Shown: positions 1-64,000 of the stretch, piece after piece
How the letters are laid out: each line of letters starts with the position of its first letter
Numbering within the stretch: position 1 is the stretch's first letter
Source of the DNA: Escherichia coli
Lineage (GTDB): Bacteria; Pseudomonadota; Gammaproteobacteria; Enterobacterales; Enterobacteriaceae
Length of the DNA stretch: 64,000 nt
Strand: one strand, 5' to 3'
Assembly: GCF_003334785.1 (NCBI RefSeq)
Contig: NZ_QOWV01000001.1
Made by a program: the position numbers and the translations under genes
The notes under the pieces: generated by a model
Database searches by the model: none
The model's input: only the letters and a program-made list of their open reading frames with translations
Told to the model about the DNA's origin: nothing

Positions 1-11278: not shown

Positions 11279-12532
11279 CTATTTTTGCGCCGATTCTTTA
11301 CTGTCAGCTTTCGTTTCTAGTTCATCGTTATCGCTGAAAATACCATGACCTGAGTTCAACAACATTGAAACGAGCATATCATTATTAATCTCTTCACCAT
11401 TTAAAACTCGCGCCAGAATTTCGCTGCCAAACAGTTGCGGTGAGAGAATGATATCCGGATGTACCATCTTAATCTTATTCAGGTTTTTGCTATCACTGAC
11501 GGCGAGAACTGTTTTGACATCACTGCTCATATCTTTTGCCGAGAGTACAACAAACGCGTTATCTGCATCGTTATCACTCAGCGCCAGAATGGCCCGGCAA
11601 CGATCGATTCCCGCTTTCTTTAATACAGAACTGTCATTACTGTCACCGGGGATAACATCAGCATTATCGCCTAAGCGTTGCTCAAGTTGCTTGATATCAT
11701 CTTCAGGCAAGTTGCTGATAACCGTTACGTTTTGTCCGCGTTGATTCAGTTGCAGGATCGTATTGATGGCGAGAATCGAATGTCCGCAAACAATAAAATG
11801 ATCTTTACGATGCATTGTATGATTGTTTCCTTTTACAAGTTTGTTGAATCCCCCGCGGATAAGCGGACCAAAAATTGAGGTCATAGATGTGGCAAAAACG
11901 GTAATGCCGGAAATAATGACCGAAATAGTGAACAATCGTGCTGATTCAGAAACAGGGACAATATCGCCATAGCCGACGGTTGACATGGTTTCTATCGAAA
12001 AATAGAACGCGGTCATCAAACTTTCTATTCGCGGATTAAAACCTTCGCTTAAATAAAGCGCACCGTAGGTTGAGTAAAACAGTAATGTCGTGAAACTAAT
12101 AAATGCAAAAATTGTCCCGGCTGCGGCGCTACTGTGGGAGAAGTCTTTGCGCAGTATCAGCAAAAACACCAGCGTAAAAATGCAAAATCCAATACTAAAT
12201 TTCAGCCAGGGATAAAAATGCAGGGTGTAAATTAGCGCTATCAACAACAAAATGATACTGATTGCCCATGCGAGCTTTGCCCGGAACAGTAAGCCAATGG
12301 AGTTCAGGACAAGAAAGACGCCGAGCATAAAGAGTGGGGCGTTTGCCAGCAAGGAGAGATCCAACTCTGAAAATGCTTTGATATGGAAAATATCAAGCAA
12401 ATTGACCGACATACCATAGATTGTTTTAAAAATAAGCAATCCATTTAAAAAGACGGCCAGCGCGAGAATGTCGTGCCGAAGGGTCACCCATAAATTTGTT
12501 GCTGTTTGTTTGAATGTAGCCCAGTGACTCAC
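11279..12532 (-). CDS. kch: Voltage-gated K+ channel Kch (TVGYGD filter, C-terminal RCK/TrkA domain)
   Basis: METMSTVGYGD selectivity filter; start taken as GTG 12532 (MSHWATF..., 417 aa), alternative GTG at 12550. Confidence 0.9.
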   Translation of the reverse strand: MSHWATFKQTATNLWVTLRHDILALAVFLNGLLIFKTIYGMSVNLLDIFHIKAFSELDLSLLANAPLFMLGVFLVLNSIGLLFRAKLAWAISIILLLIALIYTLHFYPWLKFSIGFCIFTLVFLLILRKDFSHSSAAAGTIFAFISFTTLLFYSTYGALYLSEGFNPRIESLMTAFYFSIETMSTVGYGDIVPVSESARLFTISVIISGITVFATSMTSIFGPLIRGGFNKLVKGNNHTMHRKDHFIVCGHSILAINTILQLNQRGQNVTVISNLPEDDIKQLEQRLGDNADVIPGDSNDSSVLKKAGIDRCRAILALSDNDADNAFVVLSAKDMSSDVKTVLAVSDSKNLNKIKMVHPDIILSPQLFGSEILARVLNGEEINNDMLVSMLLNSGHGIFSDNDELETKADSKESAQK

Positions 12533-12780
12533 TGATACCTCTGTAACCACAATTTTGTTTAATTATCTTAGCGTGCACATTTTCTGAACATACATGCAGC
12601 GCGTGAATGTGTTAAACAATAGTAGATGACTTTATCCGCAGTAATCAAAGGATTTGAGCGAGCAACTGTACCTCAGGAAAGGTCATTTTTCCTGAATATG
12701 CTCACATCATATAAAGAAATACAGATAAAGTTATTATCTGCTTGTGGTGGTGAATGCACTGACCGGCTATAAGGAAAGGC

Positions 12781-12809
12781 CAAACAAGAACACGGTTGCA
12801 AAAACCGTG
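12781..12809 (-). terminator. Putative yciI terminator
   Basis: cacggtt/aaccgtg hairpin 12791-12809 followed on the minus strand by T-rich ttcttgtttg. Confidence 0.45.
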
Positions 12810-12831
12810 CCCTTAAATATTGAATCTCTAT

Positions 12832-13128
12832 TCAGAACACTTTCTTAAATGGTTTCACTGAAACGTGTTCATAGACTCCTGCCGCTACGTACGGGTCAGC
12901 ATCGGCCCAGGCCTGAGCTGCTTCCAGCGATTCAAATTCAGCAATAACGGTTGAGCCAGTAAATCCCGCAGCCCCTGGATCGTTACTGTCTACCGCTGGC
13001 ATTGGACCAGCTGTCAACAAACGACCTTCATCATGCAGTAACTGTAAACGTGCTAAATGTGCCGGACGAACGGAAAGGCGTTTTTCGAGGCTATCAGCTT
13101 TGTCTTGAGCGTAAATAACATACAACAC
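12832..13128 (-). CDS. yciI: YciI-like protein (Dabb fold)
   Basis: 98 aa from GTG 13128 with AGGAG SD; ORF-track N-terminal extension rejected. Confidence 0.85.
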
Positions 13129-13275
13129 GGGCACAACTCCTTGTTCGGGAAAGTTGTAAAGTACGTTATTTGAAAGGGCGAAGATCTGCAACGGAAAGAT
13201 GATGTCTTTGTTAAGGCCATGCATAAAGTAAGGGTAATTACGCCAAAAATGACATTTTCACTGATCCTGATCGTC

Positions 13276-13310
13276 TTGCCTTATTGAATATGATTGCTAT
13301 TTGCATTTAA
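13276..13310 (+). promoter_or_regulatory. tonB promoter region with Fur-box-like AT-rich dyad
   Basis: tgaatatgattgctatttgcatttaaaatcgagacc about 40-75 nt upstream of tonB ATG; tonB is Fur-regulated (established knowledge); exact box not verified. Confidence 0.45.
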
Positions 13311-13351
13311 AATCGAGACCTGGTTTTTCTACTGAAATGATTATGACTTCA

Positions 13352-14071
13352 ATGACCCTTGATTTACCTCGCCGCTTCCCCTGGCCGACGTTACTTTCGG
13401 TCTGCATTCATGGTGCTGTTGTGGCGGGTCTGCTCTATACCTCGGTACATCAGGTTATTGAACTACCTGCGCCTGCGCAGCCGATTTCTGTCACGATGGT
13501 TACGCCTGCTGATCTCGAACCGCCACAAGCCGTTCAGCCGCCACCGGAGCCGGTGGTAGAGCCAGAACCGGAACCTGAGCCGATCCCCGAACCGCCAAAA
13601 GAAGCACCGGTGGTCATTGAAAAGCCGAAGCCGAAACCTAAGCCAAAACCGAAGCCGGTGAAAAAGGTACAGGAGCAGCCAAAACGCGATGTCAAACCCG
13701 TAGAGTCGCGTCCGGCATCACCGTTTGAAAATACGGCACCGGCACGCCTGACATCAAGTACAGCAACGGCTGCAACCAGCAAGCCGGTTACCAGTGTGGC
13801 TTCAGGACCACGCGCATTAAGCCGTAATCAGCCGCAGTATCCGGCACGAGCACAGGCATTGCGCATTGAAGGGCAGGTTAAAGTTAAATTTGACGTTACG
13901 CCGGATGGTCGCGTGGATAACGTACAAATCCTCTCAGCCAAGCCTGCGAACATGTTTGAGCGTGAGGTGAAAAATGCGATGCGCAGATGGCGTTATGAGC
14001 CGGGTAAGCCAGGCAGTGGGATTGTGGTGAATATCCTGTTTAAAATTAACGGCACCACCGAAATTCAGTAA
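13352..14071 (+). CDS. tonB: Energy transducer TonB
   Basis: 239 aa from ATG 13352 (MTLDLPRRFPWPTLLSVCIHGAVVAGLLYT...), (EP)n and (KP)n proline-rich repeats, C-terminal TonB domain. Confidence 0.96.
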   Translation: MTLDLPRRFPWPTLLSVCIHGAVVAGLLYTSVHQVIELPAPAQPISVTMVTPADLEPPQAVQPPPEPVVEPEPEPEPIPEPPKEAPVVIEKPKPKPKPKPKPVKKVQEQPKRDVKPVESRPASPFENTAPARLTSSTATAATSKPVTSVASGPRALSRNQPQYPARAQALRIEGQVKVKFDVTPDGRVDNVQILSAKPANMFEREVKNAMRRWRYEPGKPGSGIVVNILFKINGTTEIQ

Positions 14072-14078
14072 GCAGAAA

Positions 14079-14108
14079 GTCAAAAGCCTCCGACCGGAGG
14101 CTTTTGAC
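14079..14108. terminator. Bidirectional rho-independent terminator between convergent tonB and yciA
   Basis: Perfect palindrome gtcaaaagcctccg/cggaggcttttgac flanked by A/T runs on both strands. Confidence 0.85.
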
Positions 14109-14110
14109 TA

Positions 14111-14509
14111 TTACTCAACAGGTAAGGCGCGAGGTTTTCCTTCAGGATCAACCGCGACATACTTAAATAATGCTTCTGTCGCTTTATAGCGTTGCCCAAT
14201 TGGTTCAGACGCTACTTTTTTCACCCACACTTCAATATTAATGCTGACCGATGTCGTCCCTTTCTGGACACAGCGTGCATAGCAGCACACCACATCGCCG
14301 ACCGCAACCGGCCGTAAGAAAGTCATTCCTTCAACCCGCACAGTCACTACGCGACCGTGGGCAATTTCTTTTGCCAGAATAGCGCCGCCAATATCCATTT
14401 GTGACATTAACCAACCACCAAAGATGTCACCATTGGCATTGGTATCGGCGGGCATGGCTAAAGTACGTAAAACAAGATCGCCCTGAGGGACGTTATGTGT
14501 TGTAGACAT
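14111..14509 (-). CDS. yciA: Acyl-CoA thioesterase YciA (hotdog fold)
   Basis: 132-aa ORF, recognised sequence and synteny. Confidence 0.92.
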   Translation of the reverse strand: MSTTHNVPQGDLVLRTLAMPADTNANGDIFGGWLMSQMDIGGAILAKEIAHGRVVTVRVEGMTFLRPVAVGDVVCCYARCVQKGTTSVSINIEVWVKKVASEPIGQRYKATEALFKYVAVDPEGKPRALPVE

Positions 14510-14613
14510 GGTAAAACCGACTTAAAAGGAAAATCACAGGCGCGATGCTACTATGATTTTCCTGAGGAGAACAGAGGAGATACAGCGCCAGCCCCGAAGG
14601 ACTGGCAGTCTGG

Positions 14614-15153
14614 TTAGGATTTATCTTCCTGCGGCATGTGGCGGTAGATATAGATACCGCTTAACAATGTGAAGATTAAGGTAAGGGCGGTCAGGCCAAA
14701 GACTTTAAAGTTGACCCAAATATTTTGCGGCAGCCAGAATGCGATGTAGATGTTTGCCAGACCGCAAAGGATAAAGAAAACAGCCCAGGCCAGATTCAGC
14801 TTCGACCATACCGGTTGCGGCAGCGTGAGTTCTTTACCCAGCATCCGCTGAATTAGCGGCTTTTTCATCACCCATTGGCTGACTAACAGGGCTCCCGCAA
14901 ATAGAGCATAAATGACTGTAACCTTCCATTTAATAAACTCATCATTGTGGAAGAACAGCGTCAAGCCACCGAAGACGACCACCAGAACAAAAGTGATCAG
15001 GGCCATCTTCTCAACCTTACGAAAGCGAACCCAGCTATAGATAAGCACAATCGCCGTGGCGACGATCAGCGCCGCAGTAGCCGCATAGATGTCATAAATC
15101 TTGTAAAACGCGAAAAAGACAACCAGCGGTAAAAAATCAAGAAACTGCTTCAT
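14614..15153 (-). CDS. yciB: Intracellular septation / inner membrane protein YciB
   Basis: 179-aa polytopic membrane ORF. Confidence 0.92.
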
Positions 15154-15182
15154 TTTACGATTCCGTAATCAAATGCTTAAGG

Positions 15183-15926
15183 TTATTGGCGAATCAACAT
15201 ATACAGGCGGAACAGATAGATGAGCAATATGGCTGAAATCAGGTTGCTCAAGGTGTTCGCCAGTACGGCACCAATTTCCGGGGTTAATGCGGCAAAAGAA
15301 GAGGCAAAAAGCAGCAACAGTGTTTTTGCCAGCAACCAGCTCAGTACTGCGGGTGCCACCAGACGCATATTCGCCCAAGTCAGCCGCATACTGCTACGCA
15401 TCGAGGCAAAAACGCCCATTTTGTCCTGTACCAACATCACCGGTGCCAGGGCCAGTAAAATGGCCATGATAATTCCCGGAACGACCACCAGCATGATGCC
15501 AATCTGTACTAAAAGGGTAGTCAGAAAAATCAGAATAAATAACTTTGGCAATATCGGCGCACTGGCACCAATAGCTCGCAGCGCACTGACTCTCTGACCC
15601 GCAGACACCAGCTGGATAATTAATATTACGCCTCCGGCGAGAATGGCGTTACCGATTAATCCTGAAAAAGTGGACGCCGCTGAAGCCTGCAGCAAAATTT
15701 GTTGCTGTTCCGGTGACATATTCTGAACCAGGTCGAACAACCCACTACTGCCGCTAACGGGCACGCCGTCATTGAGCTGCGCAAGCTGTGCATCACTGGG
15801 TGAGAAAACATGCCCTAACACCACTGTGATAAACGCACATAGCAACGATACCAACAGAATGGTCATAAATTGATTACGGAAGAAATTTCCGGTGTCACGG
15901 TATACGGACTGCGCCGTGATAGACAT
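15183..15926 (-). CDS. yciC: UPF0259 inner membrane protein YciC
   Basis: 247-aa polytopic membrane ORF. Confidence 0.9.
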
Positions 15927-16282
15927 GCACTCTCCTTGAGTTTTATGCAGGTGTTAATTAGCGGGCAATTGTACCCTGGTTAAGCCTCGGGTGGCAGCAT
16001 CAGGTCTTGTATGGAAAAGCATATCTTTGTAAAGCGGAGGTAATTGCTGGCCTTCAGGCATGGGCAAATCGCGGCAAGTGGCGACCGAGTTAATATTTGC
16101 GTAGCGAAAATATTTAAAAATTGATTTAAATCACATTAACCAGGATTCTCAATGCAACTTCTAAATTAATCCAGATCAATAAAGGGTGAATTATCATATG
16201 TAATGTGATCTATGTAGGATCATTTGTTACTCCAATGTAGGTATATTCGTCACGTTTTTATAACCATAACGACGGAGCGGAT

Positions 16283-16921
16283 ATGAAAAAGTTAACAGTG
16301 GCGGCTTTGGCAGTAACAACTCTTCTCTCTGGCAGTGCCTTTGCGCATGAAGCAGGCGAATTTTTTATGCGTGCAGGTTCTGCAACCGTACGTCCAACAG
16401 AAGGTGCTGGTGGTACGTTAGGAAGTCTGGGTGGATTCAGCGTGACCAATAACACGCAACTGGGCCTTACGTTTACTTATATGGCGACCGACAACATTGG
16501 TGTGGAATTACTGGCAGCGACGCCGTTCCGCCATAAAATCGGCACCCGGGCGACCGGCGATATTGCAACCGTTCATCATCTGCCACCAACACTGATGGCG
16601 CAGTGGTATTTTGGTGATGCCAGCAGCAAATTCCGTCCTTACGTTGGGGCAGGTATTAACTACACCACCTTCTTTGATAATGGATTTAACGATCATGGCA
16701 AAGAGGCAGGGCTTTCCGATCTCAGTCTGAAAGATTCCTGGGGAGCTGCCGGGCAGGTGGGGGTTGATTATCTGATTAACCGTGACTGGTTGGTTAACAT
16801 GTCAGTGTGGTACATGGATATCGATACCACCGCCAATTATAAGCTGGGCGGTGCACAGCAACACGATAGCGTACGCCTCGATCCGTGGGTGTTTATGTTC
16901 TCAGCAGGATATCGTTTTTAA
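16283..16921 (+). CDS. ompW: Outer membrane protein W
   Basis: 212 aa with signal peptide MKKLTVAALAVTTLLSGSAFA and beta-barrel ending ...AGYRF. Confidence 0.95.
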   Translation: MKKLTVAALAVTTLLSGSAFAHEAGEFFMRAGSATVRPTEGAGGTLGSLGGFSVTNNTQLGLTFTYMATDNIGVELLAATPFRHKIGTRATGDIATVHHLPPTLMAQWYFGDASSKFRPYVGAGINYTTFFDNGFNDHGKEAGLSDLSLKDSWGAAGQVGVDYLINRDWLVNMSVWYMDIDTTANYKLGGAQQHDSVRLDPWVFMFSAGYRF

Positions 16922-16935
16922 TTCCGCACAAAAAC

Positions 16936-16956
16936 GACCCCGTAATATACGGGGTC
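16936..16956. terminator. Hairpin between convergent ompW and yciE
   Basis: gaccccgta/tacggggtc inverted repeat 15 nt after ompW stop. Confidence 0.6.
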
Positions 16957-16980
16957 AATAAGGACATGGTATAAAGGGTA

Positions 16981-17487
16981 TTATTTCTTCGCTTCTACGC
17001 CATCAGTTTCAGAGCGAATTAAAAATTTCTCAGTTGTTTGCGGAATATTCTGAATCAGCCAGTCGGCCATTTGCTTTTCCTCATTTAAAATCGCTTCGAT
17101 GGTTGGAATTGAAGCTGTATCACCGGCATTTTTTGCTGCTGCTAATAGTGAGGTGTAACAGGCGATTTCAAATTGCTCGAAGACATATCCGCTAATAGAG
17201 CCTTTGACTATTTCATCAGAAGGGAATATACCACCGATTGACTGCCCAAGCGCAGCCATTTTACTCATGGAATCTTTAATGACTGAACGTGAAATGTCAT
17301 TACGATCAAGAATAGTTTCCAGTTGAACAATCTGGTTTTTGGTTTCACTAAGATGTTGTTCAATACGAGCGCGTAGTTCAGGATAATTATCTATACGGCT
17401 GGCCATGGATTCAAGCATAGATTCGGCTTGCTTTTCCATTGCGTGGGCGTCACGTAACCAGTCATGATAATGTTCAATACGATTCAT
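16981..17487 (-). CDS. yciE: Ferritin-like DUF892 stress protein YciE
   Basis: 168 aa; paralogous to adjacent yciF. Confidence 0.92.
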   Translation of the reverse strand: MNRIEHYHDWLRDAHAMEKQAESMLESMASRIDNYPELRARIEQHLSETKNQIVQLETILDRNDISRSVIKDSMSKMAALGQSIGGIFPSDEIVKGSISGYVFEQFEIACYTSLLAAAKNAGDTASIPTIEAILNEEKQMADWLIQNIPQTTEKFLIRSETDGVEAKK

Positions 17488-17532
17488 GAAAATGTCCTCT
17501 TTATAAAATGACTAAAAGTTAAAATTCATATT

Positions 17533-18033
17533 TCAGGCTTTATTTTCGGCTTTCTTATTTACGTTATTAATGGCCAGATCAGTCAGTTTGATGTCGGTGG
17601 CCTTTTCTTCTTCCAGGGTTTCTTTCAGAAGCTTCGCTGCTTTACGGTAACCTAATTGTTCAGCCAGCGTCGCTAATGTCCCGTAACTGGCAATCTCATA
17701 ATGCTCGACTTTCTGTGCTGCGGCAATCAGTGCGGCATCACGCACTTCGTTTTTCTCGGTACTTTCGATGACCTCATTAGCTTCTTCAATAAGACCTTCC
17801 ATTGCCACACATTTCATGCGCTTAATTTTCAGGTTCGATTCGGACTCCACAACTTGATCAATACGTTCAATCTGTCCATGAGTTTCCTCGAGGTGCGCAT
17901 GAAAAGCCTGACTTAATTTTTCATTTGATGTTGCTCTTGCGAGTTTTGCCAGTGCCCGGGTTAATTGTTTTTCTGCGCTGTAGGTATCTGAAAGCAGGTG
18001 AATAAATACATCTTCAATGGTCTTCATATTCAT
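17533..18033 (-). CDS. yciF: Ferritin-like DUF892 stress protein YciF
   Basis: 166 aa from ATG 18033 (MNMKTIEDVF...); ORF-track extension to 18081 rejected. Confidence 0.92.
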   Translation of the reverse strand: MNMKTIEDVFIHLLSDTYSAEKQLTRALAKLARATSNEKLSQAFHAHLEETHGQIERIDQVVESESNLKIKRMKCVAMEGLIEEANEVIESTEKNEVRDAALIAAAQKVEHYEIASYGTLATLAEQLGYRKAAKLLKETLEEEKATDIKLTDLAINNVNKKAENKA

Positions 18034-18118
18034 ATTTTTCTCCAGTGAAATCACTGCGAGCCATACGGCCCGCAGATGCAATTATCTTTATCAGCTGATA
18101 TTAATAATTAACGGTGAA

Positions 18119-18298
18119 TCAGGATTTGCCTGATTTATTACCACCGCTTTGTTGACCGCCTTTTTTACCCGCTTCAGATGCGCGTTGCGGATCATTTTTA
18201 AAATTACCGCCGCTATGCTGACCGCCTTTACGGCCTGCGTCGGATGCCTTCTCACGGTCTTCGGCGAAATTTCCTGAACCACCACGATGTTCGGCCAT
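18119..18298 (-). CDS. yciG: KGG-repeat stress protein YciG
   Basis: 59 aa from ATG 18298 (MAEHRGGSGNFAED...), with repeated ...SDAGRKGGQHSGGN / ...SEAGKKGGQQSGGN units. Confidence 0.88.
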   Translation of the reverse strand: MAEHRGGSGNFAEDREKASDAGRKGGQHSGGNFKNDPQRASEAGKKGGQQSGGNKSGKS

Positions 18299-18645
18299 GT
18301 TATTTCTCCCGTTGCGTTGCATTGTTTCATTAATATGAGTGTTGTGTGTCGACACTCATTAAAATTAGTCGCTAATGAGAATTAGTCAAATTAAGCGCAA
18401 CGAGAAGATAGAGGGAAAATATATTTTGAGGAACATTCTGGATATATTAACAATTACCTGAGGAATAAGTGACTTAGAGAAAATTATTGATTTTACTGGT
18501 GTTATGTTGCGGGATTAATTTGTTTGATTATATTACTGTTGGGCGGAAAAATGACGTAAGTTGACGTTCGACCGGGGTAAGCGAAACGGTAAAAAGATAA
18601 ATATTAAATGAATTTAGGATTTTTCCGGCTTCATTAAAGAAAGTT

Positions 18646-18675
18646 AAAATGCCGCCAGCGGAACTGGCGGCTGTG
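18646..18675 (-). terminator. trp operon terminator (trp t)
   Basis: Minus strand reads cagccgccagttccgctggcggcatttt directly after trpA stop. Confidence 0.85.
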
Positions 18676-18678
18676 GGA

Positions 18679-19485
18679 TTAACTGCGCGTCGCCGCTTTC
18701 ATCGGTTGTACAAAAACTTTCAGTGCCGCCAGCATTTTCTCTGGCTCATTAATATGTTGCTCGATGATTTTAACAATGGCCGAACCAGAAATCGCGCCCG
18801 CAGCTCCTGCATCAATCGCTGCTTTTACCTGATCCGGGGCGGAAATACCAAATCCCTGCAATGGAGGTGCAGCGTTGTACTCTTTCAGCTTCGCAACCAG
18901 ATGATTGAGGGGTAACGCGGCGCGGTTTTCTGCGCCGGTCACGCCTGCTCGTGACAGCAAATAGGTGTAACCACGACCGTAAGAGGCTATCTGGCGCAGC
19001 AGGTCGTCATCGGCATTTGGCGGGCAGATGAAGATAGGTGCGACATTATGACGCAACGCGGCCTGGCGGAAGGGCGCGGACTCTTCAACTGGCACATCGG
19101 CAACCAGCACCGAATCGACGCCGACTTTTTCGCACTGGGCATAAAACTCATCAATGCCTTTGTTAAACACCAGATTGGCATACATCAACAGGCCAATGGG
19201 AATGGTCGGGTGTTTCTGGCGAATCAGTGCCAGCATTTCAAAACATTGTGCCGGAGTCACACCTGCCGCAAAGGCGCGCAGAGTGGCGTTTTGAATCGTC
19301 GGGCCATCCGCCAGTGGGTCGGAGAAGGGGATACCTAACTCCAGCGCGTCAGCACCGGCTTCAATTAGCGTATCGATAATTTTCAATGACTGCTCAATGC
19401 CCGGATCACCGAGCGTGACGAAAGGAACGAATGCGCCTTCTTTGCGCTCCTTCAACTGGGCAAACAGAGATTCGTAGCGTTCCAT
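18679..19485 (-). CDS. trpA: Tryptophan synthase alpha subunit
   Basis: 268 aa [28 protein letters not shown]... Confidence 0.97.
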
Positions 19486-20678
19486 CAGATTTCCCCTCGT
19501 GCTTTCAAAATATCGTGAACGGTGAAGATGTCTTTATCGCCGCGACCGGAAAGGTTAACCACCAGTAGCTGCTCTTTATCCGGGTTTTCGCGCATCATTT
19601 TCAACGCATGGGCCAGGGCGTGGGAGGATTCCAGCGCCGGGATGATCCCTTCGTGCAGGCACAGCGTTTTGAAGGCTTCAAGGGCTTCATCATCGGTAAT
19701 AGACACGTAATCAGCGCGTCCAGTGCTGTTAAGATACGCGTGTTGTGGGCCGACAGACGGGAAATCCAGTCCGGCGGAGATGGAGTAAGATTCTTCAATC
19801 TGCCCGTCTTCGGTTTGCATCATCGGCGCTTTCATACCGAAATAGATACCCACGCGACCATGTTTTAGCGGTGCGCCGTGCTCGCCAGTTTCGATACCGT
19901 GACCACCTGGCTCCACACCAATCAGGCCGACGTTGGTTTCATTGATGAAATCAGCAAACATGCCGATGGCATTCGAACCGCCGCCAACACAGGCGATAAC
20001 GGCATCCGGCAGGCGACCTTCTCTTTCCAGAATCTGCGCTTTGGTTTCTTCGCCAATCATCCGCTGAAACTCACGCACAATGGTCGGATAAGGATGCGGG
20101 CCAGCTGCGGTGCCCAGCATATAGTGCGCGGTTTCGTAACTACCGGACCAGTCGCGCAGCGCCTCGTTACAGGCATCTTTCAGCGTCGCGGAACCGCTAT
20201 GCACCGGGATCACTTCCGCACCCATTAAGCGCATACGAAAAACGTTAGGCGACTGGCGTTCAACGTCTTTGGCACCCATATAAATACGGCATTTCAGGCC
20301 GAGCAGGGCGCTGGCAAGGGCCGACGCCACGCCATGCTGACCGGCACCGGTTTCGGCGATGATTTCGGTTTTACCCATCCGCTTCGCCAGCAACGCCTGC
20401 CCCAGCACCTGGTTAGTTTTATGCGCGCCGCCGTGCAGCAAATCTTCACGCTTGAGATACAGCGTGGTGTTCGTCCCGGCTGTAATGTTCTGGCATTTGG
20501 TCAGCGCGGTTGGACGCCCGGCATAGTTTTTCAGCAGGTCGTTGAACTGAGCCTGAAATTCAGGATCTTTTTGCGCACTGACAAAAGCTTCTTCCAGCTG
20601 GCGCAGAGCAGGCATCAGGATTTGTGGCACGTACATGCCGCCAAACTCACCAAAATAGGGGTTAAGTAATGTTGTCAT
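19485..20678 (-). CDS. trpB: Tryptophan synthase beta subunit
   Basis: 397 aa [21 protein letters not shown]...; 1-nt overlap with trpA. Confidence 0.97.
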
Positions 20679-20689
20679 TGTTCCTTTCC

Positions 20690-22051
20690 TTAATATGCGC
20701 GCAGCGTCTGGAAAACCGAGGCCAAAAGACGTGCGTCTTTGATGCCCGGTTGCGACTCTACAGCAGAATTAAAATCAAGTCCGGCGCAGCCGGTTTGTGC
20801 CGCTTCCACGCAGTTATCTGCGCCTAAGCCCCCCGCCAGCAGAACGTTGCCAAGCGATTGACCATTTAATAGTGACCAGTCAAAACGTTGCCCGCTTCCA
20901 CCCTGGCCGTTGTCTAAAACATATTTATCAACGTGCTGAAACTCGCGGGCGGGCAGGGTTTCACCGACGCTTAATGCTTTCCAGATGGCAACATGTGCTG
21001 GCAGAGCTTCACGCAGCGTATCGATATACAGCTGTTCTTCATTACCATGCAGTTGCACTGCCGCCAGCGATAACACCTTAGCTTTGTCCACCACATCGGC
21101 AATATCGTGATTGCGGAACACGCCAACATACTGCAACGGTGCCGCAGCCATCACTTCCTGCGCCTGTTCAACGTTGACGCAACGCGGTGATGTCGCAACA
21201 AAAATCAACCCACCGTAAATCGCGCCCGCGTCATAAGCTGCTTTAGCATCTTGCCCACGCGTCAGGCCACATACTTTATTCTCACCCAGCAACACCCGGC
21301 GCACGGCGGCGTGCAAATCGTCATGGGCCATCAACGCCGAACCAATCAGAAAACCGTTAGCGAAGTGGCTTAACTCGCGCACCTGAGCGTAAGTATTGAT
21401 GCCGGATTCGCTGATTACCGTCACGTTGTGCCCCAGTTTCGGCGCAAGCTCGCGGGTACGGTTGAGATCAATCGACAAATCACGCAGATCGCGGTTGTTG
21501 ATGCCAACGACCTTTGCTCCCAATGCAATGGCGCGCTCCTGTTCCTCTTCATTACTGACTTCGGTCAGCACCCCCATCTCCAGACTGTGAGCGACGGCGG
21601 CAAGCTGGCGATATTGGTCGTCATCCAGTACTGAAAGCATTAATAAGCAGGCATCGGCCTGGTAATAGCGCGCCAGATAGATCTGGTAAGGGTCGATAAT
21701 GAAGTCTTTACATAAAATCGGCTGCGGGGCGATTTGGCTGACGATGGGGAGGAAATTAAAGCTCCCCTGAAAATATTTCTCATCAGTCAGCACCGAAATT
21801 GCCGAAGCGTAATGTTTATAAATGGCGGCAATGCGTGCTGGATCGAAATCATCACGGATCACGCCTTTTGACGGCGACGCTTTCTTGCACTCCAGAATAA
21901 ACGCCGTGCGCGCACCCTGTAGCGCATCATAAAAATGTCGCGTGCTCGGCTGAACCTCATTCTGAAAACTGGCCAGCGGTTGCTGCTGTTTGCGGGCTTC
22001 TACCCAAATCGCCTTGTCTGCGACGATTTTCGCTAAAACGGTTTGCATCAT
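20690..22051 (-). CDS. trpC: Bifunctional indole-3-glycerol-phosphate synthase / phosphoribosylanthranilate isomerase
   Basis: 453 aa [26 protein letters not shown]... Confidence 0.96.
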
Positions 22052-23647
22052 TTACCCTCGTGCCGCCAGTGCGGTGACTCTGTCGTAAGCGGAACCACTG
22101 CGCAGTACCTCAAGAACGGTTTGCGCATTGGCTTGCAGATCTTCATGGCCATGCAGGCGCATTAACATGGCGACGTTCGCAGCGACGGCTGCTTCATGGG
22201 CGGCGTCGCCTTTACCTTGTAACAAACGTGTTAAAATGTCACGGTTTTCTTCCGGTGTTCCGCCTGCCAGTTGCTCCTGGTGGTAGGGTGTCAGGCCAAA
22301 GTCTTCTGCGGTGAGCTGATAGCTTTTAATTTCGCCGTCATGCAGTTCGGCAACGATTGTCGGCGCGTGTAATGAAACTTCATCCATCCCGCCGCTGTGC
22401 ACCACCGCCGCGCGTTGATACCCCAGCACGCGCAAGGTTTCGGCAATCGGCAGCACCAGTTCCGGACTATAAACACCAATTAACGCCAGCGGCGGATGCG
22501 CCGGGTTAATCAATGGCCCCAGCACATTGAACAGGGTGCGGGTTTTCAGTTGCTGGCGAACCGGCATCGCGTGGCGGAATCCGGTGTGATACTTCGGCGC
22601 AAAGAGGAAACATACACCTAACTCATCCAGCGCCTGGCGCGATTTATCGGCGTTCATATCAAGATTAATACCGAACGCCGCCAGCAGATCGGACGAACCA
22701 GATTTACTGGAGACGCTACGGTTGCCGTGTTTCGCCACTTTCAGCCCACAGGCCGCGGCGACAAACGCACTGGCGGTAGAAATATTGATACTGTTGCTGC
22801 CGTCACCGCCAGTACCGACGATATCAGCAAACAGATAATCCGGGCGCGGGAACGGCGCTGCGTTTTCCAGTAGCGCGGTTGCTGCCCCGGCGATCTCGTT
22901 CGGGTGCTCACCGCGAATTTTCATGCTCACCAGCGCCGCCGCCAGTTGTTCCGGCTTCAGCTCGCCACGCACCACCACTGAAAACAGCTGGTGGCTTTCT
23001 TGTTGGCTAAGCGTCTGCGCCTGATACAGTTTTTCCAGAATCGGTTGCAGCGTGTTGGCTGGCTCTAGTTTCTGCTGCGCCCAGGCCAGCGTTTGTTCCA
23101 GCAGGCGAGCGCCCTGGGTGGTGAGAATGGATTCCGGATGGAACTGGAATCCACAAACGCGATCCGCATCGTGACGTACTGCCATCACCATGCCATTAAA
23201 ATGGGCGTTGATGGTTAAACCGGCCGGAATGTTACTGCCAACCAGCGAGTGATAACGCGCCACCGGCAGCGGGTTTGTTAATCCGGCAAACATCGCCTGA
23301 CCGTCATGTTCAATGCTGGAGGCTTTACCGTGGAGAATTTCGCCCGCCTGACCGACATAGCCCCCGTAAGCTTCGACAATCGCCTGATGTCCGAGGCAAA
23401 TGCCAATAATGGGCAGCTTGCCACGCAAGCGGGTGAGGAGTTCCGGCATACAACCGGCTTCGCTCGGCACACCGGGGCCAGGAGAAAGCATCAGCACCGG
23501 ATTGCTCATGGTCGCCAGGCGTTCAATTAAGGTTTGCGCCGGAATATGGTTGCGGTAAATCACCACGTTATGCCCATTGCTGCGCAACTGATCTGCCAGG
23601 TTGTACGTAAAAGAGTCGATATTATCGAGCAGCAGAATGTCAGCCAT
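22052..23647 (-). CDS. trpD: Anthranilate synthase component II / anthranilate phosphoribosyltransferase
   Basis: 531 aa [22 protein letters not shown]... Confidence 0.96.
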
Positions 23648-25209
23648 CAGAAAGTCTCCTGTGCATGATGCGCGGTGGCAATAGCGCGCAGTACAGCGCG
23701 GGCTTTGTTACGGGTTTCGTCGGCTTCCGACTGCGGAACAGAATCAAGGACTACACCAGCACCCGCTTGCACGGTGGCGATACCGTTTTCCACCAGCGCC
23801 GAGCGGATCACAATGCAGGTGTCGAGATCGCCATGCGCGGTGAAATAACCTACCGCGCCGCCGTAGCTGCCGCGGCGACGACCTTCCGCCTCGGCAATTA
23901 ACTGCATAGCGCGTACTTTCGGCGCACCGCTTAACGTCCCCATATTCATACAGGCGCGATAAGCGTGCAGGGCGTCAAGATCGTGACGCAGTTCGCCGAC
24001 TACGCGAGAGACGAGGTGCATCACATAGGAATAACGGTCAACTTTGGTGAGATCGGCGACGTAGCGGCTGCCGGGGGTGCAAATGCGTGCCAGATCATTA
24101 CGGGCGAGATCAACCAGCATCAGATGTTCAGACAGCTCTTTATGATCGGTACGCATTTCCAGTTCAATACGGCTGTCGAGATCTCTGTCCAGTGAACCAT
24201 CGGCGCGACGACCGCGTGGGCGTGTTCCGGCAATCGGGTAGATCTCAATCTGGCGGCTGGTGGCATCATACTTGAGCGAGCTTTCCGGCGACGCGCCAAA
24301 TAGGGTGAAATCATTATCCTGCATAAAAAACATGTACGGGCTGGGATTACTCTTTTTCAGCACGTAATAGGCCGCCAGCGGTGACGGGCAGGGCAGAGAG
24401 AAACGGCGAGATGGCACCACCTGGAAAATTTCTCCAGCGCGAATCGCTTTTTGCAACAAACGCACTACGCCACCGAACTCTTCATCGCTCTGATTACATT
24501 CACAACGCATATGCGGCACGGAAACCACTGGCAGCGGCGGCGCGGCTTCGGTCAGTTGCTGACGTAGTTCGTTCAGGCGAGCAGTGAGACGTTGTTTTTC
24601 TTCTTCATTCGGAGCAAACAGGCTGGCCTGAATACGGGTGCTTTTTTTCTGATGGTCAATCACCATCAGCGTTTCAGCGAGATAAAAACAGAAATCAGGG
24701 CAGTTATTTTCCGCTGACAGTTGCGGTAAATCTTCAAATCCCGCCACAAGGTCATAAGAGAACAGGCCGCCGAAGAACATGGCTTCTCGTTCTTCCTTCG
24801 GTACATTCAACAGATTCTGCAATAAACGGAAAGCGTCAAAAACCGAAAGGGAGCATAAGCGGGCGTCTTCATCCAGCAGTGGACTGACAGGGGGGAAGCG
24901 CAGCACACGGCAGTTTGGTGATTGTTCACTTTCCACACCCGCAGGCAGGGCGTTATCCAGTAGTGCCAGCAGGGCTTCGCCGTTGCCGGAAAGTGCCTGG
25001 ATTGTGACAGTGTCACCTAAAGCTGTAATGCGCAGCGCACTGTCTACCAGCAGCAGGCTTTTTAAATCATCTTTGCTGTCGATATCTGCGGATTCCAGCA
25101 GCAGCGTTGCCGGACGATCCCCACACAACTGGTGAAAAAGCGCGGTGGGATTGTCGCGATAAGCGCCTTCGCAGGTTAGCAGTTCGAGAGTCGGTTTTTG
25201 TGTTTGCAT
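23647..25209 (-). CDS. trpE: Anthranilate synthase component I
   Basis: 520 aa [28 protein letters not shown]...; 1-nt overlap with trpD. Confidence 0.97.
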
Positions 25210-25230
25210 TGTTATTCTCTAATTTTGTTC

Positions 25231-25258
25231 AAAAAAAAGCCCGCTCATTAGGCGGGCT
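25231..25258 (-). terminator. trp attenuator (leader terminator)
   Basis: Minus strand reads agcccgcctaatgagcgggc followed by eight T; located between trpL and trpE. Confidence 0.92.
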
Positions 25259-25300
25259 GGGTATCTGATTGCTTTACGCATGGTGAATACACTGCCCGTT

Positions 25301-25345
25301 TCAGGAAGTGCGCCACCAACCTTTCAGTACGAAAATTGCTTTCAT
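25301..25345 (-). CDS. trpL: trp operon leader peptide (14 aa, tandem Trp codons)
   Basis: Minus strand atgaaagcaattttcgtactgaaaggttggtggcgcacttcctga = [14 protein letters not shown]; Trp codons at complement 25313-25318. Confidence 0.93.
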
Positions 25346-25370
25346 TGTCGATACCCTTTTTACGTGAACT

Positions 25371-25407
25371 TGCGTACTAGTTAACTAGTTCGATGATTAA
25401 TTGTCAA
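25371..25407 (-). promoter_or_regulatory. trp promoter with TrpR operator
   Basis: Perfect dyad gtactagttaactagtac (operator overlapping -10 TTAACT) and -35 TTGACA at complement 25402-25407. Confidence 0.88.
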
Positions 25408-25482
25408 CAGCTCATTTCAGAATATTTGCCAGAACCGTTATGATGTCGGCGCAAAAAACATTATCCAGAACGGGAGTGCGCC

Positions 25483-26364
25483 TTGAGCGACACGAATTAT
25501 GCAGTGATTTACGACCTGCACAGCCATACCACAGCTTCCGATGGCTGCCTGACGCCAGAAGCATTGGTGCACCGTGCAGTCGAGATGCGCGTCGGCACCC
25601 TGGCGATCACCGACCATGACACCACAGCTGCAATCGCGCCAGCAAGAGAGGAAATTTCACGTTCGGGACTGGCGTTGAATCTTATTCCCGGCGTGGAAAT
25701 TTCCACGGTCTGGGAAAATCATGAAATTCATATTGTCGGGCTGAATATTGATATTACTCATCCGCTAATGTGTGAGTTCCTCGCGCAGCAGACAGAACGG
25801 CGCAATCAGCGGGCGCAGCTGATTGCCGAAAGACTTGAAAAAGCGCAAATACCTGGGGCGCTGGAAGGCGCACAACGACTGGCGCAGGGCGGCGCAGTGA
25901 CGCGCGGTCATTTTGCGCGTTTCCTTGTTGAGTGCGGCAAAGCCAGTTCAATGGCGGATGTCTTTAAAAAGTATCTGGCGCGCGGGAAAACCGGATACGT
26001 TCCGCCACAGTGGTGTACAATAGAACAAGCTATTGATGTCATTCATCATTCTGGCGGTAAGGCGGTGCTAGCTCATCCTGGGCGGTACAATCTTAGTGCT
26101 AAATGGCTGAAAAGATTGGTTGCGCATTTTGCCGAACACCACGGTGACGCGATGGAAGTCGCGCAGTGCCAGCAATCGCCCAATGAACGTACCCAGCTGG
26201 CGGCCCTTGCGCGTCAGCATCATTTATGGGCATCACAAGGATCTGATTTTCATCAGCCATGCCCGTGGATCGAACTGGGTCGTAAACTCTGGCTGCCCGC
26301 AGGCGTTGAAGGCGTCTGGCAGCTATGGGAACAGCCGCAGAACACCACAGAGAGGGAATTATGA
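25483..26364 (+). CDS. rnm: PHP-domain 5'-3' exoribonuclease RNase AM (TrpH/YciV)
   Basis: 293 aa; PHP metal-binding motifs (DLHSHTTASDG, ITDHD). Confidence 0.9.
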   Translation: MSDTNYAVIYDLHSHTTASDGCLTPEALVHRAVEMRVGTLAITDHDTTAAIAPAREEISRSGLALNLIPGVEISTVWENHEIHIVGLNIDITHPLMCEFLAQQTERRNQRAQLIAERLEKAQIPGALEGAQRLAQGGAVTRGHFARFLVECGKASSMADVFKKYLARGKTGYVPPQWCTIEQAIDVIHHSGGKAVLAHPGRYNLSAKWLKRLVAHFAEHHGDAMEVAQCQQSPNERTQLAALARQHHLWASQGSDFHQPCPWIELGRKLWLPAGVEGVWQLWEQPQNTTEREL

Positions 26365-26981
26365 GCCAGTTTTTTTATATTCATCCTGATAACCCACAGC
26401 AACGTCTGATCAACCAGGCGGTGGAGATCGTGCGTAAAGGCGGGGTGATTGTTTATCCAACTGATTCCGGCTATGCGCTCGGCTGTAAAATTGAAGATAA
26501 AAACGCGATGGAGCGTATTTGTCGTATTCGCCAGCTGCCGGACGGTCACAACTTTACCCTGATGTGTCGCGATCTTTCTGAACTCTCGACCTATTCATTT
26601 GTTGATAACGTTGCGTTTCGTTTAATGAAAAACAACACGCCGGGCAACTATACCTTCATCCTGAAGGGGACGAAGGAAGTGCCACGCCGTCTGTTGCAGG
26701 AAAAACGCAAAACCATCGGTATGCGTGTGCCTTCTAACCCTATCGCTCAGGCGTTACTTGAAGCATTGGGCGAACCGATGCTTTCCACTTCGCTAATGCT
26801 GCCAGGCAGCGAATTTACCGAATCGGACCCGGAAGAAATTAAAGATCGTCTGGAAAAACAGGTAGATTTGATTATTCACGGCGGCTATCTCGGGCAGAAA
26901 CCGACAACGGTTATTGATCTTACCGATGATACGCCGGTCGTGGTGCGTGAAGGCGTAGGTGATGTGAAGCCTTTCTTATAA
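26361..26981 (+). CDS. yciO: YrdC/Sua5-family protein YciO
   Basis: 206 aa from ATG 26361 (MSQFFYIHPDNPQQRL...); ATGA overlap with rnm stop. Confidence 0.9.
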   Translation: MSQFFYIHPDNPQQRLINQAVEIVRKGGVIVYPTDSGYALGCKIEDKNAMERICRIRQLPDGHNFTLMCRDLSELSTYSFVDNVAFRLMKNNTPGNYTFILKGTKEVPRRLLQEKRKTIGMRVPSNPIAQALLEALGEPMLSTSLMLPGSEFTESDPEEIKDRLEKQVDLIIHGGYLGQKPTTVIDLTDDTPVVVREGVGDVKPFL

Positions 26982-27008
26982 CAAATTGCGTTCCACGGAT
27001 GGAAGACT

Positions 27009-28904
27009 ATGGCAGGGAAGTTTCGCTGCATTTTGCTGTTGATAGCAGGGCTGTTTGTATCATCTCTAAGTTATGCAGAAAACACGGAGATCCCTTCTTA
27101 TGAAGAAGGGATCTCGCTCTTTGATGTTGAAGCCACTCTGCAACCAGATGGGGTGCTCGACATCAAAGAAAATATTCATTTTCAGGCGCGAAATCAGCAG
27201 ATTAAGCACGGCTTTTATCGTGATTTACCACGACTATGGATGCAGCCTGATGGGGACGCTGCACTGCTGAACTATCATATTGTTGGCGTCACCCGTGATG
27301 GTATTCCTGAACCCTGGCATCTTGACTGGCATATCGGGTTAATGAGTATTGTCGTGGGCGATAAACAACGTTTCTTGCCTCAAGGCGACTATCATTATCA
27401 AATTCATTATCAGGTTAAAAATGCTTTCCTGCGTGAGGGGGATTCTGATCTGCTAATCTGGAACGTGACCGGTAACCACTGGCCGTTTGAAATTTATAAG
27501 ACCCGTTTTTCTCTCCAGTTCTCTAATATTGCGGGTAATCCATTTAGCGAAATCGATCTCTTTACCGGAGAAGAGGGCGACACATATCGTAATGGCCGCA
27601 TCCTTGAGGACGGAAGAATTGAATCCCGCGATCCGTTTTATCGTGAAGATTTCACGGTCCTCTACCGCTGGCCTCACGCTTTACTTAGCAATGCCTCGGC
27701 TCCGCAAACGACGAATATTTTCAGCCATCTTCTTTTACCCTCCACGTCATCGTTGTTAATTTGGTTTCCGTGTCTGTTCCTGGTTTGTGGATGGTTATAT
27801 CTCTGGAAGCGCAGGCCGCAATTTACGCCGGTAGATGTGATTGAAACCGATGTCATTCCGCCAGATTACACGCCCGGCATGTTACGTCTCGATGCGAAGC
27901 TAGTTTACGACGATAAAGGTTTTTGTGCCGATATCGTAAATCTGATTGTGAAAGGAAAAATTCATCTGGAAGATCAGTCTGACAAGAACCAGCAAATCCT
28001 GATTCGTGTTAATGAAGGCGCGACCAGAAATAATGCGGTATTACTGCCCGCAGAGCAGTTATTACTGGAAGCGTTATTTCGTAAAGGCGATAAGGTCGTT
28101 CTTACGGGGAGACGCAACAGAGTCTTACGCAGGGCATTTTTACGGATGCAGAAATTTTATCTGCCGCGTAAAAAGTCTTCGTTTTACCGGTCTGATACTT
28201 TTTTGCAATGGGGTGGACTGGCAATATTGGCGGTCATTCTTTACGGTAACTTGAGTCCTGTAGGCTGGGCAGGAATGAGTCTGGTGGGCGATATGTTTAT
28301 TATGATCTGCTGGATTATTCCTTTTTTATTTTGTTCCCTTGAGCTTTTGTTTGCCCGCGATGATGACAAGCCTTGCGTTAATCGTGTAATCATCACTTTG
28401 TTTTTACCACTGATTTGTTCAGGCGTGGCCTTCTATTCTCTCTACATCAATGTCGGAGATGTATTCTTTTACTGGTATATGCCAGCGGGTTATTTTACCG
28501 CTGTTTGCCTGACCGGTTATCTCACTGGCATGGGGTATATTTTTCTGCCAAAGTTTACCCAAACTGGACAGCAACGTTATGCCCACGGTGAAGCTATCGT
28601 TAACTATCTTGCGCGTAAAGAGGCAGCAACACACAGTGGACGTCGGCGGAAAGGGGAAACACGGAAACTGGATTACGCGTTGCTAGGTTGGGCTATATCG
28701 GCAAATTTGGGGAGGGAATGGGCGTTACGCATTGCCCCTTCGCTTTCTTCGGCGATTCGCGCTCCAGAGATTGCCCGTAACGGCGTTTTATTCTCATTAC
28801 AGACGCACCTAAGTTGCGGGGCCAATACCAGTTTGTTGGGGCGAAGTTATTCCGGTGGTGGTGCTGGCGGCGGCGCGGGTGGCGGAGGCGGTGGTGGCTG
28901 GTAA
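27009..28904 (+). CDS. yciQ: DUF2207 family membrane protein YciQ with Gly-rich C-terminal tail
   Basis: 631 aa; N-terminal signal/TM, several TM helices in C-terminal half, tail SGGGAGGGAGGGGGGGW. Confidence 0.88.
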   Translation: MAGKFRCILLLIAGLFVSSLSYAENTEIPSYEEGISLFDVEATLQPDGVLDIKENIHFQARNQQIKHGFYRDLPRLWMQPDGDAALLNYHIVGVTRDGIPEPWHLDWHIGLMSIVVGDKQRFLPQGDYHYQIHYQVKNAFLREGDSDLLIWNVTGNHWPFEIYKTRFSLQFSNIAGNPFSEIDLFTGEEGDTYRNGRILEDGRIESRDPFYREDFTVLYRWPHALLSNASAPQTTNIFSHLLLPSTSSLLIWFPCLFLVCGWLYLWKRRPQFTPVDVIETDVIPPDYTPGMLRLDAKLVYDDKGFCADIVNLIVKGKIHLEDQSDKNQQILIRVNEGATRNNAVLLPAEQLLLEALFRKGDKVVLTGRRNRVLRRAFLRMQKFYLPRKKSSFYRSDTFLQWGGLAILAVILYGNLSPVGWAGMSLVGDMFIMICWIIPFLFCSLELLFARDDDKPCVNRVIITLFLPLICSGVAFYSLYINVGDVFFYWYMPAGYFTAVCLTGYLTGMGYIFLPKFTQTGQQRYAHGEAIVNYLARKEAATHSGRRRKGETRKLDYALLGWAISANLGREWALRIAPSLSSAIRAPEIARNGVLFSLQTHLSCGANTSLLGRSYSGGGAGGGAGGGGGGGW

Positions 28905-29114
28905 TTAAGCTGATGTTAATCGAAACAAGCTTTAACCATAAAGATAGTGTAGTATGTTGCGCCTCAAAGCCAGGCCGATAAACGTCGAGTCGTTTACTTA
29001 AGGCCTGAAGAGTTCAAACAGACTTTACTATCAGTGAGTCAGATGTAAGTTCTGACTCACTGTTGCACAAAAGCATATCAGACGCCTGGGAAGGCGACAC
29101 CAAAAGGAAGCTCT

Positions 29115-29990
29115 ATGAGCGAAAAGCTACAGAAAGTGCTGGCGCGTGCCGGCCACGGTTCTCGCCGTGAAATCGAATCTATTATTGAAGCCGGTCGTGT
29201 GAGTGTTGATGGCAAAATTGCTAAACTCGGCGATCGTGTTGAAGTTACCCCTGGATTGAAAATCCGTATCGATGGTCACCTGATTTCGGTACGTGAGTCC
29301 GCTGAACAAATTTGTCGCGTTCTGGCCTATTACAAACCGGAAGGTGAGTTGTGTACCCGTAACGATCCGGAAGGACGTCCAACGGTGTTTGACCGTCTGC
29401 CAAAACTGCGTGGCGCACGCTGGATTGCCGTGGGTCGCTTGGACGTTAATACCTGTGGTCTGCTGCTGTTCACCACCGATGGTGAACTGGCAAACCGTTT
29501 AATGCACCCAAGCCGTGAAGTTGAACGTGAATATGCCGTGCGTGTATTTGGTCAGGTTGACGACGCGAAACTGCGTGATTTGAGTCGTGGCGTGCAGTTG
29601 GAAGATGGTCCGGCAGCTTTTAAAACCATCAAGTTCAGCGGCGGCGAAGGGATCAACCAGTGGTACAACGTGACTCTGACCGAAGGCCGTAACCGTGAAG
29701 TTCGTCGTCTGTGGGAAGCGGTTGGTGTGCAGGTGAGCCGCCTGATCCGTGTTCGTTACGGTGATATCCCACTGCCAAAAGGTCTGCCACGCGGTGGCTG
29801 GACGGAGCTGGACCTCGCCCAGACTAACTATCTGCGCGAACTGGTGGAGCTACCGCCAGAAACCAGCTCTAAAGTCGCTGTAGAAAAAGACCGTCGTCGC
29901 ATGAAGGCGAATCAGATTCGTCGTGCGGTGAAACGTCACAGTCAGGTGAGCGGCGGTCGTCGTTCTGGCGGACGTAATAATAACGGTTAA
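29115..29990 (+). CDS. rluB: 23S rRNA pseudouridine(2605) synthase RluB
   Basis: 291 aa; S4 domain [21 protein letters not shown]..., Arg/Gly-rich tail. Confidence 0.95.
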
Positions 29991-29997
29991 TCAAAGT

Positions 29998-30024
29998 ATG
30001 CCGGACGTCATATCCGGCATTTTT
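29998..30024. terminator. Terminator hairpin between convergent rluB and btuR
   Basis: atgccgga/tccggcat inverted repeat followed by TTTT 30021-30024. Confidence 0.75.
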
Positions 30025-30029
30025 ACAGA

Positions 30030-30620
30030 TTAATAATCGATCCCTATCTGCGCTTTTACACCGGCATCAAACGCATGTTTGACGGGGCGTAATTCACTTA
30101 CCGTATCTGCCAGTTCAAGAATATCCCGATGACAACCACGACCCGTGATAATCACCGTCTGTTGATGTGGACGTTCATTTAACGCCTGCACCACTTCTTC
30201 CAGTGGCAAATAGTCATACGCCACCATATACGTCAGTTCATCAAGCAAAACCATATCCAGTGAGGAATCAGCAAGCATCCGCTTTGCATGTTGCCAGACT
30301 TCGCGGCAGGCGGCGGTATCAGACTCGCGGTTTTGTGTATCCCAGGTAAAGCCCGTTGCCATCACCTGAAACTCAACGCCATGTGGCTCCAGCAGATTGC
30401 GTTCGCCATTAGGCCAGGTGCCTTTAATAAACTGCACGACGCCTACTTTTTTTCCGTGACCAACTGCGCGTGTTGCCGTACCAAATGCCGCGGTGGTTTT
30501 GCCTTTTCCATTGCCGGTAAAGACGATGATAATACCGCGTTCATCCTGGGCCTGGGCCACACGAGCATCTACTTTTTCTTTCACTCGCTGCTGACGCTGT
30601 TGGTAGCGTTCATCACTCAT
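30030..30620 (-). CDS. btuR: Cob(I)yrinic acid a,c-diamide (corrinoid) adenosyltransferase
   Basis: 196 aa; P-loop GNGKGKTTAA. Confidence 0.95.
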   Translation of the reverse strand: MSDERYQQRQQRVKEKVDARVAQAQDERGIIIVFTGNGKGKTTAAFGTATRAVGHGKKVGVVQFIKGTWPNGERNLLEPHGVEFQVMATGFTWDTQNRESDTAACREVWQHAKRMLADSSLDMVLLDELTYMVAYDYLPLEEVVQALNERPHQQTVIITGRGCHRDILELADTVSELRPVKHAFDAGVKAQIGIDY

Positions 30621-31375
30621 TGGGAAATTCCTGGTTTACGGCCCGGTTGGGCGTCAAAGGTCATGCCGGTTTTACGGCGGCTGTCATCGCCCATCAGCCA
30701 GAGGTAGAGCGGCATGATATCAGCGGGTGTTTTAAGTTTCTGTGGATCTTCGGTCGGGAAGGCGCTGGCACGCATTGCGGTGCGCGTACCGCCTGGGTTA
30801 ATGCAGTTGACACGCAGGCGCTGCTGATATTCATCGGCCAGTACCTGCATCATCCCTTCGGTGGCAAATTTCGACGCTGCATATGCACCCCAGTTGGCTC
30901 GTCCCTGACGTCCAACGCTTGATGAAGTAAAGACCAGTGAACCGGCGTCCGATTTGAGTAATAAAGGAAGCAGTGCCTGGGTGAGCATAAAGGTGGCATT
31001 AACGTTGACCTGCATGACGTCCTGCCAGACCTGCGGATTTTGTTCGCTCATTGGGCAAACATCGCCGAGCAATCCGGCATTATGCAAAACACCATCCAGA
31101 CGCGGATAATTAACGGCAATGCGCTGTGCCAGTTGTTGGCAATTTTCGGACGTGCAGGTCAGCAAATCGAGAATAAACCACTGTGGCTGACGCCCAGTTT
31201 CTTCGTTTATGTGGCTGGCTACCTGACGTAATTTTTCTTCATTACGGCCCAACAGAATCACTGTCGCACCATAGCGTGCATACGTCATCGCGGCTTCACG
31301 ACCAATACCATCGCTGGCTCCCGTCACCAGGATAATGCGATCATTGAGTAAATCTTGTTTTGGCTGGTAATGCAT
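30617..31375 (-). CDS. yciK: Short-chain dehydrogenase/reductase YciK
   Basis: 252 aa; Rossmann motif VTGASDGIG; ATGA overlap with btuR start. Confidence 0.92.
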   Translation of the reverse strand: MHYQPKQDLLNDRIILVTGASDGIGREAAMTYARYGATVILLGRNEEKLRQVASHINEETGRQPQWFILDLLTCTSENCQQLAQRIAVNYPRLDGVLHNAGLLGDVCPMSEQNPQVWQDVMQVNVNATFMLTQALLPLLLKSDAGSLVFTSSSVGRQGRANWGAYAASKFATEGMMQVLADEYQQRLRVNCINPGGTRTAMRASAFPTEDPQKLKTPADIMPLYLWLMGDDSRRKTGMTFDAQPGRKPGISQ

Positions 31376-31594
31376 GGCTACTCCTCAACGACGTTGTCTG
31401 TCGCGCTGCCAGTGTACTTTATGACTTTGGGGCTTTATGCCTGAAACAGAAGGGCATTTCAATCAGCCTGGGGCGATAACACCGCAAAATGGATACTTTG
31501 TCATACTTTCGCTGCAATAACATCTCTGCGAGACGGCTTAACATGCCTGTTGTAAACTGTGAGCCAAAGCGTTGTTTAACCAAGGTGGGGACTC

Positions 31595-32644
31595 GTGGAA
31601 TTGTTGTCTGAATATGGTTTGTTTTTGGCGAAAATCGTTACCGTTGTGCTAGCGATTGCGGCGATTGCCGCCATTATTGTCAATGTTGCTCAACGTAATA
31701 AACGCCAGCGTGGCGAGTTACGGGTCAACAATCTCAGCGAACAGTATAAGGAGATGAAAGAAGAACTGGCCGCGGCGCTGATGGACTCACATCAGCAAAA
31801 ACAGTGGCACAAAGCGCAGAAGAAAAAGCATAAGCAAGAAGCGAAAGCAGCAAAAGCGAAAGCCAAACTGGGCGAGGTGGCAACTGACAGTAAACCCCGC
31901 GTCTGGGTGCTGGATTTTAAAGGCAGCATGGACGCCCATGAAGTGAACTCGCTACGTGAAGAGATAACGGCTGTACTCGCAGCATTCAAACCGCAGGATC
32001 AGGTTGTGCTCCGTCTGGAAAGCCCTGGTGGCATGGTGCATGGTTACGGGCTGGCGGCTTCGCAACTGCAGCGTCTGCGCGATAAAAACATTCCTTTAAC
32101 TGTTACGGTAGACAAAGTCGCTGCCAGCGGCGGTTACATGATGGCCTGTGTGGCGGACAAAATTGTTTCCGCACCGTTTGCTATTGTGGGTTCCATTGGC
32201 GTGGTGGCGCAAATGCCCAACTTTAACCGCTTCCTGAAAAGCAAAGATATTGATATCGAACTGCACACTGCCGGGCAGTATAAGCGCACGCTGACGTTGC
32301 TGGGTGAAAATACCGAAGAAGGGCGGGAGAAATTCCGCGAAGAGTTGAACGAAACGCATCAGTTGTTTAAAGATTTTGTGAAGCGTATGCGTCCTTCTCT
32401 GGATATTGAACAGGTGGCAACGGGTGAACACTGGTACGGACAACAGGCGGTAGAGAAAGGCCTGGTTGATGAAATCAACACCAGTGATGAAGTTATTCTT
32501 AGCCTGATGGAAGGCCGTGAAGTGGTCAATGTACGCTATATGCAGCGTAAACGACTCATTGACCGATTCACCGGCAGCGCGGCAGAGAGCGCCGATCGAT
32601 TGTTGCTACGCTGGTGGCAGCGGGGTCAAAAGCCATTGATGTAA
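31595..32644 (+). CDS. sohB: Inner-membrane peptidase S49 family SohB
   Basis: 349 aa, GTG start, N-terminal TM then Lys-rich linker and ClpP/crotonase-like domain. Confidence 0.92.
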   Translation: MELLSEYGLFLAKIVTVVLAIAAIAAIIVNVAQRNKRQRGELRVNNLSEQYKEMKEELAAALMDSHQQKQWHKAQKKKHKQEAKAAKAKAKLGEVATDSKPRVWVLDFKGSMDAHEVNSLREEITAVLAAFKPQDQVVLRLESPGGMVHGYGLAASQLQRLRDKNIPLTVTVDKVAASGGYMMACVADKIVSAPFAIVGSIGVVAQMPNFNRFLKSKDIDIELHTAGQYKRTLTLLGENTEEGREKFREELNETHQLFKDFVKRMRPSLDIEQVATGEHWYGQQAVEKGLVDEINTSDEVILSLMEGREVVNVRYMQRKRLIDRFTGSAAESADRLLLRWWQRGQKPLM

Positions 32645-32650
32645 AAGACA

Positions 32651-32681
32651 AACGCGAGGCTAAGACCTCGCGTTTTGCTTT
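32651..32681. terminator. Terminator hairpin shared by convergent sohB and yciN
   Basis: aacgcgagg/cctcgcgtt stem, T-rich tail; overlaps yciN stop. Confidence 0.7.
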
Positions 32682-32931
32682 AATCAACCAGATGATATTT
32701 TTCTGAAAGCACATGGGCCAGGTGTTTGAACATATTAAACACCGCGGTGCTTTTGGCTGTTGGCAATCCTTGTTCATCTAAAAAGTAGTCGCCGGTAAAT
32801 ACCAGCACGCCATTACGCTGCGTGACGCCGGTGGCTTCAATCCCTGCGAGCGTATCCTCATGCTCACGAATGATTTTGTTGGCCTCTTTCAACAGCGTTT
32901 CGCGGTCGATGGGTTGTGTCTCTTTGTTCAT
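32680..32931 (-). CDS. yciN: Small protein YciN (DUF2498)
   Basis: 83-aa [29 protein letters not shown]... Confidence 0.88.
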
Positions 32932-33310
32932 TATTTACTCCTTAAACAAGGACATTAGTCTACGCCAGGCATGGCTTGCAGACAAATATACCACGCTGGT
33001 GGCAAGAGCGCCTTACTGGCAACTTTGGATTTTGCATGCTAATAAAGTTGCGTATCGGATTTTATCAGGTACAGTGTGACGCTTTCGTCAATCTGGCAAT
33101 AGATTTGCTTGACATTCGACCAAAATTCCGTCGTGCTATAGCGCCTGTAGGCCAAGACCTGTTAACTCAGTCACCTGAATTTTCGTGAACAGAGTCACGA
33201 CAAGGGGTTGATATCCGCAGAGAGCGAGTCCATATCGGTAACTCGTTGCCAGTGGAAGGTTTATCAACGTGCGACGCATTCCTGGAAGAATCAAATTAGG
33301 TAAGGTGAAT

Positions 33311-35908
33311 ATGGGTAAAGCTCTTGTCATCGTTGAGTCCCCGGCAAAAGCCAAAACGATCAACAAGTATCTGGGTAGTGACTACGTGGTGAAATCCAGC
33401 GTCGGTCACATCCGCGATTTGCCGACCAGTGGCTCAGCTGCCAAAAAGAGTGCCGACTCTACCTCCACCAAGACGGCTAAAAAGCCTAAAAAGGATGAAC
33501 GTGGCGCTCTCGTCAACCGTATGGGGGTTGACCCGTGGCACAATTGGGAGGCGCACTATGAAGTGTTGCCTGGTAAAGAGAAGGTCGTCTCTGAACTGAA
33601 ACAACTGGCTGAAAAAGCCGACCACATCTATCTCGCAACCGACCTTGACCGCGAAGGGGAAGCCATTGCATGGCACCTGCGGGAAGTGATTGGGGGTGAT
33701 GATGCGCGCTATAGCCGAGTGGTGTTTAACGAAATTACTAAAAACGCGATCCGCCAGGCATTTAACAAACCGGGTGAGCTGAATATTGATCGTGTTAATG
33801 CCCAGCAGGCGCGTCGCTTTATGGACCGCGTGGTGGGGTATATGGTTTCGCCGCTGCTATGGAAAAAGATCGCTCGTGGTCTGTCTGCCGGTCGTGTGCA
33901 GTCGGTGGCGGTTCGCCTGGTGGTCGAGCGTGAGCGTGAAATTAAAGCGTTCGTGCCGGAAGAGTTCTGGGAAGTCGATGCCAGCACGACCACGCCATCT
34001 GGTGAAGCGTTGGCGTTACAGGTGACTCATCAGAACGACAAACCGTTCCGTCCGGTCAACAAAGAACAAACTCAGGCTGCGGTAAGTCTGCTGGAAAAAG
34101 CGCGCTACAGCGTGCTGGAACGTGAAGACAAACCGACAACCAGTAAACCTGGCGCTCCTTTTATTACCTCTACGCTGCAACAAGCTGCCAGCACCCGTCT
34201 TGGATTTGGCGTGAAAAAAACCATGATGATGGCGCAGCGTTTGTATGAAGCAGGCTATATCACTTACATGCGTACCGACTCCACTAACCTGAGTCAGGAC
34301 GCGGTAAATATGGTTCGCGGTTATATCAGCGATAATTTTGGTAAGAAATATCTGCCGGAAAGTCCGAATCAGTACGCCAGCAAAGAAAACTCACAGGAAG
34401 CGCACGAAGCGATTCGTCCTTCTGACGTCAATGTGATGGCGGAATCGCTGAAGGATATGGAAGCAGATGCGCAGAAACTGTACCAGTTAATCTGGCGTCA
34501 GTTCGTTGCCTGCCAGATGACCCCAGCGAAATATGACTCCACGACGCTGACCGTTGGTGCGGGCGATTTCCGCCTGAAAGCACGCGGTCGTATTTTGCGT
34601 TTTGATGGCTGGACAAAAGTGATGCCTGCGTTGCGTAAAGGCGATGAAGATCGCATCTTACCAGCAGTTAATAAAGGCGATGCTCTGACGCTCGTTGAAC
34701 TTACACCAGCCCAGCACTTTACCAAGCCGCCAGCCCGTTTCAGTGAAGCATCGCTGGTTAAAGAGCTGGAAAAACGCGGTATCGGTCGTCCGTCTACCTA
34801 TGCGTCGATCATTTCGACCATTCAGGATCGTGGCTACGTGCGAGTAGAAAATCGTCGTTTCTATGCGGAAAAAATGGGCGAAATCGTCACCGATCGCCTT
34901 GAAGAAAATTTCCGCGAGTTAATGAACTACGACTTTACCGCGCAGATGGAAAACAGCCTCGACCAGGTGGCAAATCACGAAGCAGAGTGGAAAGCTGTAC
35001 TGGATCACTTCTTCTCGGATTTCACCCAGCAGTTAGATAAAGCTGAAAAAGATCCGGAAGAGGGTGGTATGCGCCCGAACCAGATGGTTCTGACCAGCAT
35101 TGACTGCCCGACTTGTGGTCGCAAAATGGGGATTCGCACAGCGAGCACCGGGGTATTCCTTGGCTGTTCTGGCTATGCGCTGCCGCCGAAAGAGCGTTGC
35201 AAAACCACCATTAACCTGGTGCCGGAAAACGAAGTGCTGAACGTGCTGGAAGGCGAAGATGCTGAAACCAACGCGCTGCGCGCAAAACGTCGTTGCCCGA
35301 AATGCGGCACGGCGATGGACAGCTATCTCATCGATCCGAAACGTAAGTTGCATGTCTGTGGTAATAACCCAACCTGCGACGGTTACGAGATCGAAGAGGG
35401 CGAATTCCGCATTAAAGGTTATGACGGCCCGATCGTTGAGTGTGAAAAATGTGGCTCTGAAATGCACCTGAAAATGGGGCGTTTCGGTAAATACATGGCC
35501 TGCACCAACGAAGAGTGTAAAAACACACGTAAGATTTTACGTAACGGCGAAGTGGCACCACCGAAAGAAGATCCGGTGCCATTACCTGAGCTGCCGTGCG
35601 AAAAATCAGATGCTTATTTCGTGCTGCGTGACGGTGCTGCCGGTGTGTTCCTGGCTGCCAACACTTTCCCGAAATCGCGTGAAACGCGTGCGCCACTGGT
35701 GGAAGAGCTTTATCGCTTCCGCGACCGTCTGCCGGAAAAACTGCGTTATCTGGCCGATGCGCCACAGCAGGATCCGGAAGGTAATAAGACCATGGTTCGC
35801 TTTAGCCGTAAAACCAAACAGCAATATGTCTCTTCGGAAAAAGACGGAAAGGCGACTGGCTGGTCAGCATTTTATGTTGATGGCAAATGGGTTGAAGGAA
35901 AAAAATAA
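33311..35908 (+). CDS. topA: DNA topoisomerase I
   Basis: 865 aa from ATG 33311 ([31 protein letters not shown]); Toprim domain, three C-terminal Cys4 zinc ribbons. Confidence 0.97.
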
Positions 35909-35939
35909 CCTTTAATTCTGTCAGGTTTTTATAAACAAA

Positions 35940-35964
35940 GGGTCGCGAAAGCGGCCCTTTTTTA
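35940..35964 (+). terminator. Rho-independent terminator after topA
   Basis: gggtcgc GAAA gcggccc hairpin followed by TTTTTT. Confidence 0.85.
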
Positions 35965-36093
35965 TTGCATATTATTTTTTCTTCACACCTATACACTAAG
36001 GCTATAAATGATATAGTGGTTATAGTTAGCACCTTTTTTATTATTAAATCGTATTAGTCACCCGCCAGGTGTGACGAAAAAACGATGTTCTGA

Positions 36094-37092
<999 letters not shown>

Positions 37093-37422
37093 TTTCTTGC
37101 GTTATTTTCGGCACCTTTTATGTAGCGAAGGTGCCGGAATATATTCTCTTTTGTTACTTATTTCTATACCGTGCACAATATTTTTATCCCTCATATTTAT
37201 AGGGTAAATTACCTGTAAAGTAGTGTCTAATTACCCGCCTCGCAAACTCCAGTTTTCAAATATCTATTTCAGGTCAAAAGATTGAATTATTCACTGGAGA
37301 CGATTCGTAAATTCGCTGGATTTTTGACTAAAGTTTCTTTAGGATTTGTCTCATCGTATGATTAATTACACCAATCGTTCAACGTCTTGCTGATAAGTGA
37401 TGGCGATTATATGAGGTTAGCA

Positions 37423-37551
37423 ATGCCTTCTGGAAATCAGGAACCCCGCCGCGATCCTGAATTAAAACGTAAAGCCTGGCTGGCGGTTTTTCTTGGTTCT
37501 GCACTTTTCTGGGTGGTTGTCGCACTGCTGATTTGGAAAGTGTGGGGATAA
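37423..37551 (+). CDS. ymiA: Small membrane protein YmiA (42 aa; 46 aa if ATG 37411 is used)
   Basis: ATG 37423 with GAGG SD 6 nt upstream; MPSGNQEPRRDPELKRKAWLAVFLGSALFWVVVALLIWKVWG, one TM helix; too short for the ORF track. Confidence 0.5.
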   Translation: MPSGNQEPRRDPELKRKAWLAVFLGSALFWVVVALLIWKVWG

Positions 37552-37553
37552 CT

Positions 37554-37721
37554 ATGGTCGGTCAGGAGCAACTGGAGTCGTCACCATTATGCCAGCATAG
37601 TGACAATGAAACAGAAACGAAACGGGAATGTTCCGTCGTTATTCCAGACGACTGGCAACTAACATCGCAGCAGCAAGCCTTTATAGAACTGTTTGCTGAA
37701 GATGATCAGCCGAAACAATAA
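37554..37721 (+). CDS. yciX: Small acidic protein YciX (55 aa)
   Basis: ATG 37554 three nt after ymiA stop with GGGGA SD; MVGQEQLESSPLCQHSDNETETKRE...; ORF-track start 37533 is a TTG extension. Confidence 0.5.
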   Translation: MVGQEQLESSPLCQHSDNETETKRECSVVIPDDWQLTSQQQAFIELFAEDDQPKQ

Positions 37722-37834
37722 TTATCATCATTCTTATTACCCATTTTTAATGAATTAAAGGGCTTTTAATACACCGCAGCAATAACAGCTTGAGTTATCT
37801 CAACACAAAATAATAACCGTTAAGGGTGTAGCCT

Positions 37835-37930
37835 ATGATCAACACAAATATGAAATATTGGTCCTGGATGGGCGCGTTTTCTCTGTCGATGCTCTTCTGG
37901 GCCGAACTCCTCTGGATCATTACTCACTGA
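37835..37930 (+). CDS. Candidate 31-aa Trp-rich hydrophobic small protein (possibly YmiC)
   Basis: ATG 37835 to TGA 37928-37930, MINTNMKYWSWMGAFSLSMLFWAELLWIITH; followed by a hairpin plus T-tract; weak SD. Confidence 0.35.
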   Translation: MINTNMKYWSWMGAFSLSMLFWAELLWIITH

Positions 37931-37936
37931 TCCTTG

Positions 37937-37967
37937 ACCCCGCTGCGGCGGGGTTGTCATTTGCTTT
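37937..37967 (+). terminator. Putative rho-independent terminator upstream of the acnA promoter
   Basis: ccccgc tgcg gcgggg hairpin followed by ttgtcatttgcttt. Confidence 0.55.
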
Positions 37968-38093
37968 GCCACAAGGTTTCTCCTCTTTTATCAATTTGGG
38001 TTGTTATCAAATCGTTACGCGATGTTTGTGTTATCTTTAATATTCACCCTGAAGAGAATCAGGGCTTCGCAACCCTGTCATTAAGGAGGAGCT

Positions 38094-40769
38094 ATGTCGT
38101 CAACCCTACGAGAAGCCAGTAAGGACACGTTGCAGGCCAAAGATAAAACTTACCACTACTACAGCCTGCCGCTTGCTGCTAAATCACTGGGCGATATCAC
38201 CCGTCTACCCAAGTCACTCAAAGTTTTGCTCGAAAACCTGCTGCGCTGGCAGGATGGTAACTCGGTTACCGAAGAGGATATCCACGCGCTGGCAGGATGG
38301 CTGAAAAATGCCCATGCTGACCGTGAAATTGCCTACCGCCCGGCAAGGGTGCTGATGCAGGACTTTACCGGCGTACCTGCCGTTGTTGATCTGGCGGCAA
38401 TGCGCGAAGCGGTTAAACGCCTCGGCGGCGATACTGCAAAGGTTAACCCGCTCTCACCGGTCGACCTGGTCATTGACCACTCGGTGACCGTCGATCGTTT
38501 TGGTGATGATGAGGCATTTGAAGAAAACGTACGCCTGGAAATGGAGCGCAACCACGAACGTTATGTGTTCCTGAAATGGGGAAAGCAAGCGTTCAGTCGG
38601 TTTAGCGTCGTGCCGCCAGGCACAGGCATTTGCCATCAGGTTAACCTCGAATATCTCGGCAAAGCAGTGTGGAGTGAATTGCAGGACGGTGAATGGATTG
38701 CTTATCCGGATACACTCGTTGGTACTGACTCGCACACCACCATGATCAACGGCCTTGGCGTGCTGGGGTGGGGCGTTGGTGGGATCGAAGCAGAAGCCGC
38801 AATGTTAGGCCAGCCGGTTTCCATGCTTATCCCGGATGTAGTGGGCTTCAAACTTACCGGAAAATTACGTGAAGGTATTACCGCCACAGACCTGGTTCTC
38901 ACTGTTACCCAAATGCTGCGCAAACATGGCGTGGTGGGGAAATTCGTCGAATTTTATGGTGATGGTCTGGATTCACTACCGTTGGCGGATCGCGCCACCA
39001 TTGCCAATATGTCGCCAGAATATGGTGCCACCTGTGGCTTCTTCCCAATCGATGCTGTAACCCTCGATTACATGCGTTTAAGCGGGCGCAGCGAAGATCA
39101 GGTCGAGTTGGTCGAAAAATATGCCAAAGCGCAGGGCATGTGGCGTAACCCGGGCGATGAACCAATTTTTACCAGTACGTTAGAACTGGATATGAATGAC
39201 GTTGAAGCGAGCCTGGCAGGGCCTAAACGCCCACAGGATCGCGTTGCACTGCCCGATGTACCAAAAGCATTTGCCGCCAGTAACGAACTGGAAGTGAATG
39301 CCACGCATAAAGATCGCCAGCCGGTCGATTATGTTATGAACGGACATCAGTATCAGTTACCTGATGGCGCTGTGGTCATTGCTGCGATAACCTCGTGCAC
39401 CAACACCTCTAACCCAAGTGTGCTGATGGCCGCAGGCTTGCTGGCGAAAAAAGCCGTAACTCTGGGCCTCAAGCGGCAACCATGGGTCAAAGCGTCGCTG
39501 GCACCGGGTTCGAAAGTCGTTTCTGATTATCTGGCAAAAGCGAAACTGACACCGTATCTCGACGAACTGGGGTTTAACCTTGTGGGATACGGTTGTACCA
39601 CCTGTATTGGTAACTCTGGGCCGCTGCCCGATCCTATCGAAACGGCAATCAAAAAAGGCGATTTAACCGTCGGTGCGGTGCTGTCCGGCAACCGTAACTT
39701 TGAAGGCCGTATCCATCCGCTGGTTAAAACTAACTGGCTGGCCTCGCCGCCGCTGGTGGTTGCCTATGCGCTGGCGGGAAATATGAATATCAACCTGGCT
39801 TCTGAGCCTATCGGCCATGATCGCAAAGGCGATCCGGTTTATCTGAAAGATATCTGGCCATCGGCACAAGAAATTGCCCGTGCGGTAGAACAAGTCTCCA
39901 CAGAAATGTTCCGCAAAGAGTACGCAGAAGTTTTTGAAGGCACAGCAGAGTGGAAGGGAATTAACGTCACACGATCCGATACCTACGGTTGGCAGGAGGA
40001 CTCAACCTATATTCGCTTATCGCCTTTCTTTGATGAAATGCAGGCAACACCAGCACCAGTGGAAGATATTCACGGTGCGCGGATCCTCGCAATGCTGGGG
40101 GATTCAGTCACCACTGACCATATCTCTCCGGCGGGCAGTATTAAGCCCGACAGCCCAGCGGGTCGATATCTACAAGGTCGGGGTGTTGAGCGAAAAGACT
40201 TTAACTCCTACGGTTCGCGGCGTGGTAACCATGAAGTGATGATGCGCGGCACCTTCGCCAATATTCGCATCCGTAATGAAATGGTGCCTGGCGTTGAAGG
40301 GGGGATGACGCGGCATTTACCTGACAGCGACGTAGTCTCTATTTATGATGCTGCGATGCGCTATAAGCAGGAGCAAACGCCGCTGGCGGTGATTGCCGGG
40401 AAAGAGTATGGATCAGGCTCCAGTCGTGACTGGGCGGCAAAAGGTCCGCGTCTGCTTGGTATTCGTGTGGTGATTGCCGAATCGTTTGAACGAATTCACC
40501 GTTCGAATTTAATTGGCATGGGCATCCTGCCGCTGGAATTTCCGCAAGGCGTAACGCGTAAAACGTTAGGGCTAACCGGGGAAGAGAAGATTGATATTGG
40601 CGATCTGCAAAACCTACAACCCGGCGCGACGGTTCCGGTGACGCTTACGCGCGCGGATGGTAGCCAGGAAGTCGTACCCTGCCGTTGTCGTATCGACACC
40701 GCGACGGAGTTGACCTACTACCAGAACGACGGCATTTTGCATTATGTCATTCGTAATATGTTGAAGTAA
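38094..40769 (+). CDS. acnA: Aconitate hydratase A
   Basis: 891 aa [35 protein letters not shown]...; Fe-S cluster cysteines. Confidence 0.97.
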
Positions 40770-40775
40770 CAACTA

Positions 40776-40810
40776 TTTGCTTGCCGGTTATTTTGCTTCC
40801 GGCAAGCAAA
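40776..40810. terminator. Hairpin between convergent acnA and ribA
   Basis: tttgcttgccgg / ccggcaagcaaa 12-bp inverted repeat with 11-nt T-rich loop. Confidence 0.65.
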
Positions 40811-40832
40811 TGAATTACACAATGCAAGAGGG

Positions 40833-41423
40833 TTATTTGTTCAGCAAATGGCCCATTTTCTCGGCTTTGGTATCGAGATAATGTTCGTTATTGGGGTTAC
40901 GACCTACAATCAATGGTACGCGTTCAACAATATTAATCCCTGCTTCGGTCAGAATTTCGACTTTTTTCGGGTTATTGGTTAACAAGCGGACTTCATTGAC
41001 GCCAAGGAGTTTGAACATATCAGCGCAAAGAGTGAAGTCGCGCTCATCAGCGGCGAAGCCTAACTGGTGGTTAGCCTCTACGGTATCGTAACCTTGATCC
41101 TGCAGTGCGTAAGCGCGGATTTTATTCAGCAGACCAATGTTACGACCTTCCTGACGGTGATACAGCAAAATACCACGGCCTTCCTCGGCAATTTGCGTCA
41201 ATGCCGCTTCGAGCTGGAAGCCACAATCGCAGCGCAAGCTGAACAGGGCGTCACCGGTCAGACATTCGGAATGGACGCGCGCAAGTACCGGGGTATGCCC
41301 GGAAATATCGCCATAGACTAGCGCGACATGATCGTGTCCGGTTGCCAGTTCTTCAAATCCCACCATCAGGAAATCGCCCCATGGGGTTGGCAGTTTGGCT
41401 TCTGCCACACGTTTAAGCTGCAT
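40833..41423 (-). CDS. ribA: GTP cyclohydrolase II
   Basis: 196 aa from ATG 41423 ([18 protein letters not shown]...); Zn-binding CDCGFQ motif. Confidence 0.95.
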
Positions 41424-41592
41424 GAAATTCTCCAGATAATGCTGGTTCTGTATTGGCTTATTTTGCCATAACGAGAAGGGGTTCACCTAATCACGACGCG
41501 TCGATCGTTCACGGAATGGCACAAATCTGTCAATTTTTCCTGGAACTGGCGTTTTCAGTTATGATTGTGGGACTTATCAAAAAGGAGAGGCC

Positions 41593-42357
41593 ATGCGTTC
41601 GATTGCCAGACGTACCGCAGTGGGAGCTGCACTATTGCTTGTCATGCCAGTAGCCGTATGGATTTCTGGCTGGCGTTGGCAACCTGGAGAACAAAGTTGG
41701 CTACTAAAAGCGGCTTTTTGGGTTACTGAAACTGTCACCCAGCCCTGGGGCGTCATTACACATTTGATTTTATTCGGCTGGTTTCTCTGGTGTCTGCGTT
41801 TTCGCATTAAGGCTGCCTTTGTATTATTTGCCATTCTGGCGGCCGCAATCCTTGTGGGACAAGGCGTTAAATCCTGGATCAAAGACAAAGTCCAGGAACC
41901 ACGACCTTTTGTTATCTGGCTGGAAAAAACACATCATATTCCGGTTGATGAGTTCTACACTTTAAAGCGAGCAGAACGCGGAAATCTAGTGAAAGAACAG
42001 TTGGCTGAAGAGAAAAATATCCCACAATATTTGCGTTCACACTGGCAGAAAGAGACGGGGTTTGCCTTTCCTTCCGGTCACACGATGTTTGCTGCCAGTT
42101 GGGCACTGCTGGCCGTTGGTTTGCTGTGGCCGCGTCGGCGAACGTTAACCATTGCTATCTTGCTGGTCTGGGCAACGGGAGTCATGGGAAGCCGCCTGCT
42201 GCTCGGGATGCATTGGCCACGCGATCTGGTAGTAGCTACGTTGATTTCGTGGGCGCTGGTGGCGGTGGCAACGTGGCTTGCGCAACGAATTTGTGGGCCA
42301 TTAACACCACCTGCGGAAGAAAATCGCGAAATAGCGCAACGAGAACAAGAAAGTTAA
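41593..42357 (+). CDS. pgpB: Phosphatidylglycerophosphatase B (PAP2 family)
   Basis: 254-aa membrane ORF with PAP2 motifs (PSGH, SRLLLGMHWPRD). Confidence 0.94.
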   Translation: MRSIARRTAVGAALLLVMPVAVWISGWRWQPGEQSWLLKAAFWVTETVTQPWGVITHLILFGWFLWCLRFRIKAAFVLFAILAAAILVGQGVKSWIKDKVQEPRPFVIWLEKTHHIPVDEFYTLKRAERGNLVKEQLAEEKNIPQYLRSHWQKETGFAFPSGHTMFAASWALLAVGLLWPRRRTLTIAILLVWATGVMGSRLLLGMHWPRDLVVATLISWALVAVATWLAQRICGPLTPPAEENREIAQREQES

Positions 42358-42505
42358 CGCTGGTTGATTTTCCGAATTTAGCCCTTAAATCATCAACAAT
42401 GCGTGTGGATGCCATTTCGCAGACGGCGCGAAAATGGTACTTTAAAGGGCTATTGCGGTAAGTTGACCATAATTTATTCGCTCTAACCACATAACGGGAA
42501 GTAAT

Positions 42506-42814
42506 GTGAAATATTTACTCATTTTCTTACTGGTGTTAGCGATCTTCGTGATTTCGGTCACGTTGGGTGCGCAGAACGATCAACAGGTGACGTTTAATTA
42601 TCTGTTAGCGCAAGGGGAGTACCGTATTTCCACATTGCTGGCGGTATTGTTTGCTGCGGGGTTTGCTATCGGTTGGTTGATTTGTGGCCTGTTCTGGCTG
42701 CGAGTTCGTGTTTCCCTGGCGCGCGCTGAACGTAAAATAAAGCGACTGGAAAACCAGCTTTCACCCGCGACTGACGTGGCTGTAGTGCCGCACTCGTCAG
42801 CGGCGAAGGAATAA
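42506..42814 (+). CDS. lapA: LPS assembly protein LapA (YciS)
   Basis: 102 aa, GTG start, two TM helices. Confidence 0.88.
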   Translation: MKYLLIFLLVLAIFVISVTLGAQNDQQVTFNYLLAQGEYRISTLLAVLFAAGFAIGWLICGLFWLRVRVSLARAERKIKRLENQLSPATDVAVVPHSSAAKE

Positions 42815-42820
42815 CTTTCT

Positions 42821-43990
42821 ATGCTGGAGTTGTTGTTTCTGCTTTTGCCTGTAGCCGCTGCCTATGGCTGGTATATGGGCCGCAGAAGTGCGCAACAAAA
42901 CAAGCAAGATGAAGCCAACCGCTTGTCGCGTGATTACGTAGCGGGGGTTAACTTCCTGCTTAGTAATCAACAGGATAAAGCGGTAGACCTGTTTCTCGAT
43001 ATGCTTAAAGAGGATACAGGCACCGTTGAAGCCCACCTTACGCTCGGAAACCTGTTCCGTTCGCGTGGCGAAGTTGATCGCGCTATTCGCATCCATCAGA
43101 CCCTAATGGAAAGCGCCTCGCTGACCTATGAACAGCGTCTGTTGGCGATTCAACAACTGGGGCGTGATTACATGGCCGCCGGGTTATATGACCGCGCGGA
43201 AGACATGTTCAATCAGCTGACCGATGAAACTGACTTCCGCATTGGCGCGCTGCAACAGTTGCTACAAATCTACCAGGCTACCAGTGAGTGGCAGAAAGCA
43301 ATTGATGTTGCCGAACGCCTGGTGAAGCTGGGTAAAGATAAACAGCGCGTCGAAATTGCCCATTTCTACTGTGAGTTAGCCCTGCAGCATATGGCCAGCG
43401 ACGATCTCGATCGTGCCATGACCTTGCTAAAAAAAGGGGCGGCGGCAGATAAAAACAGCGCCCGCGTATCCATAATGATGGGACGCGTGTTTATGGCGAA
43501 AGGAGAATACGCCAAAGCCGTCGAAAGTCTGCAACGCGTGATATCCCAGGACAGAGAACTGGTCAGCGAAACGCTGGAAATGTTGCAAACCTGCTATCAG
43601 CAGTTGGGTAAAACTGCCGAATGGGCAGAATTCCTGCAGCGTGCGGTGGAAGAGAACACCGGTGCCGATGCTGAATTGATGCTTGCTGATATCATCGAAG
43701 CGCGCGACGGTAGTGAGGCCGCACAGGTCTATATTACGCGCCAGCTTCAGCGTCATCCGACCATGCGTGTGTTCCATAAGTTAATGGATTACCACTTAAA
43801 TGAAGCGGAAGAAGGGCGTGCCAAAGAGAGCCTGATGGTGCTGCGTGACATGGTTGGCGAGAAGGTACGTAGTAAGCCTCGTTATCGTTGCCAGAAATGT
43901 GGTTTTACCGCATACACCCTCTACTGGCATTGTCCGTCTTGTCGGGCCTGGTCAACCATTAAACCGATTCGCGGTCTTGATGGCCTGTAA
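42821..43990 (+). CDS. lapB: LPS assembly / LpxC-regulating TPR protein LapB (YciM)
   Basis: 389 aa; N-terminal TM, TPR repeats, C-terminal rubredoxin-like CQKCGF...CPSC motif. Confidence 0.94.
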   Translation: MLELLFLLLPVAAAYGWYMGRRSAQQNKQDEANRLSRDYVAGVNFLLSNQQDKAVDLFLDMLKEDTGTVEAHLTLGNLFRSRGEVDRAIRIHQTLMESASLTYEQRLLAIQQLGRDYMAAGLYDRAEDMFNQLTDETDFRIGALQQLLQIYQATSEWQKAIDVAERLVKLGKDKQRVEIAHFYCELALQHMASDDLDRAMTLLKKGAAADKNSARVSIMMGRVFMAKGEYAKAVESLQRVISQDRELVSETLEMLQTCYQQLGKTAEWAEFLQRAVEENTGADAELMLADIIEARDGSEAAQVYITRQLQRHPTMRVFHKLMDYHLNEAEEGRAKESLMVLRDMVGEKVRSKPRYRCQKCGFTAYTLYWHCPSCRAWSTIKPIRGLDGL

Positions 43991-44183
43991 TTTTTAAAAA
44001 AAATCCGACTTTAGTTACAACATACTAATTATTAATGTTCCATTGTGCTCCGGCAACGACGGCGCAGAAAAAGCCTACCAGGGGAGAAATCGCAACTGTT
44101 AATTTTTTATTTCCACGGGTAGAATGCTCGCCGTTTACCTGTTTCGCGCCACTTCCGGTGCCCATCATCAAGAAGGTCTGGTC

Positions 44184-44921
44184 ATGACGTTAACTGCTTC
44201 ATCTTCTTCCCGCGCTGTTACGAATTCTCCTGTGGTTGTTGCCCTTGATTATCATAATCGTGATGACGCGCTGGCCTTTGTCGACAAGATCGACCCACGC
44301 GATTGTCGTCTGAAGGTCGGCAAAGAGATGTTTACATTGTTTGGGCCACAGTTTGTGCGCGAACTTCAACAGCGTGGTTTTGATATCTTTCTTGACCTGA
44401 AATTCCACGATATCCCCAACACTGCAGCGCACGCTGTCGCTGCTGCAGCTGACTTAGGCGTGTGGATGGTGAATGTTCATGCCTCTGGTGGGGCGCGTAT
44501 GATGACCGCAGCGCGTGAGGCACTGGTTCCGTTTGGCAAAGATGCACCGCTTTTGATTGCTGTGACAGTGTTGACCAGCATGGAAGCCAGCGACCTGGTC
44601 GATCTTGGCATGACACTGTCACCTGCAGATTATGCAGAACGTCTGGCGGCACTGACGCAAAAATGTGGCCTTGATGGTGTGGTGTGTTCTGCTCAGGAAG
44701 CTGTGCGCTTTAAACAGGTATTCGGTCAGGAGTTCAAACTGGTTACGCCGGGCATTCGTCCGCAGGGGAGTGAAGCTGGTGACCAGCGCCGCATTATGAC
44801 GCCAGAACAGGCGTTGTCGGCTGGTGTTGATTATATGGTGATTGGTCGCCCGGTAACGCAATCGGTAGATCCAGCGCAGACGCTGAAAGCGATCAACGCC
44901 TCTTTACAGCGGAGTGCATGA
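44184..44921 (+). CDS. pyrF: Orotidine-5'-phosphate decarboxylase
   Basis: 245 aa from ATG 44184 ([25 protein letters not shown]...). Confidence 0.95.
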
Positions 44922-45247
44922 TGAGTGATTCCAACAGCCGTCTGGTCTACTCAACGGAAACCGGACGTATTGATGAGCCCAAAGCGGCCCCTGTACGCCC
45001 TAAAGGCGACGGTGTGGTGCGTATTCAGCGTCAGACCAGTGGACGTAAAGGTAAGGGCGTTTGCCTGATTACCGGTGTCGATCTCGATGATGCCGAACTG
45101 ACAAAACTTGCAGCGGAACTGAAGAAAAAATGCGGCTGCGGCGGAGCAGTTAAAGATGGAGTTATTGAAATCCAGGGCGATAAGCGTGATTTATTAAAAT
45201 CACTACTTGAAGCGAAAGGGATGAAGGTAAAACTCGCAGGCGGTTAA
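44921..45247 (+). CDS. yciH: SUI1/eIF1-like translation initiation factor YciH
   Basis: 108 aa [21 protein letters not shown]...; start overlaps pyrF stop. Confidence 0.9.
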   Translation: MSDSNSRLVYSTETGRIDEPKAAPVRPKGDGVVRIQRQTSGRKGKGVCLITGVDLDDAELTKLAAELKKKCGCGGAVKDGVIEIQGDKRDLLKSLLEAKGMKVKLAGG

Positions 45248-45252
45248 CATAA

Positions 45253-45279
45253 AAAGCCACGGATATATCCGTGGCTTTC
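45253..45279. terminator. Terminator hairpin after yciH (also downstream of convergent osmB)
   Basis: Perfect palindrome agccacggatat/atccgtggct followed by ttcgaatatttt. Confidence 0.75.
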
Positions 45280-45372
45280 GAATATTTTACTGTGCGTATT
45301 ATTCAGTTATTTCGTACTGAACAGAATCAAGCGTATTATAATTGCGAGTCGATAATCGACATTTATTTACGA

Positions 45373-45591
45373 TTATTTACCGACCTGGTGACCAATAACA
45401 CCACCGACAGCTGCACCACCTAATGTACCCAACGTACTGCCATCGGTCAGTACTGCACCGCCTAATGCCCCTGCACCCGCGCCGATTGCGGTGTTGCGGT
45501 CCCGTTTAGACCAGTTAGAACAGGCACTCAGAGACATTGCCAAAGTAATTGCCAGAACAGCCGCGGTCATTTTTTTGCTCGTTACAAACAT
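45373..45591 (-). CDS. osmB: Osmotically inducible lipoprotein B
   Basis: 72 aa; lipobox LSAC, Gly-rich mature region. Confidence 0.95.
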   Translation of the reverse strand: MFVTSKKMTAAVLAITLAMSLSACSNWSKRDRNTAIGAGAGALGGAVLTDGSTLGTLGGAAVGGVIGHQVGK

Positions 45592-45859
45592 AATACTCTC
45601 TCCTGAATTTATGATTCACGGAAGTAAGCTCTCTATAACTATAATAGCTAAGAATAAGCCTGGTGAAATTATTCCGTGAAATCTGCTCGCGCGCAGGGTT
45701 ATATCACGCAGGTGATAATGACTTCCTGTTATATCGCTGATAATAATTTTATATCTTGAGAGTGTTAATAACAGGTAAATAGTCTTAATTATCAACCAGG
45801 AATCATCTTAGAGCGGATGATTTGCCAAACTGCAAATCATCCGTAGAGAAGGGAAATGG

Positions 45860-64000: not shown

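Follow-up and report, generated by a model that had tools for sequence, protein, structure and literature searches.

The AT-rich kch gene of Escherichia coli and its probable lateral acquisition from a Plesiomonas-like lineage

Kch among described potassium channels

Kch commonly serves as "the" bacterial example of a Kv/RCK channel, and we know of no other K+ channel gene in E. coli K-12. Comparable described systems include the MthK-type RCK-gated K+ channels (PDB 1LNQ and others), whose pore and RCK domain align with residues 158-378 of Kch at E values of ~1e-17 to 1e-18. MthK has two transmembrane helices and is gated by Ca2+, whereas Kch carries extra N-terminal hydrophobic segments. Going by what is established for this family, translation from an internal start codon probably also yields the RCK domain of Kch as a soluble gating ring.

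The published function of Kch has been reviewed by the Kung laboratory. Knockout of kch has no growth phenotype, while gain-of-function mutations, all of which lie within the RCK domain, give rise to K+-sensitive cells and are suppressed by mutations in the filter (PMC2234077). Gain-of-function Kch is toxic in high K+, currents through Kch have never been recorded and the functional evidence is genetic; the role proposed for the channel is the adjustment of membrane potential and not the bulk uptake of K+ (PMC2234077). Additionally, Kch has been implicated in membrane-potential dynamics and electrical signalling in E. coli biofilms (PMC11928028). A lateral origin of kch is already hinted at in the literature, and the lateral-transfer passage of the Kung-lab review states that Kch is unrelated to the channels of Salmonella (PMC2234077). 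In the limited collection searched, no paper was found that names Plesiomonas as a relative of Kch or that describes the insertion site of the gene. For another K+ transport gene of E. coli, trkG, a GC content of 38%, compared with 53% for trkH, has been used as evidence of foreign origin (PMC9898762).

The window analysed here is a 64,000-nucleotide stretch of an E. coli K-12-like chromosome, 99.97% identical to MG1655, which runs from adhE/ychE through opp, cls, kch, tonB, trp, topA and acnA to sap and puu. The copy of IS5U that MG1655 carries between ychE and oppA is missing from the window. The kch gene and the portions of its product are located as follows:

11279..12532, minus strand: kch coding sequence (b1250), 417 aa, GTG start, TAG/TAA stop included, from the open reading frame and annotation
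11816..12532, minus strand: membrane/pore half of Kch, residues 1-239 (GC12 0.395, GC3 0.477)
11963..11980, minus strand: K+ selectivity filter TVGYGD, residues 185-190, seen in the translation
11282..11815, minus strand: RCK/KTN (TrkA_N) cytoplasmic gating domain, residues 240-417, starting at the internal Met240

The kch sequence in the window is 100% identical to that of MG1655, and its GTG start is preceded by a GAGG Shine-Dalgarno sequence. The NCBIfam equivalog NF007828 scores 646.7 bits against the protein (cutoff 425) and covers residues 1-402 of the 417; the title of NF007828/PRK10537 is "voltage-gated potassium channel protein". Hydrophobic 19-mers occur at residues ~22-40, 65-83, 87-105, 109-127 and 203-221, the five clear segments of a crude Kyte-Doolittle scan in which S5 falls under the threshold. 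In the C-terminal half, residues 241-393 are matched by PDB 1ID1 (E 1.4e-92), the crystallised protein of which is the E. coli Kch RCK domain itself, and PF02254 is a precomputed annotation of the Kch protein cluster. The kch gene appears to be a functional and maintained K+ channel gene that encodes a six-TM-type membrane/pore half together with a C-terminal RCK gating domain. The gene itself is a known one, and nothing in it differs from the described E. coli Kch.

Base composition of kch

A sequence-only reading of the window had proposed, by eye, that kch is AT-rich relative to the flanking cls and tonB, with many A/T-rich codons that could indicate horizontal origin or low-expression codon usage. 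The compositional difference is borne out, with a GC content of 0.423 for kch as compared with 0.517 for clsA, 0.544 for tonB, 0.488 for yciI and 0.498 for the window as a whole. By codon position, kch has a GC1 of 0.467, a GC2 of 0.349 and a GC3 of 0.455. In a ranking of the 50 window genes that encode 100 aa or more (kch and 49 others), kch has the lowest GC1 (z -2.49) and the second lowest total GC (z -2.68), yciE alone being lower, and it ranks fifth from lowest in GC3 (z -1.22) and third from lowest in CAI (z -1.39). In a wider comparison of 196 E. coli genes, drawn from the window and five other MG1655 segments, kch falls at the 0.5th percentile for both GC and GC12, at the 7.1th for GC3 and at the 2.6th for CAI.

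Set against the normal range of the neighbouring genes, as the same reading had suggested, the total GC of kch is clearly outside, whereas its synonymous-site GC and CAI lie in the low tail and are no extreme outliers. Each taken alone, GC3 and CAI are 1.2-1.6 SD off the mean, and thus would not by themselves flag kch as foreign. The idea of low-expression codon usage agrees with the weak codon adaptation that is seen (CAI 0.279, Nc 52.8; the CAI weights were built from 35 MG1655 ribosomal-protein/elongation-factor genes).

The source of the deficit was located by computing an expected GC for each gene from its amino-acid sequence and the synonymous usage pooled over the remaining window genes. 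To the GC deficit of kch, -0.087, amino-acid composition contributes -0.060 and synonymous choice -0.027, such that approximately two-thirds of it resides at codon positions 1 and 2 and one-third is synonymous. The AT excess behind the "many A/T-rich codons" is therefore real, but it is mostly a matter of the amino acids encoded and not of the choice among synonymous codons. Ser, Ile, Phe, Asn and Leu are over-represented in Kch, and Arg, Pro, Glu and Gln are scarce. The protein has a FYMINK/GARP ratio of 1.72, compared with 0.85 for the other window proteins, and across the Plesiomonas/Escherichia clade of Kch proteins the ratio is 1.6-1.95.

The possibility that kch is AT-rich merely as the gene of a membrane protein was considered and rejected. 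The link between hydropathy and GC12 in E. coli is weak (r -0.21), and kch falls 2.5 SD below the value that it predicts. This reading also fails at the soluble RCK half of Kch, which is AT-shifted too (GC12 0.427, GC3 0.421). E. coli membrane-like proteins have a mean GC of 0.513 and a GC3 of 0.582 +/- 0.047, as compared with 0.423 and 0.455 for kch.

The composition of kch and of its flanks in different hosts is as follows:

Plesiomonas shigelloides: GC 0.426 in kch and 0.503 in the flank; GC3 0.495 and 0.545
low-GC Plesiomonas lineages: GC 0.33-0.35 in kch and 0.42-0.43 in the flank; GC3 0.26-0.27 and 0.34-0.38
Escherichia species: GC 0.415-0.435 in kch and 0.48-0.51 in the flank; GC3 0.45-0.49 and 0.50-0.53
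Shewanella sp. D64: GC 0.450 in kch and 0.414 in the flank; GC3 0.493 and 0.368
Vibrio renipiscarius: GC 0.456 in kch and 0.451 in the flank; GC3 0.504 and 0.484
Aeromonas schubertii: GC 0.601 in kch and 0.632 in the flank; GC3 0.833 and 0.784

Across these hosts the GC3 of kch follows that of the host, from 0.26 to 0.83, whereas GC1 (0.40-0.49) and GC2 (0.34-0.39) remain low, the exception being a GC1 of 0.57 in the very GC-rich Aeromonas host.

An AT-rich gene may be taken for the fingerprint of a low-GC donor. In this simple form the idea is unsupported, as the flanks of kch in P. shigelloides have a GC of 0.50 and kch is equally AT-rich there. Accordingly, AT-richness is a property of this clade of the gene family and not a donor fingerprint. 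The step from AT-richness to a possible horizontal origin thus arrives at the right conclusion, yet composition alone would not prove transfer, because the nearest donor-like lineage has an E. coli-like GC and an equally AT-rich kch.

Insertion site, distribution and relatives of kch

The kch gene is found in 5420 of 5426 complete E. coli genomes. Its wider distribution was followed in 80 species-representative loci with 10-kb flanks, which were fetched via the conserved neighbour ClsA and in which the neighbouring genes were located by tblastn. All six Escherichia loci have a true Kch ortholog (93-97% identity) between yciI and yciY; these are the loci of E. albertii, E. whittamii, Escherichia sp. 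E1V33 and MOD1-EC7003, and two further "E. coli" species clusters. Between the same two genes, kch occurs in 0/74 loci of non-Escherichia Enterobacteriaceae species, a sample that takes in Citrobacter, Salmonella, Enterobacter, Klebsiella, Raoultella, Kluyvera, Leclercia, Lelliottia, Kosakonia, Cedecea and others. The gap between yciI and yciY is less than 150 bp in 31 of the 68 loci that show both flanks, and many kch-free Enterobacteriaceae keep an intact empty site. The corresponding features of the window are these:

11051..11224, plus strand: yciY, right flank of the insertion site (annotation; found in 80/80 loci)
11228..11254, minus strand: hairpin just 3' of kch, right border of the insert, with the core GGGCACCGCAAUGGUGCCC (-19 kcal/mol, fold z -4.74)
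12533..12831, minus strand: kch upstream spacer of 299 bp, from the yciI stop to the kch start (GC 0.378)
12619..12648, minus strand: promoter-like element TTGATT-18 nt-TACTAT upstream of kch, a putative promoter
12785..12815, minus strand: hairpin just 3' of yciI, left border region of the insert, AAGGGCACGGUUUUUGCAACCGUGUUCUU (-16 kcal/mol, fold z -4.65)
12832..13128, minus strand: yciI, left flank of the insertion site (GC 0.488; annotation and synteny)

When the empty sites of Citrobacter, Salmonella, Kluyvera and Raoultella are aligned with E. coli, the convergent yciI and yciY prove to be separated by a conserved hairpin, GGGCACCGC...GGTGCCC, and the hairpin 3' of kch is the ortholog of this intergenic terminator hairpin of the kch-free species. 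Species with an empty site lack the 299-bp spacer, and their yciI directly adjoins the terminator and yciY. The Escherichia-specific insert is ~1.5-1.6 kb in length and consists of kch, its AT-rich 5' spacer and a few 3' bases. The two hairpins at its borders, 3' of yciI and 3' of kch, resemble each other. A consensus terminator scan of positions 10900-13400 gave no match owing to the lack of a T-run in these hairpins, which were found instead by alignment and folding. No integrase, IS element, tRNA or other mobility gene is seen at the borders of E. coli kch, and flanking direct repeats or a target-site duplication were represented at this site by short chance matches, none of them convincing.

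Upstream of the gene, blastn identifies a block of 37-46 nt (window 12655-12619/12610) that is common to E. coli, P. shigelloides and E. fergusonii, and the kch DNA of E. coli and P. shigelloides is 76.5% identical over the gene and ~30 nt of leader. The form of the TTGATT-18 nt-TACTAT element suggests that it is the promoter of kch. As the upstream block is common to P. shigelloides and E. fergusonii, kch seems to have moved along with its own promoter. The promoter consensus scan chose positions 12615-12587 and not this element.

The closest homolog of Kch outside Escherichia is that of P. shigelloides, which is 83% identical to the E. coli protein, and a homolog search with Kch returned no close matches from other Enterobacteriaceae. 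The description of kch as "eukaryote-like" in the sequence-only reading is a historical label; the close relatives of Kch are all bacterial and give no pointer to a eukaryotic source. In P. shigelloides, as well as in two more divergent and lower-GC Plesiomonas lineages, kch adjoins hcr-hcp-lysO-ybjD. Five syntenic neighbour genes with E. coli orthologs were used to calibrate the identity between the two species, and their products are far less alike (Hcr 44%, Hcp 72%, LysO 58%, YbjD 57% and YbjX 40%) than Kch at 83%. Within Plesiomonas, Kch identities of 73-75% fit the spread of the neighbours (53-86%), the pattern that vertical inheritance in this genus would produce. The Kch of P. shigelloides is closer to the Escherichia proteins (83-86%) than to the Kch of its congeners (74-75%).

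A neighbour-joining tree of 28 Kch sequences, with 300 bootstrap replicates counted as bipartitions, supports the grouping of P. shigelloides with all Escherichia at 100% and that of all Plesiomonas with Escherichia at 92%. Aeromonas, Shewanella and Vibrionaceae fall outside this assemblage, and the placement of E. fergusonii relative to P. shigelloides receives 44% support. On this tree, Escherichia Kch nests within Plesiomonas.

E. fergusonii carries its kch at a site unlike the E. coli locus, where it is flanked by a cytochrome bd operon and pgsA; the leuZ-cysT-glyW tRNA cluster is 148 bp away and an IS66 element ~4 kb. The protein is 81% identical to E. coli Kch and 86% identical to that of P. 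shigelloides. Two insertion sites thus exist in one genus, both of them empty in other enterics, a pattern that vertical descent does not readily explain.

Between E. coli and E. albertii, the dS of kch is 0.97, like that of its neighbours (0.61-1.10), indicating that kch was already present in the common ancestor of the two species. The dN/dS of kch in this comparison, 0.041, is the highest of eight local genes, the others being at 0.004-0.033, and its values overall (0.028-0.041) denote purifying selection. Because kch evolves somewhat faster than its neighbours, its 83% identity to Plesiomonas is still more anomalous. Horizontal origin, which the sequence-only reading had offered on composition, is supported here by evidence of other kinds: the phyletic pattern, the empty sites, the identity to Plesiomonas, the tree and the second copy in E. 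fergusonii.

Origin of kch and its place among potassium transport genes

These observations together make it probable that the AT-rich kch was acquired laterally by Escherichia from a P. shigelloides-like lineage and that it has kept the AT-biased protein composition of its family. The donor would have been a lineage close to P. shigelloides, and a segment of ~1.5-1.6 kb, comprising kch and its own promoter region, would have been inserted after the yciI stop codon and before the yciI/yciY terminator hairpin, in the ancestor shared by E. coli, E. albertii and the related Escherichia species of the sample. E. fergusonii would have gained a related kch separately, beside the leuZ-cysT-glyW tRNA cluster. 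The AT-biased amino acids of the Plesiomonas/Escherichia Kch clade, present in both halves of the protein, would be inherited, with purifying selection freezing the composition, and the synonymous sites of kch would have drifted largely, though not fully, to the host value. The residual deficit in GC3 and CAI would fit a weakly expressed channel gene.

Transfer in the reverse direction is unlikely, and it is less parsimonious than a Plesiomonas-like donor. Here kch would be older in Escherichia and the P. shigelloides allele would have been replaced in situ by homologous recombination, which could account for a P. shigelloides Kch nearer to Escherichia (83-86%) than to other Plesiomonas (74-75%) in two groups of gut dwellers; the grouping of E. 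fergusonii with P. shigelloides, at 44% support, also leaves room for it. However, the divergence of Kch within Plesiomonas is commensurate with that of its neighbours, as for vertical descent, and the sister group is formed by all of the Plesiomonas lineages together (92%). As the Escherichia copies occupy two distinct and otherwise empty sites, an acquisition from outside would still be needed.

It is also improbable that AT-richness itself was the object of selection, with kch and its 5' spacer serving as an H-NS/StpA platform that silences a potentially toxic channel. The low GC of the upstream spacer (37.8%) and of kch (42.3%) would suit such a platform, as would the toxicity of gain-of-function Kch in high K+ alongside a knockout without growth phenotype (PMC2234077), and H-NS silencing is documented for the AT-rich foreign K+ transporter gene trkG (PMC9898762). 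Against this, a literature search of a limited collection found no H-NS data on kch, and the GC3 of kch follows host GC, which speaks against any strong pressure toward AT at silent sites. A silencing platform is in any case compatible with a lateral origin of kch and not an alternative to it.

Very unlikely is an ancestral kch of the Enterobacterales, inherited vertically with many losses and relocated in Escherichia, its AT-richness being that of a hydrophobic and weakly expressed protein: although Plesiomonas belongs to the Enterobacterales with a kch context (hcr-hcp-lysO-ybjD) otherwise syntenic with E. coli, and although kch has GC3 and CAI within ~1.5 SD of E. coli genes and an E. coli-E. 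albertii dS like that of its neighbours, such a history needs the gene to have disappeared from each of the 74 non-Escherichia Enterobacteriaceae species sampled and to have been relocated twice, conflicts with an E. coli-P. shigelloides Kch identity (83%) above that among Plesiomonas congeners (74-75%) and well above that of the five neighbour proteins (40-72%), as well as with the 100% bipartition of P. shigelloides and all Escherichia, and leaves the low GC12 unaccounted for by hydropathy (residual z -2.5) and the soluble RCK half AT-shifted.

A different channel is encoded in the conserved neighbourhood of the kch site, ~2.5 kb away from it, in Salmonella, Citrobacter and Klebsiella, where a Kv-like 6TM channel gene is located between yciU and oppF. 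Its product of 278-293 aa shares the TVGYGD filter with Kch, and has an Arg-repeat S4 helix and a C-terminal Cys4 motif but no RCK domain; local identity to Kch is 27-42%. This channel is absent from the window and from 5422 of 5426 E. coli genomes. Escherichia may conceivably have swapped one K+ channel for another, a tentative proposal in which the yciU-oppF channel, as the ancestral enterobacterial type, would have been lost from E. coli proper and the Kch of a Plesiomonas-like gut or aquatic bacterium captured twice independently, at yciI-yciY and at the leuZ site of E. fergusonii. Were this so, it would point to recurrent selection for the RCK-gated Kch type in the Escherichia niche, and would allow the physiological role and the ligand of Kch to be approached by comparison.

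Several consequences follow for the study of this channel. Phenotypes of Kch are not to be extrapolated to Salmonella or Klebsiella, both of which are without Kch and possess the different channel instead. Where the kch knockout shows no phenotype, low native expression and a possible control by H-NS should be considered. The gene also illustrates amelioration, in that its silent sites follow the host while the positions that determine amino acids hold the ancestral bias. To the lateral origin hinted at previously, the present analysis adds the decomposition of the AT bias, the insertion site with its empty-site controls, a candidate donor lineage and a second acquisition in E. fergusonii. The current understanding of kch is not overturned by these findings, which add detail to a well-known gene.

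Among the K+ transport genes of E. coli, trkG of the rac prophage is AT-rich like kch and is itself a laterally acquired gene. The two differ in their settings: trkG is situated in a recognisable prophage and its modulation by H-NS has been shown, whereas kch is a solitary insert without mobility genes. Unlike the prophage-borne trkG, kch is fixed in essentially all E. coli and is older than the split between E. coli and E. albertii.

The yciI-yciY junction and the surroundings of kch

The K+ channel gene kch (11279-12532, minus strand) lies between yciI and yciY, a junction whose contents differ from genus to genus among the retrieved species-representative loci.

L005-L084, ~9630-9690 (locus coordinates): yciI-yciY junction
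Window 12619-12655: conserved 5' block upstream of kch, TTGATT-18 nt-TACTAT
L094 (E. fergusonii) 10001-11248: kch
L094 11396-11698: tRNAs near kch
L094 3817-6129: IS66 genes near kch

The junction is empty in 31 of 68 loci, and where it is occupied elsewhere it holds unrelated cargo of 0.4-6 kb, including a LeuE-like exporter, a MarR/GNAT protein, an OYE-family reductase, a GGDEF and EAL pair and an Exc2 lipoprotein. In one E. coli strain (L099, 5987-7180), a phage integrase is inserted between kch and yciI.

The short block upstream of kch is common to E. coli, E. albertii, E. fergusonii and Plesiomonas shigelloides, the last having the nearest Kch homolog outside Escherichia. This block is likely a promoter that moved together with kch. 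In E. fergusonii, kch and the leuZ-cysT-glyW tRNA cluster by pgsA are separated by 148 bp. A cytochrome bd operon adjoins the gene, as does an IS66 element; because of these neighbours, it may belong to a small island.

When the segment running from cls through yciY and kch to yciI was used as a query, a total of 14 plasmid places were matched. A 1-kb piece of kch, labelled "ion channel", is carried on a 48-kb "laboratory developed" plasmid (NZ_CP188139.1), and the annotation of strain S1-CAM-01-A places an IS903B-family transposase under the query segment.

Base composition and comparison with MG1655

The sequence-only reading had singled out kch as AT-rich relative to its neighbours; kch is not alone in this, as the window contains several such patches.

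Window 16981-18298: yciE, yciF and yciG

The total GC of yciE (0.406) and yciF (0.431) equals kch in AT-richness or goes beyond it, and the silent sites are far more extreme than those of kch, with GC3 values of 0.337 for yciE, 0.407 for yciF and 0.350 for yciG. By synonymous criteria, yciE and yciF outrank kch as compositional outliers. Low-GC 1-kb bins also occur in the cysB-acnA spacer, which holds ymiA, yciX and ymiC (0.412; 37001-38000), and around osmB and yciT (0.439; 45001-46000).

An IS5U element found between ychE and oppA in MG1655 is missing from the window, where its CTAA target is unoccupied and intact (2957-2960). Besides IS5U, the two sequences are separated by 18 single-base differences over ~62.7 kb, with none in kch.

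The oppF-yciU site and its Kv-like channel

In the window, oppF and yciU are only 52 bp apart. A Kv-like K+ channel gene is found at this site in Salmonella, Citrobacter, Klebsiella, Kluyvera, Raoultella and E. albertii.

Window 9032-9083: oppF-yciU spacer
L006 11877-12719: Kv-like channel gene
L011 11863-12744: Kv-like channel gene
L020 11872-12708: Kv-like channel gene

The encoded channel comprises 278-293 amino acids; its filter reads TVGYGD, its S4-like helix carries an Arg repeat, and a CxxC...CxxC motif lies at the C-terminal end. Its gene is present in only 4 of the 5426 complete E. coli genomes; thus, the common enterobacterial channel is missing from E. coli proper, which possesses Kch instead.

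Follow-up and report, generated by a model that had tools for sequence, protein, structure and literature searches.

The yciGFE operon of Escherichia coli: an old pair of ferritin-like DUF892 paralogs beside a KGG-repeat hydrophilin

What are the three small genes that lie between ompW and trpA in a stretch of Escherichia coli DNA, how old is the likeness between two of them, and what could their products do together for the cell? A sequence-only reading of the window, by which we mean the whole stretch of 64,000 nucleotides analysed here, had named positions 16981-18298 the yciGFE stress locus. We are highly confident that these genes form the yciGFE operon of the E. coli chromosome, a general-stress cassette of three genes, and that the overall explanation given below, protective roles included, is the right one.

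Identity and composition of the locus

In the list of open reading frames, positions 16981-18298 run exactly from the stop codon of yciE to the start codon of yciG on the minus strand (Table 1), and the ribosome-binding site of yciG is GGGAGA, 6 nt 5' of the ATG. A 1.8-kb stretch is 100% identical at the DNA level in RefSeq E. coli chromosomes, where it is annotated as yciE, yciF and yciG between ompW and trpA. The neighbourhood reads yciC, a short ykgJ-family remnant and ompW (plus strand), then yciE-yciF-yciG-trpA-trpB (minus strand). Over its full length, YciE matches the PDB entry 3OGH, 'Protein yciE' (E = 4e-106), as YciF does 2GS4, 'Protein yciF' (E = 1e-98); YciF also matches Salmonella YciF, 4ERU (E = 3e-87). 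The structure of YciF in 2GS4 is reportedly the one described by Hindupur et al. in 2006. An NCBIfam scan of YciE, YciF and YciG assigned no family, so that the RefSeq product names derive from other rules. On every point tested (BLASTP, RefSeq match, Pfam and PDB matches) the reading of these genes as the stress locus yciGFE held, and the four peptide motifs that had been quoted with it are all found in the translations. Genes, gene order, ompW and trpA flanks and proteins are the same as in yciGFE of E. coli K-12 (Beraud et al. 2010), with no difference; the locus is the published operon and not one related to it, and as such the finding holds nothing new.

The ykgJ-family remnant is a 90-bp piece of a YkgJ-family cysteine-cluster gene (15954-16043, minus strand) between yciC and ompW, and RefSeq marks it as a pseudogene; Salmonella (L016, 405 nt) and a UPEC strain (L003, 333 nt) have the gene intact.

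The earlier description of the cluster as AT-rich was confirmed by its GC profile, the locus having 42.2% G+C against 49.8% for the window, in the 3rd percentile of size-matched windows. At third codon positions the G+C fraction (GC3) is 0.34-0.41 in yciGFE versus 0.48-0.60 in ompW, trpA, trpB and yciC. Because of its glycine codons, yciG reaches 51% G+C overall, and its GC3 alone is low (0.35).

Table 1. Features of the yciGFE locus, with positions counted along the window
Feature	Position	Strand	Description
Predicted intrinsic operon terminator	16935-16957	minus	10-bp stem with 6 G-C pairs, then TTTTTGTG; in the 59-nt spacer shared with convergent ompW
yciE	16981-17487	minus	Operon gene 3; 168 aa, DUF892 ferritin-like; open reading frame and RefSeq annotation
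yciF	17533-18033	minus	Operon gene 2; 166 aa, DUF892 ferritin-like; open reading frame from the annotated ATG and RefSeq
G+C-rich RNA hairpin CTGCGGGCC-GTAT-GGCTCGCAG	18054-18075	minus	yciG-yciF spacer; 9-bp stem, about 44 nt past the yciG stop codon
yciG	18119-18298	minus	Operon gene 1; 59 aa, Gly/Lys-rich, two KGG repeats
AT-rich regulatory spacer trpA-yciG	18299-18678	minus	380 nt, 36% G+C; holds the candidate σS-type promoter
Candidate σS-type promoter	18389-18359	minus	TTGACT (-35, 18389-18384), 16-nt spacer, C 18368, TAATTT (-10, 18367-18362), TAA
trp operon terminator hairpin	18651-18671	minus	9-bp stem with 7 G-C pairs; just 3' of trpA, at the upstream edge of the cassette

Age of the paralog pair and history of the cassette

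That yciE and yciF are paralogs, as the sequence-only reading proposed and as has already been published (PMC7705038), was supported by pairwise alignment. BLASTP aligns the two proteins over 159 residues, of which 25% are identical (E = 6e-8), and their Smith-Waterman score is 102, with shuffles at 34 +/- 5.7 (z = 12; 0 of 2000 scored as high). Both match Pfam DUF892 (PF05974) over practically its whole length, YciE with E = 2e-50 (residues 5-156, model positions 4-158 of 159) and YciF with E = 5e-52 (model positions 1-158 of 159). In the DNA no residual signal is left: 269 of 542 aligned columns are identical, no more than in unrelated sequence.

The same reading had derived the pair from a tandem duplication, and the age of that event emerges from the relatives. 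We compared E. coli YciF and YciE with the pairs of Salmonella (L016), Klebsiella (L015), Pantoea (L014) and a further genome (L005). Across these genomes the F-type proteins, encoded in first position, are 62-88% identical among themselves and the E-type proteins, in second position, 55-88%, versus 24-33% between the types. The order F-type then E-type is constant in all four; a KGG gene precedes the pair in Salmonella, Klebsiella and the L005 genome, and in Pantoea none is annotated there. Structures in the PDB take sides as well, 3HIU with YciE (3e-32 versus 2e-4 to YciF) and 2GYQ with YciF (2e-36 versus 7e-4 to YciE). An exhaustive deep search of 1.84 billion cluster representatives (50%-identity clusters) with YciE as query found 645 proteins at E <= 1e-10; the best 150 of the 645 are 31-98% identical to YciE except for one (26%), and all of these exceed the 25% of YciF. 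With the same query in phmmer against the PDB, the YciF sequence (2GS4) scores E = 0.0024, a value from a far smaller set and not directly comparable with those of the deep search. The top 120 matches of YciE in a word-indexed protein search are close enterobacterial orthologs only and say nothing about the older history. Distant E-type homologs (40-46% identical) occur singly, with neighbours that include a KGG gene or stress genes (BON-domain, DUF883). A clean YciF-YciE fusion, which would speak for physical partnership of the two proteins, was sought among the long homologues and none was found, the long ones carrying unrelated extra regions or two E-like domains.

Taken together, these comparisons indicate that the E/F split is very old, with separate ortholog lines in the Enterobacteriaceae, the Erwiniaceae and beyond, and that the two copies have been inherited together since. 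Tandem duplication is thus acceptable as the ultimate origin of the pair, as long as the event is placed in the distant past, given the separate E and F ortholog lines, and not recently. An ancient, co-inherited pair argues against simple redundancy, and the adjacent F-then-E genes may encode an obligate mixed oligomer and not two redundant ferroxidases.

In the L005-L007 region (1202-3516) we also observed a triad of KGG, F-type and E-type genes whose E-type protein is 57% identical to YciE; a second KGG gene stands divergent to it and two phage-integrase-family genes adjoin. Among the records of a plasmid collection, Pantoea and Erwinia have copies of the locus on large replicons that are non-mobilizable. 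Several records of that collection with the locus (H78-H80 and H89) are 4.8-5.4 Mb long and are almost certainly mislabelled chromosomes. The Salmonella 'plasmid' L016, of 33.8 kb, carries the core genes yciA, yciB, yciC, ompW, narJ and narI and looks like a chromosomal fragment.

Within E. coli the cassette is polymorphic. It is carried by 4736 of 5426 complete genomes, and in 682 the junction is empty, with trpA within ~50 nt of ompW. In the empty allele (L002 2154-2205) ompW is 88% identical, with a different 3' end and a 15-nt insertion near it, trpA is 95.7% identical, and a hairpin related to the trp terminator is retained at the same position. Strain ATCC 25922 (L004) has a 313-bp deletion (18005-18317) that takes yciG and the first codons of yciF and keeps the regulatory spacer; its yciF is annotated shorter, at 483 nt. 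Some cassette-less genomes, such as UPEC-455U/190220 (L003 131-8951), have the end of a lambdoid prophage (tail tip J, Lom, tail fibre) and a VapA/VapB-family gene at the ompW site, and in L003 a frameshifted ompW fragment alone is left beside trpA.

This patchiness, together with an AT-rich composition, a GC3 that is low relative to the neighbours and silencing by H-NS (PMC2907692), which is typical of foreign DNA, could be taken as signs of a horizontal islet that was gained recently, and whose genes yciE and yciF stem from a local tandem duplication that was itself recent and took place in the E. coli lineage. We regard such a history as extremely improbable, and the comparisons above have largely refuted it already. 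The cassette sits in the same place in Salmonella (L016), adjoining ompW, and so predates the Escherichia-Salmonella split; the within-type identities across genera far exceed those between types; and yciE and yciF have lost all similarity at the DNA level. In addition, an ompW only 88% identical in the cassette-less genomes fits replacement or loss there better than gain elsewhere. Since the cassette stands beside ompW in Salmonella, it is more likely to have been lost or replaced in some lineages of E. coli than to have been gained recently in the others.

Proposed functions of YciG, YciF and YciE

Biochemical function had been called poorly defined for the whole cluster. That view is partly outdated, as ferroxidase activity of YciF (in Salmonella) and enzyme protection by YciG have been published; for YciE itself the literature gives no activity.

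The two internal KGG-type repeats proposed for YciG proved real by several measures. Pfam places KGG repeats (PF10685) at residues 10-30 (E = 5e-9) and 32-52 (E = 3.5e-8), and the two units of 22 residues (10-31 and 32-53) agree at 14 of 22 residues and at 42 of 66 bases, with the DNA differences mostly at third codon positions (7 of 22 match there). The score of one half of YciG against the other was reached by 0 of 5000 shuffles, and the repeat is visible in the DNA with a 66-nt period (repeat finder, family D2). The KGG repeats of YciG, its intrinsic disorder and its control by RpoS have been published (PMC7161692). With 23.7% glycine and a GRAVY (mean hydropathy index) of -1.67, YciG is a hydrophilin by the definition of glycine above 6% and high hydrophilicity (as quoted in PMC3983491); according to the same article's citation of Reyes et al. 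(2005), YciG is a hydrophilin that protected lactate dehydrogenase during drying. The KGG hydrophilins YmdF and STM1513/SEN1538 resemble YciG in their small size, their richness in glycine, their control by RpoS and the positions of their two KGG repeats, but only yciG is linked to DUF892 genes, whereas the YmdF and STM1513/SEN1538 genes stand alone (PMC7161692). A paper on the Acinetobacter baumannii desiccation factor DtpC mentions neither DUF892 nor KGG. In the mechanism that we propose, YciG would act as a 6-kDa intrinsically disordered hydrophilin of two KGG repeats that shields proteins during water loss.

The structures of YciE and YciF have the four-helix-bundle ferritin-like fold known from the literature (bioRxiv 10.1101/2023.01.20.524870). 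In YciF the metal-site residues are all present, namely E21 in helix 1, H47, E50 and Q54 in helix 2, E110 and E113 as the Glu-x-x-Glu of helix 3, and the bridging E143 in helix 4; the aligned counterparts in YciE are E18, H45, E48, Q52, E104, E107 and E137. An alignment of 12 E-type and F-type proteins shows no variation at E21, H47 and E143 and almost none at E110. The counterparts of Q54 and E113 in E. coli YciE, Q52 and E107, are the same amino acids, and the E113 position is K in one distant E-type relative and A in another, so that E-type proteins need not all share the same chemistry.

The YciF of Salmonella Typhimurium is an iron-binding ferroxidase that forms an oligomer of ~110-120 kDa and protects against bile-induced reactive oxygen species; the substitutions Q54A, E113Q and E143D abolish or reduce its iron binding and ferroxidase activity, the ferroxidase data coming in part from over-expression in a cspE mutant (Singh, Penmatsa and Nandi, bioRxiv 10.1101/2023.01.20.524870). 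YciF of the present locus is 87% identical to that protein and conserves Q54, E113 and E143, the activity itself having been measured in the Salmonella protein alone. From the aligned metal-site residues we infer that YciE, too, binds iron and may be a ferroxidase; because none of the residues with a demonstrated role in YciF is missing from it, this hypothesis would be cheap to test. YciF and YciE would then bind iron at their Glu/Gln/His sites and oxidise Fe(II), removing the substrate of the Fenton reaction.

Ferritin, bacterioferritin, Dps and rubrerythrin, of the ferritin-like superfamily, have in common with the YciF family a four-helix bundle, carboxylate and histidine metal ligands and ferroxidase chemistry. 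YciF differs from them in several respects: its complex is of ~110-120 kDa, as opposed to a cage of 12 or 24 subunits, and its metal site reportedly has only one bridging carboxylate and counts a glutamine among the ligands (bioRxiv 10.1101/2023.01.20.524870). No significant sequence match of YciE or YciF to ferritin, bacterioferritin, Dps or rubrerythrin was found, the nearest being a weak hit of Pfam Rubrerythrin to YciF (E = 0.011).

Other roles have been suggested for these proteins. In line with an older annotation, YciE and YciF could be structural or regulatory proteins that do not handle iron, and YciG mainly a regulator of motility and cyclic di-GMP and not a protectant. Depositors of related PDB entries named them 'putative structural protein', and EDTA left the melting temperature of YciF unchanged, which suggests that the metal is not a tightly bound cofactor (bioRxiv 10.1101/2023.01.20.524870); YciG mutants are affected in motility in some Salmonella strains (PMC7161692), and a 2026 preprint reports a different role for YciG in S. 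Paratyphi A, by way of its binding to the phosphodiesterase YhjH, seen in a two-hybrid assay. However, the carboxylate, histidine and glutamine positions of a ferritin-like di-iron site are kept in both paralog lines, and in Salmonella YciF they matter for iron binding and ferroxidase activity, as the site mutants cited above demonstrate. A manganese catalase shares the operon in other genera. The phenotypes of YciG (motility, acid tolerance and heat tolerance) are strain-dependent, and those in motility are irreproducible across strains (PMC7161692). We therefore consider such roles improbable, and favour iron oxidation by the DUF892 pair and protein protection by YciG.

The catalase gene, katN, follows yciE in Salmonella (L016 3103-3981) and in Pantoea (L014 1878-2786), where it forms the fourth gene of a yciGFE(katN) operon, in contrast to the E. 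coli form, which is without it. Here the spacer between yciE and ompW (16922-16980) is only 59 nt long and holds a good terminator; katN is therefore missing. Its position 3' of yciE in the two other genera supports a module that would combine iron sequestration, peroxide removal and protein protection. In E. coli, YciG, YciF and YciE would jointly counter damage in cells that are not growing, dried or oxidatively stressed.

Control of expression and meaning of the cassette

Promoters used by σS are characterized by a C at -13 and by TAA after the -10 hexamer. In the upstream region of yciG, the motif TTGACT-16 nt-C-TAATTT-TAA forms an island of conservation, invariant or nearly so in an alignment of E. 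coli, Salmonella and Klebsiella in which the surrounding DNA has diverged, and we propose it as the yciG promoter, its position being predicted from these features. A generic σ70 scan did not list this candidate and returned only two weak sites inside yciE, fewer than in shuffled sequences. Two adjacent imperfect direct repeats (CTCATTAAAATTAGTC and CTAATGAGAATTAGTC, 18355-18387) overlap the candidate promoter and could be a regulator site.

The dependence on RpoS that the sequence-only reading had taken from the literature is indeed documented there, at 205-, 405- and 38-fold for yciGFE in strain EDL933, with H-NS listed among the regulators (PMC2907692). In an H-NS mutant the expression of yciGFE rises 8- to 15-fold (PMC6064147); the AT-rich spacer and locus suit H-NS binding, the binding itself being a matter of the literature. 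McbR/YncC binds the yciG promoter, as PMC7705038 states in citing Beraud et al. (2010). On this published evidence, RpoS (σS) drives yciGFE, H-NS silences it and McbR/YncC counters the silencing. Transcription would begin in the AT-rich spacer 3' of trpA and end at the hairpin shared with ompW. An Rfam scan of 14000-22000 found nothing meaningful, its sole match being sroD on the trp terminator, whose 21.9 bits fall short of the gathering score, 50.

Between yciG and yciF, the hairpin of Table 1 is predicted in every fold of the spacer and is kept with compensatory changes in Salmonella (L016), in Klebsiella (L015) and in a metagenomic relative (L008, 46%-identical); as the eighth pair, E. coli, Salmonella and Klebsiella have C-G, U-G and U-A, respectively. 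A U-rich run follows it on the 3' side in Salmonella and Klebsiella and is weaker in this E. coli. A plausible role would be that of a leaky terminator or of a 3' stabiliser of a yciG-only mRNA. As a leaky terminator, the hairpin may set a high ratio of YciG to YciF and YciE.

A joint reading, in which a leaky hairpin controls this ratio, YciF and YciE work as an obligate mixed oligomer and the loss of the cassette in some lineages reflects a trade-off, is speculative, and we think it rather unlikely to hold as a whole. On the last of these parts, about 13% of complete E. coli genomes have lost the cassette cleanly and have a divergent ompW beside the site, which may be the sign of a trade-off in stress survival particular to certain lineages.

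In summary, the locus carries little weight as a discovery, since the operon, its regulation, both crystal structures and the activity of YciF have already been published. What our analysis adds is incremental: an age for the paralogy, the finding that YciE conserves the catalytic residues, a conserved promoter motif, a conserved hairpin and the polymorphism in presence and absence. This last offers a natural contrast between E. coli genomes that could be used to study survival in stationary phase, on desiccation or in bile.

Follow-up and report, generated by a model that had tools for sequence, protein, structure and literature searches.

A segment of the 64,000-nucleotide stretch of Escherichia coli DNA analysed here (hereafter referred to as the window) is, with near certainty, the control region of the E. 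coli trpLEDCBA operon in its native chromosomal setting, acting through both repression and ribosome-mediated attenuation. The control region is real, and positions 25229-25410 span it on the minus strand, from the -35 hexamer to the U tract. It is a feature already known, being the type example of a region that joins TrpR repression to ribosome-mediated attenuation, and nothing among our results contradicted its reading as a native trp control region. A preliminary description of this DNA had called it a complete textbook promoter-operator-leader-attenuator arrangement upstream of trpE; the 351-bp identity to K-12 and the full-length match to the Rfam family RF00513, both described below, bear this out. 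The features and their coordinates are collected in Table 1.

Table 1. Features of the trp control region and operon, with coordinates in the window and relative to the transcription start
Feature	Window position	Strand	Relative to +1	Remarks
-35 hexamer TTGACA	25407..25402	-		Read directly; matches the consensus at 6/6 positions
-35/-10 spacer	17 bp	-		Within the 16-18 bp expected of a sigma-70 promoter
trpO, CGAACTAGTTAACTAGTACG	25373..25392	-	-21..-2	20 bp; imperfect dyad overlapping the -10 hexamer
-10 hexamer TTAACT	25384..25379	-		Read directly; matches TATAAT at 3/6 positions
Transcription start, A of AAGUUCACG	25371	-	+1	Position from the literature
trpL Shine-Dalgarno AAGGGU	25358..25353	-	+14..+19	G run ends 8 nt before the AUG
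trpL ORF, ATG (25345) to TGA	25301..25345	-		14 codons; WP_001700591.1 in the identical K-12 sequence
Tandem Trp codons UGG UGG	25318..25313	-	+54..+59	trpL codons 10 and 11; 5' edge of segment 1
1:2 hairpin (pause / anti-antiterminator)	25281..25318	-	+54..+91	Inner part in the Rfam consensus structure
2:3 antiterminator	25253..25298	-	+74..+86 with +107..+119	
3:4 terminator hairpin AGCCCGCCUAAUGAGCGGGCU	25238..25258	-	+114..+134	AGCCCGC-N7-GCGGGCT; terminator and inverted-repeat scans, Rfam structure
U8 tract, end of attenuated transcript	25231..25238	-	+134..+141	
trpE	23647..25209	-	ATG at +163	First structural gene; protein identical to K-12 TrpE
trpD, trpCF, trpB, trpA	18679..23647	-		TrpD A224V relative to K-12

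Identity of the locus to that of K-12

In a genome search, positions 25150-25500 of the window (351 bp) matched K-12 MG1655 and thousands of further E. coli genomes with 100% identity, and no substitution relative to K-12 was found between -100 and +220. The RefSeq annotation of the K-12 counterpart comprises trpL, the "Trp leader region", trpE and, divergently oriented upstream, rnm (trpH/yciV). The sequence of positions 25150-25500 was present in 5422 of the 5426 complete E. coli genomes, and 5342 records of the E. coli collection matched it with at least 99% identity. The four remaining complete genomes lacked any counterpart of the trp control region; matches on plasmids were seen in 6-9 places in the collection, and some genomes carried up to four copies. 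The missing, plasmid-borne and supernumerary copies probably represent deletions and engineered or F-prime copies.

The locus is native, since positions 5150..45500 of the window are colinear with K-12 from oppB to osmB, over 40,351 bp and with 99.973% identity. Over this interval, MG1655 and the window differed by 11 substitutions and by no indels or gaps, and none of the substitutions fell in the trp control region. The amino acid changes relative to MG1655 were TrpD A224V, AcnA S522G, OppF S325A and OppD V230G. The central 25 kb (positions 12500-37499) was 100% identical to wild isolates, including VG48B2, NCTC9041 and NCTC9100. By these comparisons, the strain is closely related to K-12 without being K-12 itself.

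Downstream of the control region, trpE, trpD, trpCF, trpB and trpA were each full length and devoid of internal stop codons. The ATG of trpE lies 162 nt past the transcription start given in the literature, matching the published 162-nt leader. The gene for the repressor, trpR, was absent from the 64-kb window; in E. coli it lies elsewhere on the chromosome. The preliminary description had found nothing novel in the region and had proposed that it serve as an internal positive control of locus integrity, a judgement with which the intact trpEDCBA genes agree. As a control, the region marks the window as native E. coli chromosome with an intact, wild-type trp regulatory region, and it shows that a classic element is correctly picked up by the scanning pipeline.

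Promoter and TrpR operator

The two promoter hexamers named in the preliminary description, TTGACA and TTAACT, were read directly on the minus strand (Table 1), a strand that the description had left unstated. The arrangement TTGACA-N17-TTAACT occurred only once in the window, and trpP has the hexamers and the spacing of a sigma-70 promoter, its start site being derived from the literature. With +1 placed at 25371 on that authority, the AUG codons of trpL and trpE fall at +27 and +163, respectively. The hexamer pair by itself was statistically unremarkable, 34 of 100 shuffled sequences containing a match with at most one mismatch. A generic sigma-70 scan did not report the trp promoter and gave a plus-strand site instead, because TTAACT agrees with TATAAT at just three of the six positions. 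The promoter assignment therefore rests on the identity to the characterised K-12 promoter and on the literature. On the plus strand, positions 25416-25444 hold a promoter-like sequence (TTCAGA-17-TATGAT) facing the divergent rnm (trpH/yciV), whose TTG start is at 25483. To judge from its sequence and orientation, this element may be the rnm promoter, which would then lie back to back with that of trp.

The trp operator was found as CGAACTAGTTAACTAGTACG (GTACTAGTTAACTAGTTC on the plus strand), a dyad that overlaps the promoter and has CTAG half-sites 8 bp apart. An inverted-repeat scan showed that its 10-nt arms are 90% complementary, with nine of the ten pairs symmetric. Matches to the operator string with two or fewer mismatches numbered one in the 64 kb, as compared with 0.00 expected from shuffles. 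The preliminary description had quoted a perfect dyad, gtactagttaactagtac, in which the promoter was said to be embedded. That string does not occur in the window, where the plus-strand operator departs from it at one position and lacks perfect two-fold symmetry. The embedding holds for the -10 hexamer, which lies inside the dyad, and fails for the -35 hexamer, which lies outside, 10 bp upstream of the dyad edge. The string GTACTAGTTAACTAGTAC / gtactagttaactagtac is presumably the idealised symmetric operator of TrpR-DNA structural studies. It has 17 of 18 bases in common with the natural operator, including the ACTAGTTAACTAGT core and the two CTAG steps; a single outer pair (GAAC... versus ...GTAC) breaks the symmetry of the natural operator. 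The discrepancy shows that the earlier reader had replaced the actual DNA with a remembered, idealised operator, a slip typical of sequence reading unaided by tools. Because the error concerns the quoted sequence, the interpretation of the region is unchanged. A paper on TrpR (PMC7518442) does not print the operator sequence.

None of the 65 fetched loci contained the perfect dyad. The natural 18-nt core, GAACTAGTTAACTAGTAC, was found in 33 fetched loci, including those of Citrobacter, Enterobacter, Leclercia and Vibrio. As far as these sequences tell, the asymmetry of the operator is its conserved natural state, reaching as far as Vibrio.

Several variants of the region were seen among the fetched loci. 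E. coli Br_190_kylling has an 8-bp tandem duplication, AACTAGTT, within the trp operator at about positions 91-98 of its locus; the duplication creates a third CTAG half-site and leaves the first TTAACT 17 bp from the -35 hexamer. The operator matches of C. amalonaticus and V. mediterranei read (C/T)GAACTAGTTAACTAGTTAA, and these two may carry a similar extended operator repeat. E. coli O145 RM8995-C1 combines a CTAG to CTGG change in the operator with Gly9Ala in TrpL, and MINF_1A has a G to T change in the terminator loop together with a C to A change a short way upstream of the start site. None of these four changes is present in the window.

Leader peptide and attenuator

The 14-codon leader with tandem Trp codons, the attenuator hairpin and the U8 tract, all of which the preliminary description had listed, lie inside 25229-25410. 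Comparison with the published leader returned identity to K-12, and neither the Trp codons nor the 3:4 hairpin carried a substitution. The region thus contains a Shine-Dalgarno sequence and an ORF with Trp codons, followed by an intrinsic terminator before trpE. The terminator stem has seven pairs, six of them G-C, followed by eight T residues that end 22 nt ahead of the trpE ATG. The U tract of the EC45 locus is one residue shorter (U7), a natural variation absent from the window.

In a search against Rfam, window positions 25324..25231 on the minus strand matched RF00513 (Trp_leader) with 93.1 bits, compared with a gathering score of 41 (E = 1.4e-20). The match was full length, covering model positions 1-100 of 100. 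Only two Rfam families reached their thresholds in the whole window, Trp_leader being one of them. The other was the enterobacterial sRNA STnc180, which scored 198 bits at 37762-37964 on the plus strand, in the cysB-acnA interval (ymiA/yciX region). A match to isrK scored 16.4 bits, compared with its gathering score of 50, and was dismissed as a chance match driven by the terminator. The sequence identity to K-12, the motifs and the RNA family match are all direct observations on the window.

Leader RNA folding and ribosome position

Folding with ViennaRNA reproduced the alternative 1:2, 2:3 and 3:4 structures as published, in line with the preliminary description. The predicted energies were -17.5 kcal/mol for the 1:2 hairpin (folded over +50..+95), -15.6 kcal/mol for the 2:3 antiterminator and -14.0 kcal/mol for the 3:4 terminator. 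The hairpins compete, as the 2:3 structure takes 5 nt of the 5' arm of the terminator (+115..+119) and the 1:2 structure uses segment 2 (+74..+86). The 141-nt leader as a whole folded at -46.9 kcal/mol, as compared with -33.5 +/- 3.6 kcal/mol for shuffled sequences (z = -3.69), and none of 200 shuffles was as stable. Taken with the single operator match and the Rfam E value, this rules out chance as the origin of the element.

To mimic different ribosome positions, we restricted folding to the RNA lying 3' of the ribosome, at the stage before the 3' arm of the terminator is made and with an assumed footprint size. With either the first or the second Trp codon in the A site, the window leader formed the 2:3 structure, which extended into the terminator arm by five pairs. 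Placing the ribosome at the UGA codon left no pairs into this arm. The outcome was unchanged for footprints of 10-16 nt. In silico, the regulatory codons are thus placed such that segment 2 is freed by a stall and blocked by a ribosome that has reached the stop codon. We extended the simulation to 41 distinct leaders from Escherichia, Citrobacter, Enterobacter, Leclercia, Erwinia, Pantoea, Affinibrenneria and Vibrio. The antiterminator formed upon a stall at Trp in all 41 and at the stop codon in two of them; the terminator was retained at the stop codon in every case. Both the mutual exclusivity of the hairpins and their dependence on ribosome position are shown here in silico.

At equilibrium with segment 1 masked, the terminator fold of the window leader was more stable than the antiterminator fold (-20.3 versus -15.6 kcal/mol), and the same held for 40 of the 41 leaders. 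The switch must therefore be kinetic, that is, co-transcriptional. Under this folding model, the antiterminator must form first and must last until the polymerase clears the U tract, which fits the classical model. Equilibrium folds of the entire transcript with a masked ribosome retained the terminator in all 41 leaders, since segment 3 is then paired with the ribosome-binding region of the free 5' leader.

The minimum free energy fold of the free 141-nt leader contains a pairing between GGGUAUC (+16..+22; 25350-25356) and GAUACCC (+107..+113; 25259-25265), both on the minus strand. The former is the ribosome-binding region of trpL and the latter is part of segment 3. This pairing was present in the predicted folds of 31 of the 35 non-Vibrio leaders. 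Yanofsky's group reportedly proposed in the 1980s that such pairing limits trpL translation.

Conservation among related leaders

Relatives of the leader were collected by a single plain-pattern scan of species-representative genomes, anchored on the Trp-codon segment and the T run. The scan returned 59 loci, of which we kept 42, all from Enterobacterales or Vibrio; chance matches in unrelated phyla and one Dickeya locus without a leader ORF were left out. Every one of the 42 retained loci encodes a GWWRT(S) leader peptide.

In a MAFFT alignment of 34 Enterobacterales leaders, in which segment 1 is fixed by the search anchor, the covariation measures equalled those of shuffles. Column by column, the stems were conserved rather than covarying, and the CAGAUAC block was invariant across all 34 sequences. 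The fraction of paired positions was 80-82%, versus 23-55% in controls with a slid structure, a comparison biased by the structure having been taken from the window itself. MAFFT had moved the terminator stem of Erwiniaceae by one column, which produced false "unpaired" cells. RNAalifold, run on the same alignment, did not recover the structure (consensus, -3.99 kcal/mol). From Enterobacterales to Vibrio, segments 2, 3 and 4 appear to have changed in concert.

Alternative and additional readings

The region might in principle have been an engineered trp-promoter cassette, inserted from an expression vector, rather than the native locus. Many vectors employ the trp promoter, and some matches in the E. 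coli collection are on plasmids. Synteny refutes such an origin: more than 40 kb of gapless colinearity with K-12 surrounds the region, with the divergent rnm upstream and the full trpLEDCBA downstream, and the central 25 kb is identical to natural isolates, so that we regard a cassette as extremely improbable. We give just as little weight to the idea that the attenuator is a decayed relic, leaving the operon under TrpR repression alone or under no control, an idea that no result favours; decay is contradicted by the lack of any substitution relative to the functional K-12 element and by the intact Trp codons, stems and U8. Tryptophan might also be sensed as in Bacillus and other Firmicutes, by a TRAP-type protein on (G/U)AG repeats or by a T-box riboswitch. 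Here too no point was found in favour, and we dismiss the proposal altogether: +1..+141 contains one GAG/UAG triplet, as compared with the 9-11 of a TRAP site, and, isrK aside, neither T-box nor any other Rfam family matched the leader even at E <= 1.

A further reading adds to the attenuator explanation and does not replace it. The terminated leader of about 140 nt might also act in trans, as the Hfq-dependent sRNA rnTrpL that pairs with dnaA and other mRNAs, so that the locus would be a dual-function RNA gene. The 140-nt E. coli rnTrpL is reported to destabilise dnaA mRNA, to depend on Hfq and to affect sanA and mhpC (Li et al. 2021, as described in a 2025 review, PMC12612679). The window encodes exactly this RNA, identical to that of K-12, and the invariance of CAGAUAC in the 34 leaders would be consistent with a trans role. 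Nothing in the sequence bears on the trans function, however, and the invariance is also explained by cis roles of the block, namely its parts in the 2:3 stem and in the pairing with the trpL ribosome-binding region. We therefore regard the dual function as a serious possibility that stays somewhat short of an even chance. The fuller version, in which the 141-nt leader acts in trans as rnTrpL and the pairing of the invariant CAGAUACC block with the ribosome-binding site is a further conserved control element, we put forward only tentatively. If it holds, the CAGAUACC pairing might stop trpL from being translated repeatedly, or the element might provide a seed for targets. Both the trans-acting RNA and the CAGAUACC pairing are already in the literature in some form, so neither would be new even if true.

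Proposed mechanism

The preferred reading of the region as the native trp control region suggests the following course of events. Trp-bound TrpR would occupy the operator over the -10 hexamer and block RNA polymerase. Those transcripts that do start would carry the 14-codon trpL ORF. With little charged tRNA-Trp available, the ribosome would stall at the tandem UGG codons and cover segment 1; segment 2 could then pair with segment 3 as soon as the latter is made, tying up the 5' arm of the terminator and allowing read-through into trpE. When tryptophan is plentiful, the ribosome would reach the UGA codon and cover segment 2, so that the 3:4 hairpin and U8 would form and transcription would stop at about +141. 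From published work on K-12, whose sequence is identical here, we infer the site of transcription initiation, the binding of TrpR, the pause at the 1:2 hairpin and the response in vivo. Yanofsky and co-workers established that read-through of the K-12 trp leader responds to charged tRNA-Trp (summarised in PMC12612679).

Comparison with known systems

The trpP/trpO/trpL attenuator of K-12 (RF00513) is matched by the window base for base, with the same neighbours, the 162-nt leader, the 14-residue peptide, the hairpins and U8; the control regions show no difference. Among the Rfam leader families, Trp_leader gave the best match and no other family matched. The his, phe, thr, leu and ilv leader-peptide attenuators of Enterobacteria share its architecture, in which a short ORF enriched in the regulatory codon is combined with alternative hairpins and an intrinsic terminator ahead of the first structural gene. 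The trp leader differs from them in having just two regulatory codons and an extra layer of control by a repressor.

Six Vibrio trp leaders have the GWWRT motif and the operator core GAACTAGTTAACTAGTAC in common with E. coli, and they share its terminator/antiterminator logic. They differ in that the leader peptide is 36 residues long, the stop codon lies 42 nt past the second Trp codon and the terminator has 10 bp. Their terminator stem is also different (GCCCACUC/GAGUGGGC) and is accompanied by a matching upstream copy of the 3' arm of the terminator. According to the folding model, the three-segment logic is thus kept in Vibrio with a different sequence.

Follow-up and report, generated by a model that had tools for sequence, protein, structure and literature searches.

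The glycine-rich tract closing Escherichia coli yciQ varies in length in frame and encodes a conserved poly-Gly-Trp protein signature

The gene yciQ of Escherichia coli ends in a run of glycine and alanine codons, and this raises the question of whether the tract matters as repetitive DNA, prone to slipped-strand mispairing, or as the protein tail that it encodes. The initial annotation of the locus proposed a slippage hotspot that could vary the length of the tail or shift the reading frame, and regarded such a tail as unusual for an inner-membrane protein. We examined the tract within a 64-kb stretch of one E. coli contig (64,000 nucleotides, hereafter the window), and the codons and stop first reported for the tail (codons 615-631 at 28851-28901, stop at 28902-28904) are exactly those found here. 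As had also been stated, no function is established for YciQ in NCBIfam or in the literature. Overexpressing yciQ is reported to raise the yield of membrane proteins (ref. 64 in PMC3120638). The protein matched no family in the NCBIfam scan and none of the PADLOC defence families; YgcG, the TPM-domain protein of E. coli, gave only an insignificant PADLOC match. The gene and its tail are:

27009..28904, + strand: yciQ coding sequence including the stop, 631 aa, DUF2207 family (ORF list, Pfam, RefSeq)
28851..28901, + strand: YciQ tail SGGGAGGGAGGGGGGGW, aa 615-631 (ORF list, allele comparison)

Identical DNA carries the annotation yciQ in RefSeq E. coli genomes, and its 3′ end encodes ...LLGRSYSGGGAGGGAGGGGGGGW, then the stop. 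The tail is encoded by an impure GGN/GCN tract (TCC GGT GGT GGT GCT GGC GGC GGC GCG GGT GGC GGA GGC GGT GGT GGC TGG) in which runs of identical codons and of single nucleotides both reach three at most, and Tandem Repeats Finder detects no more than a weak period of 15 nt, with 2.3 copies and 84% matches. The combination (GGN)7-TGG-stop occurs once in the window and in none of 100 dinucleotide-preserving shuffles. On the minus strand no ORF of at least 50 aa overlaps the tract. An Rfam search of positions 28500-29300 on both strands returned a chance snoRNA match only (19.7 bits vs. a gathering score of 90). A role of the tract as RNA or regulatory element was dropped, because Rfam was empty in this sense and the promoter and terminator scan of 28700-29200 yielded nothing exceeding shuffle expectation.

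Comparison across E. coli genomes bears out the view of the tract as a local hotspot of length change: it is not invariant, and tails of 5, 13, 15, 17 (in two compositions) and 19 residues occur among the sampled genomes. Among 60 evenly sampled genomes, the 17-residue tail is present in 47 (46 that match the K-12 length, plus L010/H95), the 15-residue and 13-residue tails in six each and the 5-residue tail, SGGGW, in one. The 19-residue allele was counted in five genomes by allele-specific BLAST, a figure confined to exact haplotypes because the 95-99% band probably includes partial alignments. The indels measure -36, -12, -6 and +6 nt, fall between short direct repeats (e.g., GGTGGCGG and GGTGGTGG) and map to the N-terminal part of the tail, at about 28851-28877; all intact alleles retain the terminal G(n)W and the reading frame. 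Variation extends beyond the tract, as a block just upstream of it exists in two E. coli haplotypes that are only 78-84% identical:

28694..28790, + strand: hypervariable block just upstream of the tract (sliding-window identity, seven-allele alignment)

The gene itself is accessory, being missing in ~27% of E. coli genomes and present in 3,977, and there are deletion alleles; the O157-type allele lacks aa 279-378, and with them the putative docking domain described below, yet retains the tail. Selection on the YciQ system within E. coli looks weak.

Does this variability make the tract a contingency locus, in which slipped-strand mispairing among GGN codons switches or tunes YciQ? Slipped-strand phase variation is familiar from the repeat-controlled genes of Neisseria and Haemophilus, and such loci resemble yciQ in having a repetitive coding tract with indels between strains. 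It would speak for this reading that the length polymorphism is packed into ~50 nt, that a deletion of ~250 nt in one pseudogene (L007) has one end within the tract, and that a distant GC-rich homologue (P0083) has probably undergone a frameshift to poly-Arg. Contingency loci, however, combine a long perfect repeat or homopolymer with switching of frame or expression, and yciQ has neither; of their features it shares only the difference in tract length between strains. The repeat unit is a triplet, the tract is impure and matches its own period at 84%, every E. coli indel has a length divisible by 3, and none of the 60 genomes carries a frameshifted tract allele. Whole-unit slippage cannot alter the frame, because the longest mononucleotide and identical-codon runs are three, and the suggestion that slippage might shift the frame therefore fails. 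Adjacent identical Gly codons stand at shuffle level in 96 tails (502 vs. 484 ± 15), neither enriched nor avoided; the same count gave no signal of selection against slippage through avoidance of such pairs. Across phyla, moreover, the amino-acid sequence is kept regardless of codon usage. The yciQ tract shows in-frame changes without an ON/OFF state and is not a phase-variation switch; that reading is already largely refuted, and we regard it as very improbable. Judging from the alignments, conservation operates at the level of the protein, and the DNA repeat would be a by-product of its Gly codons.

The protein context supports this view of the tail. YciQ contains the DUF2207 N-terminal domain (PF09972, aa 35-175, i-E 2.1e-21) and the C-terminal membrane domain (PF20990, aa 284-535, i-E 5.6e-9), and it shares both domains and its architecture with the DUF2207 family (COG4907-type, e.g., SMU.243 of Streptococcus mutans), including a Ser/Gly-rich C-terminus that closes in poly-Gly-Trp. 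A first homologue search relied on a 5-mer word index, which favors poly-Gly; for this reason the question of a family hallmark was placed on an index-free phmmer search of 1.84 billion representatives, which gave 4368 homologues at E ≤ 1e-3. Trp is the last residue in 110 of the 126 full-length DUF2207 representatives from this search (87%), typically after poly-Gly, and a run of at least four Gly precedes the terminal aromatic residue in 92 of the 126. Even homologues as distant as ~23% identity end in ...GGG[F/S]SGGGGGGGGGGGW. We conclude from these comparisons that the tail is a hallmark of the whole DUF2207 family. In the PDB, the sequence search hit artificial Gly linkers, all of them spurious matches, and no solved relative from DUF2207. 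The core of the tail is:

28863..28901, + strand: conserved terminal 13-mer core AGGGAGGGGGGGW, aa 619-631 (108-homologue counts, AF2)

The family consensus of this 13-mer, S-GGG-x-GGGGG-x-G-W-COOH, is near-invariant. Counting back from the C-terminus in 108 homologues, position -13 is Ser in 101, positions -12 to -10 and -8 to -4 are Gly in at least 105, position -3 is Gly in 100 and position -2 in all 108; the sole variable position is -9 (G in 80, S in 13, A in 7, R in 6). Eleven of the last 13 positions are nearly invariant over more than 100 clusters that are mutually <50% identical, and G624, G627 and W631 are the invariant tail residues in the DUF2207 alignment. The K-12 end AGGGAGGGGGGGW matches the consensus at 12 of 13 positions. 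It is slightly degenerate, with Ala in place of Ser at -13 and Ala, an allowed residue, at -9, and its repeat is GGGA in place of the GGG[F/S]S of the family.

Variants of the tail also occur outside DUF2207. Proteins from diverse genomes that end in GGGGxxGxW (n = 96) comprise 76 TPM proteins and 13-15 DUF2207 proteins, and poly-Gly-Trp tails are found on TPM proteins across bacteria and archaea, with a variant at the C-terminus of E. coli YgcG. TPM proteins (PF04536; YgcG; bacterial "Psb32-like") follow the same plan of an exported domain, an odd number of transmembrane helices (TMs) and a cytoplasmic tail that is Gly-rich and closes in Trp. They differ from YciQ in an unrelated ectodomain, in having no cytoplasmic domain in their own chain and in their tail consensus (...GGFGGFGGG[S/G/D]FGGGGA[S/G]G[x]W), which contains several aromatic residues, whereas a YciQ-type tail contains one or two. 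The Pfam scan of YciQ found no TPM domain. A rigid 13-residue C-terminal signature spans two families with unrelated ectodomains. A tail of this kind can hardly be called unusual for an inner-membrane protein, and of the initial annotation the sequence observation and the length variation stand, while the frameshift and the claim of peculiarity do not.

DUF2207 and TPM genes both frequently adjoin LemA, and 39 of 80 TPM-tail genes abut a second TPM gene that has neither a tail nor a signal peptide. LemA as a general partner of the tail was rejected, because many of the LemA neighbors are lipoproteins, whose domain would be periplasmic, and because E. coli yciQ, unlike many of its relatives, has no LemA gene adjoining it in the ORF list of the window. 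TPM structures in the PDB cover soluble domains only, and literature searches on TPM, LemA or a glycine-rich tail yielded passing mentions only.

On which side of the membrane does the YciQ tail lie? The AlphaFold2 (AF2) model has a signal peptide, a periplasmic domain, TM1, a cytoplasmic domain, four further TMs and a C-terminal region, which divide the protein as follows:

27009..27077, + strand: signal peptide or N-terminal hydrophobic helix, aa 1-23 (hydropathy peak 5-23; AF2 helix 2-17)
27078..27716, + strand: periplasmic beta-sandwich, aa 24-236, DUF2207 N-terminal domain (Pfam; AF2 all-beta, pLDDT >90)
27744..27809, + strand: TM1, aa 246-267 (hydropathy; AF2 helix 246-267)
27810..28193, + strand: cytoplasmic winged-helix-like domain, aa 268-395, predicted docking platform (25 K+R in loop; AF2)
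28092..28103, + strand: 4-residue strand 362-365 within the winged-helix-like domain (AF2)
28194..28544, + strand: TM2-TM5, aa 396-512 (AF2 helices 396-415, 423-451, 457-485, 495-512)
28545..28760, + strand: conserved cytoplasmic helical region, aa 513-584 (conserved columns; AF2 helices)
28761..28856, + strand: low-confidence tether, aa 585-616 (AF2 pLDDT <50; family tails)

The periplasmic domain is acidic (18 K+R vs. 32 D+E), whereas the segment from aa 487 to the C-terminus is basic (15 K+R vs. 6 D+E). Across the DUF2207 family the cytoplasmic domain is followed by either 2 or 4 TMs, and the odd class is absent. The modeled topology, the positive-inside bias and this parity together argue strongly for a cytoplasmic tail. 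Within aa 268-395, AF2 places helices at 289-297, 302-314, 347-356 and 371-389 and strands at 318-323, 328-333 and 362-365. The region of aa 513-584 contains the family motifs APT..GR...D.IEGFK.YL and TPELFE..LPYA.AL.VE..W, with nearly invariant columns at T517, G520, G529, L534, L559, A562, A564, L565 and W571, and the tether is Ser/Gly-rich in most family members. A Foldseek search of the PDB with the model returned only a generic beta-sandwich likeness of the periplasmic domain to the beta domain at the N-terminus of M1 aminopeptidases/LTA4H, which is uninformative about the tail.

The AF2 model also suggests where the tail may go. In the full-length model (mean pLDDT 85.7), the linker 585-616 stays below 50, and residues 621-631 rise to 89-95, with a strand or bridge at 627-630. 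When a truncation comprising aa 371-631 was modeled, pLDDT of the tail fell to 33-39 and the strand was gone, whereas the TM bundle and helices stayed at ~75-85 and the 392/516 bridge persisted; this run drew on fewer aligned sequences (40 vs. 108) and was less certain overall (73 vs. 85.7). Since the confidence of the tail is lost without residues 1-370, the model points to the cytoplasmic winged-helix-like domain, and we propose with moderate confidence, by elimination and topology, that the tail docks there. AF2 might in principle have matched the tail instead to the periplasmic beta-sandwich, which the truncation also removed, although such a pairing is physically impossible, and a high pLDDT at an invariant low-complexity terminus may be over-confident.

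We propose that the tract encodes two parts, a Ser/Gly tether that is disordered and, after it, a near-invariant end of 13 residues, and that this poly-Gly-Trp end folds back in the cytoplasm as a tethered peptide. It would dock in extended form on the winged-helix-like domain of YciQ itself (aa ~268-370), in the same chain or a neighboring protomer, where sterics would admit glycine alone, with the carboxylate of the terminal Trp as a putative anchor. More speculatively, the docked tail might latch or strap the cytoplasmic side of YciQ. Coding for poly-Gly would make the DNA repetitive, and its short direct repeats would now and then give rise to slippage or deletion that preserves the frame; tolerance of these indels chiefly in the tether would account for length polymorphism in E. 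coli without phase variation. For this explanation as a whole, a cytoplasmic DUF2207 signature that docks as a tethered peptide with the DNA repeat as a side effect, we put the chances at about even.

Several other roles for the tail deserve consideration. Instead of docking on its own protein, it could act in trans, binding a partner in the cytoplasm that TPM and DUF2207 proteins share, or self-associating so that the proteins cluster in the membrane, whether by polyglycine-II-type packing or through aromatic "stickers" with Gly "spacers". Docking in cis cannot explain everything, because TPM proteins bear a similar tail as their sole cytoplasmic part and lack any cytoplasmic domain on which it could dock. 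Their several Gly-spaced F/W residues would suit stickers, a disordered tether of ~30 residues can reach a neighboring protomer, and the tail-less, signal-less TPM protein encoded beside many TPM-tail genes (the 39 of 80 above) is a candidate partner. Against this, a YciQ-type tail offers only one or two aromatic residues, AF2 places it confidently inside a single chain, and LemA, the sole neighbor common to both families, is often a lipoprotein and would then lie on the opposite side of the membrane; we consider action in trans possible, if doubtful. A passive appendage, i.e., a flexible non-binding Gly/Ser bristle selected for composition only (e.g., for spacing, or to aid solubility at the membrane surface), would fit the predicted disorder of the linker, the tolerance of E. 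coli for tails of 13-19 residues (5 in one strain) and the dispensability of the whole gene in 27% of genomes. In such a bristle, however, G, S, A and N should interchange anywhere, as happens in the S/G-rich stretch before it, whereas almost no variation is seen at 11 of the last 13 positions, the final Trp is kept in 87%, and AF2 treats the last ~11 residues unlike the linker, which makes this reading improbable. Less probable again is a proteolysis signal, in which the tail would recruit an AAA+ protease as a non-polar C-terminal degron or protect against one by giving the pore loops of FtsH or ClpXP little to grip. FtsH begins its work on membrane proteins at an end exposed to the cytoplasm, AAA+ unfoldases get a poor hold on Gly-rich tracts, and the YciQ tail is both cytoplasmic and terminal. 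Such a signal would nevertheless leave unexplained why the register is fixed, why Ser is conserved at -13 and why AF2 docks the tail confidently.

The docking proposal has partial parallels among known C-terminal signals. In PDZ-type recognition a terminal aromatic residue and its free carboxylate are bound, as in the OMP C-termini sensed by DegS, and YciQ likewise ends in an aromatic residue, carried on a flexible tether, with a strand or bridge predicted against another domain. PDZ-type ligands, however, carry a side-chain-specific motif, whereas the YciQ tail is poly-Gly and its docking is predicted to be intramolecular; the Pfam scan of YciQ found no PDZ domain. The sorting signals of the GlyGly-CTERM/rhombosortase, PEP-CTERM/exosortase and LPXTG/sortase systems share with YciQ a conserved, glycine-containing motif placed at the very C-terminal end of an envelope protein. 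They consist of a motif, a hydrophobic helix and a basic cluster, whereas YciQ ends ...GGGGGGGW-stop with no helix or basic cluster after it, and its tail would lie on the cytoplasmic side.

A broader and much more tentative idea is that poly-Gly-Trp represents an ancient cytoplasmic "tethered ligand" module common to the DUF2207 and TPM proteins of bacteria and archaea, which might dock by strand addition on a cognate cytoplasmic domain, in cis in DUF2207 and in trans in TPM (e.g., on the adjacent tail-less TPM), and, with LemA, throw a conformational or assembly switch in the cytoplasm in response to events at the exported domain, as an envelope-stress device. We think it rather unlikely that such a module, which would be previously undefined, exists in this form.

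To our knowledge, few bacterial envelope proteins without a known mechanism are as widespread as DUF2207, TPM and LemA, and a 13-residue signature on the cytoplasmic side of two of these families offers a concrete and cheap experimental handle. Importance for E. coli biology alone is modest, because yciQ is dispensable in a quarter of strains. In genome annotation, the yciQ GGN tract is better read as a conserved protein motif than as a phase-variation repeat. E. coli itself supplies natural variants for comparison, namely tails of 5-19 residues, the O157 allele without the putative docking domain, and gene-less strains.

The Gly/Ala-rich tract that the initial annotation placed at 28851-28904 is real, and both its coordinates and its codons match the 3' end of yciQ (codons 615-631 and the stop):

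27009..28904, + strand: yciQ ORF, 631 codons, C-terminal end LLGRSYSGGGAGGGAGGGGGGGW followed by the stop

The tail codons are TCC GGT GGT GGT GCT GGC GGC GGC GCG GGT GGC GGA GGC GGT GGT GGC TGG, with no mononucleotide or identical-codon run longer than 3. Periodicity is weak (15 nt, 2.3 copies, 84% matches; Tandem Repeats Finder), and the window has a single match to (GGN)7-TGG-stop, a pattern present in 0 of 100 shuffles. The encoded protein has both DUF2207 Pfam domains, N-terminal and C-terminal, and identical DNA is annotated as yciQ in RefSeq E. coli genomes. The gene lies among rnm/trpH, yciO, rluB, cobO and yciK and is AT-richer than these neighbors (GC 44-46% vs 49-55%). The yciQ-rluB spacer contains a perfect 11-nt inverted repeat (CAGTGAGTCAG-ATGTAAGTT-CTGACTCACTG, ~29035-29065, ~50 nt 5' of the rluB start), for which terminator and Rfam scans returned no terminator call and no match.

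Such a tail had been considered unusual for an inner-membrane protein, a view that proved wrong, as a terminal Trp after poly-Gly is a signature of the DUF2207 family and a related tail occurs on TPM (PF04536) proteins. Homologues down to ~23% identity, retrieved by a 5-mer-word search, end in ...SSGGGG[F/S]SGGGGGGGGGGG[W/F/R]. Because that search pre-selects by shared 5-mers, we repeated it index-free with phmmer against 1.84 billion cluster representatives, which gave 4,368 matches at E<=1e-3. Among the best 150 of these 4,368, 126 are at least 480 aa long; 110 of the 126 terminate in W and 6 in R, and 92 of these long matches have at least four G directly before a terminal aromatic residue. 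Homologues without the terminal W look like fragments or frameshifts. For instance, the DUF2207 homologue P0083 has a poly-Arg end (RRRRRRRRGRRL...) in place of poly-Gly, probably because the frame shifts within a GGC-rich tract, whether genuinely or through a sequencing error.

A 13-residue core, S-GGG-x-GGGGG-x-G-W-COOH, emerged when 107 full-length homologues were aligned with YciQ; pre-selection for the terminal W leaves only the other positions unbiased. Across these 108 sequences the core begins with S in 101, followed by GGG (each at least 105), a variable position (G 80, S 13, A 7, R 6), GGGGG (each at least 105), a position with G in 100 and R in 6, an invariant G (108) and the final W. 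The 20-40 residues preceding the core are Ser/Gly-rich and variable in sequence. The K-12 end, AGGGAGGGGGGGW, matches the core, and length changes in E. coli fall mostly N-terminal to it. As the core is conserved across phyla that differ in codon usage, selection acts on the peptide, and the tail is almost certainly a conserved protein motif, not a DNA switch.

The E. coli K-12 TPM-domain protein YgcG ends in a related Gly-rich tail; its gene is directly preceded by yqcG (L012 6558-6698), annotated as a small cell-envelope stress response protein. Using a pattern built from YciQ and YgcG (GGGG-x-x-G-x-W-stop), we scanned one genome per species and detected at least 120 loci in very diverse bacteria as well as archaea (Nanoarchaeota, Methanoperedens). 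Pfam places 76 of the 96 ORFs that end at listed matches and span 100 aa or more in TPM_phosphatase and 13-15 in DUF2207; two others, RRM proteins carrying RGG tails, are taken as chance matches, and almost no other families appear. Recovery of TPM and DUF2207 is unsurprising given the design of the pattern; the informative point is that ~95% of such endings, among the matches listed, are confined to these two families. TPM-type tails follow the consensus ...GGFGGFGGG[S/G/D]FGGGGA[S/G]G[x]W. Archaeal metagenome-assembled genomes with tail-bearing TPM-type genes include one Nanoarchaeota contig (L090 4443-5291 and 5889-7865) and a Candidatus Methanoperedens (L058 1137-1994).

Clustering of the ORFs adjacent to 80 TPM-tail and 12 DUF2207-tail genes among the matches listed showed that a same-strand LemA gene (PF04011) adjoins 53 of the former and 5 of the latter, and that a second TPM protein lacking both tail and signal peptide adjoins 39 of the 80. 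In the yciQ window there is no LemA gene beside yciQ. The LemA neighbors (L013-L132, e.g., L092 7152-7790 and L106 5909-6457) share a conserved end, ...VPxVxF, and come in TM-anchored and lipoprotein (LSGCG; many) forms. Since LemA is often a lipoprotein, its domain is probably periplasmic and contact with a cytoplasmic tail is unlikely.

The tract had also been proposed as a slipped-strand hotspot that could vary tail length or shift frame, and comparison across E. coli genomes upheld only the first part. A 170-nt query spanning the tract, with anchors on either side, matched 3,977 out of 5,426 complete genomes of E. coli. In 60 records sampled at even steps along the match ranking, the tract had the K-12 length in 46, was 6 nt shorter in 6 and 12 nt shorter in 6; one differed by 1 nt, located in the spacer, with a different 17-mer tail (SGGGSGAGGGAGGGGGW), and one (strain E7-1N7, L011 657-2516) had lost 36 nt in frame between GGTGGTGG repeats, leaving a 619-aa protein with the 5-residue tail SGGGW. 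Fetched alleles encode tails of 17 (SGGGAGGGAGGGGGGGW), 15 (SGGGSGAGGGGGGGW and SGGGSGAGGGGGSGW), 13 (O157:H7 type, SGGAAGGGGGGGW) and 19 residues (SGGGSGAGGGAGGGGGGGW), and with allele-specific queries 316 genomes were seen to carry the O157 haplotype (13 residues), at least 135 the haplotype with 15 residues and 5 that with 19. Indels sit between short direct repeats (GGTGGCGG..GGTGGCGG and GGTGGTGG..GGTGGTGG), the arrangement that slippage or repeat-mediated deletion would produce. In the yciQ pseudogene of strain LR-28 (L007 569-2215; window ~28650-28875), a ~250-nt deletion, apparently via G/C-rich microhomology, fuses an Arg-codon stretch (CGGCGGCGG) to the GGN tract.

The tract is thus a local indel hotspot with in-frame length polymorphism (tails of 5-19 residues). 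All tract changes are multiples of 3, no intact allele has lost the terminal G(n)W, and with no run above 3, whole-unit slippage cannot shift the frame; the tract is not a contingency locus, and phase variation is essentially excluded.

To place the tail, we modeled full-length YciQ with AlphaFold2 from a 108-sequence alignment (mean pLDDT 85.7, pTM 0.77). Predicted features are:

N-terminus: signal helix
aa 34-222: beta-sandwich
aa 246-267: TM1
helices 289-297, 302-314, 347-356 and 371-389, strands 318-323, 328-333 and 362-365: winged-helix-like domain
aa 396-512: four TM helices
aa 518-601: conserved helices

The periplasmic domain (aa 24-236; window 27078-27716) resembles, at the domain level only, the N-terminal beta-sandwich of M1 aminopeptidases/LTA4 hydrolase and an oligosaccharyltransferase-complex subunit (Foldseek E ~1e-5). 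Acidic residues predominate in the exported domain, and K and R are abundant in the loops placed on the cytoplasmic side. Across DUF2207, the stretch from the cytoplasmic domain to the conserved APT motif falls into two length classes (~48-62 and ~102-154 aa), matching two and four TM helices, the odd class being absent. TPM-tail proteins mostly have a signal/anchor segment plus exactly one later TM, and in 81 of them the 15 residues past the last TM contain 194 K+R vs 69 D+E. Together, the topology model, charge bias and TM parity argue strongly for a cytoplasmic tail in both families.

Within the full-length model, pLDDT is <50 for the linker (585-616) but 89-95 for residues 621-631, a value that may be inflated for an invariant low-complexity end, with 627-630 forming a strand or bridge. 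When only residues 371-631 were modeled, with the matching 40-sequence alignment, tail pLDDT fell to 33-39 and the strand disappeared; confidence remained at ~75-85 for the TM bundle and helices, and the bridge 392/516 was kept. The modeled docking therefore needs residues 1-370, a comparison in which the periplasmic domain is also removed and the alignment is shallower. The winged-helix-like domain is the sole cytoplasmic part of 1-370, making its four-residue strand 362-365 the obvious candidate partner in the model. The poly-Gly-Trp end could thus be a tethered peptide docking, in an extended conformation, onto the cytoplasmic domain of the same chain or a neighboring protomer, where Gly would be needed for steric reasons, the Trp carboxylate would serve as anchor, and the docked tail might act as a latch or strap. 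We give this full chain, from conserved motif to latch, about an even chance.

The main rival, itself unlikely, is that the tail acts in trans, through a common partner or self-association; in its favor, TPM proteins bear a similar tail but, unlike YciQ, lack the cytoplasmic domain. A passive bristle is improbable, being hard to square with the fixed register, and a protease-related role is a more doubtful candidate still.

The gene and family are already known. One report places yciQ among E. coli genes whose overexpression improves yields of membrane proteins, GPCRs included (PMC3120638). With its DUF2207 gene SMU.243 deleted, Streptococcus mutans tolerated acid and oxidative stress less well and formed less biofilm, and the same paper remarks on a Gly/Ser-rich intracellular C-terminus (PMC10457818). 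In a Flavobacterium mutant under envelope stress, the genes induced include LemA and a TPM gene (PMC13236525). Our literature search found no paper defining the motif, its sharing by DUF2207 and TPM, or its function, and a PDB sequence search found no solved DUF2207 structure. The advance over current descriptions lies in the rigid terminal 13-mer, its occurrence in two unrelated families, where it is predicted to lie always in the cytoplasm, and a docking model that can be tested.

Within E. coli the stakes are limited, as yciQ is AT-rich, mosaic, subject to deletion alleles and missing from ~27% of complete genomes (~1,447/5,426). In genomes without it (e.g., L008 and L009, both 3632-3733), the match breaks off precisely at the yciO stop codon, with rluB beginning ~100 nt later. 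Directly 5' of the tract (window 28694-28790), two E. coli haplotypes share 78-84% identity, vs 93-100% in the flanks; strain EA2 (L002) is K-12-identical to ~28550 and changes haplotype from there, a pattern suggestive of mosaicism by recombination. The O157:H7/O55:H7-type allele (527 aa; L006 860-2443) has an in-frame 300-nt deletion (window ~27843-28142; aa 279-378) and retains its frame and G7W end despite losing essentially the entire winged-helix-like domain. Farther along, L001 (3707-4797), L003, L004, L007 and L011 carry, between rluB and cobO, two extra hypothetical genes (~1,023 and 309 nt) that are absent from the window.

Follow-up and report, generated by a model that had tools for sequence, protein, structure and literature searches.

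The interval between yciQ and rluB of Escherichia coli carries a perfect hairpin, here called HP2, and the question is whether this structure ends transcription, acts at the DNA level, serves the rluB mRNA or is a relic. We examined it in a stretch of 64,000 nucleotides of E. coli DNA (the window, to which all positions refer unless given as MG1655 coordinates), in which yciO (26325-26981) is followed by yciQ (27009-28904, plus strand), rluB (29115-29990, plus strand) and btuR/cobO on the minus strand. The yciQ product belongs to DUF2207, and rluB encodes the 23S rRNA pseudouridine 2605 synthase. Over the yciQ-rluB region the window is 100% identical to E. coli BW25113 and MG1655, and an MG1655 coordinate equals the window coordinate plus 1,297,737. 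The literature searched on rluB contained no description of its leader, its regulation or an effect of HP2 on its expression.

HP2 occupies 29032-29062 on the plus strand and is composed of two 12-nt arms, 29032-29043 (CAGTGAGTCAGA) and 29051-29062 (TCTGACTCACTG), around a 7-nt loop. The repeat search found the arms complementary at 12 of 12 positions, so that the stem described in the earlier note is exact; six of the 12 base pairs are G-C. Folded alone, the hairpin has an energy of -19.4 kcal/mol, and in the folded leader it is paired in essentially the whole ensemble. It begins 127 nt after the yciQ stop (28904), where about 130 had been estimated, and ends 52 nt before the rluB ATG (29115), as previously counted. 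Allowing up to three mismatches, the HP2 pattern has a single occurrence in the window, and none of 100 shuffled versions contains it. The window has four perfect stems of 12 bp or more with loops of 3-10 nt, whereas 100 dinucleotide shuffles average 0.04, and the whole yciQ-rluB intergenic region folds with a z-score of -4.5. HP2 is more than a chance feature.

Nor is it a copy of a dispersed element. A sensitive blastn search of 3977 E. coli genomes for HP2 as a repeat of the REP/BIME, ERIC/IRU or MITE kind gave a median of one place per genome; with a single copy in the window as well, we rejected a repeat-element identity. Scanning 28000-30200 against Rfam 15, with E values up to 10, returned chance-level matches only (E of at least 0.1, far under the gathering scores). 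Other perfect stems in the window are a 13-bp palindrome inside yciQ about 80 nt past its start codon (gagatcccttctt atg aagaagggatctc, 27087-27115), a stem at 14078-14109 that separates convergent ORFs and is flanked by an A-run and a T-run, as a bidirectional terminator would be, and a stem at 45814-45843 (gcggatgatttgc...gcaaatcatccg) between ORFs, lacking an obvious tail.

Published transcript maps place HP2 inside the rluB message. The supplementary tables of a SMRT-Cappable-seq study list a unit that contains b1269 only, with a transcription start site (TSS) at MG1655 1326700 and an end at 1327761; 37 reads begin at this TSS, and 18 of these finish at the 1327761 terminator (PMC6131387). 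The TSS corresponds to window 28963 and defines an rluB 5' UTR of 152 nt, the start site coming from one data set; the Cappable-seq tables (PMC4782308) hold no matching entry for the rluB start site. The promoter on the plus strand (28950-28963) consists of a -10 element TAGTAT (28950-28955), a GC-rich discriminator and the TSS, and the block GTGTAnnATGTGCGGCCAC upstream of rluB is kept in many genera. Because the TSS lies upstream of both HP2 and a second stem-loop, SL1, both are within the rluB 5' UTR, where the earlier note had proposed to place them. HP2 and SL1 are RNA stem-loops in the 152-nt leader of a monocistronic rluB mRNA.

SL1, the nested stem of the earlier note, spans 28971-29007 on the plus strand, slightly less than the approximate 28966-29010 given there. 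Its basal helix pairs CAGGCC (28971-28976) with GGCCTG (29002-29007; GGCCUG in the RNA), and its apical helix pairs TAAACG (28979-28984; UAAACG) with CGTTTA (28991-28996; CGUUUA). On the transcript SL1 covers +9 to +45, beginning 8 nt from the 5' end, and HP2 covers +70 to +100. In a divergent Escherichia leader type the basal six base pairs of SL1 are kept, one as U.G, and the apical 25 nt are absent; the latter are also indel-variable within E. coli. Spacer 1 (AAGAGUUCAAACAGACUUUACUAU, 29008-29031, plus strand) is conserved in sequence, with no change between the K-12 and L101 types of Escherichia at an 18% difference in 4-fold degenerate sites of rluB, and part of it (AGAGTTACAGAT) recurs 5' of HP2 homologues in other genera. 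Spacer 2 (UUGCACAAAAGCAUAUCA, 29063-29080, plus strand) is predicted to be mostly unpaired, includes an ACA at 29067-29069 and replaces the T-run plus GAAAGTATACC of relatives.

Downstream of spacer 2 stands a third hairpin, SL3 (29081-29099, plus strand), and then the Shine-Dalgarno sequence AAGGAAG with the rluB AUG (29104-29117, plus strand, read from the sequence). The leader is modular, ordered as promoter, SL1, conserved spacer, HP2, spacer, SL3, Shine-Dalgarno and AUG. The span of 28960-29065 given in the earlier note holds SL1 and HP2 and stops just short of SL3. The mean unpaired probability in the folded leader is 0.75 at 29102-29108, which is most of the Shine-Dalgarno sequence, and 0.57 at the AUG, so HP2 is predicted to leave the rluB ribosome-binding site unsequestered. 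Two promoter-like features were observed in the same region. TTTACT-16 nt-TAAGTT runs across the 5' arm and loop of K-12 HP2 and might be a weak internal promoter, and a minus-strand site at 29209-29181 would send antisense transcripts through the leader; the latter lies beside a published bicyclomycin-sensitive, Rho-dependent minus-strand 3' end, antisense in rluB, at MG1655 1326939 (window 29202).

HP2 is also conserved as a structure. HP2 homologues precede rluB in a divergent Escherichia lineage, Kosakonia, Leclercia, Enterobacter spp., Pseudocitrobacter, Shimwellia, Cedecea, Pluralibacter, Klebsiella-like genomes, Erwinia mallotivora and Yersinia, and every one folds as a hairpin at an equal distance from SL3. 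In a plain, unfitted MAFFT alignment of 28 distinct sequences, 84% of the cells of the 12 HP2 pairs form a standard pair, and both sides have changed in nine of the 12. For HP2 and SL3 pairs taken together, pairing falls to 32-47% when the 3' partner is slid by 1-3 columns; the covariation score of the two together is 0.255 compared with 0.138 ± 0.013 in shuffles (none of 500 reaching 0.255), and the slid controls score 0.05-0.09. A covariance model built from the HP2 alignment finds one match per locus, always on the plus strand and directly before rluB. The earlier note had asked for covariation in enterobacterial alignments and had named a TSS downstream of 29062, together with a stem lacking conservation or covariation, as observations against a 5'-UTR element; the TSS lies upstream, and the stem is conserved with compensatory changes. 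Judged from the alignment, pairing rather than sequence is apparently what has been kept across Enterobacterales.

The mismatched cells carry information on the nature of the stem. The wobble cells in the HP2 alignment comprise 43 G.U against 10 A.C, and pairing amounts to 84% when read on the plus strand against 74% on the minus strand. The strand bias of the wobbles favors an RNA stem on the rluB strand over a duplex DNA site, and it tells against the protein-binding palindrome that the earlier note had considered as a further option.

Comparison within Escherichia leads in the same direction. A second leader type, present among the loci L005 and L101-L105, has the hairpin CAGTGGGGCAGG-tgataaa-TCTGCCCCACTG, which differs from K-12 HP2 at five of 24 stem positions and keeps all 12 pairs by means of two double compensatory changes and one A-U to G.U replacement. 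Five random stem substitutions would keep all pairs with P = 0.012. Between these two types there are 4 differences in the 7-nt loop and 2 in the 43 positions of the flanking spacers; 4-fold degenerate sites differ by 18% in rluB and 38% in btuR. In B2-like E. coli, a C-to-T change in HP2 gives a G.U pair. Compensatory changes in palindromes can also come from template-switch mutation without selection. The loci L100-L105 belong to one divergent Escherichia lineage with an identical RluB protein; the K-12-type HP2 is found in L100 and L102, the compensated one in L101 and L103-L105, and yciQ is down to a remnant of about 540 nt in this lineage. The long leader is kept in genomes with an internally deleted yciQ, and therefore seems to belong functionally to rluB.

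Whether HP2 terminates transcription can be read from its tail. In K-12 the stem is followed by TTGCACAA, which has no U-run, and the terminator scan did not flag the site, in line with the missing U-tract pointed out in the earlier note. The interval 1326600-1326899 is without a 3'-end entry in the Term-seq and bicyclomycin tables, an absence from published lists; the same tables place the rluB terminator at 1327761 (PMC7815308). With neither a U-run nor a listed 3' end, HP2 is not a simple terminator; the reservation of the earlier note on this point holds, and published TSS and 3'-end maps, of the kind that it proposed as a check, show a start upstream of the stems and no listed 3' end at HP2. 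The relatives are different. At least four T residues (TTTTT or TTTT) directly follow the stem in 15 of 23 non-Escherichia homologues, one of which is flagged as terminator-like, so that the element looks like a leader terminator, i.e. an attenuator, in most of them. All five Escherichia types have the tail TTGCACAA or CTGCACAA, with no T-run, in agreement with the lack of listed 3' ends, and the Escherichia tail TTGCACAAAAG stands where relatives have TTTTTGAAAG.

The arrangement resembles enterobacterial attenuators such as the pyrBI, pheST and thr leaders in that a stem-loop lies between the mapped TSS (28963) and the ribosome-binding site and AUG (29115), and in the direct T-run of those 15 relatives. 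It differs from them in that E. coli HP2 has neither a U-run nor a mapped 3' end, and in having no conserved leader peptide and no antiterminator pairing. Inspection across the alignments revealed no conserved antiterminator pairing or leader ORF, and we found no sensor or antiterminator of the rluB leader. Three candidates were rejected. In the HP2 loop an AUG-UAA start-stop was considered as an upstream ORF, but the other Escherichia type lacks it. A frame that opens with GUG and runs through SL3 ends on the rluB AUGA in some genera and is broken by 1-nt indels elsewhere; because indels put the frames through SL3 out of register, there is no conserved leader peptide. In several genera the HP2 3' arm (CUCRUUG) could pair with the start-codon region (CAAUGAG), whereas Klebsiella-like genomes, L099 and K-12 do not allow this.

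We consider it about an even call that HP2 is a structurally selected leader hairpin, descended from an attenuator and acting in cis on the rluB mRNA. In Escherichia the T-run would have decayed to UUGCACAAAAG while the HP2 stem became perfect, with no termination there, leaving what we infer to be a stable module that folds on its own and acts in cis on the rluB transcript. Such a module may pause RNA polymerase, may block 5'-to-3' RNase access, and may keep the context of SL3 and the ribosome-binding site fixed and open; HP2 would therefore tune rluB output rather than switch it. The ompA leader, in which a 5' hairpin protects the mRNA from 5'-end-dependent RNase E decay, offers a parallel. 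The rluB 5' UTR is likewise long and structured, with hairpins that leave the ribosome-binding site free and with SL1 located 8 nt from the 5' end, but HP2 itself is internal (+70 to +100) and not 5'-terminal.

The strongest argument for a lesser role is that many genomes do without HP2. Among 5426 complete E. coli genomes, 3977 have yciQ together with the long leader, and 1442 (27%) have a 100-nt yciO-rluB spacer with neither HP2 nor yciQ, the gene and the long leader being present or absent jointly. Homology between the long and short alleles resumes exactly at GACGCCTG (29081). E. albertii, Citrobacter, the Enterobacter cloacae group and Buttiauxella likewise have short leaders that lack HP2. 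Such leaders consist of a conserved TATACT promoter, one 5' hairpin of variable sequence and the unchanged GACGCCTGTGAAGGCGACA, the hairpin occupying the position of SL1. RNAalifold recovers only SL3 from the short leaders because their 5' hairpins diverge too far to be aligned; folded one by one, each short leader forms a hairpin. Since 27% of E. coli and many genera have a normal rluB without HP2, HP2 is dispensable. The earlier note, written from the K-12-like window, overlooked this presence/absence polymorphism of yciQ and the leader.

The history of the slot is partly legible. The short E. coli spacer is nearly identical to that of E. albertii and Citrobacter, and of 30 differences between the long and short allele classes, 23 fall in the first 500 nt of rluB, suggesting an old or imported haplotype. 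In the species survey, which took one genome per species with RluB (80 loci), no close yciQ was found beside rluB outside E. coli. We nevertheless rejected yciQ as an E. coli-specific insertion, for the yciO-rluB slot of Klebsiella-like genomes contains YciQ homologues with 50-56% identity; yciQ is thus an old, patchily kept resident of the slot and not a recent arrival. The 3' end of yciQ (28840-28901) encodes a glycine-rich run (ggtggtggtgctggcggcggc...). Several E. coli matches start only within or after this run (from 28872), and the contig of the divergent Escherichia locus L005 stops there, 189 nt upstream of rluB.

No more than the 3' half of HP2 is left in Pantoea- and Erwinia-type leaders. 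Leaders of the Pantoea, Erwinia and Superficieibacter types account for 19 of the 80 species loci (L033, L045, L054, L055, L066, L078 and others); they have a near-consensus promoter, TTACA-17 nt-TATAAT, in place of the HP2 5' arm and loop, and retain only AACTCATTGATTTTT, i.e. the HP2 3' arm plus the T-run.

These distributions make it conceivable that HP2 is a functionless relic, either a decayed leader terminator or an island-end remnant, lying in a young region or hitch-hiking with the yciQ allele. The loss of the T-run in all Escherichia types, the absence of HP2 next to many normal rluB genes and the lack of a reported 3' end or sRNA interaction at HP2 would be expected of such a relic. 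The evolution of the element is not. The five Escherichia stem substitutions all keep pairing, the single-stranded spacers are far more conserved than the 4-fold sites (2 of 43 positions against 18-38%), the E. coli stem is perfect instead of eroded, and the leader persists where yciQ is deleted. We therefore regard the relic as unlikely, although it is the most serious competitor of a selected cis-acting hairpin.

A different function, autogenous control, is suggested by SL3. This hairpin, GACGCCU-GGGA-AGGCGAC(A) in the window, is capped by a GNRA loop, and 15-17 nt separate it from the AUG. Of 107 loci, ranging from Escherichia to Yersinia, Serratia, Pantoea and Erwinia, 106 share the form GACGCCUG[G/U]GAAGGCGACA; only Tatumella (L065) deviates, by one stem change. 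Its loop is always GGGA or GUGA, the second base being U in 53 and G in 27 of the 80 species loci. SL3 matches no Rfam family. Covariation is uninformative on SL3 since it never varies; its fixed distance to the AUG and its GNRA loop would argue for a role at the RNA level. SL3 is thus a candidate translational operator, and specific control of rluB, if any, is more likely to run through this invariant hairpin than through HP2.

RluB itself could be the ligand, binding HP2 and/or SL3 and repressing the translation or stability of its own mRNA. ThrRS and ribosomal proteins bind their own leaders autogenously, and rluB likewise encodes an RNA-binding enzyme, with an S4 domain (Pfam S4, PseudoU_synth_2) and with the invariant SL3 adjoining the Shine-Dalgarno sequence in every lineage. 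Helix 93 of 23S rRNA, which contains the U2605 substrate, is also a GUGA-capped hairpin with ACGYC in its 5' strand. However, mimicry of helix 93, which we assessed by sequence only, is not significant: 403 of 2000 shuffles score as well as the best match of the leader to 23S 2585-2612 (AACGTCG), and this match sits in the SL1 apex, a part that the other Escherichia type lacks. The candidate pair AACGUCG in SL1 and GUGAGNCAG in HP2 was rejected on this basis, its alignment score being equalled in 20% of shuffles. So was the best 23S match of SL3 itself (TGGGAAGGC, around position 1035), which has an expected count of about 0.2 and is lost in GUGA variants. Unlike the thrS-type operators, moreover, HP2 is not universal, being absent from many rluB leaders, the leader is absent from Rfam 15, and the literature searched holds no binding or feedback data. 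An RluB operator in HP2 and/or SL3 appears rather improbable to us. We hold in the same low esteem the fuller version, in which SL3 would be the operator, HP2 an accessory arm and helix 93 a structural rather than sequence model, with RluB or a ribosome-assembly signal feeding back on rluB. If true, an undescribed cis-regulatory RNA would place the synthesis of an rRNA-modification enzyme under autogenous control.

The geometry of HP2 also invites a DNA-level reading, in which it would be a recombinase core, an att site or another operator tied to islands between yciO and rluB. Tyrosine-recombinase cores have inverted arms of about 11-13 bp around a spacer of 6-8 bp, and HP2, with 12-bp arms and a 7-bp spacer, resembles loxP, dif and att in this respect. 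The yciO-rluB slot holds different insertions in many genera, which marks it as an integration hot spot. In six genera a divergent tyrosine-integrase gene begins about 15 nt upstream of the HP2 homologue; in L038, for example, 2232-3899 on the minus strand encodes a divergent integrase of 555 aa with a weak match to Pfam Phage_integrase. Similar arrangements occur in L019, L025, L026, L049 and L053, and also in L111, and the island genes that follow the integrase include a Tlde1-domain protein, a second integrase and a tape-measure protein. A block ending in GCCATGCTGTGTACCATG that we had taken as an rluB promoter in these six genera is actually the 5' end of the divergent integrase gene.

Several observations stand against such a DNA site and separate HP2 from known cores. 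There is no integrase at the E. coli locus. The wobbles are strongly strand-biased, as is not predicted for duplex DNA, and the HP2 arms covary, with no fixed half-site sequence. No duplicated core was seen in the stretches covered: SL3 as an att core was rejected because no second copy exists within four mismatches in any locus or the window. The island junction lies upstream of HP2 and not in its loop. Viral contigs do not carry the module; a single SL3 match there falls by chance within an ORF of high GC content, and the junction of T-run and GTATACC has no match in them. We judge a DNA-level site to be very unlikely for HP2. One aspect of the relatives may nevertheless be owed to the integrases. 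In the six genera, the T-run plus GTATAC reads on the opposite strand as a TATACT -10 element followed by an A-run, and since the T-run is readable as an integrase promoter, part of its conservation in relatives may serve that minus-strand promoter.

Still less probable is that HP2 is a signal for RNA processing or decay, cut by RNase III, or by MazF or RNase E in the adjacent single strand, and setting a mature 5' end. A MazF-regulon table lists an rluB cut 49 nt before the AUG, which matches the ACA at 29067-29069 immediately 3' of HP2 in the predicted single-stranded spacer 2. MazF, however, cuts many ACA sites, so the rluB cut may be incidental, and relatives have the tail TTTTTGAAAG, with no conserved ACA. 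For RNase III, a stem of 12 bp is a short substrate. Targeting of the leader by sRNA was rejected as well, there being no interaction in the Hfq-CLASH or RIL-seq supplements: rluB is absent from the former and in the RIL-seq study appears in a proteomics table only. Finally, that HP2 terminates yciQ transcription, as a stable stem following yciQ in the same orientation might, is hardly credible, because HP2 is 127 nt away from the yciQ stop and begins after the rluB TSS, has neither a U-run nor a mapped 3' end, and is kept in genomes with yciQ deleted, and because yciQ transcripts already show a bicyclomycin-sensitive, Rho-dependent end within the gene at 1325258 (plus strand, window 27521; PMC7815308).

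The picture that we favor is thus of a selected hairpin acting in cis within a modular, structurally conserved rluB leader, which is found even in E. coli K-12. One arm of this leader, HP2, evolves fast yet keeps its pairing, and a 19-nt hairpin near the ribosome-binding site, SL3, is essentially frozen across the order. The practical value of HP2 would be modest if it only stabilizes or insulates the mRNA, and SL3 is the more interesting lead of the two. The roughly one quarter of E. coli strains that have a short leader, with neither HP2 nor yciQ, constitute a natural experiment, and the rluB leader offers a testable handle on the tuning of a ribosome-biogenesis enzyme.

Follow-up and report, generated by a model that had tools for sequence, protein, structure and literature searches.

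The ymiA-yciX-ymiC small-protein operon between cysB and acnA of Escherichia coli and its conserved terminator, probably leaky in K-12

A set of small-protein genes between cysB and acnA of E. coli K-12 was named the ymiA-yciX-ymiC operon by Vellappan et al. In their work, the region upstream of ymiA drives a PhoQ-dependent reporter at low Mg2+, a condition under which YmiA and YmiC are also induced, and a reporter for the stretch immediately before ymiC has negligible activity. The same study places GFP-YmiA and a GFP fusion of YmiC at the membrane, describes a longer lag phase on overexpression of YmiA, and gives no phenotype for the ymiA and ymiC deletions in the screen it presents. YmiC was detected by chromosomal tagging and tetracycline ribosome profiling (VanOrsdel et al.), the YmiA start was mapped to MRLAMP by ribosome profiling (Weaver et al.), and targeted mass spectrometry (PRM) of YmiA (46 aa) gave roughly 1000–3000 copies per cell. 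Studies of Salmonella and Klebsiella have connected the same genes with RcsB (as a repressor), Cpx and OmpR, and in Salmonella the RcsB motif TGAGACAAATCCTA lies at −13 to +1 of the mapped ymiA transcription start site (TSS). Salmonella is also the source of STnc180, which was represented by 5 cDNAs in an Hfq co-immunoprecipitation, with a five-fold enrichment; northerns with STnc180 probes revealed species of 500–2000 nt, listed as about 2000 nt, that were judged to be processed mRNA (Sittka et al.).

The window analysed here (the whole stretch of E. coli DNA that was examined, 64,000 nucleotides long) contains the same locus. The interval from cysB (36118–37092) to acnA (38094 onward) is 1001 nt long, is 100% identical to that of E. 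coli K-12 BW2952 and has a match in 5422 of 5426 complete E. coli genomes. Between cysB and acnA it has the sequence, coordinates and gene order of K-12 ymiA-yciX-ymiC, with no difference found, and the published properties of that operon therefore apply to it directly. RefSeq annotation on the identical K-12 DNA provides three genes:

37411–37551, + strand: ymiA, encoding a single-pass membrane protein of the tail-anchored type, 46 aa (or 42 aa from the ATG at 37423)
37554–37721, + strand: yciX, encoding a 55-aa acidic protein, apparently coupled to ymiA through the Shine–Dalgarno sequence (SD) GGGGA at 37544–37548 in the last ymiA codons
37835–37930, + strand: ymiC, encoding a 31-aa Trp-rich small membrane protein, with the SD AAGGG at 37822–37826

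The first two are b4522 and b4523 in E. coli K-12. The three tiny ORFs and the hairpin behind them that the initial annotation had picked out from the DNA are all present at these positions, and its names for ymiA and yciX are those of RefSeq on identical DNA. The locus is thus an annotated and published small-protein operon with its terminator, and is already known.

That the ORFs are more than chance is indicated by a coding signature found in the annotated frames only. A comparative set was built of 80 loci around cysB, one per species, from genera that include Escherichia, Citrobacter, Enterobacter, Klebsiella, Kosakonia, Buttiauxella, Erwinia and Pantoea. The gene order cysB-ymiA-yciX-ymiC-acnA is kept in most of the 80 species, and all three ORFs are under purifying selection across about 50 enterobacterial genera, which together with the RefSeq genes at the same places upholds the proposal that they are real. 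The ratio of non-synonymous to synonymous differences per site (pN/pS) is 0.24 for YmiA, 0.29 for the C-terminal motif of YciX and 0.35 for YmiC in the annotated frames, compared with 1.0–1.8 when the same DNA is read in either of the remaining frames. Differences at codon positions 1/2/3 amount to 0.20/0.14/0.49 in the YmiA core, 0.27/0.21/0.56 in the YciX C-terminal motif and 0.33/0.17/0.49 in the YmiC core. Separately, a tblastn search of Escherichia albertii detects no ymiA, yciX or ymiC, acnA beginning there 263 nt past cysB (locus L004), and the Klebsiella loci keep a divergent ymiA without yciX and ymiC.

YmiA matches the NCBIfam model NF000536 with 96.8 bits (cut-off 30), the model aligning to residues 5–46. 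The protein has one hydrophobic stretch (residues 24–42, mean Kyte–Doolittle hydropathy of 2.54) with a basic KRK just before it, fitting the family trait of a single C-terminal transmembrane helix after a basic segment, and the single transmembrane segment proposed earlier is in line with both this stretch and the published localization of GFP-YmiA. The start codon is a more complex matter. A 42-aa product from the SD and ATG at 37423 had been proposed, and this form is in frame with a start that is conserved across genera, but the annotation and E. coli ribosome profiling give 46 aa from the ATG at 37411 (MRLAMPSG...), of which the 42-aa form is the shorter version. The ATG at 37423, with a GAGG SD 6 nt upstream, is present in 51 of 51 distinct alignable enterobacterial sequences, in a set whose selection pattern itself required Met at this position. 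At 37411 the same sequences carry ATG (34), GTG (3) or, in the other 14, ACG, ATC, AAG, GCG or GAG. Across the 11 codons before 37423, differences are spread evenly over the three codon positions (0.19/0.21/0.19); there is no periodicity and synonymous divergence is low, in contrast to the codons downstream of 37423. The comparative data favour 37423 as the ancestral YmiA start, as it is the sole start conserved across genera, it is preceded by no codon periodicity and the NF000536 model begins at this Met; profiling in E. coli supports 37411, and both starts may be used.

Directly after ymiA, on DNA identical to the window, RefSeq places yciX as WP_001297116.1. The initial annotation correctly saw the two genes as adjacent and YciX as an acidic protein of 55 aa (12 acidic and 3 basic residues, net charge −9), although the spacer (CT) between the ymiA TAA and the yciX ATG is 2 nt rather than 3 nt. 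The junction has the form TGGGGN-stop-N1–3-ATG in almost every genus, from which the last YmiA codons appear to serve as the yciX SD, and by its start–stop anatomy ymiA-yciX is read as a case of termination–reinitiation translational coupling. A YciX homologue coupled in this way follows ymiA in 67 loci, including those of Erwinia and Pantoea, where tblastn had missed homologues. The motif IPxSWxLxxxQxxFI is nearly invariant and the N-terminal half is poorly conserved, and no NCBIfam or Pfam model matches YciX. AlphaFold2, run with 49 homologues, predicts a disordered N-terminal half and one confident helix at residues 38–49 (pLDDT about 92 at residues 31–40), a combination that fits a peptide that folds on a partner. 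When a YciX profile was compared with the PDB, the sole match was a weak one, of residues 36–54 to one helix of staphylococcal Protein A (QRNAFIQSLKDD-like), and was regarded as due to chance or composition.

The third ORF, which the initial annotation had assigned to YmiC with some uncertainty, is indeed ymiC: its product is identical to the published 31-aa protein (VanOrsdel et al.; MG1655 1335572–1335667) and scores 66.3 bits with NCBIfam NF041484 (cut-off 42). It is Trp-rich as described, with 4 Trp in 31 aa, and published ribosome profiling and epitope tagging are both positive for it. The YmiC core, from KYWSW to the stop, is always 25 codons long. The gene lies 113 nt downstream of yciX, has its own SD and is preceded by two conserved leader elements:

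37768–37784, + strand: single-stranded block AATACACCGCAGCAATA, conserved in the intergenic alignment
37790–37803, + strand: small hairpin TTGAG/CTCAA, present in every genus with stem sequences that differ and pairing that is kept

Several unrelated strains carry an IS1 insertion at the ymiC 3′ end, as in E. coli EC931 (L082:1135–1832, at about window position 37927), which alters the last ymiC codon(s) and splits ymiC from the terminator and acnA.

Two elements lie directly upstream of ymiA:

37340–37353, + strand: RcsB box TAGGATTTGTCTCA; the likely −10 (TAGGAT) and the predicted ymiA TSS (about 37352) both overlap it
37354–37410, + strand: ymiA 5′ leader, with nucleotide-level conservation and no codon periodicity

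The reverse complement of the box TAGGATTTGTCTCA matches the Salmonella ymiA motif TGAGACAAATCCTA exactly, and the block that carries the box hardly varies among 57 loci. This identity, together with homology to the mapped Salmonella start, makes it likely that the E. coli ymiA TSS is near 37352. More broadly, positions 37230–37425 comprise about 200 nt of non-coding DNA that is more conserved across genera than the coding DNA, and the transcribed leader within this block contains a direct repeat, CGATTGT (CAATCGT/CGATTAT in E. coli). RNAalifold gave no consensus fold for the 5′ leader; an RNA fold consensus and an Rfam match were looked for in the whole block and neither was found, leaving its conservation accounted for only at the RcsB box. 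A search for the PhoP box (T/G)GTTTA-N5-(T/G)GTTTA near −35 revealed no canonical box upstream of ymiA, the best candidate having 3 mismatches, which is background level given 175 equally good sites in the 64-kb window. PhoQ control may therefore be indirect. The dedicated small-protein transcription unit that had been proposed matches the reporters of Vellappan et al., which were active upstream of ymiA and negligible upstream of ymiC.

The last element of the unit follows ymiC:

37936–37955, + strand: stem of an intrinsic-terminator hairpin with the loop TGCG, followed by an interrupted U-tract at 37954–37968, identified by pattern scan and fold

The terminator scan places the hairpin at 37935–37956, with the stem 5 nt after the ymiC stop. 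It has 8–9 pairs, 6 of them G-C, and a tetraloop, with a folding energy of about −18 kcal/mol and z = −2.3 versus shuffles. A terminator follows ymiC in nearly all genera, and the stem sequence varies (ACCCCGC, ACCTCGC, ACCCGAC, CGCCCCG and others) with the pairing kept: stem positions are paired in 90.7% of cells, versus 37–61% with partner columns slid, compensatory changes occur in 5 of 7 stem pairs, and none of 500 shuffles reaches the observed score. The GC hairpin that had been proposed is thus conserved and covarying, but the T-tract that was to follow it is interrupted in K-12, with the tail TTGTCATTTGCTTTG. The U-tract is UUGUCAUUUGC in the K-12 allele, UUUUUUGUUU in relatives and UUUUCAUUU in another E. 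coli allele; it is weaker in K-12 than in the relatives, and in most genera the terminator is strong and its U-tract perfect. Terminator alleles include K-12 TTGTCATTT, TTTTCATTT and a 14-bp deletion. Among the 5426 complete E. coli genomes, 3328 (about 61%) have the K-12-type allele and 1068 (about 20%) have the UUUUCAUUU allele with its better U-tract. The 14-bp deletion (window 37946–37959), carried by 1037 genomes (about 19%), ST131 among them, removes the 3′ arm of the terminator so that no hairpin is left (−4.7 kcal/mol).

A 3′ end at the hairpin (about 37967) was sought in published Term-seq data. In two sorted lists of Adams et al. 2021, 1333823 is followed by 1335835 and there is nothing near 1335700, where the hairpin lies, which is weak negative evidence as the operon is poorly expressed in those media. 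The nearest end called in those lists, MG1655 1335835, corresponds to window position 38098, 4 nt into acnA, and is Rho-independent. A stem-loop CAGGGCTTCGCAACCCTG at 38060–38098 lies just before the acnA SD. The other entry, an 'orphan' 3′ end at MG1655 1333823 in the same lists, corresponds to about window position 36086, after a hairpin just upstream of cysB, and suggests that RNA of the cysB leader is terminated prematurely or processed. For the operon itself, the degraded U-tract indicates that termination in K-12 is probably partial and that some transcripts continue into acnA. Hence, the claim that the unit ends before acnA is supported by the conserved terminator across genera but is probably only partly true in E. 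coli, given the weak K-12 U-tract, the lack of an end at the hairpin in those Term-seq lists, the deletion alleles in about 19% of genomes and the Salmonella northern species of about 2000 nt, which exceeds the roughly 620-nt operon RNA.

The ymiC segment is also the site of the sole Rfam match in the region, and a candidate Fur site lies just before it:

37762–37964, + strand: match to Rfam RF02079 (STnc180), 198 bits versus a gathering score of 50
37714–37741, no strand assigned: Fur-box-like cluster (candidate) at the yciX stop, three overlapping matches with 5/19 mismatches to GATAATGATAATCATTATC

The STnc180 match coincides with the ymiC leader, ORF and terminator, a coincidence repeated in 16 of 18 other genera tested. 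RNAalifold, applied to 31 sequences from many genera, recovered the leader hairpin and the terminator alone; among these sequences there was no covariation support for the STnc180 Rfam helices inside the ORF or for the long-range ACACC/GGGUGU helix. Sequestration of the SD by this last helix was rejected, its arms being almost invariant, its pairing breaking where they vary and the helix not being recovered. Given the coincidence with ymiC across genera, the long northern bands and a fold that supports just the leader hairpin and terminator, STnc180 is best read as a segment of a small-protein mRNA. The candidate cluster falls on the 'acnA -371' Fur cluster predicted by Chen et al. 2007, and the 64-kb window as a whole has just 9 Fur-like matches at the 5/19-mismatch level. 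A weak promoter-like pair, TTATCA-18-TTTAAT, would start an RNA near 37758, close to the 5′ end of STnc180.

Other readings of this segment were weighed against that of a small-protein gene within an operon. If the third ORF were a chance occurrence, the true frame could be one of the longer overlapping ORFs, 37858–38040 or 37934–38122, which exist mechanically and have nothing else in their favour; within ymiC these frames have pN/pS of 1.0–1.5 and no coding signature, both ORFs cross the terminator and the acnA promoter region, and YmiC has been detected by tagging, leaving this reading with practically no chance of being correct. A further reason for rejecting both ORFs as spurious is that each contains the 14-bp indel of the 1037 E. 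coli genomes, whose length is not divisible by three and which therefore shifts their frames. Alternatively, 37762–37964 might be an independent Hfq-binding small RNA, non-coding or dual-function, either made from its own promoter (possibly Fur-repressed via 37714–37741) or cut from the 3′ end of the operon. Such an RNA would account for the 198-bit match, for the conserved leader block and hairpin, for the five-fold Hfq enrichment (from just 5 reads) and for the overlap of the Fur-like cluster with the weak promoter-like pair. However, the northerns contain the 500–2000 nt species instead of a small RNA, the published reporter just upstream of ymiC was negligible, the Rfam helices within the ORF are not supported by covariation, and conservation within the segment follows codon periodicity, and we consider an independent small RNA very unlikely.

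The proximity of ymiC to the hairpin permits another view, in which the two are mainly a translated uORF attenuator for acnA: a ribosome stopping 5 nt before the stem would hinder the hairpin, and ymiC translation would set the RNA that reaches acnA from transcripts that cross ymiC, whether they come from the ymiA promoter or a distal acnA promoter. The latter promoter was reportedly mapped by Cunningham and colleagues (1997) about 407 nt upstream of acnA, which would fall inside yciX, and if so its transcripts must cross both ymiC and the hairpin. This position, the ymiC stop 5 nt before the stem, the weak K-12 U-tract and the commonness of hairpin-less alleles all speak for attenuation, as does the inclusion of ymiC-acnA among candidate uORF-dependent loci by Adams et al. 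2021. On the other hand, neither the single-sequence fold nor the alignment fold contains an antiterminator competing with the terminator, and no antiterminator pairing is conserved, RNAalifold keeping the leader hairpin and terminator alone. Moreover, the terminator of most genera is a strong one whose U-tract is perfect, YmiC is under purifying selection and is membrane-localized, as a pure leader peptide need not be, and the Term-seq end behind the uORF listing is at 38098 and not at the hairpin. An attenuator as the main function is therefore unlikely. A related proposal, which we regard as equally improbable, is that the ymiC stop and the hairpin act together as a valve that is sensitive to translation, can be tuned by evolution and sits between an envelope-stress operon and acnA, the gene of the stress aconitase. 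If this were true, lineages with intact (about 20%), weakened K-12-type (about 61%) and deleted ST131-type (about 19%) alleles would differ in how far PhoQ/Rcs/Cpx transcription reaches into acnA.

The reading that we hold with considerable confidence is that of a known, conserved enterobacterial operon under envelope-stress control, encoding two single-pass membrane peptides and a coupled acidic cytoplasmic peptide and closed by a conserved terminator that is weakened in E. coli. The genes, their expression, membrane localization and PhoQ dependence, as well as the start–stop anatomy and the conservation of the terminator, are published or were established here; what is inferred is where exactly transcription starts, how leaky the terminator is and what the proteins do. 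Transcription would begin at roughly 37352, about 60–70 nt upstream of ymiA, where the RcsB box overlaps the start and the surrounding regulatory DNA is highly conserved over about 200 nt. The unit may be read as an envelope-stress operon on account of its PhoQ-dependent induction at low Mg2+ and the RcsB, Cpx and OmpR links in Salmonella and Klebsiella. Ribosomes that finish ymiA would re-initiate on yciX via the SD in the last two ymiA codons, and ymiC would be translated from its own SD behind the conserved leader hairpin. The RNA would end at the hairpin terminator, which in K-12 would be leaky with partial run-on into acnA. The products are two single-pass inner-membrane proteins, YmiA and YmiC, and a mostly disordered acidic cytoplasmic peptide, YciX, with one conserved helix. 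Our best guess, by analogy with MgrB, MgtS and AcrZ, is a role for the peptides in binding and modulating larger envelope proteins, and YciX possibly docks through its helix on the basic cytoplasmic segment of YmiA. As the ymiA and ymiC deletions were without phenotype in the published screen, these protein functions are unsupported guesses.

As a discovery the locus matters little, the genes being annotated, their expression validated and the operon published. Possibly useful by-products are the YmiA start, with 42 aa as the ancestral form and 46 aa by profiling in E. coli, and the finding that the Rfam small-RNA family STnc180 is really a segment of a small-protein mRNA. In addition, the difference between terminator alleles within E. 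coli is a natural experiment on read-through into acnA, a stress gene of the TCA cycle.

Compared with known systems, YmiA and YmiC resemble MgrB and MgtS in being very small single-pass inner-membrane proteins that are PhoQ-dependent at low Mg2+. Unlike those proteins, YmiC has no known partner or phenotype, YmiA has only the lag phase on overexpression, and upstream of ymiA there is no canonical PhoP box. The putatively coupled ymiA-yciX pair shares with translationally coupled pairs, a general bacterial mechanism, a stop and start 2 nt apart and an SD inside the upstream ORF, both kept across genera. Salmonella STnc180 has a full-length 198-bit counterpart here, in the same place between cysB and acnA, but whereas Rfam treats it as a small-RNA gene, in this locus and in 16 other genera it is an ORF under purifying selection together with its terminator. 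Finally, the ymiC region is reminiscent of mdtU-mdtJI, as presented in Adams et al. 2021, in having a small translated ORF upstream of a larger gene and an RNA 3′ end nearby. However, mdtU acts through Rho, whereas the element behind ymiC is a conserved intrinsic hairpin with no alternative structure, and the product of the ORF is itself conserved.
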